Below, one piece after another: positions 1 through 64,000 of a stretch of DNA of 64,000 bases. The notes below the pieces were generated by a model. That model did no database searches. It was not told the origin of the DNA and worked only from the letters and a program-made list of their open reading frames with translations. Source of the stretch: Trypanosoma brucei (lineage: Eukaryota); contig CM000208.1 of assembly GCA_000002445.1 (NCBI GenBank), positions 2,624,001-2,688,000 on the forward strand. The letters are read 5' to 3'. The stretch's first letter is position 1; the number at the start of each line of letters is the position of its first letter. The position numbers and the translations under genes were made by a program.

Positions 1-295
1 TGAGAAGAAACTATAATGGATCAGGGCAAAAAGCGCTCCTGTTGGGACCAAAACAGAAAAAATCCAACAATAACAACAGGCGTGACAAGCATGCGTAAAG
101 GCTCCTGAGTCCTCAGAGGCAATTACAGTCGTTCATTCACCATTTCCCCACTTAGCTTTGCATCTTGCTCCGTTAGACATGCTGAGATACGAAATGTTTT
201 CTTACCTTCTTGCGTTGCCAAATCGTCCGCCTTCTCAGTTGCATGTTAACCGACGTTCACTTTTTCTACGCCGCCAAGCCCTACGACAAACGGCT

Positions 296-601
296 CTAGA
301 ATTCCTCTTCGTCCTCCTCCTGCGGCCCCCCTTCACGCTCAGGCATTTGCAATCCAAATGGCGGCGCGCGTACAACTGGTGACAACGTTGGGATCAAGAC
401 GGACGCTCCTTCGGCGATGGCGTTGGGGCCACTCAATACAAAGAGACTGAGCACCATCCCGGCACCGATAGACGGCATCCACCAGTTAACCTTCGTTACG
501 AACCAATCAGCAGCATGGTCGAAAAGATGGTGAAGTTTTTGATAAAAATACTTCTCTTCCCAGGTTGCCTGGGGGACGGCGGGGCGACCGAACATCATCA
601 C
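296..601 (-). CDS. Candidate small protein (101 aa) with one predicted TM helix (MPSIGAGMVLSLFVLSGPNAIA) and an acidic EEDEEEF C-terminus
   Basis: ORF on the same strand as the whole gene array, downstream of the 786-aa gene. The minus-strand flank at 880-1045 (A-rich, then (CA)n on the plus strand) is T- and TG-rich, so it could serve as a splice-acceptor tract. No family recognised. Confidence 0.3.
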   Translation of the reverse strand: MMMFGRPAVPQATWEEKYFYQKLHHLFDHAADWFVTKVNWWMPSIGAGMVLSLFVLSGPNAIAEGASVLIPTLSPVVRAPPFGLQMPEREGGPQEEDEEEF

Positions 602-1018
602 TGCAGAGGACTTGTTACACTAACGAGAAGGTAGTCTGTTACACAAGCACACAAGGAAGAAGATTGTTACAAAGGGCAGAAACTGTATCCAACCAACCCA
701 TAGACACATATTTGCATGTGTTGGACTGAGCGTTGAGAGTGCGGAGTTGACGATGAGAAAGCAGAAAAAGTATAAATAGGGGTTAGTGGCTGCATTCGAG
801 ATTGATGAGGTGCTGCTCCACACATGTGCAGAATTGTGTGCGTTGGTTCCCCATGCAGCATGACTTTCCCCCCTTCCAAGGCGATTAAAAAGAAAGTAAT
901 AATAATAAAGGACCTAATGAACTAATCAAAAAATAAATAACCTCTGTGAAAAAATAGCTCAGCCAATGCCGCTTCCAAATCTTTTAGTGGGATGCTCAGA
1001 AGAATAGCAACGGTAAAA

Positions 1019-1045
1019 ACACACACACACACACACACACACACA
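1019..1045. repeat. (CA)12 microsatellite
   Basis: Direct reading: acacacacacacacacacacacac. Confidence 0.95.
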
Positions 1046-1171
1046 TATCTTGTTCGCCAGCCTGTGGGCATTGTGTTTGAAAAGCAATCGGTCACTTCAC
1101 TCACATCTGCTGTCTCTGATTTTTGGGAGCTACCGCTGTCCCATAAGGGACACTACGCTACCCACCGCAGC

Positions 1172-3532
1172 TCACTTTGCATCTGCCGGCATGCTCGACT
1201 CTAAGTGTATCTGAAGATCTCTTGCATACTGCATAACATCAAAACCATCATCGTTTACTATGAGATCAAAAACTGACGTCCCTCCGATCAAAGAGACGCC
1301 AACCATAAACCTCAGCGACGCATCGCAGAGCTCAATGGCCACTATGGCATCAACCAAAGCTGTCGATACTGGGCCCGTGGACGCAGAGACTTGGCAAGCA
1401 CAAGTTTTTTTCTCTCTTGAACTACTACCCCTTCGTGCGGCTCGTGGATGGCCAACATGTCGCAGCAACGCGTGAGCACAAGTAATCTTTACCAATACAC
1501 TCATCATGACCACATCAACTGCATCCCTACATATGGCTTTAACTGTCAGAAAGTACGAATGGAGTAGTGCCGAACATTGTGGCAAGACTTGCGGTACGGT
1601 TGGCTCCTCAACCGAACGAGCTAACGACCAAGCGTACCACACGTCCCACTGGTTCTCGCACCGGTTAAAGAAATCAACCGTCAGGTTGCAGTCACACTCA
1701 GCATTCCCTCGCAGTGCGCCAAAAAGCACTTCTGCTTGCTCCTGAGGGGATTTGAATGAATGCGATGACACGTGTAAAACGAAGTCCCCCTTGTCAATGA
1801 ACTGAAAAAGGTGCCGCTGCTGTACTAATGTCGATTCCTGGGTCATACCCAGCAGGGCACTGGCGGTACGACATTTAACCGACTGGCCTCCCTCACGGAT
1901 AACAACGTGTTCCCGTTGCTCAAGTGCGCTTTGTATTGCGTTTAGGGCTGGTGTGGTGATTGCTTGTAGCGATGGTATGAAAACAACTTGCTGAAAAGCT
2001 GTGTTCAGTGTGCCCCCTCGAACCCACTCGACGTGGGGAGCCACCCCGTCTTCCGTAGGTAACATTACATGGGAAGCTGGTGCGCGTGCATACATTGGAA
2101 GTAGTGCTTTTTCCAACCCATGTACCACCGGTGACACAAAATTTGTTTCCTCCCCCAGCTCAAGCAAGAATGTCCGCAGTGGAGTAAGGGTATCTGCCGA
2201 CCCCACCACACTAGTGACGACACCACCGTCCTGCAATTTCGAGGACGCGAGGACGATACCCGCTGCCGCCCACAGTGAGATCGGCAACGCGGAGACATCT
2301 AGTGCCGCCAGAATTGCTTCCATTCTCGTTCTCCCATGCGACCCCCTGAATCCTCCGCCAGCTTTCGCGGCAGCAAACGTAACCGCGCCGGCCACGCATT
2401 CCCAACAGCACCTCGCTTGATAAACAGCGCAAACCTCATTGTGCTCACTTGTTTTTGCCATTCCTACCCCGCCACATGGGCGCGCTGAAGGGAAGGGTGG
2501 GGTTAATGCCTCCGCGGTTGACTGCTGATTTGACCACTGCGGGGAAAACCGTGCCGTCCGAACAAAGCGAGCTTTCAGCAGAATCCGTGTGGGTGAAGAA
2601 TCGGGTCCCTTTTTCGAATATAAGGTTGTCCCTCGACCAATTGCGGATGTTTCCACTAATCCCACTGCATGAATACGCTCACCGACCACCAGCGTTTCCT
2701 TCATTTCTAGCTGAGGAATGAATGAGAGATCTAGCCAAAGTGGTTGTTGAGCCACGACACCGACACCGTTGGAGGTCTGGGTTCGCAGCTCCGCAATAGG
2801 CATCGGGTCGCTTGATTCGCGGTGGAGGAAGAAAATACTAGTGATGTGCCCTATAACTTCCCACCATCTCCCGCTCCCGATTAAACCATCACCCGGCCGG
2901 CTGTGCATCGAACGCAGGCCTTGAAGTTGAAGAAAACTCGGCAGCCCGTCCGCAGCGACATGCAACCCTACCTTCAGCTCCTCTGCCCGTATCAAATCCC
3001 AAAAGGCGCATGACCATCGGGATGTGTGCACACATATCATGCACGGAAAGTTCGCGTCACCCGGTCGTACCTCGCAGGTAGGAACGTTTCTCGTGGCAGG
3101 TTCGACTACATGATAGCATGGTTTGTTAAGAAGATTGGCTTCCTTATCTATCGCCACCAAGGCCGCTTCGTGTCTCAGCCAGTTCATTAGCACTTCTTCC
3201 ATAACTTCATCTAGTCTCCTGGGTGACATGACCAGAAGTGAGCCCAAAGTGGGATACTTTGATATCACCTCCATCATATGCACAATCAGTCGGAGGTTTA
3301 CTTGGTTGCAAGCAACTTCTGCGGAGGGAAGCACCCTTGTTACCGTTTCCGCCAGAAACGATAGTTCTGAAAGCAACTGCTCCCGTGTGCTGTCGCCTCC
3401 AAGCAATAGAGTCTGCGCTTCCTGCTTCTCCGTATCGGTACAACCATCGACCATTAAGAGGGTGTCGCTGTGACCCTCTACCATTGTAGAGGCAGTGACG
3501 CAAAAAAGTAGCCCCTCTGATACCGAACACAT
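1172..3532 (-). CDS. Hypothetical protein, 786 aa (true start possibly at internal MVEGHSD). A weak resemblance to a GT4-type glycosyltransferase C-terminal half is not secure.
   Basis: Long uninterrupted ORF on the array strand. Composition matches neighbouring genes. No decisive motif. Confidence 0.6.
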   Translation of the reverse strand: MCSVSEGLLFCVTASTMVEGHSDTLLMVDGCTDTEKQEAQTLLLGGDSTREQLLSELSFLAETVTRVLPSAEVACNQVNLRLIVHMMEVISKYPTLGSLLVMSPRRLDEVMEEVLMNWLRHEAALVAIDKEANLLNKPCYHVVEPATRNVPTCEVRPGDANFPCMICVHTSRWSCAFWDLIRAEELKVGLHVAADGLPSFLQLQGLRSMHSRPGDGLIGSGRWWEVIGHITSIFFLHRESSDPMPIAELRTQTSNGVGVVAQQPLWLDLSFIPQLEMKETLVVGERIHAVGLVETSAIGRGTTLYSKKGPDSSPTRILLKARFVRTARFSPQWSNQQSTAEALTPPFPSARPCGGVGMAKTSEHNEVCAVYQARCCWECVAGAVTFAAAKAGGGFRGSHGRTRMEAILAALDVSALPISLWAAAGIVLASSKLQDGGVVTSVVGSADTLTPLRTFLLELGEETNFVSPVVHGLEKALLPMYARAPASHVMLPTEDGVAPHVEWVRGGTLNTAFQQVVFIPSLQAITTPALNAIQSALEQREHVVIREGGQSVKCRTASALLGMTQESTLVQQRHLFQFIDKGDFVLHVSSHSFKSPQEQAEVLFGALRGNAECDCNLTVDFFNRCENQWDVWYAWSLARSVEEPTVPQVLPQCSALLHSYFLTVKAICRDAVDVVMMSVLVKITCAHALLRHVGHPRAARRGSSSREKKTCACQVSASTGPVSTALVDAIVAIELCDASLRFMVGVSLIGGTSVFDLIVNDDGFDVMQYARDLQIHLESSMPADAK

Positions 3533-3748
3533 TTAGATACAAATAGGAAGAAAAGGAGAGTGGTGGACACAGCAACTCAACCTAACGATTATATAGGCTC
3601 GTATACTAGGTGAGAATAGTAAATACTGTTAGTGTAGCGAACATCCATAAAGAAAAGCCCCTGTCCAACCATCCCGCCGTTCTCCTACCTTTTGAAACAT
3701 ACTCCTCCCCGACCACATGTTGCCTTTCGATGCGCAGTAGCCAGCTCC

Positions 3749-4693
3749 TTACTTCGGCACTGGGATACGATGCTGTAGTGCAACTCCATGCCACCCCAGT
3801 TCTTCCTCAACGCATCGGTTGAGCTCCTCGTCCCTCGCAAGACGTCGGGCACTAGCGCGCATTGCAGCGCTGCCCTCGCAATCGCTTCGCTCGGAACGGT
3901 TAAGCCGCTGAAGTTCTTCACGTATGCGATGGACTGTCGCTTCCGTCAACTGCTCTACGCGCTCAGGTGTATCGAACACCTGGTTCCTTCCCGGTGTGGT
4001 ATCGCGGGAATCTGCATGTCCTTCCAGCCGACATGACATTGTGGACGAAGGTGACACGACACTAGCAACTCCTGCCTCACTACTTTCCCTAGACAAGGTA
4101 ACTGAAGTAGGAAGCCGGACCCACGCTCTGCGTGCCGAGCGAAACCACCCGAGCAGGTCGTCGAGCTGTGCCCAACCGATGGACTCTTCCAGCAGAGGGA
4201 GGCGCTGGTGGACTTCATATCTGTAAAGGTTCTGGCCGTCCCGCACGCGCTGGCGTTCGTATTGTGTAAGATTCACCCAAGCCTTACTTCTATCTTCTAA
4301 CCCCAACTGGCACATCTTTTCCCACAGTTTTGCGCTGATGGCGGATTCAGCACATCGATGAAGGGACGGGATTAGATAACTCCAATTGCATGTGTCATGG
4401 CAATGCCGCTGCAGACCTGCGCACGACCCGTTGGGGGGCCTGCTATGCAGAATCAATTTCCTATGATACAGCTGACCGGACTCTGGCATCGTTGCCTGAG
4501 AGGAGTGCCTCACACCATTTAGGACACCAAGAGCCCGTCCCGAATGCCGCCTCGCGTCGGGATTTTCATACAATAAATCACCGCGACCACTCCCGCCGTA
4601 TACTCGGCGTGAAGGAGTTAGGGTCAGGGAAACGGCATCGGGAAAAACTCCGCCGCCTCGGCGTATTAGTCCCGCTGAAGCCCCCATCTTCAT
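3749..4693 (-). CDS. Hypothetical protein, 314 aa
   Basis: ORF on the array strand. Arg-rich, no recognisable domain. Confidence 0.5.
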   Translation of the reverse strand: MKMGASAGLIRRGGGVFPDAVSLTLTPSRRVYGGSGRGDLLYENPDARRHSGRALGVLNGVRHSSQATMPESGQLYHRKLILHSRPPNGSCAGLQRHCHDTCNWSYLIPSLHRCAESAISAKLWEKMCQLGLEDRSKAWVNLTQYERQRVRDGQNLYRYEVHQRLPLLEESIGWAQLDDLLGWFRSARRAWVRLPTSVTLSRESSEAGVASVVSPSSTMSCRLEGHADSRDTTPGRNQVFDTPERVEQLTEATVHRIREELQRLNRSERSDCEGSAAMRASARRLARDEELNRCVEEELGWHGVALQHRIPVPK

Positions 4694-4995
4694 GATTGGC
4701 TATTGCTACAACATCCGACCAATAGCGAAGCGTACATAGGTGCGCGTGACACAGTTATTCACGAGATCAGTAGGACAGAAGCAGATAACGACGACGATAA
4801 AAGTAAAAAGTAGAGAAACCAAACAAAAAAGTGGCACGAAAGGGGTTTACGCCCTCTCGGTGCCTATGTGTAATGAAGATGAGATGTTTGCACATCTCAT
4901 GCGCCTTCAGTCTCCGTAGGACGCCATACATTTAGCTGCTTTGACCAACCTACCCTGCACACACTGGCCGAAGATCCTCCAAATCACCCACCTGT

Positions 4996-5586
4996 TCAAC
5001 CAGTGTTACCCGAGTACGTATTCCTGGAAAAGTCATCGTCGCGACTCCTCTCAGAGCGATACCAGTAATGGTCCTTTTGTTGCTGTTGGTCCCGGGACAG
5101 TATGGACCAGTTCCGTTCACTGTTTCGGATATTCCAGTGCGGTTCACGAACATAAAGTTGCCCACTTGTAACCTTCATTGTTGCATTACTGTACTTAGTT
5201 GCCTTTTCTTTTTCCATGTCAATAATGCGGCGGAGCTCGTTCCGCTTGGCCTCATCTTGCGTTGTACTAAGTAGAAACTCTAGCTTGCTGATGTGGTCCA
5301 ATGATCCCGCCCTTTGCGCATGGCAGTGGTCATCAATCACTTGGCTACCTTCAACAGAAGAGTCCGTGTACTGTTGTAGTTCGTACTCAAGATGGTTGCT
5401 AACGTTAGGGGAAGGAATGCGGTTTTTGTGTGTCACATTCACCTCGTAAAGAACGGTGGCTGCAGCCGAGGCAAGAAATATGCCCCAAGTACGATAGGGG
5501 TGTTGTTGCACCCACCGCCTCGTGCGGTAAAGCCAGGAAGATATTTCCTTCCCAAGAAATGGAATGGGCACCACCTTCTCACGCAT
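4996..5586 (-). CDS. Hypothetical protein, 196 aa, with one hydrophobic segment (WGIFLASAAATVLY)
   Basis: ORF on the array strand between two larger genes. Confidence 0.45.
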   Translation of the reverse strand: MREKVVPIPFLGKEISSWLYRTRRWVQQHPYRTWGIFLASAAATVLYEVNVTHKNRIPSPNVSNHLEYELQQYTDSSVEGSQVIDDHCHAQRAGSLDHISKLEFLLSTTQDEAKRNELRRIIDMEKEKATKYSNATMKVTSGQLYVREPHWNIRNSERNWSILSRDQQQQKDHYWYRSERSRDDDFSRNTYSGNTG

Positions 5587-5901
5587 GTCAAACCTAACGA
5601 CAGCACTACTGGCTTTCCTTCTGCTTGACTGACACTCACAAATACATGGAATAGCAAGAGATGCGCGCAGCGATGGCTGGGCGGGACAAACAATGTCATT
5701 GCGTTTACAGACAGCAACTCATCAGCTGCTCAAAGGGGAAAACGGACGCTGTTGTAGGGGGTGGGAGGAAGTTCCACATAACTGGTTTCCGTGTCCGATC
5801 GGTTCCCTGCTATGTTAAATTTACAAACTACGAAGGAAGCGCGTAGTAGTGGCGTCTCCGCGCAACTTGGTAGACTTCAAATCTTACACTGTTTTCACGA
5901 G

Positions 5902-7353
5902 CTATTCGCTTGCATCGCATTTTTCCTGTATTTTCCTCAGCAGGGAGAAAGTCACGTTTTCCCCCAACACTAGATGTCTTTCCGCAGTCGTCAGAAAATC
6001 ATACGAGGGGCGTAAACGCCGGAGTTCTGACAGGAGAATGTCACTGAATGGGCCATCTTGGAACGGTCCTGTTTCCGAGTCGGGCGAGCTGCGCAAACAG
6101 CTCTTCAACTTAGCAGCTTGACCGAGACGGAGGAGAAATCCTGAGTAAGTGGCGCAACAACGGCCCCTTATGGTGGGCAACAGTACTTCATAACGCCTAA
6201 GTTCACTCTCTAGGAAACGTGCTGGAAGCCAAAGAAAACGTACGCTGCACAACAAAGACTCTATGGCACCTTCTTTACATGTACAGTTTGAGTCTGGTAC
6301 TGACTCAGGTTTGTCCACCCTTGTTGAAGTGTGCGAAACAGAACCTGTGTGTCTCGATGCCGATGCGAAGCGAACGCAATCCCCCGTGCGATCCGTGAAG
6401 TGTAGCTCACATGCTGCACAAGCAATTTTGTAGGGCATGATTTCATTGGGAAACCCTGTATTCTCCAGCACCTTTCCAAGAACGGAGTACGGAAGATGAG
6501 CCAGTGCATCAACGGAAGTGGTTGTACCTTCAGTACGCAAGACACTGAGTTTCCTTTCCGTATGCTTGGGAGTCTCAATTCCAATAACGCTTTTATTCAA
6601 CCGCTCCACTAACAACGACGCGTAACGGTCTAGGAGGTTGTCGCTAGTCGTCCCAAGAGCCGACGCCAAGAGTTCCTCGCCAAACGAGTTCGGCAGCGTC
6701 TCCCTGCACCTCCAGCAGGCAGGCGGAGGTAAGTTGTAGAAGGTTGTAAGAAGGTCCACAACGTCCAATAACGAGCCGTCAGCCGACTCCAACGACGCAT
6801 TTGGCACACAGCAACCACAGTTGATTTGTGCTCCTTTGGAAGACGCTGCGCCCTCCACGCATTCTCCTCCCTCTTCTTCCCCTGTAAAAGTAGATTGGCA
6901 CGATCCTCCCTGCTGTGGTCCTACACCAGAAGGCACCCTAAAACGTGGCGACAAATCTGACATCGGTTTCACCTCCGATGTTTGGCAGCAACAACAACGA
7001 ACCGAGGGAAACAGGATGAAAGGAAGGGGCTTGGACGCACTTCTGTTACAACATAAAGTCTTTGTTGGTGTAAAAGCACCGTTCTCTTCCCCCAACCTCG
7101 GTCGATCGCCAACATCAACACGGAAAGAATCTAACTTTTTGCGCAGCGACGCCATTTCTCGCTTCAGCTCAATAATATCACTCACATTGACTTCCGCCGC
7201 TCGCCATTCCCGGGGCCGCACCCCCTCATGCCCCGTAGAAAAATCTAAGCTATCGTAAGACGGGGGCGGATCCAGCTGTATCGGAAAGTGGCGTCCATCC
7301 GATGGGGTTTCCAAGGGGAAAACAATATCGTATGGAGGCGGCGGAGAGCCCAT
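5902..7353 (-). CDS. Hypothetical Cys-rich protein, 483 aa, with two N-terminal PPxY motifs (PPPPY at residue 5, PPPSY at residue 30)
   Basis: Long ORF on the array strand. N-terminus reads MGSPPPPYDIVFPLETPSDGRHFPIQLDPPPSYDSLDF. Several CxxC pairs occur later in the protein. Confidence 0.6.
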   Translation of the reverse strand: MGSPPPPYDIVFPLETPSDGRHFPIQLDPPPSYDSLDFSTGHEGVRPREWRAAEVNVSDIIELKREMASLRKKLDSFRVDVGDRPRLGEENGAFTPTKTLCCNRSASKPLPFILFPSVRCCCCQTSEVKPMSDLSPRFRVPSGVGPQQGGSCQSTFTGEEEGGECVEGAASSKGAQINCGCCVPNASLESADGSLLDVVDLLTTFYNLPPPACWRCRETLPNSFGEELLASALGTTSDNLLDRYASLLVERLNKSVIGIETPKHTERKLSVLRTEGTTTSVDALAHLPYSVLGKVLENTGFPNEIMPYKIACAACELHFTDRTGDCVRFASASRHTGSVSHTSTRVDKPESVPDSNCTCKEGAIESLLCSVRFLWLPARFLESELRRYEVLLPTIRGRCCATYSGFLLRLGQAAKLKSCLRSSPDSETGPFQDGPFSDILLSELRRLRPSYDFLTTAERHLVLGENVTFSLLRKIQEKCDASE

Positions 7354-7359
7354 TAAACA

Positions 7360-7856
7360 AAAAAAAACCTACGGGCGCACCTTCCAGCAAATTAAGCAGC
7401 CAACGCAACCGATTACAAACAGCGGCTAGGCCAAAGCCTGAAAACAGTACCTTGCTCTTATATGCATTGCACAGAACAAATAACAAAAAACAAAACAAAA
7501 AGATGATTAAAGTAAGGGGGAAAACAGCGTCATCAAGCAATGATAAAAATAAAAATAATAATAATATAACAAAACAAATTTACGCCCCACAAGAAACAAC
7601 GTTATAACTAACAACATATACATCAAATATATATACATGCAAAGAATAAAAGTGATAATCTAGAAGTTATCATTTCTCAAAACAACAGAAAAATAAAAAT
7701 AATAAAACACACGAACAATAAAAAACGCAACAGTAATGAAAATGTAACTTCCGACAATACCATAAAAAAAGGAAAGACGAAAAACATCAACAAAGAAAAA
7801 TTCATCTACAAAAGTAAATATCAAAGCACTGCAGAAAACATAAAAAGGGAAATACA
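7360..7856. promoter_or_regulatory. Extremely AT-rich (about 75-80% A+T) 3' flank of the repeat-protein gene; candidate 3'UTR and polyadenylation region
   Basis: Direct reading: long A-runs and AT/ATA runs immediately downstream (lower coordinates) of the stop at 7857. Confidence 0.5.
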
Positions 7857-10094
7857 TTAATCAAATTCTTCAACATCTAAACCTACTAATGCTTCACCAC
7901 CCTCAGGTGCCACTGCCTCAGGTTGTGCTTCTGCAGGAACTTGCTGTGGCTCTTCAAGCTCTTCAACTGCTTCCACTGCTATGTCACCCTCAGGTGCCGC
8001 TGCCTCAGGTTGTGCTTCTGCAGGAACTTGCTGTGGCTCTTCAAGCTCTTCAACTGCTTCCACTGCTATGTCACCCTCAGGTGCCGCTGCCTCAGGTTGT
8101 GCTTCTGCAGGAACTTGCTGTGGTTCTTCAAGCTCTTCAACTGCTTCCACTGCTATGTCACCCTCAGGTGCCGCTGCCTCAGGTTGTGCTTCTGCAGGAA
8201 CTTGCTGTGGCTCTTCAAGCTCTTCAACTGCTTCCACTGCTATGTCACCCTCAGGTGCCGCTGCCTCAGGTTGTGCTTCTGCAGGAACTTGCTGTGGTTC
8301 TTCAAGCTCTTCAAGTGCTTCCACTGCTATGTCACCCTCAGGTGCCGCTGCCTCAGGTTGTGCTTCTGCAGGAACTTGCTGTGGCTCTTCAAGCTCTTCA
8401 AGTGCTTCCACTGCTATGTCACCCTCAGGTGCCGCTGCCTCAGGTTGTGCTTCTGCAGGAACTTGCTGTGGCTCTTCAAGCTCTTCAACTGCTTCCACTG
8501 CTATGTCACCCTCAGGTGCCGCTGCCTCAGGTTGTGCTTCTGCAGGAACTTGCTGTGGCTCTTCAAGCTCTTCAACTGCTTCCACTGCTATGTCACCCTC
8601 AGGTGCCGCTGCCCCAGGTTGTGCTTCTGCAGGAACTTGCTGTGGCTCTTCAAGCTCTTCAACTGCTTCCACTGCTATGTCACCCTCAGGTGCCGCTGCC
8701 TCAGGTTGTGCTTCTGCAGGAACTTGCTGTGGCTCTTCAAGCTCTTCAACTGCTTCCACTGCTATGTCACCCTCAGGTGCCGCTGCCTCAGGTTGTGCTT
8801 CTGCAGGAACTTGCTGTGGCTCTTCAAGCTCTTCAACTGCTTCCACTGCTATGTCACCCTCAGGTGCCGCTGCCTCAGGTTGTGCTTCTGCAGGAACTTG
8901 CTGTGGTTCTTCAAGCTCTTCAAGTGCTTCCACTGCTATGTCACCCTCAGGTGCCGCTGCCCCAGGTTGTGCTTCTGCAGGAACTTGCTGTGGCTCTTCA
9001 AGCTCTTCAACTGCTTCCACTGCTATGTCACCCTCAGGTGCCGCTGCCTCAGGTTGTGCTTCTGCAGGAACTTGCTGTGGCTCTTCAAGCTCTTCAACTG
9101 CTTCCACTGCTATGTCACCCTCAGGTGCCGCTGCCTCAGGTTGTGCTTCTGCAGGAACTTGCTGTGGCTCTTCAAGCTCTTCAACTGCTTCCACTGCTAT
9201 GTCACCCTCAGGTGCCGCTGCCTCAGGTTGTGCTTCTGCAGGAACTTGCTGTGGTTCTTCAAGCTCTTCAAGTGCTTCCACTGCTATGTCACCCTCAGGT
9301 GCCGCTGCCTCAGGTTGTGCTTCTGCAGGAACTTGCTGTGGCTCTTCAAGCTCTTCAAGTCCTTCCACTGCTATGTCACCCTCAGGTTGTGCCTCAGGTT
9401 GTGCTTCTGCAGGAACTTGCTGTGGCTCTTCAAGCTCTTCAACTGCTTCCACTGCTATGTCACCCTCAGGTGCCGCTGCCTCAGGTTGTGCTTCTGCAGG
9501 AACTTGCTGTGGCTCTTCAAGCTCTTCAACTGCTTCCACTGCTATGTCACCCTCAGGTGCCGCTGCCTCAGGTTGTGCTTCTGCAGGAACTTGCTGTGGT
9601 TCTTCAAGCTCTTCAAGTGCTTCCACTGCTATGTCACCCTCAGGTGCCGCTGCCTCAGGTTGTGCCTCAGGTTGTGCTTCTGCAGGAACTTGCTGTGGCT
9701 CTTCAAGCTCTTCAAGTGCTTCCACTGCTATGTCACCCTCAGGTGCCGCTGCCTCAGGTTGTGCTTCTGCAGGAACTTGCTGTGGCTCTTCAAGCTCTTC
9801 AAGTGCTTCCACTGCTATGTCACCCTCAGGTGCCGCTGCCTCAGGTTGTGCCTCAGGTTGTGCTTCTGCAGGAACTTGCTGTGGTTCTTCAAGCTCTTCA
9901 AGTGCTTCCACTGCTATGTCACCCTCAGGTTGTGCCTCAGGTTGTGCTTCTGCAGGAACTTGCTGTGGCTCTTCAAGCTCTTCAAGTGCTTCCACTGCTA
10001 TGTCACCCTCAGGTGCCGCTGCCTCAGGTTGTGCCTCAGGTTGTGCTTCTGCAGGAACTTGCTGTGGCTCTTCAAGCTCTTCAACTGCTTCCAC
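7857..10094 (-). CDS. C-terminal part of the giant repeat protein: about 25 tandem 28/29/33-aa units (EELEEPQQVPAEAQPEAAAPEGDIAVEAL). It is out of frame with the upstream part because of indels at about 10.10-10.22 kb.
   Basis: ORF with no unique N-terminus. It has the same repeat as the 3' end of ORF 10189..15138. The M at 10094 is internal to a repeat. Confidence 0.65.
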   Translation of the reverse strand: MEAVEELEEPQQVPAEAQPEAQPEAAAPEGDIAVEALEELEEPQQVPAEAQPEAQPEGDIAVEALEELEEPQQVPAEAQPEAQPEAAAPEGDIAVEALEELEEPQQVPAEAQPEAAAPEGDIAVEALEELEEPQQVPAEAQPEAQPEAAAPEGDIAVEALEELEEPQQVPAEAQPEAAAPEGDIAVEAVEELEEPQQVPAEAQPEAAAPEGDIAVEAVEELEEPQQVPAEAQPEAQPEGDIAVEGLEELEEPQQVPAEAQPEAAAPEGDIAVEALEELEEPQQVPAEAQPEAAAPEGDIAVEAVEELEEPQQVPAEAQPEAAAPEGDIAVEAVEELEEPQQVPAEAQPEAAAPEGDIAVEAVEELEEPQQVPAEAQPGAAAPEGDIAVEALEELEEPQQVPAEAQPEAAAPEGDIAVEAVEELEEPQQVPAEAQPEAAAPEGDIAVEAVEELEEPQQVPAEAQPEAAAPEGDIAVEAVEELEEPQQVPAEAQPGAAAPEGDIAVEAVEELEEPQQVPAEAQPEAAAPEGDIAVEAVEELEEPQQVPAEAQPEAAAPEGDIAVEALEELEEPQQVPAEAQPEAAAPEGDIAVEALEELEEPQQVPAEAQPEAAAPEGDIAVEAVEELEEPQQVPAEAQPEAAAPEGDIAVEAVEELEEPQQVPAEAQPEAAAPEGDIAVEAVEELEEPQQVPAEAQPEAAAPEGDIAVEAVEELEEPQQVPAEAQPEAVAPEGGEALVGLDVEEFD

Positions 10095-11615
10095 TGCTAT
10101 GTCACCCTCAGGTTGTGCCTCAGGTTGTGCAGGTGTGCTTCTGCAGGAACTTGCTGTGGTTCTTCAAGCTCTTCAAGTGCTTCCACTGCTATGTCACCCT
10201 CAGGTTCGCTGCCTCAGGTTGTGCTTCTGCAGGAACTTGCTGTGGTTCTTCAAGCTCTTCAAGTGCTTCCACTGCTATGTCACCCTCAGGTGCCGCTGCC
10301 TCAGGTTGTGCTTCTGCAGGAACTTGCTGTGGCTCTTCAAGCTCTTCAAGTGCTTCCACTGCTATGTCACCCTCAGGTGCCGCTGCCTCAGGTTGTGCCT
10401 CAGGTTGTGCTTCTGCAGGAACTTGCTGTGGCTCTTCAAGCTCTTCAAGTGCTTCCACTGCTATGTCACCCTCAGGTGCCGCTGCCTCAGGTTGTGCCTC
10501 AGGTTGTGCTTCTGCAGGAACTTGCTGTGGTTCTTCAAGCTCTTCAAGTGCTTCCACTGCTATGTCACCCTCAGGTGCCGCTGCCTCAGGTTGTGCCTCA
10601 GGTTGTGCTTCTGCAGGAACTTGCTGTGGCTCTTCAAGCTCTTCAACTGCTTCCACTGCTATGTCACCCTCAGGTTGTGCCTCAGGTTGTGCTTCTGCAG
10701 GAACTTGCTGTGGCTCTTCAAGCTCTTCAAGTGCTTCCACTGCTATGTCACCCTCAGGTGCCGCTGCCTCAGGTTGTGCCTCAGGTTGTGCTTCTGCAGG
10801 AACTTGCTGTGGTTCTTCAAGCTCTTCAAGTGCTTCCACTGCTATGTCACCCTCAGGTGCCGCTGCCTCAGGTTGTGCCTCAGGTTGTGCTTCTGCAGGA
10901 ACTTGCTGTGGCTCTTCAAGCTCTTCAACTGCTTCCACTGCTATGTCACCCTCAGGTTGTGCCTCAGGTTGTGCTTCTGCAGGAACTTGCTGTGGCTCTT
11001 CAAGCTCTTCAAGTGCTTCCACTGCTATGTCACCCTCAGGTGCCGCTGCCTCAGGTTGTGCCTCAGGTTGTGCTTCTGCAGGAACTTGCTGTGGCTCTTC
11101 AAGCTCTTCAAGTGCTTCCACTGCTATGTCACCCTCAGGTGCCGCTGCCTCAGGTTGTGCCTCAGGTTGTGCTTCTGCAGGAACTTGCTGTGGCTCTTCA
11201 AGCTCTTCAACTGCTTCCACTGCTATGTCACCCTCAGGTTGTGCCTCAGGTTGTGCTTCTGCAGGAACTTGCTGTGGCTCTTCAAGCTCTTCAAGTGCTT
11301 CCACTGCTATGTCACCCTCAGGTGCCGCTGCCTCAGGTTGTGCCTCAGGTTGTGCTTCTGCAGGAACTTGCTGTGGCTCTTCAAGCTCTTCAACTGCTTC
11401 CACTGCTATGTCACCCTCAGGTGCCGCTGCCTCAGGTTGTGCCTCAGGTTGTGCTTCTGCAGGAACTTGCTGTGGCTCTTCAAGCTCTTCAAGTGCTTCC
11501 ACTGCTATGTCACCCTCAGGTTGTGCCTCAGGTTGTGCTTCTGCAGGAACTTGCTGTGGCTCTTCAAGCTCTTCAACTGCTTCCACTGCTATGTCACCCT
11601 CAGGTGCCGCTGCCT
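7860..11615. repeat. Tandem array of 84/87/99-nt coding repeats (28/29/33 aa), about 40 copies
   Basis: Direct reading. The unit ...atgtcaccctcaggtgccgctgcctcaggttgtgc[ctcaggttgtgc]ttctgcaggaacttgctgtggctcttcaagctcttcaa(c/g)tgcttccactgct recurs with 87-nt spacing (for example 7921 to 8008). Variants carry a 12-nt insertion (99 nt) or a 3-nt deletion (84 nt). Confidence 0.95.
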
Positions 11616-14600
11616 CAGGCTGCGCAATGTCAAGCTCCTTTTGATCTTCAGGCTCAAGTGTCTGAATCACCTCAAGCTGCGCAATGTCAAGCTCCTTTTG
11701 ATCTTCAGGCTCGAGTGTCTGAATCACCTCAGGCTGCGCAATGTCAAGCTCCTTTTGATCTTCAGGCTCAAGTGTCTGAATCACCTCAGGCTGCGCAATG
11801 TCAAGCTCCTTTTGATCTTCAGGCTCGAGTGTCTGAATGACCTCAGGCTGCGCAATGTCAAGCTCCTTTTGATCCTCAGGTTCAAGTGTCTGAATCACCT
11901 CAGGCTGCGCAATGTCAAGCTCCTTTTGATCTTCAGGCTCGGGTGTCTGAATCACCTCAGGCTGCGCAATGTCAAGCTCCTTTTGATCTTCAGGCTCGAG
12001 TGTCTGAATCACCTCAGGCTGCGCAATGTCAAGCTCCTTTTGATCTTCAGGCTCAAGTGTCTGAATCACCTCAGGCTGCGCAATGTCAAGCTCCTTTTGA
12101 TCTTCAGGCTCGGGTGTCTGAATCACCTCAGGCTGCGCAATGTCAAGCTCCTTTTGATCTTCAGGCTCGAGTGTCTGAATCACCTCAGGCTGCGCAATGT
12201 CAAGCTCCTTTTGATCTTCAGGCTCAAGTGTCTGAATCACCTCAGGCTGCGCAATTTCAAGCTCCTTTTGATCTTCAGGCTCAAGTGTCTGAATCACCTC
12301 AGGCTGCGCAATGTCAAGCTCCTTTTGATCTTCAGGCTCGAGTGTCTGAATCACCTCAGGCTGCGCAATGTCAAGCTCCTTTTGATCTTCAGGTTCAAGT
12401 GTCTGAATCACCTCAGGCTGCGCAATGTCAAGCTCCTTTTGATCTTCAGGCTCGAGTGTCTGAATCACCTCAGGCTGCGCAATGTCAAGCTCCTTTTGAT
12501 CTTCCGGCTCAAGTGTCTGAATCACCTCAGGCTGCGCAATGTCAAGCTCCTTTTGATCTTCAGGCTCAAGTGTCTGAATCACCTCAGGCTGCGCAATGTC
12601 AAGCTCCTTTTGATCTTCAGGCTCAAGTGTCTGAATCACCTCAGGCTGCGCAATGTCAAGCTCCTTTTGATCTTCAGGCTCAAGTGTCTGAATCACCTCA
12701 GGCTGCGCAATGTCAAGCTCCTTTTGATCTTCAGGCTCAAGTGTCTGAATCACCTCAGGCTGCGCAATGTCAAGCTCCTTTTGATCTTCAGGCTCAAGTG
12801 TCTGAATCACCTCAAGCTGCGCAATGTCAAGCTCCTTTTGATCTTCAGGCTCAAGTGTCTGAATCACCTCAGGCTGCGCAATGTCAAGCTCCTTTTGATC
12901 TTCAGGCTCGGGTGTCTGAATCACCTCAGGCTGCGCAATGTCAAGCTCCTTTTGATCTTCAGGCTCAAGTGTCTGAATCACCTCAGGCTGCGCAATGTCA
13001 AGCTCCTTTTGATCTTCAGGCTCGAGTGTCTGAATGACCTCAGGCTGCGCAATGTCAAGCTCCTTTTGATCCTCAGGTTCAAGTGTCTGAATCACCTCAG
13101 GCTGCGCAATGTCAAGCTCCTTTTGATCTTCAGGCTCGGGTGTCTGAATCACCTCAGGCTGCGCAATGTCAAGCTCCTTTTGATCTTCAGGCTCAAGTGT
13201 CTGAATCACCTCAGGCTGCGCAATGTCAAGCTCCTTTTGATCTTCAGGCTCAAGTGTCTGAATCACCTCAGGCTGCGCAATTTCAAGCTCCTTTTGATCT
13301 TCAGGCTCAAGTGTCTGAATCACCTCAGGCTGCGCAATGTCAAGCTCCTTTTGATCTTCAGGCTCAAGTGTCTGAATCACCTCAGGCTGCGCAATGTCAA
13401 GCTCCTTTTGATCTTCAGGCTCAAGTGTCTGAATCACCTCAGGCTGCGCAATGTCAAGCTCCTTTTGATCTTCAGGCTCGAGTGTCTGAATCACCTCAGG
13501 CTGCGCAATGTCAAGCTCCTTTTGATCTTCAGGCTCAAGTGTCTGAATCACCTCAGGCTGCGCAATGTCAAGCTCCTTTTGATCTTCAGGCTCAAGTGTC
13601 TGAATCACCTCAGGCTGCGCAATGTCAAGCTCCTTTTGATCTTCAGGCTCGAGTGTCTGAATCACCTCAGGCTGCGCAATGTCAAGCTCCTTTTGATCTT
13701 CAGGTTCAAGTGTCTGAATCACCTCAGGCTGCGCAATGTCAAGCTCCTTTTGATCTTCAGGTTCAAGCTTTTTGAATGCAATTTTCTCTGTATGTTCACG
13801 CTCCTTTTTTTTGTTTTCTTGTGTGATTTCTTCTTGATGATCGTTTGTTTTTAATTTTTCTTTTTGTGGTTTATTTTCTTTTGGGAGTTGAACTTCTTGG
13901 GGATCTTGGTTTGTGGTCGAGTCCTGTTTTTTTAGTTGTGGTTGGTGCCACTGCTGCTGCTCGGCTGTTTCATGAGCGTGAGCAAAACTTTTTTTCGGGT
14001 CAAGTATTTTGGTGTTTTGAGGCAGTGATTGCCTTTTTTGATTTGCTTCTTTACATGTTTGTTTTTTACTAATTGTTTCAGTTAGTGGCGTTTGGGCACT
14101 GCTGATGCGTGCCTCCTTAGCTTTGAGGTATATCGTCCTTCTCTCCATTTCTTGAAGGATGTCACCTCTGTTGATTTGTTCATTTTTTTCCATTCGTTGG
14201 CGTAATTTGCCTTCATCTTCAACCACGCCAACTACCTTCTTTAGTTCATGAAACGCCTCTTGCAGTAGAAGGTATGACCTTCGCAGGTCTACCATGATTT
14301 CCATGTAACTGAAGTAATGCTTTGTGTCAAGTGCTATTCTTTCTTGTATATTTTTCTGATACTGCCTCTCAACAAGCCGTTGGCGCTGTTTGGCGTGCAT
14401 ATCCCTCAGAACTTGTCTGTGAGTTTCACTGCGCTGTTTGTCTTTAATATCCAACGTTTCGCGCGTTTTGGCACTTATGTGTTCATATTTTTCCTTTGAT
14501 ATTCGGTCAATAGTCTCCTGCACTTTTGGCAAGAGAGTATCGAGCATGCGGTCAATGCGGCGTAGGGTGCGGTTGCGTTCGTTTTCTTCCTTTTTCCGAA

Positions 14601-15138
14601 TCCTCGCAGAAACCTCCTTGTCTAACTCATGCTGTGTTTTGTCATGGTCGTATTTTGTTAGCACCTGCTGTAGGCGTGAAGACCGCCATAGTCTAATATT
14701 ACTGTCAATTTGCGCGATTTCCTCCTCAATTGAAGGACTGTCATTAACAATGTGTCGTTGACTAAAAAAAACAGAGTTTAACACAGGTTGCCCGGCATCA
14801 GGAAGGGACTTGCTCACCTCTGTATAAAACGTCATATCGTGCATTGCATCACTAACCAACAACCCCTTAGCCACATCATCTGCTGCTGCAGCGCCGGCGT
14901 ACACGGACGGTCCTTTCGGACGCCGGAAAGAGGAGAGGGGGAGATAATCCGGCTTTGAGGGTTTGGCAGGGATCTTCAATTGCTTGCTATCGACCTCTGT
15001 GCTGACTTGCTCCAGTAGTGGTTCTGCAACCGTCGACGTTGTTGTAGGTTGCTCCTTGGCCTGCTCCTGAGGCGATCTCCCCTCGCCTGGGGAATTATTA
15101 TACATTGCTACTGCTGTTGCTATTTTCCCCCTTTCCAC
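10189..15138 (-). CDS. Giant repetitive protein, N-terminal 1649 aa. A unique charged, coiled-coil-like domain of about 450 aa is followed by about 38 copies of a 19-aa repeat (LEPEDQKELDIAQPEVIQT), then in-frame 28/33-aa repeats.
   Basis: Long ORF with a unique N-terminal region (15138 to about 13780) and a seamless in-frame junction between the two repeat types at about 11.62-11.64 kb. Together with 7857..10094 it would encode about 2400 aa. Confidence 0.8.
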   Translation of the reverse strand: MERGKIATAVAMYNNSPGEGRSPQEQAKEQPTTTSTVAEPLLEQVSTEVDSKQLKIPAKPSKPDYLPLSSFRRPKGPSVYAGAAAADDVAKGLLVSDAMHDMTFYTEVSKSLPDAGQPVLNSVFFSQRHIVNDSPSIEEEIAQIDSNIRLWRSSRLQQVLTKYDHDKTQHELDKEVSARIRKKEENERNRTLRRIDRMLDTLLPKVQETIDRISKEKYEHISAKTRETLDIKDKQRSETHRQVLRDMHAKQRQRLVERQYQKNIQERIALDTKHYFSYMEIMVDLRRSYLLLQEAFHELKKVVGVVEDEGKLRQRMEKNEQINRGDILQEMERRTIYLKAKEARISSAQTPLTETISKKQTCKEANQKRQSLPQNTKILDPKKSFAHAHETAEQQQWHQPQLKKQDSTTNQDPQEVQLPKENKPQKEKLKTNDHQEEITQENKKKEREHTEKIAFKKLEPEDQKELDIAQPEVIQTLEPEDQKELDIAQPEVIQTLEPEDQKELDIAQPEVIQTLEPEDQKELDIAQPEVIQTLEPEDQKELDIAQPEVIQTLEPEDQKELDIAQPEVIQTLEPEDQKELDIAQPEVIQTLEPEDQKELDIAQPEVIQTLEPEDQKELEIAQPEVIQTLEPEDQKELDIAQPEVIQTLEPEDQKELDIAQPEVIQTPEPEDQKELDIAQPEVIQTLEPEDQKELDIAQPEVIQTLEPEDQKELDIAQPEVIQTLEPEDQKELDIAQPEVIQTPEPEDQKELDIAQPEVIQTLEPEDQKELDIAQLEVIQTLEPEDQKELDIAQPEVIQTLEPEDQKELDIAQPEVIQTLEPEDQKELDIAQPEVIQTLEPEDQKELDIAQPEVIQTLEPEDQKELDIAQPEVIQTLEPEDQKELDIAQPEVIQTLEPEDQKELDIAQPEVIQTLEPEDQKELDIAQPEVIQTLEPEDQKELDIAQPEVIQTLEPEDQKELEIAQPEVIQTLEPEDQKELDIAQPEVIQTLEPEDQKELDIAQPEVIQTPEPEDQKELDIAQPEVIQTLEPEDQKELDIAQPEVIQTLEPEDQKELDIAQPEVIQTPEPEDQKELDIAQPEVIQTLEPEDQKELDIAQPEVIQTLEPEDQKELDIAQPEVIQTLEPEDQKELDIAQPEVIQTLEPEDQKELDIAQLEVIQTLEPEDQKELDIAQPEAAAPEGDIAVEAVEELEEPQQVPAEAQPEAQPEGDIAVEALEELEEPQQVPAEAQPEAQPEAAAPEGDIAVEAVEELEEPQQVPAEAQPEAQPEAAAPEGDIAVEALEELEEPQQVPAEAQPEAQPEGDIAVEAVEELEEPQQVPAEAQPEAQPEAAAPEGDIAVEALEELEEPQQVPAEAQPEAQPEAAAPEGDIAVEALEELEEPQQVPAEAQPEAQPEGDIAVEAVEELEEPQQVPAEAQPEAQPEAAAPEGDIAVEALEELEEPQQVPAEAQPEAQPEAAAPEGDIAVEALEELEEPQQVPAEAQPEAQPEGDIAVEAVEELEEPQQVPAEAQPEAQPEAAAPEGDIAVEALEELEEPQQVPAEAQPEAQPEAAAPEGDIAVEALEELEEPQQVPAEAQPEAQPEAAAPEGDIAVEALEELEEPQQVPAEAQPEAAAPEGDIAVEALEELEEPQQVPAEAQPEAANLRVT
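11615..13775. repeat. Tandem array of a 57-nt coding repeat (19 aa), about 38 copies, highly homogenised
   Basis: Direct reading. ttgatcttcaggctcaagtgtctgaatcacctcaggctgcgcaatgtcaagctcctt repeats with exact 57-nt period; only a few point variants (caa/cgg/cga, gtc/ttc). Confidence 0.95.
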
Positions 15139-15451
15139 CCCCTTCTCGACTCCTTCTTTCCTATTTTCTACGCCTTGTACTGCGGGGGCTGATGTATATG
15201 TCTACTTACACTTGTTACTGAGGAGGTAGTAGGTGAGAGAGCGACCAATTTAGCAGCAGCACAAGCCGGGGTGCGTGGTTGTGGGCGCGTGGGTCACAAA
15301 GTGTAGGGAAATTATACACGTGTGCACACGAACGTGTACACATATATGCGGCCACCGTGTGAATGGAACTCGGTGTGTGTGTCTTCGCACGCAGGTGGGC
15401 AGCTTTTATTGTTAACGAATCTCCACCTCGTACTGGATATCAACACTGTCA

Positions 15452-17665
15452 CTAGTTTTCTTCACTGTCTGTGTTGGCTGCTGGATCGTCCCCGCCTGCG
15501 TTCGCCCCCTCCAGATTGGGATGAAACTCAGGAGTGAGGGAGACAACGGGCTCATGCGGATGAATACCATGCTTGAGGATAAAAACCTCCGGGTGCTGCT
15601 GCAAATACCCCAAAATACCTCCAGAACCTCGCCGTAAAATTGCACGCCGTAGCTCGCTGCTGATAAATTTTGGCAGGTGCGAAGGAAGCAGGTTTCGGGA
15701 TCTACAAACCGCCAACCGCGCTGCTACAAGAGACACCATGAATCGGAGTTGCTCTTCTGGGTCCGTCAAGAGTCGCTTGTGGTGCTCAGACGCTTGGCCA
15801 GAAACGGGGATATGGCTGGTGATGTTTATGTTCTGCTCGCACTCGCTTGATTCGTCCCCTTCTGGCGCGACTGGGGCCATGCGTTGGACACACAATTCCG
15901 GGGGGCATTCCACCAGACGGAACAAATGTGGGTATTTCCTGATCCACGTGCGAGAGCGTGCGTCGGTTATGCGGCGTATGTTTTCCGGGAGGAGCTGTGG
16001 TAGGTGACCTGTTACAATAAGGGTACCGTCTATGGGGAGAAGATCGAACACGTAGTACGCAAGGACGTCAGGATGGCAAAAAGGGGAAGGCCCCAGTTCG
16101 TGCAGAGCTATGCAACGCAGCAACAGACGTTTCCTGTCTATGAGGCGAACTCGTTTGTGATTTGGAAGCTTTTGCAAGCTCTTCGGTACCCATTCGTTCG
16201 TCTCCTCCAGTTCCTTTTTCAGCTCTTCGCATGTTTTCTCTTGGTAGAGGGCAGGTAAGCAGCGGGCCTTATCGAGCCAGAAACGCACTCCGACGATCCG
16301 GGATGAATCAATAGGGTCGTACTCAAAGTCGAGAATAGATTGTGCTGTTTCGGCATTCCCAACTTTTCCTGCTTTGCTTTCTTCCCCACCAATAGCGAGA
16401 ACAACTGCCAGTGGCTGTGTCAACCACTTCCCAGCTATCTCATCCAGCTCGGGCAGCTTTGTAAACGCTTCCGTGTGTAGAACGCGGCACAGGCGGTAGA
16501 GGTTATAATCCTCCACCAATTTATTTTCTGGGTTTGGGATGGCACGGAGCACGATGCGGCTGTAGGCAGCGGCGGAGGTAAAACATAGAAACAATGTAGT
16601 TTTCACCCGTGTATCCGGCGAAGAGTCTGAGGGTTGCGAGGCGTCACAACATTCGGGGCGTATCGCTTCAAGGGCGACCTTTGCCGTTTCGCCATTCAAC
16701 TCTGCCCAGCGAAAGGCATGAAGTCGCTGCCCCTCACTGCAATCCACCGTTGCCCGCTCAACACCAGCCACCATCTCACCACTCCAGGAAGTTGTGTTTT
16801 CAGTTAGTTTATGTGCTGTGTATTCCGCTACAAGCATCCACAACTGTATTCCAGAATTTGGCTTGAGCCACTCCTGCAAGACTCGTTCCATGCTCTCGAT
16901 AGATCTGCTCTCATTGCTGTTGGCCCGCCCTCCCCCTTCAGCACAATGTCCGCTAAATGTTGCAGCTCCGGTTCTACTCTGTATTATGTCTTCTAAGGGA
17001 AGAAAGAGACGAAACGATGTCCCTCCGCTTACCTCACCACCTACTTCTTGGATTAATTCAACGTATAAAATTCCGTTACCACCGCAGGAGAGCCGATACC
17101 GCGACGGAAACCCTTGCAAGTGACTCTTGAGACCATTTGGAAGGCTCTCAATCACCTCATCTGGGAGGAGCTTGGCTAGCTCCGTCAGAGGAACTACGCG
17201 GTTGTGTGCCACAAAGGGGAATACGGGATCAGTCCGCTCCTCCGCATCACCACAAGGGGTTTTGGGCACTCTTGAACGGACCGCCCTGTCCGCTGGCACC
17301 CCGTGGGGGAGAGTGTGCACAGCGAGGCACGCTAAGCGAAGAGACGTGGTCCGCAGCACGTCTTTGCGATCGCCATGCCTGTCAAACACGCTAAATGCGA
17401 CTTTCCGGCGTAAAGCCACAGAGAAAGAGCCCCCGTATCGGCTTGGAAGCAACCCACAACCCCTTGGAACAGGCACCCCCACAAAACATTTCCCAGTAAC
17501 CCTCATGCAGCCTTTACCTCCTGCTAAGTTACCTAATTTTTTTTTTTTTTGCTCCTTCGGTAGGTACCGCACTGCACTGTCCTTACCTCTTTCCAATTCC
17601 ACCTTATGCACCCCAGAGGGGGTGGGGGTTCTGTTATTGAAGGCGAGGGTAAGAAGAAGATACAC
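15452..17665 (-). CDS. Hypothetical protein, 737 aa
   Basis: Long ORF on the array strand. An internal A14 (T14 on the plus strand at 17537-17550) near the 5' end suggests the true start may be downstream (MRVTGKC). No domain recognised. Confidence 0.6.
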   Translation of the reverse strand: MYLLLTLAFNNRTPTPSGVHKVELERGKDSAVRYLPKEQKKKKLGNLAGGKGCMRVTGKCFVGVPVPRGCGLLPSRYGGSFSVALRRKVAFSVFDRHGDRKDVLRTTSLRLACLAVHTLPHGVPADRAVRSRVPKTPCGDAEERTDPVFPFVAHNRVVPLTELAKLLPDEVIESLPNGLKSHLQGFPSRYRLSCGGNGILYVELIQEVGGEVSGGTSFRLFLPLEDIIQSRTGAATFSGHCAEGGGRANSNESRSIESMERVLQEWLKPNSGIQLWMLVAEYTAHKLTENTTSWSGEMVAGVERATVDCSEGQRLHAFRWAELNGETAKVALEAIRPECCDASQPSDSSPDTRVKTTLFLCFTSAAAYSRIVLRAIPNPENKLVEDYNLYRLCRVLHTEAFTKLPELDEIAGKWLTQPLAVVLAIGGEESKAGKVGNAETAQSILDFEYDPIDSSRIVGVRFWLDKARCLPALYQEKTCEELKKELEETNEWVPKSLQKLPNHKRVRLIDRKRLLLRCIALHELGPSPFCHPDVLAYYVFDLLPIDGTLIVTGHLPQLLPENIRRITDARSRTWIRKYPHLFRLVECPPELCVQRMAPVAPEGDESSECEQNINITSHIPVSGQASEHHKRLLTDPEEQLRFMVSLVAARLAVCRSRNLLPSHLPKFISSELRRAILRRGSGGILGYLQQHPEVFILKHGIHPHEPVVSLTPEFHPNLEGANAGGDDPAANTDSEEN

Positions 17666-18030
17666 TCAGACACATTCGCCCACGCGCATCCGCATATGCG
17701 CGTGACTGTGTGTTTGTGCGTGTTTTTTTTTCATATGTAAGCAGAGGGGAAACCAAACCGAGCCAGGGACAACCACGACGGCTCTATACGTTAATCAAAC
17801 GCAGCTATGAACAAGGGAAGGCAAACCTTAGTCACGTACGAAGGTAGTCCTTTCACTTGGACTTTATGTAATCCAGTGAAAAACGTGGGACTCTTTCCCC
17901 CTTCGGTTTATTCTCCTCCTCAGGGGGAGCGGAAGAAAATGAACCCGTGACAAGCGATAAAATTGTCGTAAACCAGCTCCAAAGGGCGGGATCTCGCGTT
18001 ACGACAAGGCGAAAAAAAAACGTGGGCGAG

Positions 18031-19737
18031 CTAAATCACCTCTGCTGCATGTTTCTTGTACCTTTCGACGATCCACTTTGTGCGCTGCTTCAGATCAACA
18101 ATGGGGCTGGGATAGGCCGATCCACCAACGATGCTGCCCCCAAGCGGTAGCTCCGTCTTTTCCTTTTTTATTCCGTTGCTTTCCTTCACAGTTCCTTGCA
18201 CTGTACCTAATGTGCCCTGGTCCGCTGGTCGCCCCTCCTTGCAAAACACATCCCACTTGTGTATCGTCCTCACAGACACATTCCGGAGCTCTGGCACCCA
18301 TTGTTTGATAAACACGGCCTGCGGATCGTGCTGAGCGGACTGGCGGAACGGGTTAAAGAAACGAAAATACGGCTGTGCATCAGCACCCTGGCCCGATGAC
18401 CAGAGCCAACCGCCGCTGTTATTAGCCACATCGTAGTCCACAGCGACGGTAGCGTACCACCGCTCACCTTCCCTCCAATCCACAAAGAGAACCTTCACAA
18501 GAAAATTGGCAATTAACATCCGGCAGCGGTTGTGACACCAACCCGTTTTCGTCAAACAGCGTACCGCAGCGTCCACAAGCGGGAATCCTGTGGCTCCGGA
18601 CTTGAACGCGGTAAATTCTGCGTCATTCCACTCCCACTGGAAATTAGAGTACTTCTCCAGAAACGGCTCATTGGCAAGCGTCGCACGACATTGTCGCTCA
18701 CCCTGAGGGGCAACGTCCATCTTTAGTTGCCCCAATGCCAGACGCGGGTTGTGATAGAGTAACATCGAATAGAACTCGCGCCAAATGAGTTGCCTAGTAA
18801 ATGCATGCTCCTTCCCCAAGTGTAGCAATGCAACCTGCATGGCCTCACGGATAGAGATGGTACCAAATTTTAAATGCGGACTTAAATGTGTCGTTTTGTC
18901 CCCCGGAATGTCGTCTCGGATGGCAGAATAATTTTTTGCCGATGCAACGCTTGCCAACCGTAGCAACCCTTCACTTCTTCCGCCCCTATCCACCAGTTCG
19001 GGAAAGGTTTGGGGAAGGGCTGCTAAATCAACGTAGTCAACCAGTGAAGAGAACTCATCCGCGGCCATGGCGCTCCTCCTTGCTTGATCTACAGTAGCTT
19101 TGACATCTTCCTTTACATGGGAACCGGTAAAAATATCACCGATGGTGGTGGCCTTAGGATTTGGCGCTTGTATGTCGCTGAAGTGCTCCTGTAGAACGGC
19201 ACGATAAAAAGGACTGAAGACACGGTACGGTTTTCCATTCTTGTTAGTTACTACATCCGGGGGGAGTAGTGTATAATCCATGTTGCTGGTGACACACCGT
19301 ACACCCCGTTTCACACACCATTCTTCGAGCTGAAGATCACGTTTACGTGCAAAAGGCGTAATATCGCGGTTAAAACCAAGCTGTTTGATGTCGTAACCAG
19401 AGGAACGAACCACCTCGAGACAGTCACAATCACTACCACGAAGACAAACTAGACGTCCACCAAGCTGAACAGTATCCAAATGTTTCAGTGATTGGCATAG
19501 GAACTCAAAGCAAGCCTTACCGAAATAAGGGTTCTTATCGGGGTCACACTGCCTTGGATTGAAAAAGAACAGGGGAATGACGGGTAGCGACTGTTTGCCA
19601 GCCCGTTCTATCAGCAGCAGCAGACCGGTGTTGTCAGTCACACGGAAATCTCGCCTAAAAATGAACACCGCTGCTGGGAGCGGTTGACTCGGGGTTCGCT
19701 GCCTCTTGACGGCGACAACACGACTCGGTACGTACAT
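18031..19737 (-). CDS. Deoxyribodipyrimidine (CPD) photolyase / cryptochrome-DASH family flavoprotein, 568 aa
   Basis: Motifs read directly: LSPHLKFG, WREFY, TGFPLVDAAVRCLTKTGWCHNRCRMLIANFLVK, DYDVANNSGGWLWSSG, YFRFFNPFRQ. These are the canonical FAD-binding-domain signatures of the photolyase family. Confidence 0.9.
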   Translation of the reverse strand: MYVPSRVVAVKRQRTPSQPLPAAVFIFRRDFRVTDNTGLLLLIERAGKQSLPVIPLFFFNPRQCDPDKNPYFGKACFEFLCQSLKHLDTVQLGGRLVCLRGSDCDCLEVVRSSGYDIKQLGFNRDITPFARKRDLQLEEWCVKRGVRCVTSNMDYTLLPPDVVTNKNGKPYRVFSPFYRAVLQEHFSDIQAPNPKATTIGDIFTGSHVKEDVKATVDQARRSAMAADEFSSLVDYVDLAALPQTFPELVDRGGRSEGLLRLASVASAKNYSAIRDDIPGDKTTHLSPHLKFGTISIREAMQVALLHLGKEHAFTRQLIWREFYSMLLYHNPRLALGQLKMDVAPQGERQCRATLANEPFLEKYSNFQWEWNDAEFTAFKSGATGFPLVDAAVRCLTKTGWCHNRCRMLIANFLVKVLFVDWREGERWYATVAVDYDVANNSGGWLWSSGQGADAQPYFRFFNPFRQSAQHDPQAVFIKQWVPELRNVSVRTIHKWDVFCKEGRPADQGTLGTVQGTVKESNGIKKEKTELPLGGSIVGGSAYPSPIVDLKQRTKWIVERYKKHAAEVI

Positions 19738-20032
19738 ACCACCCTTGCCTTTGGGGGAGAGAAACGGGGTGCAGAAAATGTGTGTACAAACTCAAACGGA
19801 GACGCGCTAGCATGTAAGTGCCTCACAAACACGGTCTTTCACTTCCGATCGTTGGGGTGATCTGTGAAATATGTACCCTTGTGAGCCTGGTACAACTGTG
19901 CACCCGGGGGACTTTGCAGACGTCACAGGAACCTGCGACGGCGACATAGTTTATGTGAAACTATGTACGTACCGAATTGCGATTTCCGTTCAACCTCCCC
20001 AGCCAACACCTAACGGTAACGGTTGACAGACT

Positions 20033-20045
20033 GGGGGGGGGGGGG
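20033..20045. repeat. G13 homopolymer (C13 on the coding strand) in the intergenic region between the photolyase and the upstream gene
   Basis: Direct reading: ctggggggggggggggaacacc. Confidence 0.9.
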
Positions 20046-20319
20046 AACACCAGTCGAAAGCCGCTTTTGTCGTGGAAAGAAAGCGACGTACGACCAAAAG
20101 AAACAGCACCGTTTTGATCCTCCAACCGCGCACAGTTCCGTGGTGCCTAATTTTCCTGTGACATCCTTCGACCTGGGTAGAGGTTATAAGTGAAAAAGTT
20201 AGTGCCATTTAGATAGGGACGCACCATCACACCAATCCAGTGCCGCAAATTCATGCTTGTGAAGGGCTCTTTCGACAACCGGTTTTTTTTAGCCCAACTC
20301 CACACACCCCGCCTTCATG

Positions 20320-22857
20320 TTAGCTTCTGGCAGTGAGTCTGACAATATCAACCGGAGTGCAGACATCAATGTCGCATAATTTAGATTGCACTTCTTTCCA
20401 TTTTTTCATCTTCATTGCAGTGGTTACCTTTCCCCGCTTCGTCTTGCCAGGTACTGTTGTCCGACCTCCTTTGCATGACGTGGGAACTTCTCGCAGATAC
20501 GGTAGTAAGGCAAGAAGACCATTGTTACTGCACACGAAACAACACTCAGTATTTTTGCTGTTGGGATCCTCCACACTGCCCTCATTCACAACATCCCCAC
20601 GTTGACTGCTTCTAGAGCCACTCACCGCCCGCCTGCAATGATCAGAAATTAGAGACTTCCAGCCAGCGTGGTCCCAAACCCACGCGTAGGCAAGGCAACA
20701 ACCAAAACGCATAGAAAAAAATGGGGCTGTAGCAATGGTGCCGATGCGCGTAAGCTCCGGAATGGTGACGCACAGAGTTGCACCACTCTCTTCCTGATCC
20801 TTCGGTTTCAAAAGCAAAAGTGCACCTCCCACTTCCTGATGTTGCCGCCCCCCTCTTGCCGAAAATTTCAAAAGGACACGTTGGTGGGCATTGGAGGGCG
20901 AATGGTACAGACGTGCCACCCCCGAATTGCGCCAGACATTCCGTGCACTTTCCCTGCCGAACAACGCGTAGCACCCGGAGAGTAGTTGCAAAGTTTCTCG
21001 TTCCTCTTCGCCGATCGCCCGTGCGGAGTATGCGTAACCATTACTCCTGCATAGCCCCACGGTCCCGGCAACCTCTTCAGAATCGTCACACCATTGCCTC
21101 CACGTGGCCGCAACTGGTGACACGACACTGGAGAACAAATGCCTCGAAAGCTGGAAGTGGCAGGCGCGGTACGACCACGTGTTGCACGTCCTACTACTAC
21201 CAAGGGCGTCAGCATTACGAATGCGGCGTACAGAAACCGCAAGTACTGTCACCACACATTGGTGGATGGGAAAACTGGTACAGTCAACAATGTCCGTAAA
21301 TGGCGGAAACGATGGGAAAGTAAACACCTTGACGCCTCCTAACGCCCTTTTTGTTGGCGTCAGGGATGATGACTTAGTTGAAAGAAAAACATTTGAATTT
21401 TCAGCCTCCAAAAACTCGCTACTCTCGCTCTTCCCAGCTGTTGCAGAGTGCCATCTCATCATTGCCTTGTCTACTCGCTGCCGCACCCATGAATGGCTGG
21501 GCAGAACCGCTTTTTCACCACATTCCTGTGCGGCTGCCCCAGCACAACACCAGACCTCTAACATGGAACTCAGAAAACCCACCGCCGGGCATGGATTCCA
21601 GTGCGAAATGAGACAGAAGCTGAGGTGTCGCCGCGCTTGTGGGCCGAAATACACTGGACAAGGCGCAATCAAGTAGTATGTATCTCCTCTTCCCACTTTT
21701 CCATCGCGCACAAGCACCAGTGTCACAGCAACTACAGGGTTTGATTGTACCGTGCAAGCATCCTGTGGGAACGGGTAACCAGCGGCTTTGGCGGCGGCAG
21801 ACCACACGTAGCCGTAGTAGACACTACAGCCGTTGGTTTGCCATGTTCCGCCGGTGGGATCCGGGGTTGTTTTGCTAAGGCGAAAACTTTTAGTGTAACC
21901 CATGGCCGGCGGGTTTTCATTCGTACGCATTATTAGTAGATTCATTAGCTCCTCTGGCGAAAAACGCCTCTCCATGTTCAGCTGCTGCAGGCGCCACACG
22001 CACATGTGAGACCTTTCAGCAACGAAGCACATGGGTGGTGGGACAGCCGTTAACTTGCCCCTGTGCTGTCTCACAACTTTTGAAGTCATCTGTGAGGAAA
22101 CAAAAGTGGGCAATCTCGCGACCCAACGCTGTAATATTCGGTGTTGCTTCCTCTGACATTTAAGGGGCACGGCGATTCTCAGTGTGACGGTGCAGGAAGG
22201 CGTACCTCTACCGCTGCCTCCACCTACAATGGCCAGATCGGGTTCTGGGTTTGGACAGGGGGAGACCTTTGCCTTTTCCACACAGTAATGAAACCGCCGA
22301 CGCATGTACCAATGGGATGGTAGCCATAAAATCGAAGTTCTACCGGGGACAGCTCCTGTGAGAATGGTTCCATGATTAGGCATCGCGCAGTTGCAGAGTG
22401 GTTTCTGATACTTACCATACCGTAACGCAAAAATACGGCGCAACAACCGCCGACGAGTAGTGGGGCGACGCCTCAAAGCCACTCTTCGCCTTCTTCTCAA
22501 CAGTGAACACCATTGTGAATACGTGAATAACCGTTTCTTGGGCTTTTTAGTGCATGCACTGAGCATGATAGCTTCCCTTGTGCTTTGCCGCCGGGGATCA
22601 CGAGAAGCATGCCGCATTCTGTCGTGCATATGCCGCTTCATGTTGCACAGTGGCACGTTTGAGGACGATGGTCGGCGGTGAAGAGGAACTGCCGGGCGCT
22701 TAGGAAGGCCACAGCTGCTTCCCTGCTCTCCTGTATCATCAACGTCAGCACCTCCTCTGCTATCGACGCCATCATCACGTGGCCTTTTTCGGAAGAGTAA
22801 CGTGGAAAAAGCTGCCACTTCCTCCACTCTGTTTTTCAGCAACTCTGCAACATTCAT
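20320..22857 (-). CDS. Hypothetical protein, 845 aa
   Basis: Long ORF on the array strand. Arg-rich N-terminal region. No domain recognised. Confidence 0.6.
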   Translation of the reverse strand: MNVAELLKNRVEEVAAFSTLLFRKRPRDDGVDSRGGADVDDTGEQGSSCGLPKRPAVPLHRRPSSSNVPLCNMKRHMHDRMRHASRDPRRQSTREAIMLSACTKKPKKRLFTYSQWCSLLRRRRRVALRRRPTTRRRLLRRIFALRYGKYQKPLCNCAMPNHGTILTGAVPGRTSILWLPSHWYMRRRFHYCVEKAKVSPCPNPEPDLAIVGGGSGRGTPSCTVTLRIAVPLKCQRKQHRILQRWVARLPTFVSSQMTSKVVRQHRGKLTAVPPPMCFVAERSHMCVWRLQQLNMERRFSPEELMNLLIMRTNENPPAMGYTKSFRLSKTTPDPTGGTWQTNGCSVYYGYVWSAAAKAAGYPFPQDACTVQSNPVVAVTLVLVRDGKVGRGDTYYLIAPCPVYFGPQARRHLSFCLISHWNPCPAVGFLSSMLEVWCCAGAAAQECGEKAVLPSHSWVRQRVDKAMMRWHSATAGKSESSEFLEAENSNVFLSTKSSSLTPTKRALGGVKVFTFPSFPPFTDIVDCTSFPIHQCVVTVLAVSVRRIRNADALGSSRTCNTWSYRACHFQLSRHLFSSVVSPVAATWRQWCDDSEEVAGTVGLCRSNGYAYSARAIGEEERETLQLLSGCYALFGRESARNVWRNSGVARLYHSPSNAHQRVLLKFSARGGRQHQEVGGALLLLKPKDQEESGATLCVTIPELTRIGTIATAPFFSMRFGCCLAYAWVWDHAGWKSLISDHCRRAVSGSRSSQRGDVVNEGSVEDPNSKNTECCFVCSNNGLLALLPYLREVPTSCKGGRTTVPGKTKRGKVTTAMKMKKWKEVQSKLCDIDVCTPVDIVRLTARS

Positions 22858-23265
22858 CGCTGCTGCTGCCTTTTGACCTTGTTAATGTCACGGTAAAAGT
22901 TAATTTTCCTCCCGCTTTTTACACCTTTTTTTTCTCTCAGAATAAGTATTTTATGTACGGCACTTCTGCACGCCTCTGAGTAGCCTTATTGCCAGTCGTC
23001 GGACGAAAAAGGCGTTTCCTTGGTCTTACAGCATGTGGCTAGAGCCACGTTTTACGCAACACAAAAGTGCTCCTTCTAAATATGTAATACGCACCCAAAA
23101 TCATTAAGAAAGAGAATGCAGAAAAAGCAGATTCATCGTGTGTTTTACAAATGTTCGATCAATGCTGCATGCCAGTTTTCACGCTTTATATATACGTGCC
23201 TGTTTGCGGGAGAGATATATGAGGCTCACGACCTTCCGAGACGAAGGAACACGGAACTTTATTTT

Positions 23266-24015
23266 TCACGATAAAGGTGGAAGACCATTTTCTTCCCACT
23301 GATGTAGTGCCTCCACCATCTCGGCCCGCCGAGGTAGCGCTAAAAACCTTCCAGGCTCTGTTACTATGTACTCGGTGGGAAGAAGGTTTAATTTTTCCTC
23401 AAAATGTTCCCTCACATTTTGCAGGCACTGACGCTCAAACTCGCGACTCCAATGTGGTCGACCCTCACCTCCCTCCTTCATATGTTGTTCCCCTTCCGTT
23501 GTCTTCCCCCGCGGCAATAAAAGGTGCGAGGTATACTCCAAGCACCTAAGTAGTCCAGCGTACCCGATCGCCTCAAGTTTGTCCGCATCACTAACAATAT
23601 CACGAACACGCAGCCATTCGGTTGGAAGCACCGAGGTAAACCAACGTTTGCCACGTTGTTTTTCTGCAGAGAAGGACACTGCCTCTATGGTTTGCAGCGC
23701 GTAGGCATGTGACTCAGCCGTTTCAATGGTTGCGTTTCGTTCCTCTTTAATAAACGCCTCAACACGGTGCCTTAACGTACCGTCGGAGTCGTATTTGTGA
23801 TCTGCTACGTCGTGTAGCATAGCCACGAGGATGACCCTGGAGAGAGTTGTATGCATATCTGTTGCTGCTACTTGGTTCTGCATGCACAGTATCAGTATAG
23901 CGCTCTCAGTAACCTTTTCCATGTGCGCCAGGCCGTGTGAGCTGTCACGGCCTGCGCAAGCCACTCTCACAAACTCCCTGCAGCGTTCCCACAGATGATA
24001 GTGTTGGGCCTGCAT
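23266..24015 (-). CDS. HD-domain metal-dependent phosphohydrolase-like protein, 249 aa
   Basis: H...HD signature: GLAHMEKV ... AMLHDVADHKYD. Size and layout typical of small HD hydrolases. Confidence 0.65.
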   Translation of the reverse strand: MQAQHYHLWERCREFVRVACAGRDSSHGLAHMEKVTESAILILCMQNQVAATDMHTTLSRVILVAMLHDVADHKYDSDGTLRHRVEAFIKEERNATIETAESHAYALQTIEAVSFSAEKQRGKRWFTSVLPTEWLRVRDIVSDADKLEAIGYAGLLRCLEYTSHLLLPRGKTTEGEQHMKEGGEGRPHWSREFERQCLQNVREHFEEKLNLLPTEYIVTEPGRFLALPRRAEMVEALHQWEENGLPPLS

Positions 24016-24329
24016 TTGTTTATGCTGTGCTAAATTTTCTGTGCGGAACCGCAGCGGCTTTGAAAAATCCGGAACAAGGCAGAAAACTCAGCTGCCCAAT
24101 ATTCGTGGCTGAAGGAAACACCAATTTTAGAAGGAGGTGTATGATCGCGGGAAACCTTGCAGTTTGTAGCCGCCAGGGCCCTCTACAGCCACCAACAAAC
24201 AGGAATAGAAAAAAAAAGTTGAGGCTCCAAAAGTGAAGCAGAACGAGCGAATACGAAGGACAAAACGGGATAATAAAATAAATCGTGCGATATGTCGATT
24301 GTCACGCCGAAAAAATTAACGTATAGGGC

Positions 24330-27300
24330 CTACAGCCCCACACTGGCTTCTTGCGACGCATCGTACACGAGCGACAGTAAAGTCATATGGTCTATGCTCT
24401 CTATTCCACACATGAGTAACTCCACGGCGTACTCCTCAAGGAAGCTACTGAGAAGTTCTCTTTGAGTGCACCCTTCGTGCTTCCAACCAACGGTTGTGTA
24501 AAACTCCTGGAAGGAGTGTACAATGCATTCACGAATCATGCCGTCTCTCAAAAACGGCAAAGACAGCGTGGCTGCACACTCACGCACACCACCACAGCAG
24601 CCATGATCATGTTTTTCAGTGGTGTGACTGCTATCAGCGCTTTCAGCGAAATGACGACTCCGCGCAAGGGCATACTGGAGCCGAACCCCCGTTAGCAGTG
24701 GATGGTTTGGTGGTAGAATCTGTCGCAAGTCTTCAAGCAGTTCCTCGCAAAGCAGCAGAAGCATATGACTGTCGTGGGTTGTCAACTGGGAGCGAAGAGA
24801 TAGCGCCAAACACTCCAGCCTTGTCTGCAGGCGGATATAATGTGTTGTGGGTAGCGCACAGGCAAACGAGTCTAAGTCCATCAGGCGTCGCAAAGCCGTT
24901 TGCGCTAGTCGATCTTCTCCTGCGCCATTATCATCGTCATCACTCCCTTCCTCCATCCCGTCAACCTCAATCCCCTGTACCTCCTCACTCGATCCAACTG
25001 TACCGGCTTCAACCTCAACCTCGCAAGCACTCGCGCCAACGCCCCCAAACGTGCTAGTACTTTCAAATTCTTCACATGCTTTGTCCACTGCGTTTGCATA
25101 TCCTTGCAGGATACGTCTCGAGAGCGACTCGTAAGTGTCTGAATCTGCTCGTGAACAGTCGCTAGCATGCTCGTAGGACCGCTGACCCTTGGGAAGCGAA
25201 AGGTCCACCAATACGCAAGGATACGTGTGAACCCCCCTTGTGGGTTGCCGACCCGCACTACCTTGATACTTATCACAATTTTTTTGTGCATCCTCGGGGT
25301 CATATATTAGCTGCCTGCACTCAGGACATATAACACCCTCCAAAAGCGCGGTGCTTGACTTGCAGAAAGAGCAGCAGCAACAGAAACCGTTTTGCTCGTC
25401 CTTTAGAGTTTTCGGAATTAGTACTGAGGAAAGATACGATACAGTAATTTCCTCACCGGGCTCAATGTCGCGGAGGGCAATAACACAGACATCACCCTTC
25501 CCCTCTCCGAAGGAGCTGCTGCCTTGTGATTCTTCGCTGCACAGGGGCAAAATTATGGCATTAGGCTTACAGCTGTGGTTGATCAACGAAACCAACGGAA
25601 GGAGGGCGCGGCATGGGGTAAGCACTTCGGCCTTCGGAGTGGCTCTGAAATCTTGTGGTGCTTCAAGCGGAACAGAACACCGTCGCCAGCAGCACATGAG
25701 GTCGGCTAGATCACGTGCAATGGCTGCCTCATAGTCCACATTTTCCCTTCCCGCGCCTTGAGTTGGGTGCATCCCACTTTCACCCGAGAAAGGCATCATT
25801 GCAAGTAAGTGTAACGCCGAATGCATATCAGGTGCCTCAACAGGGTCACCGAGGAGCTTCCCAACTCGCAAAGCTTTGACAATGGAGGAGGTTGCTAACT
25901 CATCCTTATGGACGAAGCCCCCGCGAAGAAACAGTTCTAAGGCCCCGTTCACCACGGCAGCATTTTCACCGTCCGGGGCCTCCACAATGTCAGTGACCCG
26001 CTCCTGCTTCCGCTTTTGTGGTGACACTTGGCCAACAAGCAGCAGCGACCTGTCCTTCACAACTACTGCGCCCTCCATGATATGGTTTGTAGCAATAAGC
26101 CCAACACCGTGTTTGATGCGCCACCTGTTGCTGCTCGGTTCAACAGACGGATGCAGCAAGGGTGTACAAGCACTGTGCGGGGTATCACCTTCCCCATCCG
26201 ACGATAGCCCCACACCAAACATTGCCAAACGAATTCGGCGAATCAAATCGTCACACGGCGCGTTGAATTGTGCAACCGCTATTTGCGCAGCCGTAAGGGC
26301 ATCGATAAGGCAGCGCATGGAGGTTGAGAGACCCTCGCGGCTTATCCACAAAAGCTTGTGGCAACCATTCACACCCCCGCTCACCACAGTTTTGCCATCA
26401 GTTGCGTTCTGGTAGCTCCCCGGTACTCCCTTCACAAAAGACAAGTGCGAAAACAGTCGGGCCTGTTGCAGTTGGATGTCAGCCTTGCCAATATAAAGCC
26501 TTCGCAGCTCATCGTACCCTGCCGGAATGCGGCGAGAAAAGAGGTCGACGGTGGAATTAAGTTCATTCAAAAAAGCAGTGACTGTTTCCGCGTCGTGCAA
26601 CTGGCGTTTGCACTCTGAACTTTGTGGTGCTGTGGTGGACAAGAAAAGGTCTTCAAAAAGCAACCATCCATCATCATTGTCAGAGCACATGGACGATGTA
26701 GCCTCCGCCTTTGGTGGGGTCATAGCGCTCACGGTTTCGGGCATCCACCACCACTCTGTCATAGGCAGCATGTCGTAGAGGCCGCCACTGCACAAATCAG
26801 GTTTGTAATCTGAAGTAAGCGTTACGTGAGCCTCGCACCAACGCCACGCGCGGGAAGCGGCGTAGACGCGGCGCCACCGACAGTGTAGAGTGCTCAGCGC
26901 ACTGCACGTCTTGTCGGTGTTCGCTGCTCGCATCAGAGTTTCAATGATATCCACCTCTTCCTTTTCTATTCTTACTCTAGTAGCCGCATGAATTTCGTGC
27001 TGCGTGAAAGACTCAAGAATACTAATCACTGTCCGCATGAGTAGCTCGCCCGCATGCGTGAAGAGCTGGAAGGCCTGCTCCTCATCCCTACCGCTTCCGC
27101 TCTCGACGCCCAGCGTGCCCCATTCTCCTTTACGGTGCGCCTGCTCTGCTATTTCGTGCAGTTTTCGGCCAACGATGGTGAGGGATTCCGCGTCGTGCCC
27201 GCACTCTTTCAGACGTTTCCTCAGCGATTCAAGGTCTCGTGACTTGTCTTCCACCCATGACATCCCAGGTGGGTTGGCAACTACCCTGACATCAAACATT

Positions 27301-27500
27301 ACAAGAAGCCCCACGGACGGCGGGGGCATGTGGAAGAAGATAAAAGAGGGGGAGAAAGTAGAGACTTTGCATGAGATCCGAATACATTTTACCCTTCGCA
27401 GGCAGCGAAGAGCAATAATAGTGACAACAATAACAACAACAACCGTTGATATTATATATATATATATATAAAGTGCTCTGTTTAAAATCCTTTCCACCAC
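24330..27500 (-). CDS. SET-domain protein (lysine methyltransferase family), about 1000 aa. The true start is probably MPPPSVG or MSWVED near 27.26-27.33 kb; the first about 55 codons of the track ORF translate an (AT)n/(GTT)n microsatellite.
   Basis: SET signatures LINHSCKPNAIILP (about 25555-25600) and GEEITVSYL (about 25440-25465), followed by a Cys cluster (FCCCCSFC...CPEC). Confidence 0.8.
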   Translation of the reverse strand: MVERILNRALYIYIYIISTVVVVIVVTIIALRCLRRVKCIRISCKVSTFSPSFIFFHMPPPSVGLLVMFDVRVVANPPGMSWVEDKSRDLESLRKRLKECGHDAESLTIVGRKLHEIAEQAHRKGEWGTLGVESGSGRDEEQAFQLFTHAGELLMRTVISILESFTQHEIHAATRVRIEKEEVDIIETLMRAANTDKTCSALSTLHCRWRRVYAASRAWRWCEAHVTLTSDYKPDLCSGGLYDMLPMTEWWWMPETVSAMTPPKAEATSSMCSDNDDGWLLFEDLFLSTTAPQSSECKRQLHDAETVTAFLNELNSTVDLFSRRIPAGYDELRRLYIGKADIQLQQARLFSHLSFVKGVPGSYQNATDGKTVVSGGVNGCHKLLWISREGLSTSMRCLIDALTAAQIAVAQFNAPCDDLIRRIRLAMFGVGLSSDGEGDTPHSACTPLLHPSVEPSSNRWRIKHGVGLIATNHIMEGAVVVKDRSLLLVGQVSPQKRKQERVTDIVEAPDGENAAVVNGALELFLRGGFVHKDELATSSIVKALRVGKLLGDPVEAPDMHSALHLLAMMPFSGESGMHPTQGAGRENVDYEAAIARDLADLMCCWRRCSVPLEAPQDFRATPKAEVLTPCRALLPLVSLINHSCKPNAIILPLCSEESQGSSSFGEGKGDVCVIALRDIEPGEEITVSYLSSVLIPKTLKDEQNGFCCCCSFCKSSTALLEGVICPECRQLIYDPEDAQKNCDKYQGSAGRQPTRGVHTYPCVLVDLSLPKGQRSYEHASDCSRADSDTYESLSRRILQGYANAVDKACEEFESTSTFGGVGASACEVEVEAGTVGSSEEVQGIEVDGMEEGSDDDDNGAGEDRLAQTALRRLMDLDSFACALPTTHYIRLQTRLECLALSLRSQLTTHDSHMLLLLCEELLEDLRQILPPNHPLLTGVRLQYALARSRHFAESADSSHTTEKHDHGCCGGVRECAATLSLPFLRDGMIRECIVHSFQEFYTTVGWKHEGCTQRELLSSFLEEYAVELLMCGIESIDHMTLLSLVYDASQEASVGL
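27425..27472. repeat. Compound microsatellite (AAC)n followed by (TA)9
   Basis: Direct reading: acaacaataacaacaacaaccgttgatattatatatatatatatata. Confidence 0.9.
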
Positions 27501-28043
27501 TATTTGCCCCTACCTTTGCAACTCTCAGAAGGTTAACTCCCCTTCAAGGGCGCACAGAACTTGCCCTCGTCAGCACCCGTGATCACTACATCGGGCTAAG
27601 GGAAAGTGGAAAAAAAGGTATCTGCAAAGAAACATCAAAAAGCAACAGGAGACCATTTAGACAAAAACTAGGATGAAGGTAATTGTGCAAAATACCACGG
27701 AGACCTCCCCAAGTTGGTGGTGAATTAGGTTGAAGAAGGGAGAAGGTCCCCGAGGTAAGAGGAAATGTTATAAACTGAGTGTGAATTCGTGTCTCTTACA
27801 ATAACAAGCCCTCCGATGGGAGCTCTTCGGTAGGTGTCCGTCTAATAGTAGAAAACTATTTGGAAATAATGTGATAGCCCCCTTAGAAATTATCCACAAG
27901 CACTTTCTCGTCGTGAAAAGCGGCTTCCAACCCGATCAAAATACTTTTGATATTAACAAGCAGAAATCCCGTTATTCGTGCAAGAGTTAACGGGGCTTCT
28001 CGTTTCCTTTCAATGCCATGAAGAAGTGCAACCCTCTTATATC

Positions 28044-31000
28044 TCACGCCCGCTCCCCCGGGGGAGTGGCGACACTGTCGCGAAAACGGGAAATGGTATC
28101 CTCATGAGTGCGCTCCTCCGTCTCTGTTGATCCCGCATGCCCCATCCCATCATCTTCTACAAGAGCCACGTCGATATCTGAGGACGTTGCGTGCATCCTG
28201 GAAAATACAATCGCTGCAATAGCAAATATTACAACCACACCGATAAAAGAACAGACCACGAAAACTTGAGAGTTTTTACCCCAAACTGATCGGTGCACGG
28301 GGTCCTCTGTCCATCCCCCAACAAAAGCACCTCCTCCCACGACGAGGTACCCCGCCTCCTGCCGTTCTCCCCATTCATCTTCCGAGAATCTAGTTTCAAT
28401 GCCAATAGGATATATTTCCTCCCCTTTGCTCTGCAGTACCTTAAGTGTGCAGGTGATGGTGCTCGCACTCGCGCTCAGTACATCACACAAGACGGCTGCA
28501 TCTGATGTATCATCTCCAACAATTACCCGGTTGTATTCAGCGCCAACTGGGTTGAAGTTATTGCCATGTAGTGTCAACTTGGTGTCATTCACACACCACG
28601 CGCTGATAGAGGCGCAGGATCCCGTCACGTATTCCACCGACGGTGGAGATGGGTGAACCTGGAGCGTTGTGAAGGAACCACTGGAAAACGGCACGGCTTT
28701 ACCCCCGCTTGAAACCACGGCCGTCCAGTTGCACGCCAGAGGGGTATTCACGTGTACCTCACACGTTAGAAGTTCCTCTGTTATGCTCAGCACGGAACAA
28801 AATGGTTTCGTGCAATCCGGTCTGGGTGTTCCCGAGGACGTAAAGTTAACAGCGTATCCCTTCCGGGGATCAAACCGTCCGTAGAATTGAGCCACGACAC
28901 CGTCACGCACCATCCGCGGTCGAATGGCCGCCACAATATCGTCCGCCGGCGCCGGTGGAAGCGTCACTGTGATATTTATAGGAAACCCCACAACCTTTGA
29001 CGATTCAACACGCACTGTTGCAGCTGTATACGGTGGCAGGGAACACGAAAGACAGACACACAGACAACTGATGCTACCGTTGTAGCCGTATAAATCCTGG
29101 GTAAAGGGGAAAGACACGTTAGAGTATATGACAGCAACGCCATCGGTGCTGCGGGAAAACTCTTGATGGCATTTGTGTGTGCCACAGTCAGCTGGGGAGT
29201 TAGGGTTGCCTGTTGGGATCAAAACGGCGTCACCGAGTTCCAGTGCACTTCCCTCTGCCTTAAATGCAGATGCTTGCGTTCCCACCACCTCCTTTGGTGT
29301 TATCGACAGAGTGCGGTACTCCAAACGAGTTGCAGCAAGCGTGCCGGTCATGTTAGGGTTGTAGGCTATCATGTAGAATGACCCAATATTGAGGGGAGGG
29401 ACAACCACCGCGTTCTTCTGAGCAACTGGGAGCACACCAGAAAAACTCAATGATGGCCTCTGAATCTTGGCGTATTCTCCTTGCAAAAATCTTTCCACCA
29501 TCGACTCGTCGGTGTCAGTGCGTAAAAGAGAAAAATACCACCCATCCTTCACACCTTTCACAGAGAGGCTGCATGGGGAATAGGCCAGGCAAGCAACCCG
29601 GTTGACCAGTATCTCTGAACTCCCATTTGGCAAGGCGGTTGCTTTCCCCCTCGTGAGTAGGCTCCAGGACTCTCGTACGAAAGTCAATCCACCAGTACGA
29701 TACCTAGCGTCGTTTTTAGTGCTGCTTGCCGGAACACCTCCTTGTAAATCACCTACGATGGGTGTGGACCGTGTGACTCCTTCTGGCATCTTCACGACGA
29801 CACGGTCGGGGGCCGGGGGGAAGTCGTACGTATAACCAACCCTGCCGCGTGCACGGTTGGGCGGGATGACGCTTAGCCACATAGGTGGCGCTGGAGTGCC
29901 GCCGCAACATGCCACAGCCAGCTGGCCTAGGTGGCGATTGTGGGGGTCCTTCGCTGGACTCCACCTTCCATCGTCCTTACGCCACGCATGGCAGAGCAGT
30001 GTTTTGTTGCCGCGTTTTACGGTAATTTGGGCCCACCCATTTTCTGCGGAATTTACAGGAACCCAGAAGGATTTTTGTGGGGTGGATGCTGCCTCTCTCG
30101 GGGCGACGCCGAGTGGGCATATCTCGGATAGTGAGCAAAGTTGCATACCGTTTTTCTTCCTGCAAGTGTTCTGTGCACTCTCCCACGTTATTTTACCCCG
30201 TGCAGCATGAAAGACACGTGATTTACCCGTCGTGTTCAATTTTAGTATTAATCGATTCCAGCCCCTCGCCAACCTAACCTGGTAAAGATAGTGCCCTACG
30301 GAAGACGATGAGGACGAACCAACGAATAGACCATCCACCCACAATCCATGATCTGCATGGGAAGCCACACGTATCCCCACTTTCATCTCCTCCGCTGCGT
30401 ACAGCGCAAGTGCCCTATACTGGTTGAAGCTTCCACAAATACTCTCGCCCCTCCAGAGACCATTTGTACTTCTCTCCGCCACCCACTCGTACTGGCGCCT
30501 CTCACCAAGCACCCAGACACTCTCCGTAGATAGGATCATGGAGCTAGGGCGCGAATCCAAAGGAAAGTCTGTCAGCTGAGCACTAGGCGACATTTCGGCC
30601 TCCAGATCGTGTGGAATTGCTCCTACAGTCGATTCTTTCTTAACAAGTCTCATCAGAGTCAGCACCGGTGCTTCCGCCTGCACGGGAGTGAGGTAAGGTG
30701 GAAGATCGTTACCGAGTGCGTTGACACCCTTAACCTCGCAGCTTCCAAGGTGGATTTTAAATGAAAGGAACCAAGAATGACCATTGATAGCAACGGTGCG
30801 GAGAATAATTGAATGCCACCCCGGTGACAGGTAAGTTGTAACACTCTCTTGCTTTCTTTCCGTACCATTTCCTCGGGAATAAGCAGGCGTGCTGTCCAAA
30901 AATAAGTCCGTTTCACCTTCAGTGACAAAAGTCCAGCAAACCGACGCGAAGCTGTTACGGCCGTTGTGAAGGGAAAAGGCAATGTATGACACAGCCGACC

Positions 31001-32714
31001 CTTTCCCTTTGTGGAGATTCACTCCATACACCGGTATTTTCCCGTCGGGGGATGTTAGTGTTGTCCACGTAAGGTTTCCTACCTTTCTCCCAGGCTGGGG
31101 AAAAACTCGCAGCACATCAACAACACTCCCATCGAAACCACCGTAAACGAAGTCTACCCACTCTTTTCCAAGATGGAGAAATTTGGAAACGTGTAGGTCG
31201 TCCATCAGCTCATAAGCTGCGCCTTCCATACGCGGTACACCCCTGAGAGAGTAGCCAACAGCAGTGCCAACAACACGCATCCAAAACTTGGATGTAGCGA
31301 GCAACTCAGTTCGGTTATTGACACTATATTGATCAAAAAACAACTTGATAAACACCTGGTGGAAGCCTTCAGTTAGAGAGACGTCAAACGAACTTTCATT
31401 CGATGGGTCGGCACTCCGTGGAGTGAAGCGTTTACCGTCGACATACACCACCGCTGTGGCATCGAAACCATATCGCACAGTGACACGCTGGGTCGCAGCA
31501 CTATAAAGAGAAAAAGCGTAGAATTGCAAACTTCTGTGCGGCACCTTCGCTACAAACACACCATCGTCTGCGGCCAACTCCCGCCACACATCCTGCAAGA
31601 AGTGCTCGCTGTCAATGCGCACCATACTCCTGCTGCCGACCTGCGGTCGAATTTGTGCCTCACCGCCAACGACAGTGGGAGCGAACCAATCCCTTTCGAG
31701 GGCAGTTGATCTTTCCACTGCACGTATTGCCGTGCCCGCTTCACCAAAATGCAGCAGACGTGGGACAAGTGCGTCAGGGTATGCTGACACGTCGGCTGGA
31801 AGCCGCCCAACAACATTCAAAACAGCTTTCAGTATTTTCGCGTTCGCGGTTTCAGGCCCATTCACAACTTCCACGACAATTACATACTCCCTAGCACCTT
31901 CCGCTGGGGGGCCGGCGTAATGTGTATAACGACCTGTTGGGCTCTCCGCGATGGTGGTGTTACCGTTTGCTGTGATACGGAACGTCACATTTCCTTGATA
32001 CGGCTCGCTGTGTCTGTTCCACACGTTCACTTCAAATACAACTGGACCATTGACAACCGCAACGGTTGGTTTGAACCTCCAAGCGAGGTACAACGCCGGT
32101 TTTGTTGGAACGAACACTAGTCGATAGGGCCGCCCCCATGCTGCAGGCTCACCAGGCGTCAAAGCGCAGCACCCGCCGGTATGACTCGTATCATCGTTGT
32201 TATCTCCCCAGAACGAGAGCGTCCTCCCACCACTTTCCTCCGTGTATCCTTCACCTGAGCCACCAAGGACACCGGTGTCTAGCGGTTCGGACACCACGCG
32301 TGTGTAACCATCCCATGCGGGATCACGCGGGTCTCGCGGGGCGTACACGTAGTTCCGCGTGGCGTTCATGTTAGTGAGGAGGTTGCACAAGGTGACCCCA
32401 GGAAGGGGAATGAGGTGATCCGCAAATGAGCCCATCTCGACAATCAAGACGTAGTTGTGTCCATGATAATCATACTCGACACATGGTTTCATGTAGTTCT
32501 TACCTCCATCGAATCCGTTTTGAATATCATCTGTGGTGATTCTGCGGGTACCGTCCAGGTTACCAACTACAACCCCATTTTCGGCAGCTGAAGCAAGTAC
32601 GGGCAAAACCGTAAACACAACAATAATGGCTAAAACATTTAAAAAAGTGCCTGGGGGGCTTAGTGCCATGAAGAATGCATTTCCCCTCCTCCTTTTTGCG
32701 CAAGCACACTTCAT
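28044..32714 (-). CDS. Large type I membrane glycoprotein, 1556 aa. It has an N-terminal signal peptide, many N-glycosylation sequons, an apparent C-type lectin-like domain, a single C-terminal TM helix and a 55-aa acidic cytoplasmic tail.
   Basis: N-terminus MALSPPGTFLNVLAIIVVFTVLPVLASA. C-terminus VFVVCSFIGVVVIFAIAAIVFSRMH then an acidic tail. CTLD-like segment ITWESAQNTCRKKNGMQLCSLSEIC...FWVPVNSAENGW...LCHAWRKDDGRW...LAVACC at about 29890-30200. Confidence 0.75.
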   Translation of the reverse strand: MKCACAKRRRGNAFFMALSPPGTFLNVLAIIVVFTVLPVLASAAENGVVVGNLDGTRRITTDDIQNGFDGGKNYMKPCVEYDYHGHNYVLIVEMGSFADHLIPLPGVTLCNLLTNMNATRNYVYAPRDPRDPAWDGYTRVVSEPLDTGVLGGSGEGYTEESGGRTLSFWGDNNDDTSHTGGCCALTPGEPAAWGRPYRLVFVPTKPALYLAWRFKPTVAVVNGPVVFEVNVWNRHSEPYQGNVTFRITANGNTTIAESPTGRYTHYAGPPAEGAREYVIVVEVVNGPETANAKILKAVLNVVGRLPADVSAYPDALVPRLLHFGEAGTAIRAVERSTALERDWFAPTVVGGEAQIRPQVGSRSMVRIDSEHFLQDVWRELAADDGVFVAKVPHRSLQFYAFSLYSAATQRVTVRYGFDATAVVYVDGKRFTPRSADPSNESSFDVSLTEGFHQVFIKLFFDQYSVNNRTELLATSKFWMRVVGTAVGYSLRGVPRMEGAAYELMDDLHVSKFLHLGKEWVDFVYGGFDGSVVDVLRVFPQPGRKVGNLTWTTLTSPDGKIPVYGVNLHKGKGSAVSYIAFSLHNGRNSFASVCWTFVTEGETDLFLDSTPAYSRGNGTERKQESVTTYLSPGWHSIILRTVAINGHSWFLSFKIHLGSCEVKGVNALGNDLPPYLTPVQAEAPVLTLMRLVKKESTVGAIPHDLEAEMSPSAQLTDFPLDSRPSSMILSTESVWVLGERRQYEWVAERSTNGLWRGESICGSFNQYRALALYAAEEMKVGIRVASHADHGLWVDGLFVGSSSSSSVGHYLYQVRLARGWNRLILKLNTTGKSRVFHAARGKITWESAQNTCRKKNGMQLCSLSEICPLGVAPREAASTPQKSFWVPVNSAENGWAQITVKRGNKTLLCHAWRKDDGRWSPAKDPHNRHLGQLAVACCGGTPAPPMWLSVIPPNRARGRVGYTYDFPPAPDRVVVKMPEGVTRSTPIVGDLQGGVPASSTKNDARYRTGGLTFVRESWSLLTRGKATALPNGSSEILVNRVACLAYSPCSLSVKGVKDGWYFSLLRTDTDESMVERFLQGEYAKIQRPSLSFSGVLPVAQKNAVVVPPLNIGSFYMIAYNPNMTGTLAATRLEYRTLSITPKEVVGTQASAFKAEGSALELGDAVLIPTGNPNSPADCGTHKCHQEFSRSTDGVAVIYSNVSFPFTQDLYGYNGSISCLCVCLSCSLPPYTAATVRVESSKVVGFPINITVTLPPAPADDIVAAIRPRMVRDGVVAQFYGRFDPRKGYAVNFTSSGTPRPDCTKPFCSVLSITEELLTCEVHVNTPLACNWTAVVSSGGKAVPFSSGSFTTLQVHPSPPSVEYVTGSCASISAWCVNDTKLTLHGNNFNPVGAEYNRVIVGDDTSDAAVLCDVLSASASTITCTLKVLQSKGEEIYPIGIETRFSEDEWGERQEAGYLVVGGGAFVGGWTEDPVHRSVWGKNSQVFVVCSFIGVVVIFAIAAIVFSRMHATSSDIDVALVEDDGMGHAGSTETEERTHEDTISRFRDSVATPPGERA

Positions 32715-33779
32715 ACTCGTGGCGGAGTACAGGTCTCCCTCCTCACGTTAGTGCGCTTCCCTTTCCACGCACCACCTTCTGCACCGCAGACAACTCACGC
32801 CGCGATTCGACAGCTGTGCTGCTCGCTCGGCGTAGGGAACGAGCGGCAGAGTTTTTTCAAACCCGATAAATATAAAATATTTATTTCGGTGCCTTCTCTC
32901 CCTTTCAAATGGTAAACCCGTCACTTTATTGACAAAACAAAGGCGCCGTTCCTCTGTCTGTAGCGCCACCTCCTGAGGCGCCTGTACCTTTAGTTCCCGA
33001 TACGTGTAAGGGTCTCCCTTTAAAAAAAAAAATACAGTCGAAGCGGCTAACTGACTTCCAGTTAAAACAAACTGGATACGACAAACTCGAGTGAGTTTGT
33101 TATGCGCACATCCGTGTGTGTTGTGAGGATAAAAGGGGGTTAAAGCAAGCAAAGATCGGGGGAAAGAGGAAAGAAATGGCTCTGGCGCAAGGAGAACTAA
33201 GTGTTTCGCGCGTTGTTAGGGAAACATCCCAGTGAAGAAATAAAAAAACAAAACGTTTCCGTGTGCGTAGCGCAGGTCCCATGTAACGCCTGCCTTACCC
33301 CACATCATGTATCTCGACTAACCTTTTTCCAATGGAAAATATAAGCAAGACGTTATCCGAATGATCGTGTCCTGACACCGGCTACCGGGTGTTGCTTTAG
33401 GGAGGCAGTGGCCACCGGCAATTCTTTTCACGCAACACGAAGGGTGAAGTTCTTCCAGTTACTCTGGCAGAAGGAGCTAACACCGCGTGCAACTTTATCT
33501 CCATTTCCGTCCCCTTCCAGTTACGATCCCCAGGAGCCACCAATCAAGGAATACTTCGGTCCCCACAGGGAAGTCGTTGAATGATGTTATCGTGAACGGT
33601 GCCACCTACTTGTCTTTTACCAAAAGACGAGACCGCCGAGGTATAGGGGGAAAGGTTCTAGTTTCCTTACTTGCATTCCTAGTTCCTTCTATCCTTATCA
33701 GTATGCAGTAAAGGCAAACCCCCTAAAATGGGAAAAGAGAGCAAGAGCTCACAGCGGAATTGTGATGTAGACCTGCCAG

Positions 33780-33800
33780 AACACACACACACACATACAT
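33780..33800. repeat. (CA)8 microsatellite in a 2.3 kb intergenic or UTR region
   Basis: Direct reading: acacacacacacacacatacat. Confidence 0.9.
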
Positions 33801-35034
33801 CGTGCACTATGCAGTAGAGTACTAAGTTGGTGTGTCCCCACCCTATGTTCCGCCTTACCGCTCAGTAAATACTGTGTTAATATATATGCTCTGTACGTTG
33901 ATAGAACGTCGTTGTCAGGGGAGCGAGAAATAACGGACCACACCTCCGACTACCACCATCTACCTTACTTAGCACGGATGTTGCTTTAGTCTCATCTACC
34001 CTCCTCCCTTTCACCACTCAAACATCCGTACCCTATGGGCCCCTCACTGTTAATATCAGTATGCCACTAGTAAAAGCTCATCCCCTTCATCCCTCAACCT
34101 CGCACACTGCCGTTACCGAGCTATCGGAGCGGGAGACGGATCGTTGTCGCACGCAGTTGAATAACCATCCACGGGAGATTAGCTTGGTCGATACAACTGT
34201 AAGAAAATCGGGGGAGAAGCCTTCCACAAAGACCAAACAAACGATTCGAGGTAGCAACAGCCACACAGGGAACTCCAAAATTATCTCCGCTCGGATCTCG
34301 TATTATTTTCTCTTTAGCTTTCCTTCTTTTTACCCTGCATGTCCCATTCCACTCCATTTGCTTCCCTTCCTCCTTTATTATATATTTTTTTCACTTTCCC
34401 GTTCGATTGCTTCCCTCGCCCATTTTCGTCGGCATCAGCCTATTTAGACATGCAACTGCTGGAACGAAGGAGTGAAAAGAAAACCGAAAAAGACTGAAAC
34501 GAAACAAGAAACAAAACAAAGGGGAAGGCACTGACCATCATCCCCCTTCTACCACACGCGCCAGCTTACTTACTGGCGAGAGTAAATCCCACATGCTGTG
34601 TAGCGTGCAGTCGATACTGCAAACAAGCTGTATTTTTGCTGGACGACCGAGGAAGGGGGGGATGAAGTGAGTGACTCTAAGAGAGTGATAGGGGGAAAAG
34701 AGTAAAAAAAAAACAACAACACCACAACCATCATCGCCGAGAGAAAAGAGGGGGTTGGAGAAAGAGTCATAGAGATAGCTCGGAATATGGGGCACAGGTT
34801 CAGAGAGCTCAACATGCGGTGGGAATGCGTTCTCAGCCCTTACGGAATGTCACGAAAGCGAAATTCTCACATGTTTCGTTCCAAGTGGAGCCCGTATTGG
34901 TAAGGATTCCCCTCCCGTTTCACCTTGCTCCCTTGCCCCCAAACTTCGACGTGCCACGCTTCCCCTTTCCTTCCTTCAATTACATGGCCTCTATAAACGA
35001 GAACGTCCTTCACTCCACTGCGATTCATATCTCC

Positions 35035-35793
35035 TCAACGAATCAGCCTATACATCTGCGCGATGTCATCCTCGTCAGAGTCTTCCTCATGTTCTTCACC
35101 ATCCTCCACATTAAAGAAGTGATGATTAAGCCATTCTGGTATCAGTGACGAGTACTGTTCTCCGAAGAAGGTAACACTTCCAGGCCCTACCACCTCCAAT
35201 TGCACAAAACCATCCACATCAAATCGTATGTCCACATTGCTGCACAAGTCACTCATGCGGGGAAGCACCACGGTGTACACTCCACCAAGCCGCACCTGCT
35301 CAAGCTGGAAAAGATTGTCAGCGCCGATTGTTCTCTTGCTGCTGCCCTCACTTTCGAGATTGAGGGGCCCCGCAACTGTGCCACAGTTTCCGGGAAAACC
35401 CCACGGAAAGCACGCAACCGTGTGGCTCTCCATCTTCCCTGAAGCACAAAGTGTCGTGAGGTTTGCAAGGGTTATCTGACGCAACGCGGCATCACCGTAT
35501 GTCTTAACTCTTGAGGAGAGCTTCTGCTTCCTTGTTTGTTGTTGCCTTTTCACGTACGATTCAACTTCCTCCACAGTAGGTGGTGTGAAGGCGATGTGGG
35601 TCACCCGCACAGAGCTCCGAACCTGCTGTGCTGCGCACTCTTCAAAAGAGTACGGCCTTTCCTCAAGGACCACAACGCGAAATGACGTCGCCGTTATTTC
35701 ATCACGCTCTTCCATTCGTATAGTTAACTTCTCCCCTCCTTTGTTGATACGCCCTCGCTTGCCCACAGCCGAAGTGTACCTGGTTATACGCAC
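35035..35793 (-). CDS. Hypothetical protein, about 230-252 aa, with an acidic C-terminal tail (EDGEEHEEDSDEDD)
   Basis: ORF on the array strand. Possible true start at MEERDEIT. No domain recognised. Confidence 0.5.
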   Translation of the reverse strand: MRITRYTSAVGKRGRINKGGEKLTIRMEERDEITATSFRVVVLEERPYSFEECAAQQVRSSVRVTHIAFTPPTVEEVESYVKRQQQTRKQKLSSRVKTYGDAALRQITLANLTTLCASGKMESHTVACFPWGFPGNCGTVAGPLNLESEGSSKRTIGADNLFQLEQVRLGGVYTVVLPRMSDLCSNVDIRFDVDGFVQLEVVGPGSVTFFGEQYSSLIPEWLNHHFFNVEDGEEHEEDSDEDDIAQMYRLIR

Positions 35794-36327
35794 CTTATCG
35801 TTGGTTTTTTCCCAACTGGGTATTTCGTGTCCTTCGGCTCGTCCCCTTCAGTATCTATTGCGTATATTGGTTGTTCAGTTGCTCCCCTACTACACCGCCG
35901 TAATGGGAGCAATAACTTCTTAGCGCAAAACAAGAATGACACGATGCGAACCGAATGCCGAAACCGTAAAGATGTTGTGAGGACGAAAAGCACTACTGTG
36001 GAAGCCTGGTCCTTTGAAATCAGCACGCGAGCAAAAGGAATGACAAGTGGAGAAAGAGATAAGAAATAACACAACGAAAAAAAATAGGGTGCTAAACAAA
36101 CTGACGGAGGTGGCCAATAGTACGCAGTGCACTCAAACCACATTTCCACCCTTTTTCCTTTCACACGATGAAAGTGTCCGCATTACAAAATAAACACCAT
36201 AAACTTAGTAGGTGGAGGCGAGCTGGCATCCCATACCACGGCAACAAACGTGCATGAGATTGTGTGCAACAACCCTTTTCAACAACATTTGCCTCGATGC
36301 TGTTAAATCAATAGGCAACGAAATTAG

Positions 36328-37344
36328 TTAGTCCTTGCCTTGCCGTTGCCTTTCATGCGAGCCCCCGCGCTCCACCTCCTCAACTTTCTGCACTTCTGGT
36401 ACCCAGTGCCGTGTCGTCCGTTCAATCATATCCCTCAGAGTTGTCTTGCTGCTCCTACACTTACGGCACGCTCCCAGCATCTCAACCAGCATCACTGAAT
36501 CCGCAAGCCCAACAAAGCGAATGTCACCACCGTCAGCTTGAAGCTGTGGTCTAATCGTGGTAGAGATAAGTTCTTTCAACACCACCACTACCTCAGAATC
36601 GCCATCCTGTGGGATGGTATCTGGATGCGGGTGAGGAGCATCTGCGTCGATATGAGCCCGACCACTGTACAGGTGATCCGTGAGAAGGGCGCTAACATGA
36701 AGCTTTAGCTCACTCCAATGTGTGCTGCGCACCAGATCACGCAGAGCGGCCTCATCCACTGAGTCTAGTGCAACCCCGCCCTGCGAACCTAGATTATCCT
36801 CGGTGTTTTCGCCGCCACCGTCCACACTTTCGTTAGGGTCATTGCGACCAGAAAGTGTTTTTACCTGCTCGCAGTTTTCTTCCATGGCGTCCATAACCTT
36901 CCGCTGGAGCGCCGCTGACCGTTCGGCCGTTTCTTCCGGTGTCGCGGTGGGATTACCGCCGAGTCTAACAGCGTACTGTCGCACTGCAGCCGCCGTGTCG
37001 TCATCGTCCACACGGCGCACCGTCACAAAATCCCTCCCAATGGTAACTTCCTCCACCATAGGGAGATTGTGGAGAATGTGCTTGGCAAGGGGCGATTGAT
37101 GGCAGTTGTCAAAATCGAAACGAAGTGTATTTCCACTTTGTGGGAGAAATTCGACGCCTTTGACAAAAAACTTATAGCACGCTTCATTTGGCGTTTCGCG
37201 GAAGGAAACGAAGAAGCTCCTCTTGGAATCCACGTGTGCTTTGGGGGTTAGACATCCTCGAGTCAGCTCCTGCGCTATACGCGGGCAGCGGGCAACGTAG
37301 AAAGGACCAGCGCGGTAAAACAACCAGGAACCGACCCGCATCAA
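36328..37344 (-). CDS. NFU1: NFU1-type iron-sulfur cluster scaffold protein (Nfu_N plus NifU C-terminal domain), probably mitochondrial
   Basis: C-terminal NifU domain with the CxxC motif (...GDIRFVGLADSVMLVEMLGACRKCRSS...). N-terminal Nfu_N-like segment (FVKGVEFLPQSGNTLRFDFDN). Basic amphipathic N-terminus. Confidence 0.8.
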   Translation of the reverse strand: MMRVGSWLFYRAGPFYVARCPRIAQELTRGCLTPKAHVDSKRSFFVSFRETPNEACYKFFVKGVEFLPQSGNTLRFDFDNCHQSPLAKHILHNLPMVEEVTIGRDFVTVRRVDDDDTAAAVRQYAVRLGGNPTATPEETAERSAALQRKVMDAMEENCEQVKTLSGRNDPNESVDGGGENTEDNLGSQGGVALDSVDEAALRDLVRSTHWSELKLHVSALLTDHLYSGRAHIDADAPHPHPDTIPQDGDSEVVVVLKELISTTIRPQLQADGGDIRFVGLADSVMLVEMLGACRKCRSSKTTLRDMIERTTRHWVPEVQKVEEVERGGSHERQRQGKD

Positions 37345-37704
37345 TTATCACCCGCGCCCACACCCCTGAGAAAGAGCGAAGGGTAGGAAAAAGAATATGA
37401 AGAAGCGAACCTACAAATTTTAAAAGCACACAACTGTCCAGAGGTGAACCGCTCTTTCTCACGTAAAACAAAATGCGCATCGGCTTAAGGGCGAGTTATT
37501 CAGGGTGTCAGAGAGTAAACCGTATATGCACCTATTTGTAGCCATTAATCGCACGGTGCACGGCACATCATAAGAAGGCAGTAACACAAGGGTCGCCATT
37601 CCAGTAGAGACCAGACCCCCCTACCGCTGCACCCATGTCAAAACACATGTTCCGCTTTGTGTCGCCTAGTGGGCTGCAATCGTCCAAAAGCATTCTTCAA
37701 GGCA

Positions 37705-40700
37705 CTACACGAAGTTGTACTGCTGCTGCCTTTCTTCCTCAGCGATGGCCTCGCTTAGCATCGATGGCACCTCCGTTTCAATTTCCTCGTTTGTTGCAAG
37801 CTGTGCTTCATACTTTTGCTTCAATTTCTTTTCCCAAAGTTGAATGTTTTCTTGGGCGCGGTCACGGTGACTTCGCAGTTCCGCTTCCTGTTGGCTTAGT
37901 TGTGCGTTAAATATTTGTTGCTGCCTGTGGAACTCTGATGCCTCCCCTCCTTGCATGGTCTCTAACGCCTCTTTCTGAAGCATTAATTGACCCTTTTTCA
38001 CCGCGATCATAAAGAGCTTCTGTAACCTTTCCTGGGCCTCAGCGGGTAGCTGTTGCACAGGAAGGCTCAGATCAGCATTGACCTCGCCAGCAGTGCGCTT
38101 TTGCATCGCTTCAATTTCCCGCAAGCCAAACTCCTTTGCAACGCGGTTATACAGCGCAACACAACCTTCGCACTCAAGCTCGCCGATAGAAAAGTTTTCA
38201 AACCCCCCACGGGCAACCAAGTCACTGCAGCGCATCGTTAGCCTGGTCTTGCATTGGGGGCAGCGAACCGTCACTTTCTCCTCGCAAGGTTTCGGCTCTT
38301 CCCCACATCGAACCCGTTGGAAGTGATATACAACAGTCATCGTTGGCCCATTGTCATTTACGCCCGTAACCACGCTTTGACCACACAGCAGTCGTTTTAG
38401 ACCGACGAATTCGCACGGAGAGCACGGTTCATAGCAGCTGCGCAAGCACGCGTGGCCACACCGCTGATCCCTTGCGCAGGGGAAGGGGCACCTGTCGTGA
38501 AGCAAGTTCGAGTCACCTTTTACACCACAAGTACAAGATTGTGAAAAACCGGAGGGGACGTGGCATGCGTGAAGACATGCATGCGCTGTGCTTGTGCAAT
38601 TGGTATAGGGGGCGAGGCAAAATGATCGACATTCCCGGACACCGATTACGCGGACCTTGCAACCACAGTAGTCTGCGTATGTTAGAATGGCTAACTGCCG
38701 ACTGCTCGCGTGTTCCGGGCAGCGTAGCGCCAGCGCTGCCCACTTGGCTTCGGTAGGCAGCCAATACTCACCGCGATCGCGTTGCTGTTGAGCAAATCCT
38801 TCTATTCGTTGCAACGGGTCAAGGAAGCGAAACAATTCCTTGCTCCCAATCAATAGCACACCACGGCGCGCACGTGATGCGGCTTTCCACAGCCATCGTT
38901 CCACACACCCAACAAATGTTTTTTCCGCCACCGTCTGTTCCCACCGTTTCTGCCGCTGCAAACCACTAACGTGGCCTATCGACCGCGCCAAACCCGAAAG
39001 GCAGAGCACCGCAACATCGCACTCTTCATCGTGCTCCACAAATGCGTCAGGAAGGAGCGGCAGCGTATAAACAACCTTGGTGAGATCCGCCTGATCCCCC
39101 TCGGCACAAAGCGACATTCCCTCTATGATGACGTCCCGATCGACAGAGGAACTGCAGTAAACAATGACCTCGTACGAGGGAGTAACCTGCTTGATGCGGG
39201 CGCGCGCAAATGCAGCTCCCAGGCCGTCACATGTAACGCCTACATTAATAGGCACAGCGTGCGTCCACAGTTCTACACAAGAGGAAGAGGAAAATCCCGG
39301 GATTTGGACGGGTTGGTGGGTACCCTCCCCCGAGAAGCCGTGATCACCGCTGGCCTCCGCCGTACTGGAGCCCACAACAGGTGCTTCACCTCGTGACGCT
39401 GCATAGTTAACGAGAGGACTATTACGGCACAGCAGGAGACCTTTGTGGAGCTCAGGTGCGCTAAAACGGAGGGCTTCACCCAAAACGGCAGTGGAGAAGA
39501 ATGAAGTTCCTTGAAGCTCCTTCTGGGTAGCCTTGAGGACTGCCAGGGCAATCTGTTGCTCTGATTGCAGCGGGGCGTCCATCTGCCGAGAAAGAACAAC
39601 CACAGACGCCGGTGAAAGCGCAAGGTAGAGTGCATCCTCTACTTGATCATAGTCATCAATCACAAGGTAGCGAGGCTGCCACATCCGGATGAAAAGTATT
39701 TCTCGCAGCAGCGAAACCCTCGTGGCAGTTAGCACAGTCACCTTCGATACCTGTGACGTTGCCGCCACCATATGGACCAGATCAAGAAAGAAGGAGAAGA
39801 TGTATTGCACCTCATTCATGATTCTTTTTTGCAAAAAATTGAGGAACTCGGTCTGCTTTTCGCCGTATACGGCCAGCCACCCAGCGGCCTCAGATTTGCC
39901 ATAATCGCAGAGGCCACGAGCGGCGTTTGGAAGGGTTACCGGTTTGAACGTTCCTCCCATCAAGGGCTTCATACTTCGCCACTCCGGCGCGTCGCGTGCC
40001 CCACTACCCCCGTCTGCTGAAAGGAAAGCAGCAGCATCCACCACTGTTGCGGATTCCCACAGATCCGTACCAAGGAAAGTCATCCACGACTCGCCCCGAA
40101 GCTTCGCCTCAGTGAAAGTGTCGTTTCTCTCTTTTTGTGTCATGATCCAAGATAGGAATTCGGTAAACAATTTCCATTCACCTTCGCCTGCAGCATCCAA
40201 TGACTCTTGCACGACACTAATGAGATTTCCCAAACGCCTGAGGGAACGTAACCACACGTTCAGAACACCTGTCAGGGGCGCCCTCATGGAACGGTCGTAG
40301 CTCTGCTGCAGGGCATCACTCAATGAGTGAAACTTATCCTTAACGTTGGCCTCGTGGAGCACTCGGTCGGTATACTTCGGAGGGTCGTGTTTCAATGCCC
40401 TCGGTCGCAATAGCAACGGCGCGTGGCAGCATTTCAATTTCTCACTCAACTGCACGTGCTCGTTGATGTTTAAAATCGCTTCGCTGGTGAGTTCCTCCAG
40501 TAAGTCACGCCCAGAAGAAGTATCTGCCTCATAAAAAAGATCATCCATATCTTCTACCATCGCAAGCTTGGCCACATAACCCGAAACCGCATGCCCGCTT
40601 TGCTTGATCAACGAGTGCCACAATGGCGCATGCTCTTTCCGAAGTTCCTCGTGTACTCTTCCACGAGCCAGGCTCGCCGCGTGCATTATTACAGTCTTGC

Positions 40701-43200
40701 CGCTTCCAACAGCACCAACGAGTGTACGGACGCCACGGCCCGACGCTGTCAAGGTGTGGATACACTCTACCTGCGAAGGAGTTAGCGCCGTGGCCTCCGT
40801 AAGGTCGTCAAGACAACGCCGTAGGTGCTCTCCGTCGGAGGGAAGTAACGTGGAGGTTACGAACATGTCTTCTACGCTTTCACTGCTGCCAAATGAAGCA
40901 GGTAGGTTAGTGCCTGCTACGTTGCCACTAATGCTGTCGTTTGCATTGTTTCCCCACCAAAGAATACGTCCCTGTGAAGCGCTACCCTTTTCTTGAAGAC
41001 TCTTCAGACGCCCTGGAGCATAAACATCCTTCCGCCCCTCATGCTGCAGGCGTCTTCGCAATGACTGAAGGTGCCGAATGTACAATATATACGAAATTGC
41101 CGAAGTTCCTTTTGGGAAAAACTGTGGAGGCTCCTGTCCGAGCTGCGGGCGCTGTGCGTCGCCCAACTTTTCACCGTCACCGTGCGCGTCTTCGTAAACA
41201 AACCAAGCTTCCGGAAATTTTTCACCTGTGTCTGAAGAAACCGACGCCGCCGCGCTTGCTCCTAAAAGCGAGGGCAGCATGTCTCCGTCACGGAGAACAT
41301 AGGCGTCGACTGTGCAAATGGTCCAACCCACCTCTCCATCAGTGCAGTTTTTGCTGGAGCAGTCGGACACATTGCACACGATAACGGGGAAAACAAAAAC
41401 ATTTCCGTTCAGTCTTACAATTAGATAACCAAAGGTAGAACCCCGTTCACCCAGCCTAGTGAAATCTTTCTTTTCCTTTGCCGCACGCAACGTGGCCGTT
41501 AGCGGCATGCCAAACAAAGCATGTAGCTGAATCTCATCCAAGGAATAACTGGTCAGAGACGAGCGGACCGCCGCTTGATTGACTCTTGTCACTGAGATAT
41601 GTGGCCACCACCGTTCCATTCTGTCCCCAGTACCCTCGCTCAACGGAGGTTCGCTAACGAAATGGTTTACTGCGCGAGCAGCTGGGCCGTACAGTTCCGC
41701 ATACGCTGCCAGTATGGAACTCTCAACAAAACGCGGCGCCTCCTGACGAAGATAGGGCGTGTAAGCACTTGCCATAGCCGCCATCATTTCCCTGACGGTG
41801 CCCCTCTGGAGCCCCCTAAGCTCTCTGATCTCCTGCATGGTTGGTGGGCAGTGAGCATTACCAACAATATTGGAAGACTCAACCATCTGCTCTTTGTGCC
41901 GCACCCAATGTACAAAGTGACGGAACAGACCGGCGCGTGCCAACTCTTCGACAAGCTGTGCAACTGGCTGGTTGCTATCTGCCTTCCCACCGTCGACACC
42001 TCTGCTATCTATCCATATGGATGTGAGGCGATGCAGTACAGCGTGGACACCGCGCTCCGCCTCTGTATGCAACTTTTGCTGCAGTGAATCACAATCCGTT
42101 TTGCCTCCGCAGTTGGTAGGTGCCCGCTCTCCGCACGTATAGCGAAGACCCAGCCATATGGCGTCCAACACCGACTGCTGGGCAGCAACCCACGATGACT
42201 GCGACACTGAGCCCGCCATTTCACTCAACACCAGCGTGAGACCGTCAACAAAAAGGGGTGAGGCGACGAACTGACGTATCGCTTCCCCTAGTATGTGTGG
42301 AAGTGGAGCGACAGTCTCTGCGTTGCTTAATATAGCAACGTAAAGGCGGACCACAGAAAAAATCACCTTCTTCAGTTGAAGCACTGTCCGAGCGGAGACA
42401 CCCGTCACCCTCTTGAGTTGTCGAAGTAGAAGGGGCAGCTGCAGGGAGCGGGACCAACCCGTCGAATTAACGCGGCGACTCGAGGAGGTGCAGTCCGCTC
42501 CGAGCCCTACAAGGGGTTGAACAATGCACGTTACCTGAGCCAAGCCAGGGGGATGTGATAAGATTTCTCGCACCCATTTCGCCGTAGTTACTGCATTCCA
42601 TGAGGCCGCGTGACACCAATCACCGGCATCCGCTAGTGAAGACGGATCGAAGGTTAAAAACTCCAGTAGGTGCTTACTCTCGTGTCCCTCATCACCGGGT
42701 TTACACGACGGACGTGCTCGTTGTAGTATCACGACGTCTCCCATACAGAAGCTCTGCCCCACTTCGGAAGGGACGTTTACGGGATCGATACTATCTGATG
42801 TAAAGAGGAGTGTTGTGTCGTTATTGGCTACAAGCCGAATAACACCCAGTTCCATGGGACCATCAAACACTGCTGAGACAGGTGGAACCAGGAAACTCCG
42901 CGCCACATGACGAAAGGCAGGTGAACTAAGCAATACATCAACGTCGGAAATCGAGCTAACGAGGCCACTGCACTCTAGATAGTCGGCCACGGCCTTTCTT
43001 GTGGTTCCGTTCGTAATCTCTATAGCTGCCGAGTAGGGTGAATGACTTGCGGCCCTCTCGACGATGCCCCCGCCATCACCGTCTCGCTGGCGTTTCGCAC
43101 CTTTGTTTGACACGGATGCTACTGGCATTAGGCGGCGACCCAGCTCAGCTTTCTGTACTTGATCTTTTTCTTCGTGGCGTGTCGGGCAACACAAACACAC
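37705..43200 (-). CDS. Giant P-loop NTPase (SF1-helicase-like core) with C-terminal NFX1-type zinc fingers and a coiled-coil tail; ZNFX1-like architecture, 1831 aa
   Basis: Walker A GAVGSGKT (about 40700-40725). Walker-B-like YLVIDDYDQ (about 39650). Cys/His-rich repeats with NFX1-type spacing, for example CGHACLRSCYEPCSPC and CLHACHVPSGFSQSC (about 38250-38850). Gln/Glu-rich coiled-coil C-terminus. Confidence 0.75.
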   Translation of the reverse strand: MCLCCPTRHEEKDQVQKAELGRRLMPVASVSNKGAKRQRDGDGGGIVERAASHSPYSAAIEITNGTTRKAVADYLECSGLVSSISDVDVLLSSPAFRHVARSFLVPPVSAVFDGPMELGVIRLVANNDTTLLFTSDSIDPVNVPSEVGQSFCMGDVVILQRARPSCKPGDEGHESKHLLEFLTFDPSSLADAGDWCHAASWNAVTTAKWVREILSHPPGLAQVTCIVQPLVGLGADCTSSSRRVNSTGWSRSLQLPLLLRQLKRVTGVSARTVLQLKKVIFSVVRLYVAILSNAETVAPLPHILGEAIRQFVASPLFVDGLTLVLSEMAGSVSQSSWVAAQQSVLDAIWLGLRYTCGERAPTNCGGKTDCDSLQQKLHTEAERGVHAVLHRLTSIWIDSRGVDGGKADSNQPVAQLVEELARAGLFRHFVHWVRHKEQMVESSNIVGNAHCPPTMQEIRELRGLQRGTVREMMAAMASAYTPYLRQEAPRFVESSILAAYAELYGPAARAVNHFVSEPPLSEGTGDRMERWWPHISVTRVNQAAVRSSLTSYSLDEIQLHALFGMPLTATLRAAKEKKDFTRLGERGSTFGYLIVRLNGNVFVFPVIVCNVSDCSSKNCTDGEVGWTICTVDAYVLRDGDMLPSLLGASAAASVSSDTGEKFPEAWFVYEDAHGDGEKLGDAQRPQLGQEPPQFFPKGTSAISYILYIRHLQSLRRRLQHEGRKDVYAPGRLKSLQEKGSASQGRILWWGNNANDSISGNVAGTNLPASFGSSESVEDMFVTSTLLPSDGEHLRRCLDDLTEATALTPSQVECIHTLTASGRGVRTLVGAVGSGKTVIMHAASLARGRVHEELRKEHAPLWHSLIKQSGHAVSGYVAKLAMVEDMDDLFYEADTSSGRDLLEELTSEAILNINEHVQLSEKLKCCHAPLLLRPRALKHDPPKYTDRVLHEANVKDKFHSLSDALQQSYDRSMRAPLTGVLNVWLRSLRRLGNLISVVQESLDAAGEGEWKLFTEFLSWIMTQKERNDTFTEAKLRGESWMTFLGTDLWESATVVDAAAFLSADGGSGARDAPEWRSMKPLMGGTFKPVTLPNAARGLCDYGKSEAAGWLAVYGEKQTEFLNFLQKRIMNEVQYIFSFFLDLVHMVAATSQVSKVTVLTATRVSLLREILFIRMWQPRYLVIDDYDQVEDALYLALSPASVVVLSRQMDAPLQSEQQIALAVLKATQKELQGTSFFSTAVLGEALRFSAPELHKGLLLCRNSPLVNYAASRGEAPVVGSSTAEASGDHGFSGEGTHQPVQIPGFSSSSCVELWTHAVPINVGVTCDGLGAAFARARIKQVTPSYEVIVYCSSSVDRDVIIEGMSLCAEGDQADLTKVVYTLPLLPDAFVEHDEECDVAVLCLSGLARSIGHVSGLQRQKRWEQTVAEKTFVGCVERWLWKAASRARRGVLLIGSKELFRFLDPLQRIEGFAQQQRDRGEYWLPTEAKWAALALRCPEHASSRQLAILTYADYCGCKVRVIGVRECRSFCLAPYTNCTSTAHACLHACHVPSGFSQSCTCGVKGDSNLLHDRCPFPCARDQRCGHACLRSCYEPCSPCEFVGLKRLLCGQSVVTGVNDNGPTMTVVYHFQRVRCGEEPKPCEEKVTVRCPQCKTRLTMRCSDLVARGGFENFSIGELECEGCVALYNRVAKEFGLREIEAMQKRTAGEVNADLSLPVQQLPAEAQERLQKLFMIAVKKGQLMLQKEALETMQGGEASEFHRQQQIFNAQLSQQEAELRSHRDRAQENIQLWEKKLKQKYEAQLATNEEIETEVPSMLSEAIAEEERQQQYNFV

Positions 43201-43480
43201 ACAACAAATTCCTTTACTTAGTTGAGTACACGAACAACGATTAAAGACACATGGGGGAAATGGGAGGTGTACGTTGAGACAAGACCAACTTGTTTCCCAG
43301 AATTTATGAGCATTGAGGCCGAATTATCAACATGCGTTGGAATGTAGAAACGCTATAACACCACCTGAGATAGCCACAAAATCTTGTTTTTCCGGGCCTC
43401 AGCAGACGGTTGCCCGCCAACGAAAAAATGTCTCCCCCCCCAAAAAAAAACAACCACGATGTAACACTCACGCCCTCCTC

Positions 43481-45811
43481 CTACTGATTGTCCACATCAT
43501 CATCCCAGCCGTCGCAACTATCAAGAGCACAACTTTCTTTAAATGCTTTCACCCCACTTACTTCTTCAATGTACATAGGGTCGTTGATACATCGTAGCAC
43601 AAAAGCTGACCCCTCGTCCTTGTATGAGCGTACGATAGGATCGGAGCATGCGGTGCACTGCTCGTAACGGCAACCATGGAGTGTGTAAACGTTGTGGTGG
43701 GCGACGCTACCACGTATTTGCTGTGGGATCGTGCCCAAAGGGCAAACAGCGCCACCTGCAACGGAATCGGAGACCCCCGGTGTCGCGTCCCTCTCACTCT
43801 GGACGTAAGGAGGACAGGCAAATCCCAGAGGGTGGTTGTAAAGTTGGGCAAGCAACTCCACTGCAATAGCAGATGCAATCGCTGAGAGACCAGGCCGAGT
43901 GACAGTGCACTGCTGGTCAAGCGTGCGAGCGGTAATACTGTCCCGAGGGGCGACGGAATCACTGCAGAAGTAGCAACCCAGACGAACGTACTTCGCCCCT
44001 TTGTCACTGCCTTCCGGTGGGTCCAATCCATGGCGCATAACAACATATGTGTCAAATGCAAGTGCAACATTAACGGTTGGTTTACAGTGTGCAGTGGCCA
44101 TTAGTGTAGGTAACCAGCGCGCTTCTCGGCTGTCAGTCAACAAGAACACCACATCGTGTGAGCGTATGAGTTCATCCAGAGCCTCTATTTCTGCCTTTAC
44201 TTCTTCCTCACGGGCCTTGTCCACGCGGTGACCGGGCATGTGTATTGTCAATGGCACACCACGTGCGTTTACACCAGGAAGGATACGTTTCAGTGCCTTA
44301 GCTGCGGCAATGGCTTTATTTCGTTCTTCTTCCCGTGGGTTGTTGACGTCAGACAACTCAAAGAGTGTTTGTCGAACCGGGTTTGAAAATGACACTTTAC
44401 CGCGATCCACAAGTGTGATATGCCTCACACCCCACATGAGCAACTGCCGTGCCACGTTGCAACCGAGCGTTCCTGTCCCTAACAGTAGAGCTTTGCACTG
44501 CGCCAACCTATCGAGGTTAAGTTCAGGCAGCGCGCGCCACTTCATCAAAGTTAAGTTAAGCCCAGCGCTCGCGTCGGCCAGTTTATCCGGAGACATCAGG
44601 GGGCCCAGATCAATAGTGTGAACACTCGAGGCTCCACCGTCGCTTTCCGGATCCACCCAGCCAACTACTTTGGCTGGACTAACACCTTCTACAACCTCCT
44701 CTAAGGTATAGGAAAGCGGCTCGCACATACAGTGAAAGAGGACGCTCTCTGACACATCGTTGTTCCGCACGCAGTATAAAGCAAACGAAGTAATGAGTGG
44801 CTGCGCCAATCGAAGAGCACTAACAATGTTGCGCACAGCCCATCCGGGCGAGCCTTCAGAAGAATAGTCCAGGAAAGCAATCAACGGCATTGAATGATTC
44901 GACGCTGCTTCCATAGACTTGGGCGAGAATGGTAGAAATATAACACACCCATCATCATTGTTTCCTTTACCCTTCACATCAGCAGCGGAAGATCGCACGA
45001 CAATAAAGGGATTGGGTCCATTCTCGGGTCTCTTCTGCAGTTTCTCCAACAAATGCGCATGAACGCGGTCAACAGCAAATTGGTTCGGAAAGTAAACACC
45101 TTTAAATTCAGACCCAGCAGCAGTATAACCACCTTTTACGCGCCGTTGAACAAAGACAGGAGAGCCAAGATCAAAAACAGGAAAGGCAACCGAATAAAGG
45201 AAACGGTGGCTTTTAAGGTCCGCGTACGTGTAAAGCGCCATAATTGAGAAGTTTACGTCCTCCCACGCTAGTTCCTCCGCAGAAGAGTATTCAGTTACGT
45301 TTTCCTCGCGCTTATTTTTGCAACAAGTATACAGAGGAAGAAGAAGTGACTTTTTCAAAATATCCCACAATGCGCTACGACGAGGAAGTTGGTAAAGTTG
45401 CTTAGCCGTATTAAAGTTTTGAATAAAGCCATCGTGTAGTGTGTGCACACACCGCAAACTCGTGCCGGTACCACCAGAATGGTCGTCGATTGGGTCTCCT
45501 TCACTCACCGATGTTTCGTCCCTAAGACGCCTCGTGACATTCACACGGCTCGCGGACAAGCTTTCCGCCCTCAGCGATACTAATGACCGATAGATACCTG
45601 AAGATGAGGAACTCGTAACACCAAATACTGGCGAGCGAATGATGGGCTCGGACAGCCTCCATTCATGTAGTTTCCTCTTTTCCAGTTCATACCAAAAACT
45701 GATCTCAATGCGAAAATCATGCATCAAATACTTCAAGCGCTCCATGGCTACCTTTTCAAACACAGCCGAAGGCAAAAATAAAAAAAAAGAAAAAAAGCAA
45801 ATAACACACAA
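43481..45811 (-). CDS. ATG7: Ubiquitin-like modifier-activating enzyme ATG7 (autophagy E1), about 755 aa. True start probably MERLKY near 45745; the first track codons (CFFSFFLFL) are the upstream pyrimidine tract.
   Basis: N-terminal ATG7 signature FWYELEKRKLHEWRL. LNLTLMKWRALPELNLD motif. ThiF/E1 fold LLLGTGTLGCNVARQLLMWGVRHITLVD. Catalytic-Cys context LGCYFCSD. Confidence 0.9.
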   Translation of the reverse strand: MCVICFFSFFLFLPSAVFEKVAMERLKYLMHDFRIEISFWYELEKRKLHEWRLSEPIIRSPVFGVTSSSSSGIYRSLVSLRAESLSASRVNVTRRLRDETSVSEGDPIDDHSGGTGTSLRCVHTLHDGFIQNFNTAKQLYQLPRRSALWDILKKSLLLPLYTCCKNKREENVTEYSSAEELAWEDVNFSIMALYTYADLKSHRFLYSVAFPVFDLGSPVFVQRRVKGGYTAAGSEFKGVYFPNQFAVDRVHAHLLEKLQKRPENGPNPFIVVRSSAADVKGKGNNDDGCVIFLPFSPKSMEAASNHSMPLIAFLDYSSEGSPGWAVRNIVSALRLAQPLITSFALYCVRNNDVSESVLFHCMCEPLSYTLEEVVEGVSPAKVVGWVDPESDGGASSVHTIDLGPLMSPDKLADASAGLNLTLMKWRALPELNLDRLAQCKALLLGTGTLGCNVARQLLMWGVRHITLVDRGKVSFSNPVRQTLFELSDVNNPREEERNKAIAAAKALKRILPGVNARGVPLTIHMPGHRVDKAREEEVKAEIEALDELIRSHDVVFLLTDSREARWLPTLMATAHCKPTVNVALAFDTYVVMRHGLDPPEGSDKGAKYVRLGCYFCSDSVAPRDSITARTLDQQCTVTRPGLSAIASAIAVELLAQLYNHPLGFACPPYVQSERDATPGVSDSVAGGAVCPLGTIPQQIRGSVAHHNVYTLHGCRYEQCTACSDPIVRSYKDEGSAFVLRCINDPMYIEEVSGVKAFKESCALDSCDGWDDDVDNQ
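45770..45810 (-). promoter_or_regulatory. Pyrimidine tract (purine-rich on the plus strand) upstream of the ATG7 start; candidate trans-splicing acceptor signal
   Basis: Plus strand reads ggcaaaaataaaaaaaaagaaaaaaagcaaataacacac, which is a pyrimidine run on the coding (minus) strand just 5' of the MERLKY start. Confidence 0.45.
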
Positions 45812-46096
45812 CGCTAACTGAAGGGGGAACCCCCACGGTCCCTACAAGAAGCCACTGCAGTACTCCCCACGCATGCTGTGACCTCACAGCCATCGGTAAA
45901 CACTGTGCCTGGTGGAAAGCAGGCGACAACTAGCAAAAAAAAAAGAGGTTCCTCAAGAAAACACCGTGCAACTGGCTCACCACCGAAAGTAGTGACTGTC
46001 AAATAACAACAGATATTAAGCACGAAGACCGCAAACCACCCCACATATTTAAATTCAACCGCAAAGTGCAATGCCCCAGCTACAGTGCCCCTCGCC

Positions 46097-47557
46097 TTAC
46101 CCCTTAACGCACAACAACTGTCTGAGCACACATACAACCTCCACAAGATCATCCTGAGCACGCATAACGTCGTCAATGTCCTTGTACGCCATGGGTGTCT
46201 CGTCTAGAACGTCAGCGTCTTTTCGGCACTCTATGCCCTTTGTTGCCGTCTTATGCTGCTCCAAGGTGAAACGTCGTTTCGCCTCACCACGGCTGTAACG
46301 CCTGCCAGCTCCGTGGGAGCAGGATGAGTAACTTTTTGGATTACCTTTCCCACGTACAATGTAGCTTCTCGTTCCCATGCTTCCAGGAATGACCGCAAGC
46401 TCGCCTGCACGTGCGGATGTAGCCCCCTTCCTTGTTAACCACACGTGCACTCCAGCACTCAACTCCATACGCTGAACGTAATTGTGATGGCAATTTATCG
46501 CAAGTGCATCAACGGAAAACCCCCTACCTATTGTTTTGCGCACCGCGCGAAGCACGTTGTCCAGCATAATCTCACGGTTCAGCTTTGCGTAGAGTTGCGC
46601 CCAATAAACAGCTTCCACATACTGTTCGAAGTGCTCAGAACCCTCACGCAGATAGGCCAGGTCGGCACTCGGAAGATTTGCTAGGTGGGCCCCCATATCC
46701 TTCTTGGCGAGCTCGAAAAATATTGTTCCGATGCGGTTTCCAACTCCCCGCGAACCGCTGTGCAACATCACCCAGATGTTAGGTTGCCGGGAAACGCCTT
46801 TGGACGTTTCAGATGTGGCACCGCTGCTCCCTGAATTCCCAATTTCAACGTAACTTTCACCCACGTCCACCTTCCTTCCATCATCAACACATAGTTCAAT
46901 GAAGTGATTTCCACCGCCCAGAGTGCCCAAGTGTTCAATGTGGTTGCTAGTTTCAATGTGTTTTTGCATGCAACAGATCTCCTCAAAGCCTTTCTGCAAC
47001 TGCGTCCGCCACACAGCAGCGACGCTCTCTGGGATATTGTTTCGCCAGCTTCCCGCATCTAACCCACTTCTACCATTGTGCGTTCGCCCGTGTGGGACGG
47101 CAACTTCGATAGCCAGTCGGAGGGCAGCCAGTGACGACGGTAAATCTTCTTGTGTCAGGCTCGTACGCACCGCGATCATCCCGCAACCGATATCCACCCC
47201 AACACTCGCTGGTATGATTGCCCGTGTTGTTGGGATGACCGTCCCTACAGTGGCACCGTTGCTAGTATGTACATCTGGCATGGCCACAACGGGGTGCTGA
47301 ATAATATCACCCAACCGTGACAACTGCAGGAGCTGTTCAACTGCAGAGCGCTCCACCTCAACGCCACTCACCCAAGCATGGACATCCACACTACTTCCTT
47401 CCTCCCGAATTACGGTATACGGTTCTACGTCCGACCCATGATCAGTCTCACCTACGGCGCAACACTTCCGTCCCGGAAACACAGCACTGTCGGTGCGTCC
47501 ACCTCCACCTGCACCAGCGGTAGCGCGAATGCATAATTTTGTGACAGCGTGACGCAT
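46097..47557 (-). CDS. RTCB: RNA-splicing ligase RtcB (tRNA ligase, HSPC117 family), 486 aa
   Basis: RtcB signatures GGNHFIEL, HSGSRGVGN, SCSHGAGR, plus overall length and layout. Confidence 0.9.
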   Translation of the reverse strand: MRHAVTKLCIRATAGAGGGGRTDSAVFPGRKCCAVGETDHGSDVEPYTVIREEGSSVDVHAWVSGVEVERSAVEQLLQLSRLGDIIQHPVVAMPDVHTSNGATVGTVIPTTRAIIPASVGVDIGCGMIAVRTSLTQEDLPSSLAALRLAIEVAVPHGRTHNGRSGLDAGSWRNNIPESVAAVWRTQLQKGFEEICCMQKHIETSNHIEHLGTLGGGNHFIELCVDDGRKVDVGESYVEIGNSGSSGATSETSKGVSRQPNIWVMLHSGSRGVGNRIGTIFFELAKKDMGAHLANLPSADLAYLREGSEHFEQYVEAVYWAQLYAKLNREIMLDNVLRAVRKTIGRGFSVDALAINCHHNYVQRMELSAGVHVWLTRKGATSARAGELAVIPGSMGTRSYIVRGKGNPKSYSSCSHGAGRRYSRGEAKRRFTLEQHKTATKGIECRKDADVLDETPMAYKDIDDVMRAQDDLVEVVCVLRQLLCVKG

Positions 47558-48042
47558 AGATGCCTTAGGGGTAAAGGGTCTTCCTTTGGTCTGAAGTCGT
47601 ACTATTTCGCGCCGCTACCTCGCTTCGCTCCACATACGAGAAAAAGTGGCGGAGAGTTTTTTCCCACCAGTGAAATTACAAACGGTAAGCGATCAGCTAC
47701 GGGGTGACTAACATTTATTTACGGGTGGCTGCCGTGGAGATGCTTATGCATCCTTATTCTCTGGGTGTTCACCTTCCTTTCAGCCCATTTTATGTGGGCG
47801 TGAGCCCTGTGCACCTGCCTGCAGTGGCACCAGTGTCGATTGCGCAAACCATCATCCAACTTACCAGTGAGTTACACTTGGGATGCCACGGCTGGGAAGA
47901 GGTATCAACCCGCAATCATACCTGTGCAAAACGCGAAAGTCAAGTGGTTTTCCTTTTTTTTCTTAAAAAAAAAATGAAAGTCGCAGTAAGCAGGGGGGAG
48001 GGTTTAAACAGCCACTGCGGCTGCACCTTTTGGACGGAACGG

Positions 48043-48399
48043 CTAATTGGCAACATGGACCTCTGCGGACCGAGTGCTCGACATCATCGACAAGTGCTCT
48101 TTGAGCAGCTGAGAACGCTTAATGGTATACGCTCTTTTCGTACAATCCGGACAACAAGGGTTTCCCCTCAGCAGGTACCGCTCGGGACAACAATGAGTAC
48201 AAAATTGGCGACCGCACCAATCACAATTAGTGCTGGGAGTGAAGTAAAAACAGAATGGTTCTTCACACGACGAGCAGAAGCGGCCATCCCTGGGCCGAGC
48301 ACTTTCCGGAGCGGGTACATATGTTATTGGTTCTACTTTATCCTTCACTTCAGGAGGAACCTCTTCGTGTGTGCGAACGTTGCTAAAAATCGTGCCCAT
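48043..48399 (-). CDS. Small (118 aa) Cys-rich zinc-finger protein with an N-terminal myristoylation consensus (MGTIFSN)
   Basis: ORF on the array strand: MGxxxS start, Cys cluster CSSCEEPFCFYF...CDWCGRQFCTHCCPERY...CCPDC. The overlapping 262-aa plus-strand ORF 47704..48492 is judged spurious. Confidence 0.45.
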   Translation of the reverse strand: MGTIFSNVRTHEEVPPEVKDKVEPITYVPAPESARPRDGRFCSSCEEPFCFYFTPSTNCDWCGRQFCTHCCPERYLLRGNPCCPDCTKRAYTIKRSQLLKEHLSMMSSTRSAEVHVAN

Positions 48400-48533
48400 G
48401 ACAACAACCTAGAGCAGTACACCTACGGCCGCCGGGTCACAACGCCGGCGCAACAAGGGAAAGGCGATAGGAGGAACAAATGGCTCGTTTAGTCTGGTAT
48501 AATTAGAAGCAAAAAAAAAAGCTATGTGGACCT

Positions 48534-48944
48534 TTAACTCTCACATATTAAATCATCGTCTCGATAAACGTCGTGCCTCCTCGCTTCGTTACATTGTCTG
48601 TACTCCAGTATAGTTGCATTAACGCCATCAGATTCTGTACACCTGGCCGCATTCATTTGGGGTACAAACATTCTCAAAGATGGGCTGCACACTAACCCAT
48701 GGGGAAGACGAACCCACGTAAGGTCATATCGTTCCGTGGACACATAGGCAGGGCGGTGCATAGTCGGGTTAAAAACAACTGAAGAACTGAACTGACACGA
48801 AGTGCCATTGTAATGGATCCAATCAAACTTGGTAGTTGTTTGTGACTGACATCGCTGACATCCATTGAAATGTACGAAGATTATTTCCCTTTCGTGTGAA
48901 CGTGTAGCACCATCGGGGAATGAAAACCTCAAAAAAAAAGGCAT
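48534..48944 (-). CDS. Hypothetical protein, 136 aa
   Basis: Short ORF on the array strand. No motif. Confidence 0.3.
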   Translation of the reverse strand: MPFFLRFSFPDGATRSHEREIIFVHFNGCQRCQSQTTTKFDWIHYNGTSCQFSSSVVFNPTMHRPAYVSTERYDLTWVRLPHGLVCSPSLRMFVPQMNAARCTESDGVNATILEYRQCNEARRHDVYRDDDLICES

Positions 48945-49513
48945 GTTTCCACACTCCTCAACCCATCGGTTACGGTACTGTAACTACCAACACAGGCTCA
49001 GTCACTAATACACAAACGGGCACGCTCGCGCAATCACAAAGCGACTACGGAATTACACATAACCACAAACCACACCAATACTGTTGAAGGATTCATGATG
49101 AAACGAGCATGCAGGAGGGCTTTTGGAACAAAACATGCTAAACGATACACCCCAACAGAGAAAGAACCAAAAGTAAAGGAAAAGAGCGAAGCTTCCGCGC
49201 CGATTCTTCCCAGCAGGTACCGCGTCGGTGAAGGCAATATCAATATTACAAACACCCATCAAATGACGCGGCGAAGCGCTGGTATTGTTAAAATTAACAC
49301 CATCACCAACTCAATGACCGCAAAAGTTTAAAAGGTCATACTCGACCACCCCCGCAACCCACAACAGCAAATGTATCTCCGGTTGGTAGACCAAAAATGA
49401 TGACAGCACCGCCACCGTATGACACACAGCACAAGACACCATAGCGGCAAATGCGTCGGCAAAGGGTATGGGTTCGCCGCCGGGCACCATCACTGGTCCA
49501 TAACACAGGCAGT

Positions 49514-51010
49514 TCAAGTGCGTGTTTTTTTCATGGCATCGACGGGGCAATCCACCGCGTCACCATCCTCCGTATCCACGTCACCGCCTTCGGAAAAATC
49601 ACTTCTCCCCCGCCTGCGCGTCCGCGGGTCAACAGTGTCATAGTTCCACTGAGAGAAGGGATCGGTGGAACCCAACAGAGCCCCTAACTGGCGCTGGGTA
49701 AGGTTGGACAACCCCCGCAACCACGACTCCTCGCATACACGAGCCGAGACACAAGACTCCGCATACGCCAACCTCACCACCTGCACCCGGCCGCTCCGCT
49801 GGAGCACCATTGCTCTGTCGCCACCGAGGCCCACCATCGCAAGGGGAGGAGACTCTAAGCCTACACGTAAGGCACAGCAACCGGACAGTGACAGTTTGCC
49901 ACCAGTACCATCTTCCTCAAGAAGAACAAACAGCACGTCGCGTGCCCCTTCGTAGGCAACAAGGATGCCCTGGGATAGTGCGACTTCTCCGCGACCGTGC
50001 ACCTCCCCGGCATGTACCGACGCATGCACAACGGATAGCACAGCACCTGCACCGCTGGTTCGTGCATCTTCTTCGATGAAGGAACCGGAAGGGACGAAGG
50101 GTGTCGTACTGGCGTCCCCCACCGCCCCGGTAGCGTTGTCTGCAGTCCACAGGTGCACCCACCCATTCCGGTTACCCACGGCGAAGTGCGAGTACCTTCT
50201 TTCTTCCACCTGGCATTGGATCTCCGCTATGGCGGTTACCACTGATTGTGGTGCTCCAGTCCACAAATACTGTTCGATTCGAAATGTTTCAGGATAGAGA
50301 CTGACTCGTGCGTGACAATCCCTGTCACAAGTAAACAGGCGACGCCTCGGGAACGGATCGGGTGTTGGCCCCTTATTCCCACAACCAATCCACGGAATGG
50401 CCGACGATACAAAGAAGGTAGTCAGCACACTGAAATGTTGAAGTAGGAAGACATGAACCACTTCATCGGATGCCAACGCCAGCCCAGTACCTGTTTTCCA
50501 TACAAGCTGCAGTCGGAACACTTCACCAAACTTGTCTGCAAACAACACAGTTGCACCATCGCAAACGGCTACGTGTGTTATGCGCTTTGTGTGAGGCCGC
50601 GAGCGGAACAGTAGCGTAGCATTGTCAACGGTAGCATTCCCCAGTTGCAAGGAATGAGCATTTGCCCGCCTTGCGGACGATACGTCCTGCACCGCTATAA
50701 ACTTACCGTCGCCACCGGAAACAAGGCACAGACGCTCGTCAGGGGCACGAAGGAACGACATACCACGAACTATCTGGCCACCGCAGAGGACAACTACTGC
50801 TTCCTCTTCAGCACCGTCGCGGATGGCGACGAGAATTTCCGTCTCGACGCAGAGGGCAACAGCGGAACCATCACACAGAGAACAGACTGAAAGTGACCCT
50901 GCCCCACGACCAGCAACACACGAGATCATGTCCTTTACCTTGTCAACAGCAGAAAAGAGCCAACCACAACGAAAGGGGACCAAAAGCAGTGAAACACGGT
51001 GGGCAGACAA
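49514..51010 (-). CDS. WD40/beta-propeller protein resembling WDR4/Trm82 (non-catalytic subunit of tRNA m7G methyltransferase), 498 aa
   Basis: Contains the ADKFGEVF motif typical of Trm82/WDR4 (ADKFGDVY) and repeated hydrophobic beta-strand-like segments. Assignment by eye only. Confidence 0.45.
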   Translation of the reverse strand: MSAHRVSLLLVPFRCGWLFSAVDKVKDMISCVAGRGAGSLSVCSLCDGSAVALCVETEILVAIRDGAEEEAVVVLCGGQIVRGMSFLRAPDERLCLVSGGDGKFIAVQDVSSARRANAHSLQLGNATVDNATLLFRSRPHTKRITHVAVCDGATVLFADKFGEVFRLQLVWKTGTGLALASDEVVHVFLLQHFSVLTTFFVSSAIPWIGCGNKGPTPDPFPRRRLFTCDRDCHARVSLYPETFRIEQYLWTGAPQSVVTAIAEIQCQVEERRYSHFAVGNRNGWVHLWTADNATGAVGDASTTPFVPSGSFIEEDARTSGAGAVLSVVHASVHAGEVHGRGEVALSQGILVAYEGARDVLFVLLEEDGTGGKLSLSGCCALRVGLESPPLAMVGLGGDRAMVLQRSGRVQVVRLAYAESCVSARVCEESWLRGLSNLTQRQLGALLGSTDPFSQWNYDTVDPRTRRRGRSDFSEGGDVDTEDGDAVDCPVDAMKKTRT

Positions 51011-51377
51011 AAGTAATGGAAAACCCTCCCAAATCCGATGTAGATGGCATGATACTGGTAGGGCTTTAGTTCACAATCTGTAGTGGTAGAGCTGTGCGTG
51101 AGTCGCGAAATATTTACCTTCTTGCCATCAACGTGACGAAATTCATCCACCACGGATACCAACACACATTCGCTAAACAAAAAAAAAAAACTATGACCGC
51201 GTACACCATCCACTACAATCGACTCAACTAAATAGAGTCATACAATACCCGAAAGTTAAACAACAAAGAGTAAAATAAAAAAAAATATCGCTCATCTAAA
51301 AAAAAGAAAACACATTGTCACGCATGGTTCTTGACCACGCTTTGACAATGACAAAAGAACTGTCCTAACCGCGTTAA

Positions 51378-52811
51378 CTACACTGTAGGATTTGGTTGGG
51401 GGCAGGGCGCTTGCCCATAAGAGTGACCCTGTTGTTGCGGTGGTGGCGGTTGGCCGTAAGTATAGCCTCCTTGTGGTGGTGGCGGTTGGCCATACGTGTA
51501 CCCTTGTTGCGGTGGTGGCTTCCCATAAGTATACCCTCCTTGTTGCGGCGGTGGTGGTTGGCCATACGTGTGCCCTTGTTGCGGTGGTGGTGGTTGCCCA
51601 TAGGGATAACCTTGTTGTTGCGGCGGTGGTGGTTGCCCATAAAGGTAGCCCTGCTGCGGCAGTGGTTGGCCGTAGGCATAACCTGGTGGTGGTGGTGGTT
51701 GTGATTGTCCGTATGTATAAGGAGAGCCATCCCCCTGAGGTGTATCAGGATCACTCGTATCATTGGATGAAGAGCCCTTACGCTTCAGACAGAAGCAAAC
51801 TACACACACACACACGGCAATTTCCAGAAGAAGGAGCAGCGATCCGGCCACGATACAAGCGATTCCCATTGTCCGATTCGGAACGCCGAATTCACCCTCG
51901 CCCATCGTTTCACGCTCGAGTGCGATGAAAGGATCTCCCTCACTGTATAACTGCACCTGAACCTTATCCTGGGGTACCGCCTCGTATCCCTGGGACAGAT
52001 GTCCAAAACTGTACAACGCGCTCTGATATTGGGTACTTTCCCTGTACCCCCCTTTTCCATCGCTTGCAGCGACAAGATAGAGCTTGGACAAATACACTTC
52101 CTGCTTGCAGTAGCCGCACTTTTCACCCAACCGACATTTCGAGCTTTGAGTAGTGTATTGGCCACCTTGTGAATAGCACTTGTTCCTAAATTGCTCGTGC
52201 TTCTCTTGACAGTCACATTTTCTGGAATATCCAGAACATTGAGAAGAACTGCAGGAGAACCATCTCTCCCTTGTTGCATGAAGAGGTGACCTCCGCGTGA
52301 ACGGTGCGACGGTGTTAATGTTCACCTTCACTACCAGTTGGCTGCCATCGGTGTTACCGCTAACCGGGACGGTGGCTTCAGTGTAAACGGACGGTATCGG
52401 ACCAAAACCCGCGACGGACAGTGACTGCCGTCTGACGGTGGCCTTCACATCACTGAATGTTCCAGTCCAACTCTCCAGGGGCTTTGGGTCGAATGCACTC
52501 ACCGCCTTCTTGAAATTGTCACGAGGGTCGTCGCTGGAGAGGAAAAGTACGCCAACACCGATGAGGACAGGGCCTCCAATGAGGAGACAACATAGGCACG
52601 CAACCGCGGTCTTGAAGAATTCACCGACAGAGTGCACGAGCTGTTCGATGCACATGAAGCTTTTCCTTGCGACGGCGTTAGCTCTGCACAACGAGTAGGG
52701 AAGAAAGGTGAGAGTAGGGTTTGGCGGTGGAAGCACGCGCGCACACGCATAATCGAAACTTACAACTGAGCACACGAAAAAGCGAGTTACAAGCACAAAT
52801 TTGTCAACCAA
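51378..52811 (-). CDS. Membrane protein with a Cys-rich ectodomain, one TM helix (MGIACIVAGSLLLLLEIAVCVCVVCFCL) and a cytoplasmic tail of about 8 GYxYGQPPPPQQ repeats (Pro/Tyr/Gln-rich)
   Basis: ORF on the array strand. N-terminal signal-anchor-like segment. 12-aa imperfect repeats at the C-terminus (51378 to about 51700). The first repeat contains PPGY. Confidence 0.65.
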   Translation of the reverse strand: MVDKFVLVTRFFVCSVVSFDYACARVLPPPNPTLTFLPYSLCRANAVARKSFMCIEQLVHSVGEFFKTAVACLCCLLIGGPVLIGVGVLFLSSDDPRDNFKKAVSAFDPKPLESWTGTFSDVKATVRRQSLSVAGFGPIPSVYTEATVPVSGNTDGSQLVVKVNINTVAPFTRRSPLHATRERWFSCSSSQCSGYSRKCDCQEKHEQFRNKCYSQGGQYTTQSSKCRLGEKCGYCKQEVYLSKLYLVAASDGKGGYRESTQYQSALYSFGHLSQGYEAVPQDKVQVQLYSEGDPFIALERETMGEGEFGVPNRTMGIACIVAGSLLLLLEIAVCVCVVCFCLKRKGSSSNDTSDPDTPQGDGSPYTYGQSQPPPPPGYAYGQPLPQQGYLYGQPPPPQQQGYPYGQPPPPQQGHTYGQPPPPQQGGYTYGKPPPQQGYTYGQPPPPQGGYTYGQPPPPQQQGHSYGQAPCPQPNPTV

Positions 52812-52856
52812 CCGCCGAGATATTAGAACCAGCGGGCAGTAGCAGTAGCGGATCCT

Positions 52857-53861
52857 TCACAACTTCTTTACTTCACCCACAGTCCTCTGCCGCATCAGCG
52901 TTAGGAGTGTCTCGACAGTGGCGCTGTCATTTCGCTCGTCCTCCACCTTTCGGAACTGTAAGCGAAGCTTCCGCGCCTCTTTTTCGTGTAGTTTTTGTTG
53001 GATGCTGTCAACATAATGCTGTTTCTCCCGGTTGCGAGAGCCGCTCATAACGTAGCCGAGGGACTCCGCAGCAGCAACGCTCTCCGCATCGTATCCAATC
53101 TCCCCACGACGCGGTGCTCGCTTATACTGTGCAAGGAACTCCTCGCGGGTCATTTGCAGTGGATGCTTTGAAGCAGCGACGCACCCTCGTGGCTCCTCGG
53201 TTTTGCTGTAGTCCGGTTCGTTGCCTTGTTGCAACGACACACCAAACTCGTCACCCCCATCATCCCCCGTCTGTGCACCTACCCGTAGCCCACGGCACTC
53301 ACCGTCGGCGGTGGCGCCGCCGCTACGTGGTGGCGCCGGGCACATTACATGACAGACGCCACTGTCGGTCTTGATAGGCCCTACACCTTCTACAGTTTCC
53401 CTCGCACGCGCTGCCTCGATGAGGGCTGCGAGCGCGCTGGGGGTTGGGGACACCCCTGCCGCGTCAACACGCCTAACCTCATGCGCGGTGCTGGTCGCCA
53501 CCTCTGGTTCGTGGTGGTCATCACATGGTGACGGAGACGCTGCCGACACTTCCCCTGCGCTAGGACTCTCTCCCTCTGCGTCGTAGCCTACACCTGAGGA
53601 GCGCACGAGGAACGCAACAGTTTCGCTCAACGGGCTCTCCCCCGTCCTCGTTCCGTCACCCCGTCCGTTCACCGTACAAGTTCGCTGGGGACGCGACTGT
53701 CCCGGTAGACTCCCTCTCTTTCCAAGCGCGGATAGTTCGTGCACAGCCAACGTGTGATGCGTGCAAAATATGTTTTGCGCAATAACGGAATGCACAACTT
53801 TCTCTAGCTCCCTACCGCGAGGTTCCATTGCAGGGCACCAAAAGGCACCAGTCCCTGCCAT
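52857..53861 (-). CDS. NKAP (DUF926)-like nuclear protein, 334 aa
   Basis: C-terminal PRRGEIGYDAESVAAAESLGYVMSGSRNREKQ matches the NKAP C-terminal domain signature (GYVMSGSRH). Confidence 0.55.
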   Translation of the reverse strand: MAGTGAFWCPAMEPRGRELEKVVHSVIAQNIFCTHHTLAVHELSALGKRGSLPGQSRPQRTCTVNGRGDGTRTGESPLSETVAFLVRSSGVGYDAEGESPSAGEVSAASPSPCDDHHEPEVATSTAHEVRRVDAAGVSPTPSALAALIEAARARETVEGVGPIKTDSGVCHVMCPAPPRSGGATADGECRGLRVGAQTGDDGGDEFGVSLQQGNEPDYSKTEEPRGCVAASKHPLQMTREEFLAQYKRAPRRGEIGYDAESVAAAESLGYVMSGSRNREKQHYVDSIQQKLHEKEARKLRLQFRKVEDERNDSATVETLLTLMRQRTVGEVKKL

Positions 53862-54111
53862 TAACGGACCCCTCGAAGCCTAACTTCCTTTATTGAAAGA
53901 GCTGCAAGAGCAGATTAGATGAGTGCTAAGTACGTTGGAGGCACAAAGCACTGCGGCCCAATGGACGTCAGCTTCACATTCACCCGGGAACAAGCAAGTG
54001 CAAAGCAACTCCGATAAAAAGAATAGTCAGGTGTGAAAACACACTGTGTCCGGCGGGTGCGGCGAAAAGGAATACCTTTTTTAAAAAAAAAATGTGGTGC
54101 GCGGTTTTTCT

Positions 54112-55398
54112 TTACTTATCCTCCCTTTTGGCCAGTCCAATCCAGAATGTTTGCCTTAATCTAGACGACACATCAAGAGCTTCCACCATCTCTATAAGTT
54201 CTTCCCTCGATTTCAGTGGTATACTCTGTTGTGGATGGCGATTGTGTTTTATTTTCGGTGACGCGTTGTGTTTCCGATCCTTTCGCACGTTTTTATCGAT
54301 TATTCTGTTTGATTTCTTTGTACTATCTTTTTTCTTCTTCGATTGATCTTGCCGTGTTTTCATTGTTTCAATTTCCGACGCTTCGATGGGGATGTCGTTT
54401 TTATTGTCACTGTCATCCAACTTCTCTTCGAAGTACACTATTTTCCCGTTGACTACCCTAAGGTCACCATCTTTTACCCATGTTGCATTTGGTATCGGTT
54501 CTTGTGGAACAGAAGAGGGCTTGCTGTGTACTGGCTCTGATTGGTCGGTGGTACACTGGGGGTCTGGGGTTGGTGGCGCATCTGGTGCCGACGTTTCTCT
54601 TCGTATTAACTGCGGTGCTGGCCGACTTAACGACGAAGGGACAGCCTTCTTTTCCAACCGTCTTTTTCTCGCTAACTTCTCGTTAAGTGTGTCACGAGAA
54701 TGAACTCGGAGAGCTGGGCCAGCCGTATCTAGTTTTCTCAATAAACCCCTTTGTTCTGCTGGTCGTATGTCTTGGGCCACACAATGCAACGCAGTCATGC
54801 ATGCGGGTAGGTTGTACCTTCGTGAAAATGGTAGCGGATGGCGAGAAAGCCGCGGTTCTCGTTTCGCTGGCAGCAGCGAGAAAGTTCGTCGTACTGCTGT
54901 GGGTGCAACACGAGCACAGCCCTCGTTTTTGCACAACTTATGGAAGTACTCAGTTGCTTCCTGCGTTCGACTGGCTAGAATTGTCAAATGATGTGGCCGC
55001 TGTGTGCCACTGAACGGCAAGAAGGCTGTACTCAGATCCAATACCGACGTATTGATGAAGCTGCCCACTATTTGAGCGGCGAACGTTACCTCATCAACTG
55101 CAGTCACCACCTTTCCTTCCTTTTCACAATTACCAGATTCTCCACGAATTTCAGCGTCGTAGCGCCGTTGTTGAGCGATTGCGAGTCTGCACATGGATGA
55201 GAGGATGTGCAGGGCAGAGGAGCGTTCCGTCTGCTGTATCAGTCGCCGTGAAAACAACGGACACAAAATGGTACGCGAGGCGACATCGGGAAGACGATCC
55301 GCCATCGCGAGTAGTTTGTTCCGGTAATCCGCATCGGATTCGATATTTTTAAATATGTAAGAAACTGACCATGGTACAAGTGCATCCTCAGCACTCAT
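54112..55398 (-). CDS. Hypothetical protein, 428 aa, Lys-rich C-terminal region
   Basis: Long ORF on the array strand. No domain recognised. Confidence 0.55.
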   Translation of the reverse strand: MSAEDALVPWSVSYIFKNIESDADYRNKLLAMADRLPDVASRTILCPLFSRRLIQQTERSSALHILSSMCRLAIAQQRRYDAEIRGESGNCEKEGKVVTAVDEVTFAAQIVGSFINTSVLDLSTAFLPFSGTQRPHHLTILASRTQEATEYFHKLCKNEGCARVAPTAVRRTFSLLPAKREPRLSRHPLPFSRRYNLPACMTALHCVAQDIRPAEQRGLLRKLDTAGPALRVHSRDTLNEKLARKRRLEKKAVPSSLSRPAPQLIRRETSAPDAPPTPDPQCTTDQSEPVHSKPSSVPQEPIPNATWVKDGDLRVVNGKIVYFEEKLDDSDNKNDIPIEASEIETMKTRQDQSKKKKDSTKKSNRIIDKNVRKDRKHNASPKIKHNRHPQQSIPLKSREELIEMVEALDVSSRLRQTFWIGLAKREDK

Positions 55399-55710
55399 CC
55401 GGCAAGAATCAAGTCACTCCTTACTATATCCTCCTAAGACCGGGGTGCTCGGACAGGTTAATATCACAAGTTTCGGTATGTGAGTAATGAAAATTCAACA
55501 GGTGATCTAACAAAGGGTAGAACTACCGTGCACTATTTTTGGTTGCAGCCACAGTGCCAGACGAGTTGAAATATTATGTTTTTGCCTCAGAGAAATGTAA
55601 AAGAAAAAATACTGAGACATCATAGCTGGTTGGATCCTCTGGAGATCACTTCAATATACATCACGCACCCATAGTTGCCCATGTGTTACCCACAACTCTC
55701 AAACTGATAA

Positions 55711-58449
55711 TCAGTGCAGAGATGATGCTATATCAGAAAGATCATCCGCAAGTTCAGGGTATTTGTCGGTTAGCTCTCCTAGTATTTCGGCGAATGCCCT
55801 CCGTTTTTCGTTCAGTCTCGATGCCTCAGCTGCCGTATGCTTTAACTCTAGAGCGGACTTGTACGTTCCCTTCTCTGCGTCACGAATGCGCTGGAGACTC
55901 GAGTTCTTCGCGCGTCGCTCGTCCTCTAAACGGTCGTGTTCCTTTTGAGCGACAACAAGTTGTGAGCGAAGCTCGGAAATCTGTTCGTCAAGAGTGTCTA
56001 TTTCCCGCTGAACAGATTCTGCCTCGGCCGTTGTCTTCTCAATGGAAGCAAGACGTTCCTTGATCTGACGCTCTTTTAGCTGCGCCTCTTGTCTTTTTTC
56101 ATTTAACTCCTTAAACATCCTGGAACTTTCTTTTTCAATATCCATTCTCGTCACTCCCCGCTTGTTCACTTTGGCAGCCTCTTGGATCGCCTGGCCTTTT
56201 GCCCTGATGATCTCCCGATGATCAATTGACTTCTGCATTTCTTCAATTAAAAACCGCTGTTCACGCTGCAGGTGACTGACTCGCTGTTCCATGATCCCAA
56301 TCTCTTTTCTCATTTTCTCTACTTCTGCTTTACCAACCGAAGGATCTAACGCCATCTCAGTTTCTTTAGCAACTTGCATTTTCCTCTCCCAAAACAATAT
56401 ATCACTTTCATGATTCATAATTTGTTCAAGGAGTTCGGTTTTCGCCTGTCTAGCTTCCTCCACCTTTTGCTCAAGCACGATCGCCTCACGCTTTTTTTCC
56501 TGGAGTCTACGAATGAGATCATTCTCGAGAAGAAACGCTTCGTTGGCAACGTTCTTCTGATCATCGGAATTTTTGCAAAGTTGAGTGTTTACCCGTTTCA
56601 TCTCTAGGTGCATGGCATTCGCCTTGTTTTCGAGGTTTGCAATGTCCTTTTTCTCGTTTGATATATTTACTAGAAGTCGATCCCTTTTTTGTGTTAGTAC
56701 AGTGCTCTGGGCCTGGAGCTCAAGAATCGCTTCGTTCACTTCATTTGAATTGTTTTTACAGTTAACCAACTCTGTTTGCAGTTTTATCCATTCCTGTTGG
56801 AGAGCCTCATTTTCATTGACTTTTTCCGCAATTGCTTTTGAAAGACTGTTAATGGTGGCCTCCAGGGGCCCTACGTGTTCCCCCTTGTCGGCGCCATAAG
56901 CAGCGACAAGTTGTTCATACTGGTGGTTGAGTTGGTCTAGTTGTTTTTGCTTCCTGTCGATCTCGTCGTGTCGACGGTGAATGTCCATTTGCATGCGTTC
57001 GACCATCAGGCCACGAGCTTGTAGCTCCTTTTCGAGATCGCCCAATGTGGTTTTCAGGGTCTCATTATGTGACTGAGCCTGCAGTGTGTCCACACGAATG
57101 CGAGCAAGTTCGTTCTCCATTTGTGCCACTTGAAGCTCCTTGGATCTAATGGAGCCTTTCATTTTTTCGATATCACTCAACGTACCGTGGCACTCTTGTT
57201 TCAGTGAGGACTGCTTACCAAGTGACTCGAGTATGTCATTTTCCATCAGGACCACCTCCTTAGAAACCTTCAACATCTTCTTCTCGATATCGGCAGCTTC
57301 GGTAGAGTATGTTCTTGCCTCGTATTCCAGCTTTTTGGCTTCTGCATCTGTTTGTTCAATATTATCCTTCAGCATCACGTATTCACGTGCGCCTTTCTCC
57401 TTTCTTTCCACAAGGACATCGATCTGCTTCCCTAGAACGGTAACTTCGTTGTCAACTCGAGACATGAATTCAGCCAATTTGGCAGTCTCTGCTTGAACGC
57501 CTTTAATGTCTTTCCTTGTCCCAATTATCTCGTTCTCGAGCACTTGTAGCTCATCTTTCTGCTGTTGCAGTGCCTCTTCTGTCTTTTTCATGGCTTCGTG
57601 ACGCCGTTGCATCCCAATGAGCGTACCCTTCCACTGTTGAACTAATTGTTTTTTTTCAAAATTAATTGCCTCCATTTCTGCCAAAGCTTCAGCTAATATT
57701 TCCCGAGCCTTCTGGGTTTCCCTTTGCTGGTTCTCGACCTGGGAGTTAACCGTGGATATTTCTTCTTCTAGCAGAACAACACGTTTCTCCAAAGAATCTA
57801 TAAGGTTGTCTTGCTTCAACTTTTCCTTCTCCAAGTTGGTTATATCTTCCTCTGTTTTGAAAGCAGCACGGCGCTCCACTTGAACTTCGTTTTTGAGTTG
57901 TTCATTAAACTGTTGGACTTTCACTAATGTTTCAGTAAGCTTTAAAAGATCCGCCTGCTGACGTTCGTATTGTCGTTGCTGGTCCTCAATGTTTTTCCGA
58001 AGTGTGTCTGCCTGCGCAGCAAGTTCCTCTCGTTCTTGAAGCTTTTCCTCGTGTTTTTGCTTTGTTGCGAGGTGCTTTTCATGGCATTTCTCAAGAGTTT
58101 CCTGCAACTTGGCAAGGTGTTGCTGGGAATTGTAAAGCTCAACACCGCATTGCTCCCTTTCTTTCTGAGCCTTAGATAATTCATTCTTTACTTCATAGAT
58201 CTGCTGCATGACCTCTTCCAGATGCTGTCGAAGTTGCGCTTCAATGCGCTTCTGGACCGGTGCGAGCACCGCAGATTCCGGGTCCAGGTCGGAAACATCG
58301 CTTGCAACATCGTATGGTACGTCGGACATAGATTCTCCTGCGGAATAACTGTAGTGAGCAAGATCAGTTGTGAAAAAAGCACAAATAAAGGTACACGCAC
58401 AAAAAAAAAGGAAAGCAAAAAAAAAAAAAAAAGAGCATAGTCGATACAT
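55711..58449 (-). CDS. Long coiled-coil protein, about 870 aa. True start probably MSDVPYDV with ATG at 58327-58329; the track start at 58449 translates the upstream pyrimidine tract.
   Basis: Heptad-like, Glu/Lys/Gln/Leu-rich sequence throughout. A purine-rich plus-strand tract at 58370-58440 lies immediately upstream of the MSDV start. Confidence 0.7.
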   Translation of the reverse strand: MYRLCSFFFFFAFLFFCACTFICAFFTTDLAHYSYSAGESMSDVPYDVASDVSDLDPESAVLAPVQKRIEAQLRQHLEEVMQQIYEVKNELSKAQKEREQCGVELYNSQQHLAKLQETLEKCHEKHLATKQKHEEKLQEREELAAQADTLRKNIEDQQRQYERQQADLLKLTETLVKVQQFNEQLKNEVQVERRAAFKTEEDITNLEKEKLKQDNLIDSLEKRVVLLEEEISTVNSQVENQQRETQKAREILAEALAEMEAINFEKKQLVQQWKGTLIGMQRRHEAMKKTEEALQQQKDELQVLENEIIGTRKDIKGVQAETAKLAEFMSRVDNEVTVLGKQIDVLVERKEKGAREYVMLKDNIEQTDAEAKKLEYEARTYSTEAADIEKKMLKVSKEVVLMENDILESLGKQSSLKQECHGTLSDIEKMKGSIRSKELQVAQMENELARIRVDTLQAQSHNETLKTTLGDLEKELQARGLMVERMQMDIHRRHDEIDRKQKQLDQLNHQYEQLVAAYGADKGEHVGPLEATINSLSKAIAEKVNENEALQQEWIKLQTELVNCKNNSNEVNEAILELQAQSTVLTQKRDRLLVNISNEKKDIANLENKANAMHLEMKRVNTQLCKNSDDQKNVANEAFLLENDLIRRLQEKKREAIVLEQKVEEARQAKTELLEQIMNHESDILFWERKMQVAKETEMALDPSVGKAEVEKMRKEIGIMEQRVSHLQREQRFLIEEMQKSIDHREIIRAKGQAIQEAAKVNKRGVTRMDIEKESSRMFKELNEKRQEAQLKERQIKERLASIEKTTAEAESVQREIDTLDEQISELRSQLVVAQKEHDRLEDERRAKNSSLQRIRDAEKGTYKSALELKHTAAEASRLNEKRRAFAEILGELTDKYPELADDLSDIASSLH

Positions 58450-58526
58450 AAAGCACCAGCTCGGACACCGTTTGCACGACCTAGCGAAGGAAAGTGGTCA
58501 GAGGGGAACCCCAAAGCCCATATTGC

Positions 58527-59162
58527 TCACACTGTCTTTTTACTCTGTCGTCGCTCTTCGCACTCTGCCCACTGAGGCATCTTGTTAATTTCCCGATAAT
58601 CGGGCAACGGTGCCTGGTCAATACCACTCTGATGTGGTCGATACTTCTCAGGAAGCTCCGGTATAACGCGATAACTGTAATCAACTGTTTTGAATTGCTT
58701 ATAGTATAACCACTCTTCTTTCGTATCAAATCTCTCAGGTGGATTTCCATTCTGAAACGCCTGAACAGCCGTTCGAATAGCGTCTCGAGTCATCCGTGGG
58801 ATTCCCCTTACACGTAGTTGTCGTTTGTCGCAAGTAAATAAATCATTCCAGTCCTTAAACGATGCCTTGAAGTCACTCGTGGGCCTCAAACGGTGTATAT
58901 CAGCTCTTTCTAGAAATGTCTCGTGGTTTGGTACATAAGATGTAGGAGGACGTATGGACTGTGGAACAATTTCCGATCGCTGTGTGGTTTCTATTGGTGC
59001 CAACTTGCGTGGATCCGGCATGTACGTATACTTGTACGACTTGTGTGGCCCATATGTTTGATCTAAAACAGTTAACGTTCTTTTCAGCATCCTTAGACCA
59101 CCCTTTCTCAACAGGCTCAAAAAAAGTGAGAGTTTTGAGGGGGCATGCGTAGCTTCTGACAA
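58527..59162 (-). CDS. Hypothetical protein, 211 aa (possible start at MLKRTLTV)
   Basis: ORF on the array strand. No domain recognised. Confidence 0.5.
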   Translation of the reverse strand: MSEATHAPSKLSLFLSLLRKGGLRMLKRTLTVLDQTYGPHKSYKYTYMPDPRKLAPIETTQRSEIVPQSIRPPTSYVPNHETFLERADIHRLRPTSDFKASFKDWNDLFTCDKRQLRVRGIPRMTRDAIRTAVQAFQNGNPPERFDTKEEWLYYKQFKTVDYSYRVIPELPEKYRPHQSGIDQAPLPDYREINKMPQWAECEERRQSKKTV

Positions 59163-59344
59163 CTTATCTGCTTAAAGCGAGATCTAGGGAAACTTACCAT
59201 AACACACAACACATTACCCGCTCCCCTTACCCGACGTTTCACAAGTTCATATTAGAGAGTTGGAAGCAAACAGGTCAAAGGATCATGACGACTTCTCTGG
59301 TACCGTGCTTCGCTTTTTATTCGACTACTTAATTTATCTAGCTT

Positions 59345-60094
59345 TCAGTTGTGGACTTGCACCCCCACCACTGCTGCTAATAGTCCCGGGATTGTTATTG
59401 CTCCACTGCTAACGGTGATAATTTTCCCCTTCACAGTCTTTCCGTTTAGTTGTTGAATACACTTTAGAACAGAATCAGGCGACCTGTAGAACACCATTGC
59501 CATGGTCTCATAACGGCTCAGATCGATTAACTCTCCAAACGGCGAAAATAATCGGGCTACCTGATCGTTAGTCATGTTAAAAGGAACGTTGTCTACCAAT
59601 GCTACGCTGGCCCGCGCGGGTGGCGTAAATGGATGGTGTCGAATTGCATTATTCCCTTTGTTACTTGTTCGCTCGCTGCCGCTACCTGGGCCTATCACGC
59701 TTGGGTGGCGTCGCCGGTTCCCTTCGCGTTTTCTTTCATTGAATGTGACGTCCCCTTTATCAGTCGCCCCGAAGGAAAAAATTTCCATTGCAGGATCAAT
59801 TAACATATTCTTTCCCATTTTGCGCATCCTTTGCTTAGCCTTTGGTTCTTCAATCTTTCGTACTAGCCCCGGAACGGCATCTATCCGCGAAGTGGCATCC
59901 CTAGCAGCCTCCTTGTCGCTAAACTTAATGAAAACGCTCGTCGTATTTTCTTTACCTTCTTTGGTTCGTAGAGAACCCACCGCCTCCACGCCAGGCCACT
60001 CGCGGACAACGGCTTCAATACGTTGAAAATCGTGCGTGGGGCAATATGCCAGCAGCACAGAAGGATCCACCATATATATATATATATGCGGCAC
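59345..60094 (-). CDS. RNA-binding protein with two RRM-like domains, about 240 aa. True start probably MVDPSV about 60071; the track start translates an (AT)n run.
   Basis: Two segments with RRM-like beta-alpha-beta patterns (SVFIKFSDKEAARDA...; LVDNVPFNMTNDQVARLFSPFGELIDLSRYETMAMVFYRS). Confidence 0.6.
   Translation of the reverse strand: MPHIYIYMVDPSVLLAYCPTHDFQRIEAVVREWPGVEAVGSLRTKEGKENTTSVFIKFSDKEAARDATSRIDAVPGLVRKIEEPKAKQRMRKMGKNMLIDPAMEIFSFGATDKGDVTFNERKREGNRRRHPSVIGPGSGSERTSNKGNNAIRHHPFTPPARASVALVDNVPFNMTNDQVARLFSPFGELIDLSRYETMAMVFYRSPDSVLKCIQQLNGKTVKGKIITVSSGAITIPGLLAAVVGVQVHN
60072..60087. repeat. (AT)8 microsatellite at the 5' end of the RRM gene
   Basis: Direct reading: atatatatatatatat. 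Confidence 0.9.
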
Positions 60095-60099
60095 TCCCT

Positions 60100-63000
60100 T
60101 AAGATGCGCAGTACGTGCGTTCGCGGGAAATAATAGGCTAGAATGCTGGTGGATTGTGTGTGCTACTGTCGTGTGTAATTTAAAAAAAAAGTATTAGTTA
60201 TATTACAAGGGGCATAATAACTTTAAAAGTACCAGCGAGGACCTGCTGCGGCTCTAAAAGGGGCAAATACAGACGCAGCACGAAATCAACGGGGCCTCAA
60301 AACCGAACATGGTCGTGCCAAGACACACTCATTCAACTGTATATCGCGGTTTGCGGCATCCATAGTGATGCGGCAAGAGCCCCCGCGCATATGAGAAATG
60401 TCAACTGGACAGAGCTCCGTCCACATAAAAGTTGGAGGGGATCACTGAGAAGCAAAATTGGAAGACAATCAAAAACATACTTAGCAATGGCAAGGACTTT
60501 CAACCGAGTCAGCATCAGTGCATATGCCACAAATGACGTTACGGTGTAAAAATCGATACGCTACACCCATTTTTTTTTTGAGCACGAAACAACGATGCGG
60601 CAGTAGACGTGTCGACAGCCCCCTCAGCGCAGACGCATCGGCTTTACCACGGCCCTCCGCCGTCACGAGTCGCCGGCAACAACACCAGTGGAAACCGCAT
60701 TAACAACACGAATTGGATAAGGAAGACAAAAAGATCGGGGTCTGAGGAGGCAGCAGGAAGCATTTGATGTCCTCCAGCGACCCTGAGAAGCTCCCGACGC
60801 TACAGGGAAAGGAGAATCGCAGTGGCCAGCCACACCGTTTACCAAACGTGAAAGCAGATGCCGGGGCTTTCAGCGCCGAGTTGCGTCAACGCCATCCACA
60901 AGCACCAATCCACTAGGCCTTGAAAGAAGTTTCCACACATGTCGGGGTCACAGTACCCGAAGCACACCAAGAATAAAGCACCAAAGCGGGAGGCGAACGT
61001 AGGAAGTGATAGACTAGGTGAAGTAAACGATCGAAGGCATGTAACGCAAACGCCCACAAAAGCAAACTGCCGGCCTGCGAGGGGATCTGCGCCACACACG
61101 TGCCTACAGACCAGCGCAGTGTCAGATCAGAGACCGGCTTAGGGGCAGTAGAACCCGACCCCTCCACAAGGAAGGAGCTACCGCACATCCGCCGCCACGT
61201 CTTCGGCAACGAGAGGGCTTCGTCCAGGAACTATGGGACGGGTTGCTGTGGCAGAAACGCTAAGGCGGAACAGACGGCTTCTATTGGATGTGAGTGAAAA
61301 CGAAGGGTCCTCATTTGTCTGCTCCACAACCCCTCAGCTGTATGTTATGCTTCGGTCGATGAGAAAGAGACGGGGTGGGCGCGATCCTACTTCAGAGCCA
61401 CCCGCTTCTCAAGGGCAACTGCAGCCCTTTAGGGGGGGGGGCCCAACACTCTACGCCACAGTTCCGACCCATTTTTCTGGTAACAAAGTAAGAGCACTAG
61501 GATCATTGATGTCGAAGGTCAGTATCAGGTTTCGTTCCCGAACAGCCCAATCGCCAGTGCAGGGGCTGACTTACCTTCAAAGATACGACCGTAGGAGAGA
61601 TGCAGTCTGACGCTGCGTTCCAAATCATTCTCCATCAATGACCTAACGGCCGATATATGTCGAAGGCACGGGGTGTCCCCACTTTTAATTCTATCACAAG
61701 ACGATGTGCCGTCAATAGAAAAGGGCCATGTGTTCCGCGTTTAGGTCAACCAAGCGTTGGGGAGGGCTGACCGAGCCGGCGAAGCCCCAGTTTCCATGAG
61801 TAGGTGAAGGATTTTCTCTTATCACCTACACTGACTCCTCAGACACACTGCACTAGCCACCAGACGACCGGAAAAGACACATTCCGCTAAGCTGGTAACC
61901 AAAACTTCCTGATTTAGGCTTTTTCGGACTAGCGCGACCATTTTTTTTTTTTCTAAAGGTGCTTCCTGTGAGCCTTTTAGATTTTCCAACTCTCGAAATC
62001 GACTAATACCAGCCAGTAAACAAGTCCAGAACAAACCTAGATTTGCTGAAGCTCTGCGCGGCACTGTTGTAAGTAAAAAAATGCAGGGGGGGACGCACAC
62101 CCACAACTAAGGGAACGCGGTATATTCGGTGTCTTGGTAGTCTCACATTATGCACTATCCAACTTCCTGGCAGCGCCACGTCGCGAGGACGCCACAGCCA
62201 TCTCTCAGCAAGTTGTCAGGGTTGGCCGTTGGAGTTCAAACCCAGGCACATAGGCGGCTCCTCCCGTAAGGGACCGGTTGACAATCCCCACTTTTCGTAA
62301 TGAAGTTAGAGGTGCTTCGGGTTCTAGTAGATTTATATAAGAAAATTCTTTGTTTTCATTGAGCTCCACAATTCTAAAGTAAAAACTACATCTGAGAAGA
62401 AAAGGTTTATCCTAAAAGTTTTTAGAAGAATATTTTCCCTTCATACCCATGAAAACCTCCTGCCACACGGGAAGGCATCAGTAAATGCATAAAACTTTTG
62501 CCATAGTTGTACGACATTCGGTGCTACCGGTAACTTGGTCGCATATTCCCAGAAACTTCAGCGGAATTAGCATACCACAGCACTGCAACAAGGTACTGCT
62601 CACGTTTGCCTAATGCAGTTGAATTTCCACACCAGAAACCATAGAAGAGAGGGAACAGTAATTGCTTTCGTCCATCACCCGGAGCTGATACTGAACCTGC
62701 GTTGCTCCTCATAAGGAGCCAGAACGAACCGCGTGGGAAACCTTCGAATTCTCACAGGAGACGAACCCAACAAACCGAAGCCACAAACCTATAGTGTGGG
62801 ACGTGCCGTGACGCCACAAGACAGACCATTCTAGGGATTATTTGTGTTGTCCACGTGAACTCAGGAGGGGTCTCGGATTCCAGCCATTTCAGGAGAGTTG
62901 CAGGTACAGGCTTCGCCGTTATCCGCGCCACCCGTGAAATTTCAGTTCATCAACGTGTGTCCGAACACTATGGAAGTCCCCATCCAGCACGACTTAGTTT

Positions 63001-64000
63001 GAGTGTGGGGGCAAAAGCGGTGTCAGAGGAATGACATGCTACACCCAAAGCAACGGTTTTACTCCCCGAGTAGCAAAAGTGTGTTTGAGGGGGTGGTTCA
63101 ACCTCTGGGTCATTCTTGTGTTTTTTCTTATTTGGTCTCATGGTGAAGTTTTGGTGTTTTTGTGGTTGCTTGATCATGTGCGACTACCGCTTATAATCAA
63201 TCAGACATTGTATCGGAAAAATATCACATTTCCCGTACTCTTCCAAAGATTTACTTTCCCTGCCGACGATCCTTGCATTTCATGGAGCCGGCCAGCACAA
63301 TATATCTCAAATGTCTTGGAACGCACGCCAACACCATTCTCTATTTTTTTTCCCACCAAAACGCGGCCTTGCGAGGCCGCTATTTTCCCCAGCCGGCTTT
63401 ATTTACCCTACTCAACTGCGTAGATGGTTGTGTTCTTTCCACGGTAAAAAGCGAGATCGAGCGGGAGAATGCTTTTTGCGCGTGTATACAGGCACGCATT
63501 TGCTTATTTTCTTAATGTTCGGACATATTTTAAATTCAGTGCTAATTAAATATACAACGCTTTCCCCTGTTCATTTTCCCGCTACCCAATGTTCTTGTTT
63601 CGTCTACCCTCGAGGAAAAGGATGTTTCCCCCCTCTAGTCCACACATGTCAAGACCAGGTTCTCCAGCGGGGGGATGTCACCCACGTTCTACCAAGTTCC
63701 TTCAACAATCAAATCAGGATTCTGCTTAACATTTCCGCTGTACACTCGGAGGGGGTGGAACACATCGTTCCGTAGTGCACAGCGCAGGGTTTGGCACAGT
63801 CGGGAGTATTTTTCATCGAAGGTATGGAAAGGCTTCGTGCCTCTGACGTGGTCCCTGAAAGACCATCGCTAACACCACCTCGGTATCAGAGGGGATGTGC
63901 TGAGGTTTAGTTCTTCATCCGTGCAGTGCCGAAAGGCCCCTATGGTCGCACGGTGATTCTCTTCGCAGTAGCGCTCACTACTAGTCGGAGTGTCCCCGAA
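60100..64000. other. ORF-poor region of about 3.9 kb at the upstream (right) end of the minus-strand gene array. It may be a transcription-start or strand-switch region, or a long spacer containing a degenerate element. It contains a G9 run at 61433-61441.
   Basis: No ORF longer than 154 aa on either strand. Several short overlapping ORFs in different frames. Composition differs from the coding array. No tRNA-like T-loop found by eye. Confidence 0.4.

What the first reader, a model, noticed from the sequence alone, without database searches (positions are those of the whole stretch)
28044..32714. 1556-aa type I surface glycoprotein with an apparent C-type lectin-like domain
The protein has a signal peptide, more than 15 N-glycosylation sequons, a single C-terminal TM helix and a short acidic tail, which makes it a plausible surface or flagellar-pocket glycoprotein. 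The segment at about 29890-30200 reads TWESAQNTCRKKNGMQLCSLSEIC...FWVPVNSAENGW...LCHAWRKDDGRW...AVACC. This matches the C-type lectin-like domain skeleton: WxEA...C...GxxLxSIxSxEE, WIGL-like WVPV, and the Cys pair before the C-terminal CC. CTLDs are uncommon in trypanosomatids. A large CTLD-bearing ectodomain could be a carbohydrate receptor for host or vector ligands.
Basis: partly seen in the sequence, partly recalled or inferred. Interest (0 to 1): 0.65.

Follow-up and report, generated by a model that had tools for sequence, protein, structure and literature searches.

The report
Trypanosome membrane glycoprotein, compact lectin-fold module
This Trypanosoma brucei gene (most likely Tb927.10.11140) encodes a large, uncharacterised type I membrane glycoprotein. 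One of its roughly eleven extracellular modules (Pfam DUF7495) is predicted to have a compact C-type-lectin-like fold, but it lacks the calcium and sugar site of true C-type lectins.

Summary
The ORF at 28044-32714 (-) is 1556 aa, with an N-terminal signal-like segment, 17 N-x-S/T sequons, one C-terminal TM helix and an acidic 51-aa tail.

The organism is Trypanosoma brucei (Q389M5 / XP_823323.1). By adjacency to SET4 the gene is inferred to be Tb927.10.11140. [quoted passage not shown]

The flagged segment (residues 838-940) is Pfam DUF7495, not Lectin_C (13.5 bits against a 22.6 cut-off).
- A 54-sequence profile found only E-selectin (E 0.005) and mannose receptor in the PDB.
- Foldseek found nothing.
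- The domain has no EPN/QPD or WND motif.
- It has its own six-Cys pattern.

DUF7495 is widespread: 311 representative proteins, with tandem arrays in diatoms. Longer homologues of unknown origin add WSC, a true EPN Lectin_C and Laminin_G_3 upstream of the same cassette.

The fold assignment stands; a canonical carbohydrate-recognition domain and rarity in trypanosomes do not. Function remains inferred: extracellular ligand binding.

The parts
28044..32714 (-). Maximal ORF, 1556 aa plus stop. It corresponds to T. brucei Q389M5 / XP_823323.1 and is inferred to be Tb927.10.11140. The alternative start at Met16 (coordinate 32669) gives the 1541-aa TREU927 annotation.
32583..32714 (-). N-terminal signal-like region, residues 1-44. 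The hydrophobic core is at about 24-43, and cleavage is inferred after ASA41-43.
   Evidence: Hydropathy scan. Cleavage is inferred; no SignalP was available.
31788..32582 (-). Conserved N-terminal region, residues 45-309. It is the best-conserved part (54-57% identity to T. cruzi and T. theileri) and has no Pfam or PDB match.
31224..31787 (-). Internal repeat R1, residues 310-497.
   Evidence: hhalign R1/R3 probability 96.5%, R1/R2 88.4%. No Pfam or PDB hit.
30711..31223 (-). Internal repeat R2, residues 498-668.
30210..30710 (-). Internal repeat R3, residues 669-835.
29895..30203 (-). DUF7495 module, residues 838-940.
29595..29879 (-). Module at residues 946-1040. It matches CHB_HEX_C_1 / Fn3_assoc in the T. 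theileri, T. cruzi and long homologues, but is degenerate in T. brucei and gets no Pfam hit there.
29307..29594 (-). Unassigned conserved module, residues 1041-1136.
28962..29306 (-). DUF7496, residues 1137-1251.
   Evidence: Pfam E 2.5e-44
28647..28943 (-). DUF7497, residues 1258-1356.
   Evidence: Pfam E 3.5e-34
28335..28622 (-). DUF7498, residues 1365-1460. It is IPT/TIG-like only weakly: TIG E 1.1 here and 0.016 in T. theileri.
28200..28265 (-). Single transmembrane helix, residues 1484-1505.
   Evidence: Hydropathy maximum 3.07
28047..28199 (-). Cytoplasmic tail, residues 1506-1556. It is acidic (12 D/E, 5 K/R) and poorly conserved (17-20% identity to orthologues).

Best explanation
The gene encodes a conserved type I membrane glycoprotein found across the genus Trypanosoma (T. 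brucei Q389M5, inferred Tb927.10.11140). Its ectodomain of about 1440 residues is a chain of about eleven modules:
1. a conserved N-terminal head;
2. three homologous repeats of about 165 aa;
3. one DUF7495 module;
4. a CHB_HEX_C/Fn3_assoc-like module, eroded in T. brucei;
5. an unassigned module;
6. a membrane-proximal stalk of DUF7496, DUF7497 and DUF7498 (TIG-like).

It is a divergent, compact member of the C-type-lectin-like fold class, about 100 aa long. Helix alpha-1 carries the first Cys, the second helix is shortened around a 'C-x5-C-P-x-G' staple, there is a WIGL-like 'FWVPV' strand, and the domain ends in a 'CC' strand.

The likely disulfides are C851-C936 (the canonical alpha1-beta5 link), C860-C937 and C866-C908. 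These are inferred from co-loss of Cys in family members, not seen in coordinates.

The module lacks the long-loop Ca2+/sugar site, so it cannot work as a classical Ca2+-dependent C-type lectin. The most likely function is extracellular ligand binding, to a glycan or a protein. In that picture the module is a recognition or packing unit displayed on a rigid multi-domain stalk, as in invasin/intimin or Link-module proteins.

What is shown: gene structure, domain membership, internal repeats, predicted fold class, absence of Ca-site motifs, family distribution. What is inferred: membrane topology, glycosylation, disulfide map, cell location, and any binding function.
For: - ORF, sequons and hydropathy.
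- Species and accession. Neighbour SET4 = Tb927.10.11130 = Q389M6.
- Detected as a protein in bloodstream forms and listed among surface proteins: PMC5256885.
- Pfam DUF7495/7496/7497/7498.
- Orthologues at about 40% identity in T. theileri, T. melophagium, T. cruzi, T. rangeli and T. grayi, with all six Cys invariant.
- Internal repeats: hhalign 88-96%.
- AF2 models: pLDDT 66 with 6 sequences and 80.7 / pTM 0.72 with 54 sequences.
- The A3 profile against 177,635 PDB sequences hits only E-selectin (E 0.0054, 82 columns in register) and mannose receptor (E 0.042).
- In a diatom protein with 12 DUF7495 copies, the summed Pfam scores pass the cut-offs of Xlink, Lectin_C and Intimin_C.
- No EPN/QPD/WND in the window domain, and these motifs are rare in 345 instances.
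- C24 and C101 of the domain are lost together in 13 of 345 instances and singly in 2.
- Long homologues (P0054 and others) align end to end with the T. brucei ectodomain (E 6e-107). Upstream they carry WSC, a true Lectin_C with EPN, and Laminin_G_3.
- Elsewhere DUF7495 co-occurs with Tectonin, WSC, Sushi, Cadherin and TIG.
Against: - Foldseek against the PDB found no match with E below 0.7.
- Lectin_C is below threshold.
- hhalign of the DUF7495 profile against the kinetoplastid-type Lectin_C aligned only the 25-column alpha-1 segment (probability 9.5%).
- No coordinates were available, so neither the disulfides nor the absence of a long loop could be inspected.
- T. brucei has lost the family's most conserved non-Cys motif (P-x-W-G). 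Its DUF7495 and the next module are the fastest-diverging parts (31% and 30% against 54%). The module may therefore be degenerating in this lineage rather than binding anything.
- There is no localisation or binding data. The CTLD-bearing IGPs of T. brucei are ER-resident (PMC4497807), so a surface location cannot be assumed.
Confidence: 0.6

Rival explanations
1. One reading: the segment is a canonical long-form C-type lectin domain that binds host or vector carbohydrate through the Ca2+-dependent site.
Against: Lectin_C is below the gathering score. There is no EPN/QPD and no WND. The domain is about 100 aa and matches compact forms best. In the long homologues a genuine EPN-type Lectin_C coexists with DUF7495 as a separate domain, so the two are distinct.
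Confidence: 0.05
2. [not shown]
Against: Two models built from different alignments gave the same hit list, and nearly all listed matches belong to one fold class. An independent sequence-only profile search returned only CTLDs out of 177,635 PDB sequences. Three Pfam families of C-type-lectin-fold domains (Lectin_C, Xlink, Intimin_C) pass their cut-offs cumulatively on a diatom DUF7495 array.
Confidence: 0.12
3. The fold is CTLD-like, but in T. brucei the module is only a structural spacer. The protein would be an intracellular (ER, endosomal or lysosomal) glycoprotein rather than a surface receptor.
For: T. brucei has lost the P-x-W-G motif, and divergence of DUF7495 and the neighbouring module is accelerated. 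T. brucei IGPs with CTLDs are ER-localised (PMC4497807). There is no localisation evidence here.
Against: All six Cys and the rest of the core are retained in every orthologue. The protein rose together with ISGs and other surface proteins when the exocyst subunit Sec15 was depleted (PMC5256885). The tail has no obvious ER-retrieval motif, though this was judged only by eye.
Confidence: 0.23

Closest known systems
Pfam DUF7495 (PF24325), found with DUF7496, DUF7497 and DUF7498
   Same: The window domain scores 66-72 bits against a 27-bit cut-off. It has the same six-Cys scheme and the C-P-x-G motif. The whole C-terminal cassette (DUF7495, CHB_HEX_C-like, DUF7496, DUF7497, DUF7498) recurs in Trypanosoma orthologues and in 3300-aa homologues.
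   Different: T. brucei lacks the family's P-x-W-G motif. Most family members, in diatoms, carry the domain as tandem arrays of 2 to 15 copies, whereas here there is one copy. Pfam records no function for the family.
Compact C-type-lectin-like domains: Link modules (TSG-6, LYVE-1, CD44, aggrecan G1), invasin D5 / intimin D3, and the Bdellovibrio Bd2740 C-terminal domain
   Different: There is no significant sequence similarity: Xlink reaches E 0.067 in only 2 of 54 members. The Cys pattern is different. In invasin and intimin the domain is the distal tip, whereas here it sits mid-chain.
Canonical C-type lectin domain (Pfam Lectin_C PF00059; E-selectin, mannose receptor, MBP)
   Different: The Pfam score is below threshold. 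There is no EPN/QPD or WND. The domain is shorter. Helix 2 is replaced by a short disulfide-stapled turn. It has three disulfides in a different arrangement.
Trypanosome IGP34/40/48 and TcoClec (Fam77)
   Same: These are type I membrane glycoproteins of African trypanosomes with a weak CTLD (PMC4497807, PMC5349194).
   Different: They are small multigene families restricted to African trypanosomes. The domain is N-terminal and hits PF00059 (1.24e-4 as reported in the paper). They are ER-localised in T. brucei. The present gene appears single-copy, is about 1550 aa, is shared with stercorarian trypanosomes and hits DUF7495. No direct sequence comparison was run here.
Plexin / IPT-TIG receptors (the label used in PMC5256885)
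   Same: It is a large type I protein with membrane-proximal Ig-like modules. DUF7498 gives weak TIG hits.
   Different: TIG is below threshold (9.7 bits against 20.9). No Sema, PSI or cytoplasmic GAP domain was found.

Membership tests
Pfam DUF7495 (PF24325) | Score above the curated gathering cut-off (27 bits) | tested here: met
   66.2 bits, E 3.9e-18 on the whole protein. 72 bits on the isolated domain.
Pfam DUF7495 (PF24325) | Six-Cys pattern (C15, C24, C30, C72, C100, C101 of the domain) and the C-P-x-G motif | tested here: met
   C851, C860, C866, C908, C936 and C937 plus 'CPLG' are present. 329 of 345 instances have all six Cys.
Pfam DUF7495 (PF24325) | P-x-W-G motif in the last loop (269 of 345 instances) | tested here: not met
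   T. brucei reads 'GRWSPAK'. The P column is a gap in the alignment.
Canonical C-type lectin domain (Pfam Lectin_C PF00059) | Score above the gathering cut-off (22.6 bits) | tested here: not met
   No hit at E up to 10 on the whole protein. 13.5 bits, E 0.13 on the trimmed domain.
Canonical C-type lectin domain (Ca2+-dependent CRD) | EPN or QPD tripeptide and WND motif forming Ca2+ site 2 | tested here: not met
   None is present in residues 837-942. [EQ]P[NDS] occurs in only 41 of 345 family instances and W[NS]D in 13. By contrast the Lectin_C of P0054 has EPN...ND.
Canonical C-type lectin domain | Long-loop region between strands beta2 and beta3 (domain of 115-130 aa) | tested here: inconclusive
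   [not shown]
C-type-lectin-like fold (superfamily level) | Alpha/beta fold superposable on CTLD, Link or intimin cores | tested here: met
   [not shown]
C-type-lectin-like fold (superfamily level) | Disulfide linking helix alpha1 to the last strand (C1-C4) | tested here: inconclusive
   A Cys in helix 1 (C851) and Cys in the last strand (C936/C937) are positioned appropriately. The pairing is inferred only from co-loss statistics.
Link module (Pfam Xlink PF00193) | Score above the gathering cut-off (27 bits) | tested here: not met
   No hit for the window domain. Best E is 0.067 in 2 of 54 family members. Only the summed score over 12 diatom copies passes.
IPT/TIG-plexin superfamily | TIG domain above the cut-off (20.9 bits); Sema and PSI domains | tested here: not met
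   TIG scores 9.7 bits, E 1.1. There are no Sema or PSI hits.
Type I membrane glycoprotein | N-terminal signal sequence, single C-terminal TM, lumenal or extracellular sequons | tested here: met
   Hydropathy finds exactly two hydrophobic segments, and all 17 sequons lie N-terminal of the TM. Cleavage and glycan occupancy cannot be tested with these tools.
Cell-surface or flagellar-pocket protein of T. brucei | Experimental localisation or surface labelling | not testable with these tools
   The only evidence is a proteomics mention among 'surface proteins' (PMC5256885). The surface-proteome paper PMC4587323 is not held.

The most novel reading that the evidence does not exclude
DUF7495 is an ancient protist branch of the C-type-lectin fold that has not been described as such in any paper searched here. 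It has its own three-disulfide scheme and is used from diatom giant secreted proteins to kinetoplastid-type receptors as a Ca2+-independent glycan-binding module, as Link modules are. On this reading Tb927.10.11140 is a trimmed descendant of a WSC/C-type-lectin/LamG-bearing receptor that still binds a host or tsetse glycan at the parasite surface or flagellar pocket.
Probability: 0.15. Interest if true: 0.7.

Novelty: new variant of a known kind. Interest (0 to 1): 0.4.

Why it matters
Invariant, single-copy type I surface proteins of T. brucei are few, and they are of interest as receptors, drug-uptake routes and vaccine or diagnostic targets. This protein is detected in bloodstream forms and conserved across Trypanosoma, yet it is uncharacterised.

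Assigning one of its 'DUF' modules to the C-type-lectin fold class gives a concrete and testable binding hypothesis. So does showing that longer relatives carry bona fide carbohydrate-binding modules.

It also gives a fold assignment to a domain family that forms long tandem arrays in diatom extracellular proteins.

This is not a classical Ca2+-dependent lectin, and CTLD-type proteins are already known in African trypanosomes.

Tried and rejected
- Whole-protein and whole-alignment searches of PDB sequences gave only noise.
- Foldseek of the better model against the PDB found nothing significant. The afdb50 library was not available.
- Three word-indexed homologue searches (single sequence, 7-sequence alignment, alignment including the long homologues) all returned the same six Trypanosoma clusters. 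They therefore said nothing about Leishmania or bodonids, and absence there is not established.
- The three internal repeats looked PA14-like to me from memory. Neither per-member Pfam scans nor a profile search of the PDB supported any assignment, so I make no PA14 claim.
- hhalign of DUF7495 against the kinetoplastid-type Lectin_C matched only helix 1 locally (probability 9.5%) and nothing in global mode.
- A synteny test between the P0054 contig and the window was negative: the downstream 879-aa gene is not SET4-like. The source organism of P0054 (run SRR12844112) remains unknown. All six called genes lie on one strand, which is kinetoplastid-like.
- Literature searches by accession and by DUF names found nothing. 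My remembered Nfu gene IDs found no paper.
- The gene ID was obtained indirectly through SET4 = Q389M6.
- The supplements of PMC5256885 that are held do not contain the gene ID.

Full report
**Observation.** The window carries a 1556-codon ORF on the minus strand at 28044-32714. Translating 29890-30200 (-) reproduces the quoted string exactly. I counted 17 N-x-S/T sequons. A hydropathy scan finds only two hydrophobic segments: residues about 24-43 (signal-like) and 1484-1505 (TM). The 51-residue tail has 12 D/E and 5 K/R. All ORFs of 250 aa or more around it lie on the same strand, as expected for a trypanosomatid polycistronic unit. The description is therefore correct. Signal cleavage and glycosylation themselves are inferred.

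**Identity.**
- The 90%-identity cluster of the best hit contains T. brucei brucei TREU927 XP_823323.1 / EAN78495.1 / Q389M5 (1541 aa, starting at Met16). It also contains T. b. gambiense DAL972 XP_011778512.1 (1556 aa) and T. b. equiperdum. All are annotated 'hypothetical protein, conserved'.
- The downstream neighbour in the window is a SET-domain ORF.
- A supplement of PMC8559703 lists SET4 = Tb927.10.11130 = Q389M6. By adjacency of both gene order and accession, this gene is inferred to be Tb927.10.11140.
[quoted passage not shown] It reports increased abundance in bloodstream forms after Sec15 depletion, together with ISGs and other surface proteins.
- Orthologues at about 40% identity over the full length exist in T. 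theileri, T. melophagium, T. cruzi, T. rangeli and (partial) T. grayi.

**Architecture.**
- Pfam finds DUF7495 (residues 840-938, E 4e-18), DUF7496 (1137-1251), DUF7497 (1258-1356) and DUF7498 (1365-1460). TIG is only a sub-threshold hit, and there is no Lectin_C hit even at E up to 10.
- In T. theileri, T. cruzi and the long homologues, the stretch after DUF7495 also matches CHB_HEX_C_1 / Fn3_assoc. It does not in T. brucei.
- Slicing the orthologue alignment and running hhalign shows three homologous internal repeats at 310-497, 498-668 and 669-835 (probabilities 88-96%). No Pfam or PDB relative was found for them.

**The flagged segment.** I built two alignments of the domain. A2 has 6 Trypanosoma-type sequences. 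A3 has 54 diverse instances taken from an exhaustive HMMER search.
- AlphaFold2 gave pLDDT 66 / pTM 0.58 with A2 and pLDDT 80.7 / pTM 0.72 with A3.
- The predicted secondary structure, in order, is: a 10-residue helix carrying the first Cys, a short strand, a short helical turn around 'LCSLSEICPLG', three strands (FWVPV, GWAQITV, LLCHAW), a lower-confidence loop of about 20 residues, and a final strand ending in CC.
- Lower in the list are CD93, Lcl C-terminal domain, PLA2R, NK receptors, selectins and collectins. Nearly all of the 60 rows listed belong to the C-type-lectin-like fold class.
- Sequence evidence points the same way but is weak. The A3 profile against 177,635 PDB sequences returned only E-selectin (E 0.0054, 82 columns, helix-1 Cys on helix-1 Cys and 'WvPV' on 'WIGI') and mannose receptor (E 0.042).
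- The trimmed window domain gets Lectin_C at E 0.13, 13.5 bits against a cut-off of 22.6.
- On a Seminavis robusta protein with 12 copies, the summed scores pass the cut-offs of Xlink, Lectin_C and Intimin_C, although no single copy does.
- Against this, Foldseek found nothing. hhalign against a genuine kinetoplastid-type Lectin_C aligned only helix 1 (probability 9.5%).

**What it is not.**
- The domain has no EPN/QPD and no WND. These motifs are rare across 345 family instances.
- It is about 100 aa, and its best structural matches are the compact CTLD-like forms.
- The long homologues contain a separate, genuine Lectin_C with EPN/EPS and ND motifs. DUF7495 is therefore a distinct domain type, not a mis-scored Lectin_C.
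The fold-class reading survives.

**Family features.**
- 329 of 345 instances have all six Cys. C-P-x-G occurs in 287, P-x-W-G in 269 and a terminal CC in 331.
- The second and sixth Cys (T. brucei C860 and C937) are missing together in 13 instances and singly in only 2. The 13 are mostly paralogous diatom copies, so they represent few independent events.
- This suggests a C860-C937 disulfide. That leaves C851-C936 (the canonical alpha1-to-last-strand link) and C866-C908. This map is an inference.
- T. brucei lacks P-x-W-G.
- Against T. cruzi and T. theileri, its DUF7495 and the following module are the most diverged parts (31% and 30% identity against 54% for the N-terminus). Between T. cruzi and T. 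theileri these modules are average (54% and 62%).

**Distribution.**
- The domain profile found 311 representative proteins with E up to 1e-3 among 1.84 billion. Many have 2-15 tandem copies.
- Named examples are diatoms: Seminavis robusta (6919 and 4172 aa) and Skeletonema marinoi ('DUF7495 domain-containing protein').
- Partner domains include Tectonin, WSC, Sushi, Cadherin and TIG.
- Three proteins of about 3300 aa from unannotated assemblies (P0054, P0105, P0135) align end to end with the whole T. brucei ectodomain (25% identity over 1472 columns, E 6e-107). Upstream they carry WSC, Lectin_C and Laminin_G_3.
- The contig carrying P0054 has six genes on one strand.

**Mechanism.** The best-supported reading is a modular extracellular binding protein. 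A compact CTLD-fold unit is displayed within a chain of beta-rich modules on a TIG-like stalk, anchored by one TM helix. The company the domain keeps elsewhere (WSC, Lectin_C, LamG, Tectonin) makes a glycan ligand plausible. Any binding must use a non-canonical, Ca2+-independent surface, as in Link modules or invasin/intimin. A purely structural role in T. brucei, or an intracellular location as for the CTLD-bearing IGPs (PMC4497807), cannot be excluded.

**Comparison and novelty.**
- The gene is annotated and the domain is catalogued as a DUF.
- CTLD-bearing type I glycoproteins are already published in African trypanosomes (IGP, TcoClec; PMC4497807, PMC5349194).
- The contribution here has three parts: the fold-class assignment of DUF7495 as a divergent compact CTLD variant with its own disulfide scheme, its trypanosome-diatom distribution, and the lectin-rich long homologues.
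- I rate it a new variant of a known kind, of moderate interest (0.4).

Noticed in passing
window 7898-13767: There are two long tandem arrays: an 87-bp unit x41 (7898-11619, 92% matches) and a 57-bp unit x38 (11613-13767, 97% matches). They lie inside very long ORFs open on both strands (for example 10189-15138 on the minus strand and 7981-13854 on the plus strand). This is presumably a highly repetitive protein-coding gene.
   Followed up: no
window 51409-51666: Imperfect 36/72/108-bp repeats lie inside the ORF 51378-52811 (-), suggesting a low-complexity repeat protein.
   Followed up: no
window 18031-19737, 24330-27500, 36328-37344 (all on the minus strand): The neighbours are a DNA photolyase (FAD_binding_7 E 3e-67), the SET-domain protein SET4 (Tb927.10.11130) and an Nfu/NifU-type Fe-S scaffold protein. 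None is functionally related to the finding.
   Followed up: partly
window 32669 versus 32714 (start codons): The annotations disagree on the start: Met1 (1556 aa, T. b. gambiense and T. b. equiperdum) or Met16 (1541 aa, TREU927). Orthologue N-termini align with Met16.
   Followed up: partly
L001:3193-13356 (P0054, Logan run SRR12844112): This 3387-aa homologue has a C-terminal 1570 aa that matches the entire T. brucei ectodomain. Its N-terminal extension carries WSC, a canonical EPN-type Lectin_C and Laminin_G_3. The organism is unknown, and all six genes on the contig are on one strand.
   Followed up: partly
P0008 and P0007 (Seminavis robusta), P0012 (Skeletonema marinoi): Diatom giant proteins carry 6-15 tandem DUF7495 copies. 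On P0008 the summed Pfam scores pass the Xlink, Lectin_C and Intimin_C cut-offs, and a Tectonin domain is present.
   Followed up: partly
window 29595-30203 (residues 838-1040): The T. brucei DUF7495 and the following CHB_HEX_C-like module are the fastest-diverging parts of the ectodomain. The P-x-W-G motif is lost and the CHB_HEX_C/Fn3_assoc signal is gone.
   Followed up: partly
P0131 (T. melophagium XP_067188374.1, 572 aa): This second, shorter trypanosome protein has DUF7495 followed by the first 40 residues of DUF7496. It may be a truncated paralogue or a pseudogene.
   Followed up: no

What the first reader, a model, noticed from the sequence alone, without database searches (positions are those of the whole stretch)
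37705..43200. ZNFX1-like giant NTPase (P-loop/SF1-helicase-like core plus NFX1-type zinc fingers plus coiled coil)
The Walker A motif (GAVGSGKT) and a Walker-B-like DD box are about 360 aa apart, as in UPF1/DNA2-like SF1 helicases. Downstream are Cys/His repeats with NFX1-type spacing (CGHACLRSCYEPCSPC etc.) and a Q/E-rich coiled coil. That domain order is the hallmark of ZNFX1. In other eukaryotes ZNFX1 is tied to small-RNA inheritance or RNAi amplification and to dsRNA/antiviral sensing. A homolog in an RNAi-competent, virus-hosting trypanosomatid would be a candidate RNA-surveillance factor. About 800 aa N-terminal to the P-loop have no recognisable domain.
Basis: partly seen in the sequence, partly recalled or inferred. 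Interest (0 to 1): 0.7.

Follow-up and report, generated by a model that had tools for sequence, protein, structure and literature searches.

The report
Divergent ZNFX1-like helicase of trypanosomes
This unannotated 1,807-residue Trypanosoma brucei protein appears to be a very divergent relative of the RNA helicase ZNFX1, with a UPF1-type helicase core followed by a short zinc-finger stalk, but it lacks the RZ ubiquitin-ligase finger of human ZNFX1 and its function is untested.

Summary
The ORF is real. It is T. brucei TREU927 protein Q389M2/XP_823326 ("hypothetical protein, conserved"; probably Tb927.10.11170), with syntenic orthologs across trypanosomatids and relatives in Bodo and prokinetoplastids. 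The cited motifs are all present. Standard searches fail: Pfam gives only a sub-threshold AAA_30 hit at the P-loop, and PDB sequence searches find no helicase.

- An AlphaFold model of aa 770-1465 (pLDDT 74.5) matches UPF1-like SF1 helicases by Foldseek: Aquarius 3e-8, SETX and UPF1 about 1e-5, ZNFX1 2.7e-5.
- Profile-profile alignment to ZNFX1 runs colinearly from RecA2 through motifs V and VI and a CxxH knuckle into the first finger (95% probability; score 57.6 against a shuffled null of 13.8±3.1).
- ATP-site residues are invariant in the core family.

It differs from ZNFX1 in several ways. It has only two canonical finger units, a DD Walker B, degenerate motifs III and V, and no RZ finger. 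About 770 N-terminal residues are unassigned. The "coiled coil" shows no heptad periodicity.

The RNAi/antiviral role is untested. Conservation in T. cruzi, which to my knowledge lacks RNAi, argues against an RNAi-specific function. Verdict: a new variant of a known kind, of moderate interest.

The parts
37705..43128 (-). Coding sequence of the 1,807-aa protein, stop codon included (the maximal ORF extends to a GTG at 43200). T. brucei Q389M2 / XP_823326.1, probably Tb927.10.11170.
   Evidence: The gene ID is inferred from position next to ATG7 = Tb927.10.11180.
40822..43128 (-). N-terminal region, aa 1-769. Conserved across the family (for example the invariant PPGL at 193-196 and W225) but with no recognisable domain.
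40693..40788 (-). SF1-type Q-motif-like 'LTPSQVECIHTL' plus motif I / Walker A 'GAVGSGKT' (aa 781-812). Q786, G805, G810 and K811 are invariant and T812 is T/S in the 15 core-family sequences.
   Evidence: Sub-threshold Pfam AAA_30 hit at aa 782-819 in 6 of 10 orthologs; conservation.
39769..40641 (-). About 290-aa, mostly helical insertion inside RecA lobe 1 (aa 830-1120), flanked by two ~45-residue helices. It occupies the position of the 1B/1C insertions of UPF1-like helicases.
   Evidence: AF2 secondary structure; comparison with the human ZNFX1 1C insertion 688-978. Homology of the insertion itself was not tested.
39652..39663 (-). Motif II / Walker B 'VIDD' (aa 1156-1159). D1158 and D1159 are invariant in the core family. 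It is DD rather than the canonical DE.
   Evidence: predicted beta-strand at aa 1154-1157
39259..39426 (-). Low-confidence, poorly conserved linker between the two lobes (aa 1235-1290).
   Evidence: pLDDT below 50 at model residues 466-521
38809..39258 (-). RecA lobe 2 (aa 1291-1440). Contains motif V-like 'EECDVAVLCLSG' (aa 1368-1379; window 38992-39027) and motif VI-like 'SRARRGVLLIGS' (aa 1418-1429; window 38842-38877; R1421 invariant in the core family).
   Evidence: HHalign to ZNFX1/UPF1; fold matches; conservation.
38161..38721 (-). Cys/His module (aa 1470-1656). It comprises a 'CPEH' knuckle, two ZNFX1-type units (C1511-x4-H-x-C-x3-CH and C1557-G-H-x-C-x3-C-x3-C-x2-C), a beta-rich 'LxCGQ...HFQ' insert and a terminal C-x2-C...C...C-x2-C cluster. 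About 27 conserved Cys/His would fit 6-7 Zn sites (inferred).
37708..38061 (-). Q/E-rich conserved C-terminal tail (aa 1690-1807). No Cys, so no RZ finger. A coiled coil is not demonstrated.

Best explanation
The gene encodes a highly divergent member of the UPF1-like SF1 helicase group whose closest identifiable relative is the ZNFX1 family. The order of parts is:
- an unassigned ~770-aa N-terminal region;
- RecA lobe 1, split by a ~290-aa helical insertion;
- RecA lobe 2;
- a CxxH knuckle and a short ZNFX1-type zinc-finger stalk fused directly to the helicase;
- a conserved Q/E-rich tail.

Shown here: the helicase fold, the ZNFX1-type junction and fingers, and strict conservation of the ATP-site residues (P-loop Lys, Walker B DD, motif VI Arg) in the core family.

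Inferred: the protein binds and hydrolyses NTP in a nucleic-acid-dependent (probably RNA-dependent) way. It then acts either as a 5'-3' translocase or, given the degenerate motifs III and V, as an ATP-gated RNA clamp. The rigid zinc stalk and the C-terminal tail would present or recruit partners.

It lacks the RZ transthiolating E3 finger of vertebrate ZNFX1. It is also conserved in trypanosomes that lack RNAi. Its role is therefore more likely general RNP surveillance or remodelling than RNAi amplification or ubiquitin-based RNA entrapment.
For: - ZNFX1 link: HHalign of the family profile (aa 1290-1560) against a mini ZNFX1 alignment (human 1217-1450, P0048, P0043) gives Prob 94.8% and E 5e-8. 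It is colinear through VIVYC~ITILT, EECDVAVLCL~EENDIILLSL, SRARRGVLLIGS~SRAKKGMYCIGN, LALRCPEH~LRLCCQNH and the first finger. The score of 57.6 compares with a composition-preserving shuffled null of 13.8±3.1, maximum 26.7.
- Exhaustive profile search of 1.84 billion proteins: outside the family, the only hits with a recognisable domain are two fragments carrying an AAA_12 tail followed by 8-9 repeated finger matches. P0048 is a confirmed ZNFX1 homolog (E 3e-66 to human ZNFX1).
- Finger unit: CGHxCxxxCxxxCxxC occurs 7 times in P0048 and once here.
- ATP site: Q786, K811, D1158, D1159, R1221 and R1421 are invariant in 15 core sequences. Bodo keeps K811, the DD pair and both arginines.
- Insertion: human ZNFX1 also has a deviant Walker B (EEAA) and a ~290-aa 1C insertion before it.
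- Orthology: synteny with RtcB and Nfu in Leptomonas.
Against: - No curated model recognises the protein. There is no AAA_11, AAA_12 or zf-NF-X1 hit in any of 10 orthologs, and HMM searches against PDB sequences find no helicase.
- With the fingers removed, the helicase-lobe similarity is weak: HHalign P = 0.006 to ZNFX1 and 6e-4 to UPF1 motif VI, although the scores are about 9 SD above the shuffled nulls.
- Motif III (GDxxQL) and the QG of motif V are not recognisable, and Walker B is DD. Helicase activity may be impaired.
- There are only two canonical finger units, no RZ finger, and the N-terminus is unassigned.
- No biochemical, localisation or phenotype data were found.
Confidence: 0.62

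Rival explanations
1. It is a UPF1-like SF1B helicase of another lineage (Aquarius-, SETX- or UPF1-related, like trypanosome VEX2) that acquired Cys-rich fingers independently. The resemblance to ZNFX1 would then be convergent domain architecture, not family membership.
For: Foldseek ranks Aquarius (3e-8), SETX and UPF1 above ZNFX1 (2.7e-5). The helicase-only HHalign signal does not favour ZNFX1 over UPF1. There is no RZ finger and only two canonical finger units.
Against: The alignment to ZNFX1 is colinear across the junction: motif VI, about 35 aa, the L-x-L-x-C-x2-H knuckle, then C-x3-C...H-x-C-x3-CH. In the exhaustive search the only recognisable hits outside the family are ZNFX1-like fragments, and none of the hits scanned matched Pfam zf-NF-X1 or any other finger family. 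Both proteins have a giant helical insertion in lobe 1.
Confidence: 0.2
2. It is a pseudo-helicase. The fold is retained as a nucleotide-binding scaffold or switch, without translocation or unwinding activity.
For: Motif III (GDxxQL, which couples hydrolysis to translocation) and the QG of motif V are not recognisable. Walker B is DD instead of DE. The most distant relatives (Perkinsela P0041, P0054) have lost the P-loop lysine.
Against: K811, D1158, D1159 and the motif VI Arg R1421 are invariant across all 15 core-family members and kept in Bodo, which indicates selection on the ATP site. Human ZNFX1 is an active helicase with a non-canonical EEAA Walker B.
Confidence: 0.25
3. It is an RNAi-amplification, small-RNA-inheritance or antiviral dsRNA-sensing factor, as ZNFX-1, Hrr1 and vertebrate ZNFX1 are.
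For: Homology to ZNFX1. ZNFX1 relatives act in RNAi (C. elegans, S. pombe Hrr1) and in antiviral immunity (abstracts). T. brucei is RNAi-competent (own knowledge).
Against: Orthologs of 47-50% identity are retained in T. cruzi, T. cruzi marinkellei and T. rangeli. T. cruzi lacks the RNAi machinery, and as far as I recall T. rangeli does too (own knowledge). The RZ finger, one of the two E3 domains ZNFX1 uses for ubiquitin signalling, is absent. No viruses are known in T. brucei (own knowledge). No experimental data were found.
Confidence: 0.12
4. It is an SF2 Snf2-type DNA translocase or chromatin remodeler.
Against: The margin over UPF1 and ZNFX1 is under 1 Z unit, with far fewer aligned residues (206-312 against 341-384). 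No Snf2 protein is among the 30 significant Foldseek hits. There is no SNF2 or Helicase_C Pfam signal. The motif VI 'SRARxGxxxIG' and the Q-motif 'LTxSQ' are of SF1B type.
Confidence: 0.03

Closest known systems
ZNFX1 family (human ZNFX1, PDB 9q9z; C. elegans ZNFX-1; S. pombe Hrr1)
   Same: - UPF1-like SF1 core with a non-canonical Walker B.
- A ~290-aa helical insertion in lobe 1 between motifs I and II.
- Motif VI 'SRA[RK]xGxxxIG'.
- A CxxH knuckle about 35-40 aa after motif VI.
- A directly fused stalk built from C-x-H-x-C-x3-C units.
- Overall size of about 1,800-1,900 aa, with a long N-terminal extension.

   Different: - Sequence identity is only about 11-20% in aligned parts, and no Pfam or PDB sequence hit is found.
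- Walker B is DD, against EEAA in human ZNFX1.
- Motifs III and V are degenerate.
- Two canonical finger units, against at least 10 in the metazoan-type fragments P0043 and P0048.
- A unique 'LxCGQ...HFQ' beta-rich insert.
- No RZ finger. The Miz/Z-RING and the armadillo domain are unverified.
- A Q/E-rich tail instead of E3 modules.

Other UPF1-like SF1B helicases (Aquarius, SETX/Sen1, UPF1, IGHMBP2, DNA2; in T. brucei, VEX2)
   Different: None of them has a C-terminal NFX1/ZNFX1-type finger stalk fused after motif VI. UPF1's zinc-binding CH domain is N-terminal (own knowledge). VEX2 is a different gene on another chromosome (own knowledge; only shows it is a UPF1-related T. brucei protein).
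NFX1 / NFXL1-type zinc-finger proteins (transcription factor / E3 ligases)
   Same: They share the C-x(1-6)-H-x-C-x3-C finger half-pattern (own knowledge of NFX1; for this protein).
   Different: NFX1 proteins have no helicase (own knowledge). None of the hits to the family profile that I scanned carries a Pfam zf-NF-X1 domain. Pfam zf-NF-X1 does not match this protein.

Membership tests
UPF1-like SF1 (SF1B) helicases | Two RecA-like lobes with SF1B topology | tested here: met
UPF1-like SF1 (SF1B) helicases | Motif I (GxxGxGK[ST]) preceded by a Q-motif-like 'L[NT]xSQ' | tested here: met
   LTPSQVECIHTL...GAVGSGKT at aa 781-812. Q786 and K811 are invariant in 15 core sequences. Weak AAA_30 hit over exactly this stretch.
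UPF1-like SF1 (SF1B) helicases | Motif II DExx (catalytic Glu) | tested here: not met
   The sequence is an invariant 'DD' (D1158, D1159), not DE. Human ZNFX1 itself deviates (EEAA) and is active, so this does not exclude activity.
UPF1-like SF1 (SF1B) helicases | Motif III (GDxxQLxP) and motif V (TVDxxQGxExD) | tested here: not met
   The motif III position reads 'VVVLSRQMDAP'. Motif V keeps only the 'ExDxxVxxLS' half, without the QG.
UPF1-like SF1 (SF1B) helicases | Motif VI ([ST]RA[RK]xGxxxxG with an arginine finger) | tested here: met
   SRARRGVLLIGS at aa 1418-1429, with R1421 invariant in the core family. It aligns to ZNFX1 SRAKKGMYCIGN and UPF1 TRARYGVIIVGN.
UPF1-like SF1 (SF1B) helicases | Pfam AAA_11 / AAA_12 above the gathering score | tested here: not met
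   No hit in any of 10 orthologs, nor in the distant members scanned.
UPF1-like SF1 (SF1B) helicases | Nucleic-acid-stimulated ATPase and 5'-3' translocation | not testable with these tools
   Requires biochemistry.
ZNFX1 family | Zinc-finger stalk fused directly after helicase lobe 2 (CxxH knuckle followed by C-x-H-x-C-x3-C units) | tested here: met
   Colinear HHalign across the junction: Prob 94.8%, E 5e-8, score 57.6 against a null of 13.8±3.1. Finger region against P0048 and P0043: 92-94%.
ZNFX1 family | Long array of NFX1-type fingers | tested here: not met
   Two canonical half-pattern units (aa 1511 and 1557), against 10 each in the ZNFX1-like fragments P0048 and P0043. The remaining Cys/His are divergent.
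ZNFX1 family | Very large 1C insertion in lobe 1 between motifs I and II | tested here: inconclusive
   A ~290-aa helical insertion lies at the equivalent place, against human 688-978. Sequence or structural homology of the insertion itself could not be tested.
ZNFX1 family | C-terminal RZ finger (transthiolating E3; human C1860) | tested here: not met
   There is no Cys after aa 1656 and only two His. RZ is also absent from C. elegans ZNFX-1, so it is not universal in the family.
ZNFX1 family | Miz / Z-RING E3 domain (human 1566-1632) | not tested
The terminal cluster C1623-x2-C1626...C1634...C1653-x2-C1656 is a candidate only.
ZNFX1 family | N-terminal armadillo-type domain | not tested
   aa 1-769 have no Pfam or PDB sequence hit and no structure model was made.
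ZNFX1 family | Orthology (reciprocal best hit or monophyly with ZNFX1/Hrr1/ZNFX-1) | not tested
   Only one direction was tested: the family profile's only recognisable hits outside the family are ZNFX1-like fragments.
NFX1-type zinc finger (Pfam PF01422) | Match to the Pfam zf-NF-X1 model | tested here: inconclusive
   No match at E<=1. The genuine ZNFX1 homolog P0048, with 10 units, also gives no zf-NF-X1 hit at E<=0.01, so the test does not discriminate. My recalled strict pattern also fails on true ZNFX1 fingers.
Snf2-type SF2 ATPases | SNF2-family sequence signature, or best fold match | tested here: not met

The most novel reading that the evidence does not exclude
Kinetoplastids and their relatives (Bodo, prokinetoplastids, perhaps diplonemids) retain an ancient, stripped-down ZNFX1-lineage enzyme: helicase, short zinc stalk and a conserved tail, without the RZ finger. 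It would work independently of RNAi as an RNA-surveillance or RNP-remodelling ATPase. In a bolder version, its terminal Cys cluster (C1608-C1656) is a Z-RING/Miz-like E3 domain, which would make it the first RNA-helicase-coupled ubiquitin or UBL ligase in trypanosomes. Either way it would show which ZNFX1 modules are ancestral.
Probability: 0.15. Interest if true: 0.75.

Novelty: new variant of a known kind. Interest (0 to 1): 0.5.

Why it matters
ZNFX1 has recently been shown to be an auto-inhibited SF1 RNA helicase coupled to two unusual E3 ligase domains, and it is essential for human antiviral immunity. Its relatives act in small-RNA pathways in worms and fission yeast.

A deeply divergent relative in Euglenozoa is invisible to Pfam and annotated only as "hypothetical protein, conserved". 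It would:
- give a function-guiding annotation to a conserved 200-kDa trypanosomatid protein;
- show that the helicase-plus-zinc-stalk unit predates, or can exist without, the RZ module;
- provide a tractable system (T. brucei genetics) for asking what that core unit does;
- bear on the RNAi question, because its retention in T. cruzi, which to my knowledge lacks RNAi, suggests an RNAi-independent core function.

The practical lesson is that this family needs a dedicated profile, since none of the curated models detects it.

Tried and rejected
- Pfam on the protein and on all 10 orthologs gave only a sub-threshold AAA_30 or AAA_16 hit at the P-loop.
- phmmer and hmmsearch against PDB sequences with the single protein, the 10-sequence profile and the 21-sequence profile found nothing meaningful.
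- The second and third word-indexed homolog searches, using alignments (the last one including ZNFX1-like fragments), returned only the same 9-10 proteins. Full-length ZNFX1 sequences could therefore not be retrieved, and lobe 1 could not be compared by profile.
- The first AF2 run (aa 746-1700, 10 sequences) was poor (pLDDT 50.9). Its Foldseek hits were helicases but not significant.
- I recalled the human ZNFX1 sequence beyond residue 1450 in order to test for a Miz/Z-RING match. No PDB chain verified it, so I did not use it.
- A strict NFX1-type regex, also from memory, matched nothing, but it also fails on genuine ZNFX1 fingers. I dropped it as a criterion.
- The heptad-periodicity test on the C-terminal tail was negative.
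- Literature searches for ZNFX1 with Trypanosoma, for Tb927.10.11170, and for NFX1-type with kinetoplastid found nothing relevant. VEX2 is a different UPF1-like gene.
Full report
**What is there**

The window is Trypanosoma brucei brucei TREU927. The protein is held on a 4.05-Mb contig, consistent with chromosome 10. All long ORFs lie on the minus strand, as expected for one polycistronic unit.

The flagged ORF (37705-43200, minus strand, 1,831 codons from a GTG) is real. From its first ATG (43128) it encodes 1,807 aa. This is 100% identical to XP_823326.1 / UniProt Q389M2, annotated "hypothetical protein, conserved".

Its neighbours are Nfu (36328-37344), ATG7 (43481-45811) and RtcB (46097-47557). 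ATG7 is Tb927.10.11180 (PMC5349162), so this gene is probably Tb927.10.11170. That ID is inferred from position only, and no paper in the library mentions it.

**The observation**

- GAVGSGKT at aa 805-812.
- An invariant DD at aa 1158-1159, 353 aa downstream.
- CGHACLRSCYEPCSPC at aa 1557-1572.
- A tail with 17% Q, 16% E and no Cys.

Ten kinetoplastid orthologs (Trypanosoma 47-57% identity; Phytomonas and Leptomonas 26-29%) cover the full length and keep these motifs invariant. The Leptomonas ortholog also sits between RtcB and Nfu. This is a conserved gene, not a chance ORF.

**Standard domain searches fail**

- Pfam finds only a sub-threshold AAA_30 hit (20.4 bits against a cut-off of 27) over aa 782-819, in 6 of 10 orthologs. 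There is no AAA_11, AAA_12 or zf-NF-X1 hit.
- Sequence and profile searches against all PDB chains find no helicase.

**Extent of the family**

An exhaustive HMM search with aa 746-1700 against 1.84 billion representative proteins found 43 hits.

- Full-length matches are kinetoplastid-type proteins.
- Weaker matches cover mainly the Cys-rich module. They come from Bodo saltans (2,235 aa), the prokinetoplastids Papus and Perkinsela, Cryptobia, the diplonemid Rhynchopus, and a shorter (945-964 aa) Trypanosoma vivax paralog.
- Only two hits carry a domain that passes Pfam's threshold, P0043 (a mayfly protein) and P0048. Both have an AAA_12 helicase tail followed by 8-9 repeated matches to the finger part of the profile.
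- P0048 is a genuine ZNFX1 homolog, with E = 3e-66 to human ZNFX1 (PDB 9q9z).
- None of the hits I scanned matched Pfam zf-NF-X1 or any other finger family.

**Fold of the P-loop region**

The first AlphaFold run (aa 746-1700, 10 sequences) was poor, with pLDDT 50.9. A second run on aa 770-1465 with 21 family sequences gave pLDDT 74.5 and pTM 0.67.

Foldseek against the PDB returned 30 hits at E<=1e-3, almost all UPF1-like SF1 helicases:

| Match | E-value |
|---|---|
| Aquarius | 3e-8 |
| SETX | 1e-5 |
| UPF1 | 1.2e-5 |
| ZNFX1 helicase core (9q9z) | 2.7e-5 |
| DNA2 | 5.7e-5 |
| IGHMBP2 | 4e-4 |

A helicase fold is thus established. The SF1B assignment rests on the Foldseek ranking, the aligned lengths and the motifs.

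The model shows a beta-strand, the P-loop, a ~45-residue helix, a mostly helical insertion (aa ~830-1120), a second ~45-residue helix, and then the Walker B strand. [quoted passage not shown]

**Specific link to ZNFX1**

The printed alignment gave me human ZNFX1 residues 1217-1450. I aligned the family profile (aa 1290-1560) to a small ZNFX1 alignment (human, P0048, P0043). HHalign gave 94.8% probability and E = 5e-8 over 169 columns. The alignment is colinear:

| Element | Trypanosome | Human ZNFX1 |
|---|---|---|
| RecA2 strand | VIVYC | ITILT |
| Motif V | EECDVAVLCL | EENDIILLSL |
| Motif VI | SRARRGVLLIGS | SRAKKGMYCIGN |
| Knuckle | LALRCPEH | LRLCCQNH |
| First finger | C-x3-C...H-x-C-x3-CH | C-x3-C...H-x-C-x3-CH |

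Controls:
- Shuffling columns separately within the helicase half and the finger half keeps the Cys-rich composition. The null score is 13.8±3.1 (maximum 26.7, n=60), against 57.6 observed.
- With the fingers removed the signal is weak by HHalign's own statistics: P = 0.006 to ZNFX1 and 6e-4 to UPF1 motif VI. The scores are still about 9 SD above the shuffled nulls, and the register is the same.
- The finger region alone aligns to P0048 and P0043 at 92-94% probability.
- The unit CGHxCxxxCxxxCxxC occurs seven times in P0048, at a period of about 53 aa, and once here.

**Active-site conservation**

Q786, G805, G810, K811, D1158, D1159, R1221 (in an 'LRF' that resembles the QYRM of motif IV) and R1421 (motif VI) are invariant in 15 core-family sequences, and T812 is T or S. 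Bodo keeps K811, the DD pair and both arginines. The most distant relatives (Perkinsela, P0054) have lost the P-loop lysine. This pattern indicates selection for nucleotide binding and hydrolysis in trypanosomatids.

Against full helicase activity:
- Walker B is DD, not DE.
- Motif III (GDxxQL) and the QG of motif V are not recognisable.

**Differences from ZNFX1**

- The half-pattern C-x(1-6)-H-x-C-x3-C occurs only twice (aa 1511 and 1557), against ten times each in P0048 and P0043.
- The rest of the module (about 27 conserved Cys/His between aa 1470 and 1656, enough for roughly 6-7 Zn sites by inference) includes a lineage-specific 'LxCGQ...HFQ' insert and a terminal C-x2-C...C...C-x2-C cluster.
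- There is no Cys after aa 1656, so the RZ finger is absent. C. elegans ZNFX-1 also lacks RZ.
- I could not test whether the terminal Cys cluster corresponds to the Miz/Z-RING E3 domain.
- The N-terminal 769 aa are conserved but unassigned.
- The tail shows no heptad periodicity (P = 0.23-0.74), so a coiled coil is not demonstrated.

**Mechanism**

Shown: an SF1B helicase fold, a ZNFX1-type junction and fingers, and a conserved ATP site.

Inferred: a nucleic-acid-dependent (probably RNA-dependent) NTPase. It would work as a 5'-3' translocase or, given the degenerate coupling motifs, as an ATP-gated clamp. A rigid zinc stalk and a conserved tail would act as the output or recruitment module.

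Orthologs with intact motifs occur in T. cruzi, T. c. marinkellei and T. rangeli. T. cruzi lacks RNAi and, as far as I recall, so does T. rangeli; T. brucei is not known to carry viruses (own knowledge). An RNAi-specific role is therefore unlikely.

**Verdict**

The architectural interpretation (ZNFX1-like SF1 helicase plus ZNFX1-type fingers) is supported by fold and profile evidence, although every curated model misses it. The coiled coil, the expected Pfam hits and the proposed function are not supported.

It is best described as a new, highly divergent variant of the ZNFX1/UPF1-like helicase kind, restricted to kinetoplastids and their relatives. Interest is moderate (0.5).

Noticed in passing
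window 7898-13767 (long minus-strand ORFs 7857-10094 and 10189-15138): Two very large in-frame tandem arrays lie here: an 87/99-nt unit in about 41 copies (7898-11619) and a 57-nt unit in about 38 copies (11613-13767). They sit inside a giant repeat-protein gene with no Pfam domain. The long ORFs on both strands, and probably the extreme AT skew, reflect the repeats.
   Followed up: partly
P0042 / P0061 (Trypanosoma vivax, 945-964 aa; UniRef G0U9F4) and similar proteins P0038, P0046-P0055: A second, shorter protein family in trypanosomes, diplonemids and others carries the same CPxH-plus-Cys-rich module near its N-terminus. BLASTP gives 2e-19 to aa 1451-1684 of the T. brucei protein. One member (P0055) has a sub-threshold AAA_12 hit just upstream of the module, so these may be helicase-lobe remnants fused to the stalk, or truncated gene models.
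   Followed up: partly
window 18031-19737, 24330-27500, 28044-32714, 36328-37344, 43481-45811, 46097-47557, 55711-58449 (all minus strand): The neighbouring genes are a DNA photolyase, a SET-domain protein, a 1,556-aa protein with DUF7495 to DUF7498, Nfu, ATG7 (Tb927.10.11180), the RtcB tRNA ligase and a BRE1/TMF-like protein. In Leptomonas the ortholog lies directly between RtcB and Nfu, with no ATG7 between them.
   Followed up: partly
P0041 (Perkinsela sp.) and P0054, aligned to aa 805-812 of the T. brucei protein: The most distant family members have lost the P-loop lysine (for example 'GDLGNRST') and the second Walker B Asp, but keep the Cys-rich module. In those lineages the zinc module appears to outlive the ATPase.
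   Followed up: no
window 41599-42087 (+) and 47704-48492 (+): These are plus-strand ORFs of 162 aa (antisense, inside the helicase gene) and 262 aa (between minus-strand genes). They are probably chance ORFs in a minus-strand polycistron and were not examined.
   Followed up: no

What the first reader, a model, noticed from the sequence alone, without database searches (positions are those of the whole stretch)
51378..52811. Membrane protein with a repetitive GYxYGQPPPPQQ cytoplasmic tail
The C-terminal about 110 aa consist of 8 imperfect 12-aa repeats (PPPPGYAYGQ, PLPQQGYLYGQ, PPPPQQQGYPYGQ ...) directly after a TM helix and a basic stop-transfer (LKRKG). Pro/Tyr/Gly-rich tails of this kind (annexin A7 or ALIX-like PxY repeats, PPxY) are ligands for PEF-hand (ALG-2) proteins, WW domains or ESCRT adaptors. 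This suggests a receptor that is sorted or endocytosed via its tail. In the other frame the same DNA gives a His/Arg-rich ORF (51374..51763), which is an artefact.
Basis: seen in the sequence. Interest (0 to 1): 0.5.

Follow-up and report, generated by a model that had tools for sequence, protein, structure and literature searches.

The report
Known trypanosome surface protein PSSA-2
This is the already characterised Trypanosoma brucei insect-stage surface protein PSSA-2; its proline/tyrosine-rich repeat tail was described in 1993 and shown in 2009 to be cytoplasmic and needed for the protein to leave the ER, so the finding is real but not new.

Summary
Read from its first ATG (window 52655..51378, minus strand), the ORF encodes 425 aa. 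These are 100% identical to T. brucei TREU927 'procyclic form surface glycoprotein', i.e. PSSA-2 (Tb927.10.11220).

The tail carries 8 G[YH]xYG[QK] units, or 9 YG[QK] motifs, spaced 11-13 aa apart. Shuffling predicts 0.01.

The His/Arg ORF in the other frame is an artefact.

The literature already describes:
- the 'YGQP' Pro/Tyr repeats;
- the cytoplasmic location of the tail;
- ER retention when residues 292-436 are deleted;
- MAPK4-dependent phosphorylation of T305 in the linker;
- a tsetse salivary-gland colonisation defect in null mutants.

The ectodomain crystal structure is solved (PDB 5KLH).

PPxY, ALG-2, ESCRT late-domain and YxxPhi motifs are absent or not conserved. Only YG[Q/A] in a disordered P/Q/G/Y-rich context is conserved.

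Added here:
- the N-terminal hydrophobic segment is the most conserved part of the protein;
- the family, P/Q/Y-rich tail included, reaches free-living bodonids and zoosporic fungi.

Verdict: already known, low interest.

The parts
51378..52655 (-). PSSA-2 coding sequence (Tb927.10.11220), 425 codons plus TAG stop (51378-51380)
   Evidence: 100% identity over the full length to T. brucei TREU927 'procyclic form surface glycoprotein'. The gene ID and name come from PMC2739429 and PMC4621835.
52608..52655 (-). Short N-terminal stub, aa 1-16 (MCIEQLVHSVGEFFKT), predicted cytoplasmic if TM1 is not cleaved
   Evidence: Cys2 is nearly invariant. Bodonid homologues start MGKG(G/N)C.
52536..52607 (-). 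N-terminal hydrophobic segment / signal anchor (TM1), aa 17-40, with CLCC and invariant G28, P29, G35
   Evidence: Hydropathy and a helix in the AF2 model. It is the most conserved segment of the protein: 69% column identity against 47% for the ectodomain. Martins 2015 predicted a signal anchor.
51870..52535 (-). Extracellular bilobed ectodomain, aa 41-262
51783..51869 (-). Transmembrane helix TM2, aa 263-291; its last residue (K291) with R292-K293 of the next segment forms the basic KRK stop-transfer
   Evidence: Hydropathy and AF2 helix 260-294.
51720..51782 (-). Juxtamembrane Ser/Asp-rich linker, aa 292-312. It contains T305-P (codon 51741-51743) and S311-P.
   Evidence: Sequence. T305 phosphorylation and its dependence on MAPK4 come from Fragoso 2009.
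51408..51719 (-). Repeat region, aa 313-416: about 8 imperfect units of roughly 12 aa, consensus PPPPQQGYTYGQ, with 9 YG[QK] motifs. P+Q+G+Y make up 90 of its 104 residues.
   Evidence: AF2 pLDDT is below 40, so it is predicted disordered.
51381..51407 (-). Non-repeat C-terminus PCPQPNPTV (aa 417-425), including Cys418
   Evidence: Fragoso 2009 speculate that the C-terminal Cys acts in dimerisation.
52684..52730 (-). Polypyrimidine tract followed by AG, a candidate trans-splice acceptor about 29 nt upstream of the ATG
   Evidence: Read directly from the sequence. The function is inferred from general trypanosomatid mRNA processing and was not tested.
52656..52811 (-).
   Evidence: The database protein and all orthologues start at MC.... 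This stretch overlaps the polypyrimidine tract.
51374..51763 (-). Out-of-frame His/Arg/Asn-rich ORF (129 aa); an artefact of the repeat
   Evidence: Codon-position differences among repeat units fit the PSSA-2 frame only.

Best explanation
The locus is the single-copy T. brucei gene PSSA-2 (procyclic-specific surface antigen 2, Tb927.10.11220).

Architecture: a short N-terminal stub; a highly conserved hydrophobic signal anchor (aa 17-40); a bilobed extracellular domain whose crystal structure is known; a second membrane helix; a KRK stop-transfer; a 21-aa acidic/Ser linker with the MAPK4-dependent phosphosite T305; and about 104 aa of disordered PPPPQQGYxYGQ repeats in the cytoplasm.

Shown by others: the C-terminus is cytoplasmic. 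Deleting the whole cytoplasmic domain traps the protein in the ER. T305A is mislocalised only when no wild-type copy is present, which suggests oligomers. Null mutants colonise tsetse salivary glands poorly.

Inferred here: the repeats are not a string of classical short sorting motifs. They look like a low-complexity 'sticker-and-spacer' module, with regularly spaced Tyr in YG[Q/A]P cores separated by Pro/Gln/Gly spacers. This module would act through multivalency. It could drive self-association or clustering of PSSA-2, avidity binding to a cytosolic partner, or both. That in turn would license ER export and surface residence, with phospho-T305 in the linker as the switch. Copy number is free to vary between strains and species, while the YGQ core and the composition are kept.
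For: Identity and fold:
- 100% identity over 425 aa.
- PDB 5KLH, 5KMX and 6Y0D match the ectodomain.
- Gene ID and experiments: PMC2739429, PMC4643927, PMC4621835.

The tail is coding and under selection:
- 8 motif matches against 0.011 expected.
- Nucleotide differences among repeat units are 0.15, 0.16 and 0.55 at codon positions 1, 2 and 3.

The tail is predicted disordered: pLDDT below 50 for residues 296-367 and 370-425, with 10-residue block means of 31-39 from residue 301.

The tail is conserved:
- All 13 aligned homologues have 63-81% P+Q+G+Y tails, and there are 6-8 YG[QA] in all 8 Trypanosoma.
- 69 of 120 family tails have at least 50% P/Q/G/Y, including the chytrid and blastoclad homologues at 0.56-0.59.

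Oligomerisation hints:
- T305A is rescued to the surface in trans by wild type.
- A ~70 kDa band is seen for TcSMP.

Copy-number polymorphism: 425 aa in TREU927 against 436 aa in AnTat1.1.
Against: - The only experimental truncation (delta 292-436) removes linker, T305, repeats and Cys418 together. Nothing yet shows that the repeats themselves are the required element.
- No binding partner, oligomeric state or condensate behaviour has been measured.
- No phosphotyrosine was detected, so Tyr-phospho signalling is unsupported.
- 33 of 120 more distant family members have tails with less than 40% P/Q/G/Y, and others have short tails. The tail type is therefore not universal in the family.
- The sticker-spacer reading rests on composition and on analogy recalled from memory (FET-family SYGQ domains, synaptophysin tail). 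It was not tested here.
Confidence: 0.85

Rival explanations
1. The tail is a set of ligands for WW-domain ubiquitin ligases (PPxY), PEF-hand/ALG-2 proteins or ESCRT adaptors, and it drives endocytosis or lysosomal sorting of a receptor.
For: - The composition resembles the ALIX and annexin A7 Pro/Tyr/Gly-rich regions (from memory).
- There is one PPxY (PPGY) in the first repeat of T. brucei.
- The tail is required for correct trafficking.
Against: - PPxY counts in 8 Trypanosoma orthologues are 1, 0, 0, 0, 0, 2, 0, 3, and PPxY is found in only 25 of 101 family tails.
- ALG-2 type-1 and type-2 patterns each occur in 1 of 101 tails and in no Trypanosoma.
- P[ST]AP and YPxnL each occur in 4 of 101 and in no Trypanosoma.
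- YxxPhi is absent in T. brucei and [DE]xxxL[LI] is absent everywhere.
- The phenotype of tail loss is ER retention, not surface accumulation.
- No literature link was found.
Confidence: 0.07
2. The poly-proline runs (PPP/PPPP) are direct COPII ligands. This would work like the triple-proline motifs of TANGO1/cTAGE5 and Sec31 that bind the Sec23 gelsolin-like domain (from memory). The tail would then be a multivalent ER-export signal.
For: - Tail deletion causes ER retention.
- There are 14 overlapping PPP in T. brucei, 16 in T. rangeli and 13 in T. vivax.
- PPP is present in 69 of 101 family tails.
Against: - The T. theileri paralogues have 0 and 1 PPP, and T. cruzi has 2, yet they keep 6-8 YG[QA]. 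PPP is therefore not the conserved element.
- The truncation tested also removed the basic juxtamembrane residues and T305.
- No binding data exist.
Confidence: 0.12
3. The repeats have no specific function. They would be a neutrally expanding low-complexity spacer, with all trafficking information in the juxtamembrane linker (KRK, T305-P) or in the C-terminal Cys.
For: - Copy number varies between strains.
- T305 alone controls localisation in the null background.
- Distant family members have short or different tails.
Against: - Third-position-biased divergence among repeat units indicates purifying selection on the peptide.
- The YG[QA] core and the P/Q/G/Y composition are kept from Trypanosoma to bodonids, and the composition is kept in fungal homologues, although the repeat units have been re-homogenised separately in each lineage.
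Confidence: 0.12
4. The repeat is not translated, because the CDS ends before it or because the region is a non-coding tandem repeat.
For: None beyond the existence of alternative-frame ORFs.
Against: - The open frame is continuous to 51378.
- C-terminally HA-tagged full-length protein of 50 kDa was detected, against 35 kDa for the truncation.
- Orthologues keep the tail in the same frame.
- The codon-position pattern fits this frame.
Confidence: 0.01

Closest known systems
T. brucei PSSA-2 (procyclic-specific surface antigen 2; Tb927.10.11220 / Tb10.26.0790; Jackson 1993, Fragoso 2009; ectodomain PDB 5KLH)
   Same: It is the same gene, with 100% identity over 425 aa to the TREU927 protein. 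The ectodomain matches 5KLH at E 1e-148.
   Different: Nothing differs. Other strains carry one more repeat (AnTat1.1, 436 aa).
Orthologues: T. congolense insect stage antigen (ISA, TCIL3000_10_9440; PDB 5KMX) and the T. cruzi TcSMP family (PDB 6Y0D)
   Different: Identity is 41-64%. TcSMP is a multi-copy family expressed in all stages and is implicated in host-cell invasion and lysosome exocytosis. Its repeats are fewer and differ in sequence.
T. brucei ISG65 and CRAM (type I surface proteins)
   Same: The cytoplasmic domain is needed for ER exit. Fragoso 2009 make this comparison.
   Different: The ectodomains are unrelated and the tails are short and non-repetitive (from memory). Not tested here.
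Membrane proteins with Pro/Gln/Gly/Tyr repeat tails: cephalopod rhodopsin C-terminal (PPQGY)n and synaptophysin C-terminal YG(P/Q)QG repeats (recalled from memory, not tested)
   Same: All have a cytoplasmic C-terminal tail directly after the last membrane helix, built of short Tyr-Gly-Gln-Pro-type repeats and predicted to be disordered.
   Different: The proteins and lineages are unrelated, so this is analogy only. The functions of those tails are themselves only partly understood.
FET-family (FUS/EWS/TAF15) [G/S]Y[G/S]Q low-complexity domains (from memory)
   Same: They have regularly spaced Tyr within G/Q/S/P-rich disorder, and the YGQ tripeptide recurs. This is the basis for the sticker-spacer reading.
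   Different: The PSSA-2 repeats are about 30% proline, membrane-tethered and much shorter. No phase-separation or fibril data exist.
   Same: The overall Pro/Tyr/Gly/Gln composition is similar.
   Different: The defining motifs are absent or not conserved.
Pfam Extensin_2 (PF04554)
   Same: The tail scores 26.9 bits against a cut-off of 20.8.
   Different: The match is compositional only. Extensins are secreted plant cell-wall hydroxyproline-rich glycoproteins, whereas this tail is cytoplasmic and belongs to a kinetoplastid membrane protein.

Membership tests
PSSA-2 / TcSMP / ISA family | Sequence identity to the annotated T. brucei PSSA-2 protein | tested here: met
   100% identity and 100% coverage over 425 aa. 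The gene ID is linked to the name.
PSSA-2 / TcSMP / ISA family | Bilobed ectodomain fold of PDB 5KLH, 5KMX and 6Y0D | tested here: met
PSSA-2 / TcSMP / ISA family | C-terminal membrane helix followed by a cytoplasmic Pro/Tyr repeat tail with the YGQ(P) motif | tested here: met
   for the sequence. The cytoplasmic location comes from the literature.
PSSA-2 / TcSMP / ISA family | [quoted passage not shown] | tested here: met
   A hydrophobic segment at aa 17-40, helical in the model and the most conserved region. Whether it is cleaved cannot be tested here.
PSSA-2 / TcSMP / ISA family | Phosphorylated Thr305-Pro in the juxtamembrane linker | not testable with these tools
   T305-P306 is present in the sequence. 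Phosphorylation is known only from Fragoso 2009. The site is not strictly conserved, since T. conorhini has no [ST]P.
WW-domain group I ligands | PPxY motif(s), conserved in orthologues | tested here: not met
   One PPGY in T. brucei. Five of 8 Trypanosoma orthologues have none, and 25 of 101 family tails have any.
ALG-2 (PEF-hand) ligands | ABM-1 (PPYPx3-4YP) or ABM-2 ([P/Phi]Px[P/Phi]G[F/W]) motif; the definitions are recalled from memory | tested here: not met
   No match in any of the 8 Trypanosoma, and 1 of 101 family tails for each motif.
ESCRT late-domain ligands | P[ST]AP (Tsg101) or YPxnL (ALIX V domain) | tested here: not met
   No match in any of the 8 Trypanosoma, and 4 of 101 family tails for each motif.
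Clathrin-adaptor endocytic signals | YxxPhi or [DE]xxxL[LI] | tested here: not met
   YxxPhi has no match in T. brucei and one in T. vivax. [DE]xxxL[LI] occurs in 0 of 101 tails.
Extensins (Pfam PF04554) | Secreted plant cell-wall protein with Ser-Pro4 repeats | tested here: not met
   The Pfam score is above threshold, but the tail has no SPPPP (sequence). It is cytoplasmic and kinetoplastid, so the match is compositional.
Prion-like / FET-type low-complexity domains (works-like comparison only) | Disordered, Tyr regularly spaced in a G/Q/S/P-rich sequence, with self-association | tested here: inconclusive
   Predicted disorder and regular Tyr spacing and composition are met. Self-association is only hinted at genetically and cannot be tested here.

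The most novel reading that the evidence does not exclude
PSSA-2 may not be a Trypanosoma-specific 'procyclic antigen'. It may be one member of an old and widespread family of two-pass surface proteins in flagellated eukaryotes: kinetoplastids including free-living bodonids, chytrid and blastoclad fungi, and hundreds of environmental protist sequences. The conserved TM1 hairpin and the membrane-tethered Tyr/Pro/Gln low-complexity tail would form a common signalling or clustering device, possibly coupled to actin, since one family member fuses a gelsolin repeat to the tail. The homology to fungi is well supported here (profile E 1e-24 to 1e-27, plus shared TM1 and DPxI..T.G..FG signatures). The shared mechanism is pure inference.
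Probability: 0.15. Interest if true: 0.5.

Novelty: already known. Interest (0 to 1): 0.12.

Why it matters
For the finding as stated, it matters little. The protein, its Pro/Tyr 'YGQP' tail, the tail's cytoplasmic location, the tail's requirement for ER exit and the ectodomain structure are all published.

What remains open is what the repeats themselves bind or do. The only truncation tested removed the whole cytoplasmic domain. No ligand is known for either side of the membrane, even though the protein is needed for efficient tsetse salivary-gland colonisation, and so for transmission.

Only the YG[Q/A] core and the composition are conserved, not the classical sorting motifs. The same tail type also accompanies the ectodomain in bodonids and zoosporic fungi. 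Together these point to a multivalent low-complexity mechanism rather than a WW, ALG-2 or ESCRT signal.

Tried and rejected
1. Pfam scan of the protein. It gave only a compositional Extensin_2 hit and a sub-threshold TMEM52 hit, so the ectodomain has no Pfam family.
2. Word-indexed homologue searches with the tail-less query and with a diverse tail-less alignment. They returned few proteins. The index misses distant members, and the exhaustive profile search was needed.
4. Ramaswamy 2016 (PMC5119560) could not be read. It is cited only through the reference list of PMC8781870.
5. A literature search for 'PSSA-2' plus 'cell-surface phylome' found nothing. Searches for PEF-hand proteins or PPxY/WW in trypanosomes returned only unrelated calpain and WW papers.
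6. Cluster look-ups for 30 family members. Most are unnamed metagenome or Logan contigs, so the full taxonomic range, including whether the distant long-tailed members are Leishmaniinae, could not be settled.
7. Considered and rejected: a plant-type extensin, a non-coding tandem repeat, the His/Arg-rich frame as a real gene, and the TTG start.
8. The 'Colponema vietnamica' homologue (P0023) is probably contamination from kinetoplastid prey. This is from memory of how that culture is fed, so I did not count it as an alveolate member.
Full report
**1. What is at the coordinates**

The window looks like a trypanosomatid polycistron. About 50% G+C and almost all long ORFs lie on the minus strand.

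The reported ORF 51378..52811 (minus) is the mechanical ORF from a TTG. Its first ATG is at 52655 (M53). From there it encodes 425 aa that are 100% identical, end to end, to NCBI 'procyclic form surface glycoprotein [Trypanosoma brucei brucei TREU927]'.

This protein is PSSA-2. Fragoso et al. 2009 give Tb10.26.0790 and 425 aa for TREU927 (PMC2739429). Tb927.10.11220 is named PSSA-2 in PMC4621835 and PMC4643927.

That fits a trans-splice acceptor, but this is inference. Those codons are not part of the protein.

**2. The observation**

- The tail holds 8 G[YH]xYG[QK] units, or 9 YG[QK] motifs spaced 11-13 aa apart.
- Tandem Repeats Finder reports a 36-nt period with 72-nt and 108-nt super-periods.
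- Shuffling the tail residues 20,000 times gives 0.011 motif matches on average and never more than 1.
- Across seven of the repeat units (the two GH-type units were not captured by the anchor pattern), nucleotide differences are 0.15, 0.16 and 0.55 at codon positions 1, 2 and 3. The peptide is therefore under purifying selection in the annotated frame.
- The repeats (aa 313-416) are separated from the membrane helix (aa 263-291, followed by KRK) by a 21-aa Ser/Asp-rich linker. This linker contains T305-P.

**3. What is already known (literature)**

- PSSA-2 was cloned in 1993. [quoted passage not shown]
- Fragoso 2009 showed surface localisation in procyclic forms. The C-terminal HA tag is detectable only after permeabilisation, so the tail is cytoplasmic.
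- Deleting residues 292-436 retains the protein in the ER with BiP.
- T305 is phosphorylated in a MAPK4-dependent way.
- T305A is mislocalised only in the null background, and T305D is surface-expressed but slows growth. The authors read this as evidence for homo-oligomers.
- No phosphotyrosine was detected.
- Null mutants establish midgut infections but colonise salivary glands poorly.
- AnTat1.1 carries one extra repeat (436 aa).
- Martins 2015 described the T. cruzi orthologues (TcSMP). They noted the YGQ motif and '8 tandem proline repeats' of PSSA-2. They also predicted that the first hydrophobic domain of TcSMP_S and of Tb927.10.11220 is an uncleaved signal anchor.
- Kelly 2017 list the PSSA-2 orthogroup as conserved in all Trypanosoma examined and absent from Leishmania.

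**4. Structure**

An AF2 model built from 13 homologues has pLDDT mostly above 90 for the ectodomain. It shows long helices for aa 3-40 and 260-294. The tail (296-425) has pLDDT below 40, so it is predicted disordered.

A sequence search finds 5KLH, the T. brucei PSSA-2 ectodomain itself (aa 39-263, E 1e-148). These are the structures of Ramaswamy et al. 2016 ('novel bilobed architecture'). I could cite that paper only through a reference list, because it was not readable.

**5. Conservation of the tail**

All 12 other homologues aligned have a tail of 107-161 aa made of 63-81% P+Q+G+Y. They include T. rangeli, T. vivax, two T. theileri paralogues, T. conorhini, T. melophagium, Neobodo designis and five environmental sequences.

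The repeat unit has been homogenised separately in each lineage:
- PPPPQGYTYGQ, seven full copies plus a truncated eighth, in T. rangeli;
- QGYGYGQPPVPP in T. theileri;
- QPQPGYG in an environmental bodonid-like sequence.

The constant element is YG[Q/A](P), present 6-8 times in all eight Trypanosoma sequences.

**6.

I scanned 101 family tails of at least 60 aa for defined motifs.

| Motif | Family tails with a match | Trypanosoma (8 orthologues) |
|---|---|---|
| PPxY | 25/101 | counts 1, 0, 0, 0, 0, 2, 0, 3 |
| ALG-2 type 1 | 1/101 | none |
| ALG-2 type 2 | 1/101 | none |
| P[ST]AP | 4/101 | none |
| YPxnL | 4/101 | none |
| YxxPhi | 32/101 | none in T. brucei |
| [DE]xxxL[LI] | 0/101 | none |

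- The published phenotype of tail loss is a forward-trafficking block (ER retention), not a failure of endocytosis.
- Literature searches gave no PEF-hand or WW connection.
The named ligands are unsupported.
- A COPII/Sec23 'PPP' reading would fit the ER phenotype. It is weakened by T. theileri orthologues with 0-1 PPP.

**7. Most likely mechanism**

- *Shown:* membrane topology of the C-terminus, the tail's requirement for ER exit, the T305 phospho-switch and the role in fly transmission.
- *Inferred:* the repeats act as a disordered multivalent module. Tyr in YGQP cores would be the 'stickers' and Pro/Gln/Gly the spacers. The module would promote self-association and/or avidity binding to a cytosolic partner.
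- *Consistent with this:* the genetic evidence for oligomers, the tolerance of copy-number change, lineage-specific homogenisation with a retained core and composition, and the lack of conserved classical motifs.
- *Caveat:* no experiment has yet separated the repeats from the linker, T305 and Cys418.

**8. Beyond the finding**

- The N-terminal hydrophobic segment (aa 17-40; CLCC, invariant G28, P29, G35) is the most conserved part of the protein. Column identity is 69% against 47% for the ectodomain, and pairwise identity is 42-79% against 17-44%. That is unusual for a cleaved signal peptide. It supports the signal-anchor, two-pass reading already suggested by Martins 2015.
- A tail-less profile searched against 1.84 billion representative proteins finds 722 proteins at E <= 1e-3 and 327 at E <= 1e-10.
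- Nearly all full-length hits have exactly two hydrophobic segments, and 69 of 120 have tails with at least 50% P/Q/G/Y.
- Named members include T. cruzi TcSMP and, unexpectedly, zoosporic fungi. These are Rhizophlyctis rosea (two strains), Thoreauomyces humboldtii, Allomyces macrogynus (contigs of about 1 Mb) and A. javanicus.
- The fungal proteins share the TM1 'C..GP.L.IVG' and pre-TM2 'DP.I.L..T.G..FG' signatures. Their tails are P/Q/Y-rich at 0.56-0.59.
- One environmental member fuses a gelsolin repeat to the end of its Pro-rich tail.
- In the papers I read, the family is treated as Trypanosoma-restricted. I could not check whether this wider distribution has been reported elsewhere.

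**9. Verdict**

The object is a known, named and structurally characterised protein whose tail was described three decades ago. Novelty: already known. Interest: low.

The residual open question is what the YGQP repeats bind or do. The wider family distribution is the only part that might merit follow-up.

Noticed in passing
window 52536-52607 (-), aa 17-40 of PSSA-2: The N-terminal hydrophobic segment is the most conserved region of the whole protein across 13 homologues. Column identity is 69%, G28, P29 and G35 are invariant, and there is a CLCC cluster. This argues for a retained TM1 (two-pass hairpin) rather than the cleaved signal peptide drawn in Fragoso 2009. Martins 2015 already predicted a signal anchor.
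   Followed up: partly
P0135, P0186, P0107, P0156, P0168, P0169 (proteins): Clear homologues of the PSSA-2 ectodomain plus both membrane segments, with P/Q/Y-rich tails, exist in the chytrids Rhizophlyctis rosea and Thoreauomyces humboldtii. They also exist in the blastoclads Allomyces macrogynus and A. javanicus (profile E 1e-24 to 1e-27). The profile finds 722 representative proteins overall. The papers read here treat the family as Trypanosoma-only.
   Followed up: partly
P0108 (674 aa, Logan contig of 15.7 kb, organism unknown): This family member has a long Pro-rich tail that ends in a Pfam Gelsolin repeat (PF00626, E 2e-10, aa 592-653). It is a possible hint that tails of this family connect to actin.
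   Followed up: no
P0122, P0123, P0124, P0145, P0150 (environmental sequences): Four of these five distant members have long N-terminal extensions (P0145 does not). Their tails are not P/Q/G/Y-rich where measured (0.20 for P0123; the other four were not scored). All five end in an acidic C-terminus...DDDEL...VDNEL...MDDDL...KDDDL and ...DDDDADL. The meaning is unknown.
   Followed up: no
P0014, P0015, P0053, P0060, P0082, P0095 (bodonid-like homologues): These homologues start MGKG(G/N)C, which resembles an N-myristoylation plus palmitoylation signal. Trypanosoma orthologues start MC. This would place the N-terminus at the cytoplasmic face and so fit an uncleaved TM1.
   Followed up: no
window 7898-13767: There are very large tandem arrays here: 87 nt x 41 copies (92% matches), then 57 nt x 38 copies (97% matches). 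They lie inside long minus-strand ORFs (7857..10094 and 10189..15138). Strong AT skew produces long spurious ORFs on the plus strand. The 1649-aa ORF has no Pfam hit.
   Followed up: no
window 52857-53861 (-), 46097-47557 (-), 43481-45811 (-), 55711-58449 (-), 28044-32714 (-): The neighbouring genes of the polycistron have these Pfam matches: NKAP C-terminal domain, RtcB tRNA ligase, ATG7 (ThiF + ATG7_N), a BRE1-like coiled-coil protein, and a 1556-aa protein with DUF7495-7498. They look ordinary, and none is obviously linked to PSSA-2.
   Followed up: no
P0023 (EukProt 'Colponema vietnamica', 646 aa): This PSSA-2 homologue is labelled as from an alveolate transcriptome. It resembles bodonid sequences closely, so it is probably contamination from kinetoplastid prey in the culture. 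That inference is from memory and was not checked.
   Followed up: no

What the first reader, a model, noticed from the sequence alone, without database searches (positions are those of the whole stretch)
60100..64000. 3.9 kb ORF-poor region at the 5' side of the array: candidate transcription-start/strand-switch region or degenerate element
After 27 back-to-back minus-strand genes, coding potential stops abruptly. Only short ORFs appear, overlapping in different frames and on both strands (60839..61099, 60913..61209 minus; 61233..61610, 63311..63775 plus). The region contains a G9/C3 run (61433-61444). If the array is transcribed right to left, this is where RNA pol II initiation (or a divergent strand switch with tRNA or snRNA genes) would be expected. 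Alternatively the overlapping frames could be the ghost of a frameshifted retroelement or RHS-type pseudogene. I could not find a convincing tRNA T-loop/acceptor pattern or spliced-leader sequence by eye.
Basis: inference. Interest (0 to 1): 0.55.

Follow-up and report, generated by a model that had tools for sequence, protein, structure and literature searches.

The report
Known trypanosome divergent strand-switch region
The gene-poor 3.9 kb is the already-mapped point on Trypanosoma brucei chromosome 10 where two long gene arrays start and run in opposite directions, and most of it is copied into a published 3.1 kb non-coding RNA, so it is ordinary.

Summary
After RBP23 (Tb927.10.11270, ATG at 60073) nothing in 60074-64000 looks coding. 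The ORFs are no longer than chance, have non-coding codon usage, and give no Pfam, tRNA or Rfam match.

The window is T. brucei TREU927 chromosome 10 (v4 2,624,001-2,688,000). In the 99%-identical T. b. equiperdum chromosome, the next conserved gene (Tb10.26.0690 orthologue) lies on the plus strand at about 65135. The region is therefore a roughly 5 kb divergent strand-switch region. The same switch is present in T. theileri, T. cruzi and T. melophagium.

It is already published. Kolev et al. 2010, Table S14, lists Tb10.26.0740 (minus strand) and Tb10.26.0690 (plus strand) as the first ORFs of two 'Divergent' Pol II units. Their Table S7 lists a 3,148-nt trans-spliced, polyadenylated transcript, Tb10.NT.128, at window 63434 to 60286 on the minus strand.

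Most of the flagged interval is therefore a lncRNA-like first product of the leftward array. Leftward initiation must lie right of 63434, at or beyond the window edge.

The retroelement and RHS-ghost alternative is not supported. The only loose end is that the G10 tract points the 'wrong' way for a nearest-array promoter. Verdict: already known, low interest.

The parts
59345..60073 (-). RBP23 (Tb927.10.11270 / Tb10.26.0740) coding sequence, 242 aa. It is the first protein-coding gene of the leftward polycistronic unit.
   Evidence: It is 100% identical to XP_823336.1 and has an RRM_1 domain. [quoted passage not shown] Kolev Table S14 lists it as the first ORF of its unit.
60074..60285 (-). 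RNA-processing spacer between the poly(A) site of Tb10.NT.128 and the RBP23 start. On the minus strand it carries a T9 polypyrimidine tract (plus-strand A9 at 60182-60190) followed by several AG acceptors. An (AT)8 microsatellite lies at 60072-60087.
   Evidence: Read directly from the sequence; tandem repeat finder. The link between the poly(A) site and the downstream polypyrimidine tract is inferred from the established trypanosome processing rule.
60286..63434 (-). Tb10.NT.128: a 3,148-nt SL-trans-spliced, polyadenylated transcript with no coding signature, at about 1.6 RNAs per cell in procyclic forms. It is the first processed product of the leftward unit.
   Evidence: Kolev 2010 Table S7 gives chr10_v4 2687434 to 2684286, minus strand. 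The offset of 2,624,000 was checked against three stop codons. The longest sense ATG ORF is 91 aa, against 94.6 in shuffles.
63435..63470 (-). Trans-splice signal of Tb10.NT.128: an AG acceptor (plus-strand 'ct' at 63435-63436), preceded on the minus strand by the polypyrimidine tract ttctcccgctcgatctcgcttttt.
   Evidence: The sequence at the published splice-site coordinate.
63435..64000 (.). Left part of the roughly 1.6 kb core between the first splice site of the leftward unit (63434) and the polypyrimidine tract and ATG of the first rightward gene (about 65026-65135, outside the window). This is the most likely location of the back-to-back promoters.
   Evidence: Inferred. The plus-strand G+T fraction rises above 0.5 from 63001 onwards.
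61432..61444 (+). G10 tract followed by CCC. GGGGGGGGGG is the top coding-strand 10-mer at the 5' ends of T. brucei transcription start regions. Here it lies on the plus strand, inside the minus-strand transcript.
   Evidence: Wedel 2017 Dataset EV1 gives 132 coding-strand versus 17 non-coding-strand occurrences; 10-mer map. The tract is G9 in T. b. equiperdum.
63031..63775 (+). Two overlapping orphan ORFs (63031..63423 and 63311..63775). They fuse into one 247-aa ORF in T. b. gambiense (TbgDal_X13620) and T. b. equiperdum because the T8 run at 63344-63351 is T7 there. Judged non-coding.
   Evidence: The codon-usage score is -0.028, against 0.013-0.176 for real genes and -0.021 +/- 0.037 for chance ORFs. 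No homologue was found outside T. brucei.

Best explanation
The region is the left four-fifths of a roughly 5 kb divergent strand-switch region, which is also a Pol II transcription start region. It lies on Trypanosoma brucei chromosome 10, between RBP23 (the leftward array) and Tb10.26.0690 (the rightward array).

RNA polymerase II initiates in both directions from open chromatin marked by H2A.Z and H4K10ac, without a canonical promoter. Each primary transcript is then cut into individual RNAs by SL trans-splicing coupled to polyadenylation.

Going leftward, the first splice acceptor is at 63434. The first mature product is therefore a 3.1 kb non-coding RNA, Tb10.NT.128 (63434 to 60286). RBP23 is only the second product.

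Shown here or in published tables for this locus:
- the divergent gene order;
- the absence of coding capacity;
- the processed transcript and its splice signal;
- the listing of this locus as a 'Divergent' Pol II unit.

Inferred:
- both promoters sit back to back in the roughly 1.6 kb between 63434 and about 65030;
- the chromatin marks are present at this locus.
For: Identity of the window:
- RBP23 is 100% identical to the T. brucei TREU927 protein.
- Window coordinate equals chr10_v4 coordinate minus 2,624,000. This was verified on three stop codons.

Divergent arrangement:
- T. b. equiperdum chromosome 10 is 99.05% identical over 12 kb. Upstream of RBP23 it carries genes on the opposite strand.
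- The conserved 437-aa orthologue maps to window position about 65135.
- The same RBP23 / 437-aa divergent pair occurs in T. theileri, T. cruzi and T. melophagium.

Published evidence for this locus:
- Kolev 2010 Table S14 lists 'Tb10.26.0740 ... minus strand ... Divergent' and 'Tb10.26.0690 ... plus strand ... Divergent'.
- Kolev reports 5'-triphosphate reads enriched at every divergent unit.
- PMC9757043 names RBP23 as the first gene of its PTU.
- T. brucei divergent strand-switch regions are typically 5-10 kb.

The transcript:
- Table S7 lists Tb10.NT.128.
- An AG acceptor and polypyrimidine tract sit exactly at 63434.

No coding capacity.

Strand composition: the minus strand is GT-rich from 60.0 to 63.0 kb, and the plus strand is GT-rich from 63.0 kb onwards. 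The gap-free T. melophagium strand-switch region shows the same pattern.
Against: - No ChIP-seq or TSS-seq data could be read for this locus, so the initiation sites are not pinned down.
- The G10 tract at 61432 is on the plus strand, 2 kb inside the minus-strand transcript. That is the opposite of what a simple back-to-back arrangement predicts.
- Sequence beyond 64000 comes from a sister subspecies, not from TREU927.
- Tb10.NT.128 rests on one 2010 RNA-seq study in procyclic cells.
Confidence: 0.9

Rival explanations
1. This is the same strand-switch region, but the two start regions are interleaved rather than back to back. Rightward initiation would begin near the plus-strand G10 tract at 61.43 kb. 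Leftward initiation would begin near the minus-strand G10 tract at about 65.03 kb. The 3.6 kb between them would then be transcribed on both strands, and Tb10.NT.128 would overlap an antisense rightward leader.
For: - GGGGGGGGGG is 132 versus 17 in favour of the coding strand at the 5' fifth of start regions.
- Both G10 tracts here are in the common orientation only if the two start regions cross.
- The Wedel coding-strand 10-mers hit the plus strand from 61432 rightwards and the minus strand to the left of 61.1 kb.
- Tb10.NT.128 requires leftward initiation to the right of 63434.
- Kolev reports that all start sites are bidirectional.
Against: - The run at 65026-65035 sits inside a textbook polypyrimidine tract about 100 nt upstream of the Tb10.26.0690 ATG. 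That explains it without any promoter role.
- Kolev Table S7 lists no plus-strand processed transcript in 61.4-65 kb.
- The 10-mer hits are few.
- The G+T skew switches at about 63 kb, not at 61.4 kb.
Confidence: 0.2
2. The region hides a real but decayed or frameshifted protein-coding gene. The candidate is the 247-aa ORF at 63031-63772, which is intact in T. b. gambiense and T. b. equiperdum and split in TREU927 by one extra T.
For: - T. b. gambiense annotates it as hypothetical protein TbgDal_X13620.
- One indel in the T8 run joins the two TREU927 ORFs.
- At 247 codons it exceeds the shuffle mean of 147.
Against: - No homologue outside T. brucei was found among 5.8 billion proteins.
- There is no Pfam match.
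- The codon-usage score of -0.028 lies within the chance-ORF distribution and below all 24 real genes tested.
- The substitution rate against T. b. equiperdum is about 9 per kb, like intergenic DNA.
- The local strand is T-rich and A-poor, which lengthens chance ORFs.
- It is not called in the T. b. equiperdum annotation.
- No plus-strand transcript is listed there.
Confidence: 0.04
3. The overlapping short ORFs are the ghost of a degenerate ingi/RIME/DIRE/SIDER retroposon or an RHS pseudogene that inserted at the strand switch.
For: - Retroposons are reported to accumulate at strand-switch regions.
- The T. brucei strand-switch region (about 5 kb) is much longer than the gap-free 741 bp region of T. 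melophagium, and its sequence has no counterpart in other species.
Against: - Six-frame translations give no reverse transcriptase, endonuclease, RHSP or any other Pfam hit at E<=1, apart from one chance DUF match at 11 bits.
- There are no direct, inverted or tandem repeats, no target-site duplication and no A-tail.
- The L1Tc-type Pr77 5' pattern gives no match with up to 3 mismatches.
- ORF lengths equal chance.
Confidence: 0.03

Closest known systems
Divergent strand-switch regions / Pol II transcription start regions of T. brucei (Siegel 2009; Kolev 2010; Wedel 2017)
   Same: Two arrays diverge from the region. It holds no genes and is about 5 kb long, within the usual 5-10 kb. The coding strand is GT-rich on each side, and a G10 tract is present. 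The locus is itself listed as 'Divergent' in Kolev Table S14.
   Different: Nothing essential differs, because it is one of them. The only oddity is that the G10 tract lies on the strand opposite to the nearest array, inside a processed antisense-oriented transcript.
Kolev 'novel transcripts' and T. brucei lncRNAs such as grumpy, which lies upstream of RBP7 (Guegan 2022)
   Same: Tb10.NT.128 is SL-trans-spliced, polyadenylated, intergenic and without coding signature. It lies immediately upstream of an RNA-binding-protein gene on chromosome 10, as grumpy does.
   Different: No embedded snoRNA was detected by Rfam. No function has been tested. At 3.1 kb it is longer than most such transcripts, and it is the first product of a PTU rather than an internal one.
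The orthologous RBP23 strand-switch region in T. melophagium, T. theileri and T. cruzi
   Same: The flanking genes and the divergent orientation are the same. The strand-composition switch (CA-rich, then GT-rich) is also the same.
   Different: It is only 741 bp in T. melophagium. The T. theileri and T. cruzi copies contain assembly gaps. There is no sequence similarity to the T. brucei region, so the roughly 3 kb lncRNA unit is specific to the T. brucei lineage or has diverged beyond recognition.

Membership tests
Trypanosomatid divergent strand-switch region / Pol II transcription start region | Two polycistronic gene arrays on opposite strands pointing away from the region | tested here: met
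   RBP23 is on the minus strand. The Tb10.26.0700 ORF and the Tb10.26.0690 orthologue are on the plus strand at about 64468 and about 65135. The same arrangement holds in three other Trypanosoma species.
Trypanosomatid divergent strand-switch region / Pol II transcription start region | No protein-coding gene within the region | tested here: met
   ORF lengths equal chance. Codon-usage scores look non-coding. There are no Pfam hits in any of the six frames. The only protein hit is a hypothetical protein from another T. brucei subspecies.
Trypanosomatid divergent strand-switch region / Pol II transcription start region | Experimental evidence of Pol II initiation (5'-triphosphate RNA ends) | tested here: met
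   This was a literature look-up, not a computation. Kolev 2010 Table S14 lists both arrays at this locus as 'Divergent' putative Pol II units, and the text says every divergent unit showed enrichment.
Trypanosomatid divergent strand-switch region / Pol II transcription start region | Chromatin enriched in H2A.Z, H2B.V, H4K10ac and BDF3 | not testable with these tools
   No ChIP-seq tracks were available. This is expected from Siegel 2009 as summarised.
Trypanosomatid divergent strand-switch region / Pol II transcription start region | GT-rich sequence and G-runs on the coding strand at the 5' end of each start region | tested here: inconclusive
   The G+T skew switches strand at about 63 kb, as expected. 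However, the G10 tract at 61432 is on the plus strand, on the RBP23 side of that switch.
Trans-spliced polyadenylated lncRNA | SL acceptor (AG plus polypyrimidine tract) and poly(A) site, length over 200 nt, no coding potential | tested here: met
   Published ends are 63434 and 60286. The AG and polypyrimidine tract were verified in the sequence. The longest sense ORF is 91 aa, which equals chance.
Trans-spliced polyadenylated lncRNA | No ribosome association and no peptides | not testable with these tools
   It is absent from Kolev Tables S8-S10, which list conserved or peptide-supported novel transcripts. It was found only in file 23, i.e. Table S7.
ingi/RIME/DIRE/SIDER retroposon remnant | Residual reverse transcriptase or endonuclease coding sequence, Pr77 5' hallmark, A-tail and target-site duplication | tested here: not met
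   The Pr77 test used only the L1Tc-derived partial pattern, so it is weak for T. brucei elements.
RHS (retrotransposon hot spot) pseudogene | Similarity to the RHSP domain in some frame | tested here: not met
   The six-frame Pfam scan gave no hit.
PTU boundary marked by tRNA, snRNA or SL RNA genes | A Pol III or small-RNA gene in the region | tested here: not met
   ARAGORN found nothing in the window or in the 20.7 kb locus L001. Rfam found nothing at gathering threshold in the window or in L001 1-10100. Only chance-level hits appeared at E<5.

The most novel reading that the evidence does not exclude
Two unconventional readings are not excluded.

1. The two divergent start regions are interleaved. 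A G10 tract on each strand (61.43 kb on the plus strand, about 65.03 kb on the minus strand) points towards the other. The 3.6 kb between them would then be transcribed from both strands.
2. The lineage-specific 3.1 kb RNA Tb10.NT.128 is a functional cis-acting lncRNA controlling RBP23 or promoter directionality, by analogy with grumpy upstream of RBP7.
Probability: 0.12. Interest if true: 0.45.

Novelty: already known. Interest (0 to 1): 0.1.

Why it matters
It matters little beyond correct annotation. The locus, its divergent arrays and the 3.1 kb transcript were all published in 2010.

The practical point is about reading trypanosome sequence. An ORF-free stretch at the head of an array is not all promoter. 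Here about 80% of it is a processed non-coding RNA, and the real initiation zone is a roughly 1.6 kb core at the window edge.

The wrong-way G10 tract and the T. brucei-specific expansion of the strand-switch region are small hooks. Anyone holding the TSS-seq and H2A.Z tracks could check them.

Tried and rejected
- tRNA, tmRNA and Rfam scans of the window and of the extended locus found nothing.
- Repeat and tandem-repeat searches found only an (AT)8 microsatellite.
- Six-frame Pfam scans for reverse transcriptase, endonuclease or RHS ghosts found nothing. A first attempt failed because the translations contained stop codons.
- The L1Tc Pr77 5' pattern gave no match. The full T. brucei Pr77 consensus is only in a figure of that paper and could not be read.
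- Exact-protein look-up of the TREU927 RBP23 found no contig. The T. b. equiperdum cluster member worked.
- blastn and tblastx of the T. brucei strand-switch region against the T. theileri, T. cruzi and T. melophagium loci showed no significant similarity.
- Divergence between TREU927 and T. b. equiperdum is too low to test for constraint. Tb10.NT.128 has 8.6 substitutions per kb, against 2-8 in coding sequence and 8-19 in intergenic DNA.
- Siegel 2009 and Cordon-Obras 2022 are not held in the library.
- No supplements are held for Guegan 2022 or the polysome paper.
- No paper mentions Tb10.NT.128 or Tb927.10.11280 in its main text.
- It could not be resolved whether the early replication origin OBR:10:2.65 coincides with this strand-switch region.
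Full report
**What the window is**

The last minus-strand ORF (59345..60073 from its ATG) encodes a 242-aa RRM protein. It is 100% identical to T. brucei brucei TREU927 XP_823336.1, also known as Tb10.26.0740, on a 4.05 Mb contig, chromosome 10. T. b. gambiense names the same protein RBP23, and the modern ID is Tb927.10.11270.

Three published poly(A)-site and 3'UTR pairs from Kolev et al. 2010 reproduce the stop codons of window ORFs at 58527, 51378 and 49514, provided 2,624,000 is subtracted. The window is therefore Tb927_10_v4 2,624,001-2,688,000.

**Checking the observation**

The homopolymer is G10 plus CCC at 61432-61444.

Coding potential really does stop at RBP23.
- The longest stop-free frame in 60074-64000 is 192 codons. 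Dinucleotide shuffles give 147 +/- 30, and 7.8% of them reach 192.
- Fifteen of the sixteen consecutive 3.9 kb tiles of the window carry a stop-free frame of 443 codons or more. The sixteenth, from 58906, overlaps the flagged region and reaches 282.
- A codon-usage log-odds score was trained on the window's 22 clear genes. Those genes score 0.013-0.176 under leave-one-out, and two held-out genes beyond the window score 0.064 and 0.083.
- Chance ORFs score -0.021 +/- 0.037. Every ORF in the flagged region scores between -0.043 and +0.022.
- Six-frame translations give no Pfam hit of any kind.
- There are no repeats apart from an (AT)8 at the RBP23 start.
- There is no tRNA and no Rfam family at gathering threshold. 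At E<5 only three chance-level hits appear.

**What lies beyond 64 kb**

The TREU927 protein is not indexed by contig. The T. b. equiperdum cluster member did return 20.7 kb of chromosome 10 (locus L001). That locus aligns to window 52001-64000 at 99.05% identity.

Upstream of RBP23, the next called genes are all on the opposite strand.
- A 147-aa ORF maps to window position about 64468-64911. It is Tb10.26.0700, chr10_v4 2688468-2688911. Kolev Table S2 lists it as producing no transcript of its own. It has non-coding codon usage and no counterpart in other species.
- Next comes the orthologue of a 436/437-aa gene that is conserved in T. theileri, T. cruzi and T. melophagium. This orthologue aligns over its full length from window position about 65135.
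- After that come a 126-aa gene and IFT57.

The ATG-to-ATG distance between the two conserved genes is about 5.06 kb, within the 5-10 kb quoted for T. brucei divergent strand-switch regions.

The same divergent pair, RBP23 and the 437-aa gene, is found in all three other species. The gap-free T. melophagium region is only 741 bp, and it shows a clean strand-composition switch from CA-rich to GT-rich. The T. theileri and T. cruzi copies contain runs of N. The T. brucei sequence shows no detectable similarity to any of these loci.

**It is already published**

- Kolev et al. [quoted passage not shown]
- The paper states that 5'-triphosphate reads were enriched at every divergent unit, on both strands.

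**What most of the flagged DNA actually is**

Kolev Table S7 lists a novel trans-spliced and polyadenylated transcript, Tb10.NT.128. It runs from 2687434 to 2684286, is 3,148 nt long, lies on the minus strand and is present at 1.59 RNAs per cell. In window coordinates that is 63434 to 60286.

- At exactly that 5' end, the minus strand reads ...ttctcccgctcgatctcgctttttaccgtggaaAG|aacac. This is a polypyrimidine tract followed by an AG acceptor.
- The 3' end lies about 95 nt upstream of the T9 tract and the AG cluster that must serve RBP23. That fits the coupling of polyadenylation to downstream trans-splicing, which is established knowledge for trypanosomes.
- Its longest sense ATG ORF is 91 aa, against a shuffle mean of 94.6.
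- It is absent from Kolev's tables of conserved or peptide-supported novel transcripts.

About 80% of the 'ORF-poor region' is therefore a lncRNA-like first product of the leftward array. T. brucei has more than 1,400 such SL/poly(A) lncRNAs.

**Where initiation happens (inference)**

Leftward transcription must start to the right of 63434. Rightward transcription must start to the left of the polypyrimidine tract (ctcctcttttCCCCCCCCCCtttgt at about 65015-65040) that precedes the Tb10.26.0690 ATG.

The simplest model puts two back-to-back dispersed promoters in this roughly 1.6 kb core, of which only 63435-64000 lies inside the window. The plus-strand G+T fraction supports this. It is 0.41-0.49 from 60.0 to 63.0 kb and 0.51-0.60 from 63.0 to 66.5 kb. 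This matches the coding-strand GT-richness that Wedel et al. 2017 showed can drive directional initiation.

**A loose end**

Wedel's Dataset EV1 shows GGGGGGGGGG as by far the most coding-strand-biased 10-mer in the 5' fifth of start regions, at 132 versus 17.

Here the G10 tract at 61432 is on the plus strand, 2 kb inside the minus-strand transcript. The only other 10-run, at about 65026-65035 in the T. b. equiperdum extension, is G10 on the minus strand. The two tracts therefore point towards each other.

Wedel's 10-mers also hit the plus strand from 61432 rightwards and the minus strand to the left of 61.1 kb.

This could mean the two start regions interleave, giving a 3.6 kb stretch transcribed on both strands. 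Alternatively, both runs may simply be polypyrimidine elements. The 65.03 kb run clearly sits in a splice-signal context. I give the interleaved model about 0.2. Published TSS-seq would settle it.

ORF 63311..63775 has a single database relative, T. b. gambiense hypothetical protein TbgDal_X13620, 247 aa. That protein maps to 63031-63360 in one frame and to 63347-63772 in another.

T. b. equiperdum has T7 where TREU927 has T8 at 63344-63351, and it also carries the intact 247-codon ORF. A longer ORF does therefore emerge after a one-base correction.

It is nonetheless judged non-coding, for these reasons.
- It is an orphan with no homologue outside T. brucei.
- It is rich in Phe and Leu because the strand is T-rich and A-poor.
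- It scores -0.028 on codon usage.
- It diverges at about the intergenic rate.
- It overlaps the Tb10.NT.128 splice site in antisense.
- No plus-strand transcript is listed there.

I judge it a chance ORF, with probability of coding about 0.04.

**Verdict**

The retroelement or RHS-ghost reading is not supported. The feature is an ordinary divergent strand-switch region that is already catalogued. The useful refinement is that most of it is the published non-coding transcript Tb10.NT.128. Novelty: already known. Interest: about 0.1.

Noticed in passing
window 7857-15138: A very large repeat-containing gene. It holds an 87-bp unit repeated about 41 times (7898-11619) and a 57-bp unit repeated about 38 times (11613-13767). 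These keep long frames open on both strands: 1957 aa on the plus strand, and 1649 plus 745 aa on the minus strand. AT skew there is about -0.4. No Pfam match was found.
   Followed up: partly
window 33259-33747 (-): A second Kolev novel transcript, Tb10.NT.127 (chr10_v4 2657747 to 2657259, 488 nt, 3.3 RNAs per cell). It falls in the ORF-free gap between the genes ending at 32714 and 35035.
   Followed up: no
window 63344-63351: A T8 homopolymer in TREU927 that is T7 in T. b. equiperdum and, from the protein, in T. b. gambiense. This single base decides whether two short ORFs or one 247-aa 'hypothetical protein' (TbgDal_X13620) gets annotated.
   Followed up: yes
L001 3624-4922 (window-equivalent about 65135-66433): The T. 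b. equiperdum annotation starts the Tb10.26.0690 orthologue at an internal Met, giving 347 aa. Alignment with the 436-437-aa orthologues and the open frame both support a 433-aa protein starting 258 nt further upstream.
   Followed up: partly
L001 5146-5589 (window-equivalent 64468-64911): Tb10.26.0700, a 147-aa 'hypothetical protein', is probably not a gene. It has no transcript of its own in Kolev Table S2, no orthologue in three other species, and a codon-usage score of -0.036.
   Followed up: yes
window as a whole (chr10 2.624-2.688 Mb): Tiengwe et al. 2012 name an early-firing replication origin OBR:10:2.65 on chromosome 10, and report that origins sit at transcription-unit boundaries. 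The nearest boundaries are this strand-switch region (2.684-2.689 Mb) and the boundary near 2.60 Mb. Which one hosts the origin could not be resolved.
   Followed up: partly
L004 about 9490-9890 and L005 about 8940-9960: Both the T. theileri and the T. cruzi assemblies have runs of N exactly inside the orthologous strand-switch region. Their apparent lengths (847 and 1414 bp) are therefore unreliable.
   Followed up: no
window 60072-60087: An (AT)8 microsatellite overlaps the RBP23 start codon. It accounts for most of the indel columns between TREU927 and T. b. equiperdum at that gene.
   Followed up: no
window 54112-55398 (-): A 428-aa ORF with no Pfam domain has positional counterparts of 427-452 aa called in T. 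theileri, T. cruzi and T. melophagium. It is not called in the T. b. equiperdum annotation, which has a gap at L001 14360-16240.
   Followed up: no
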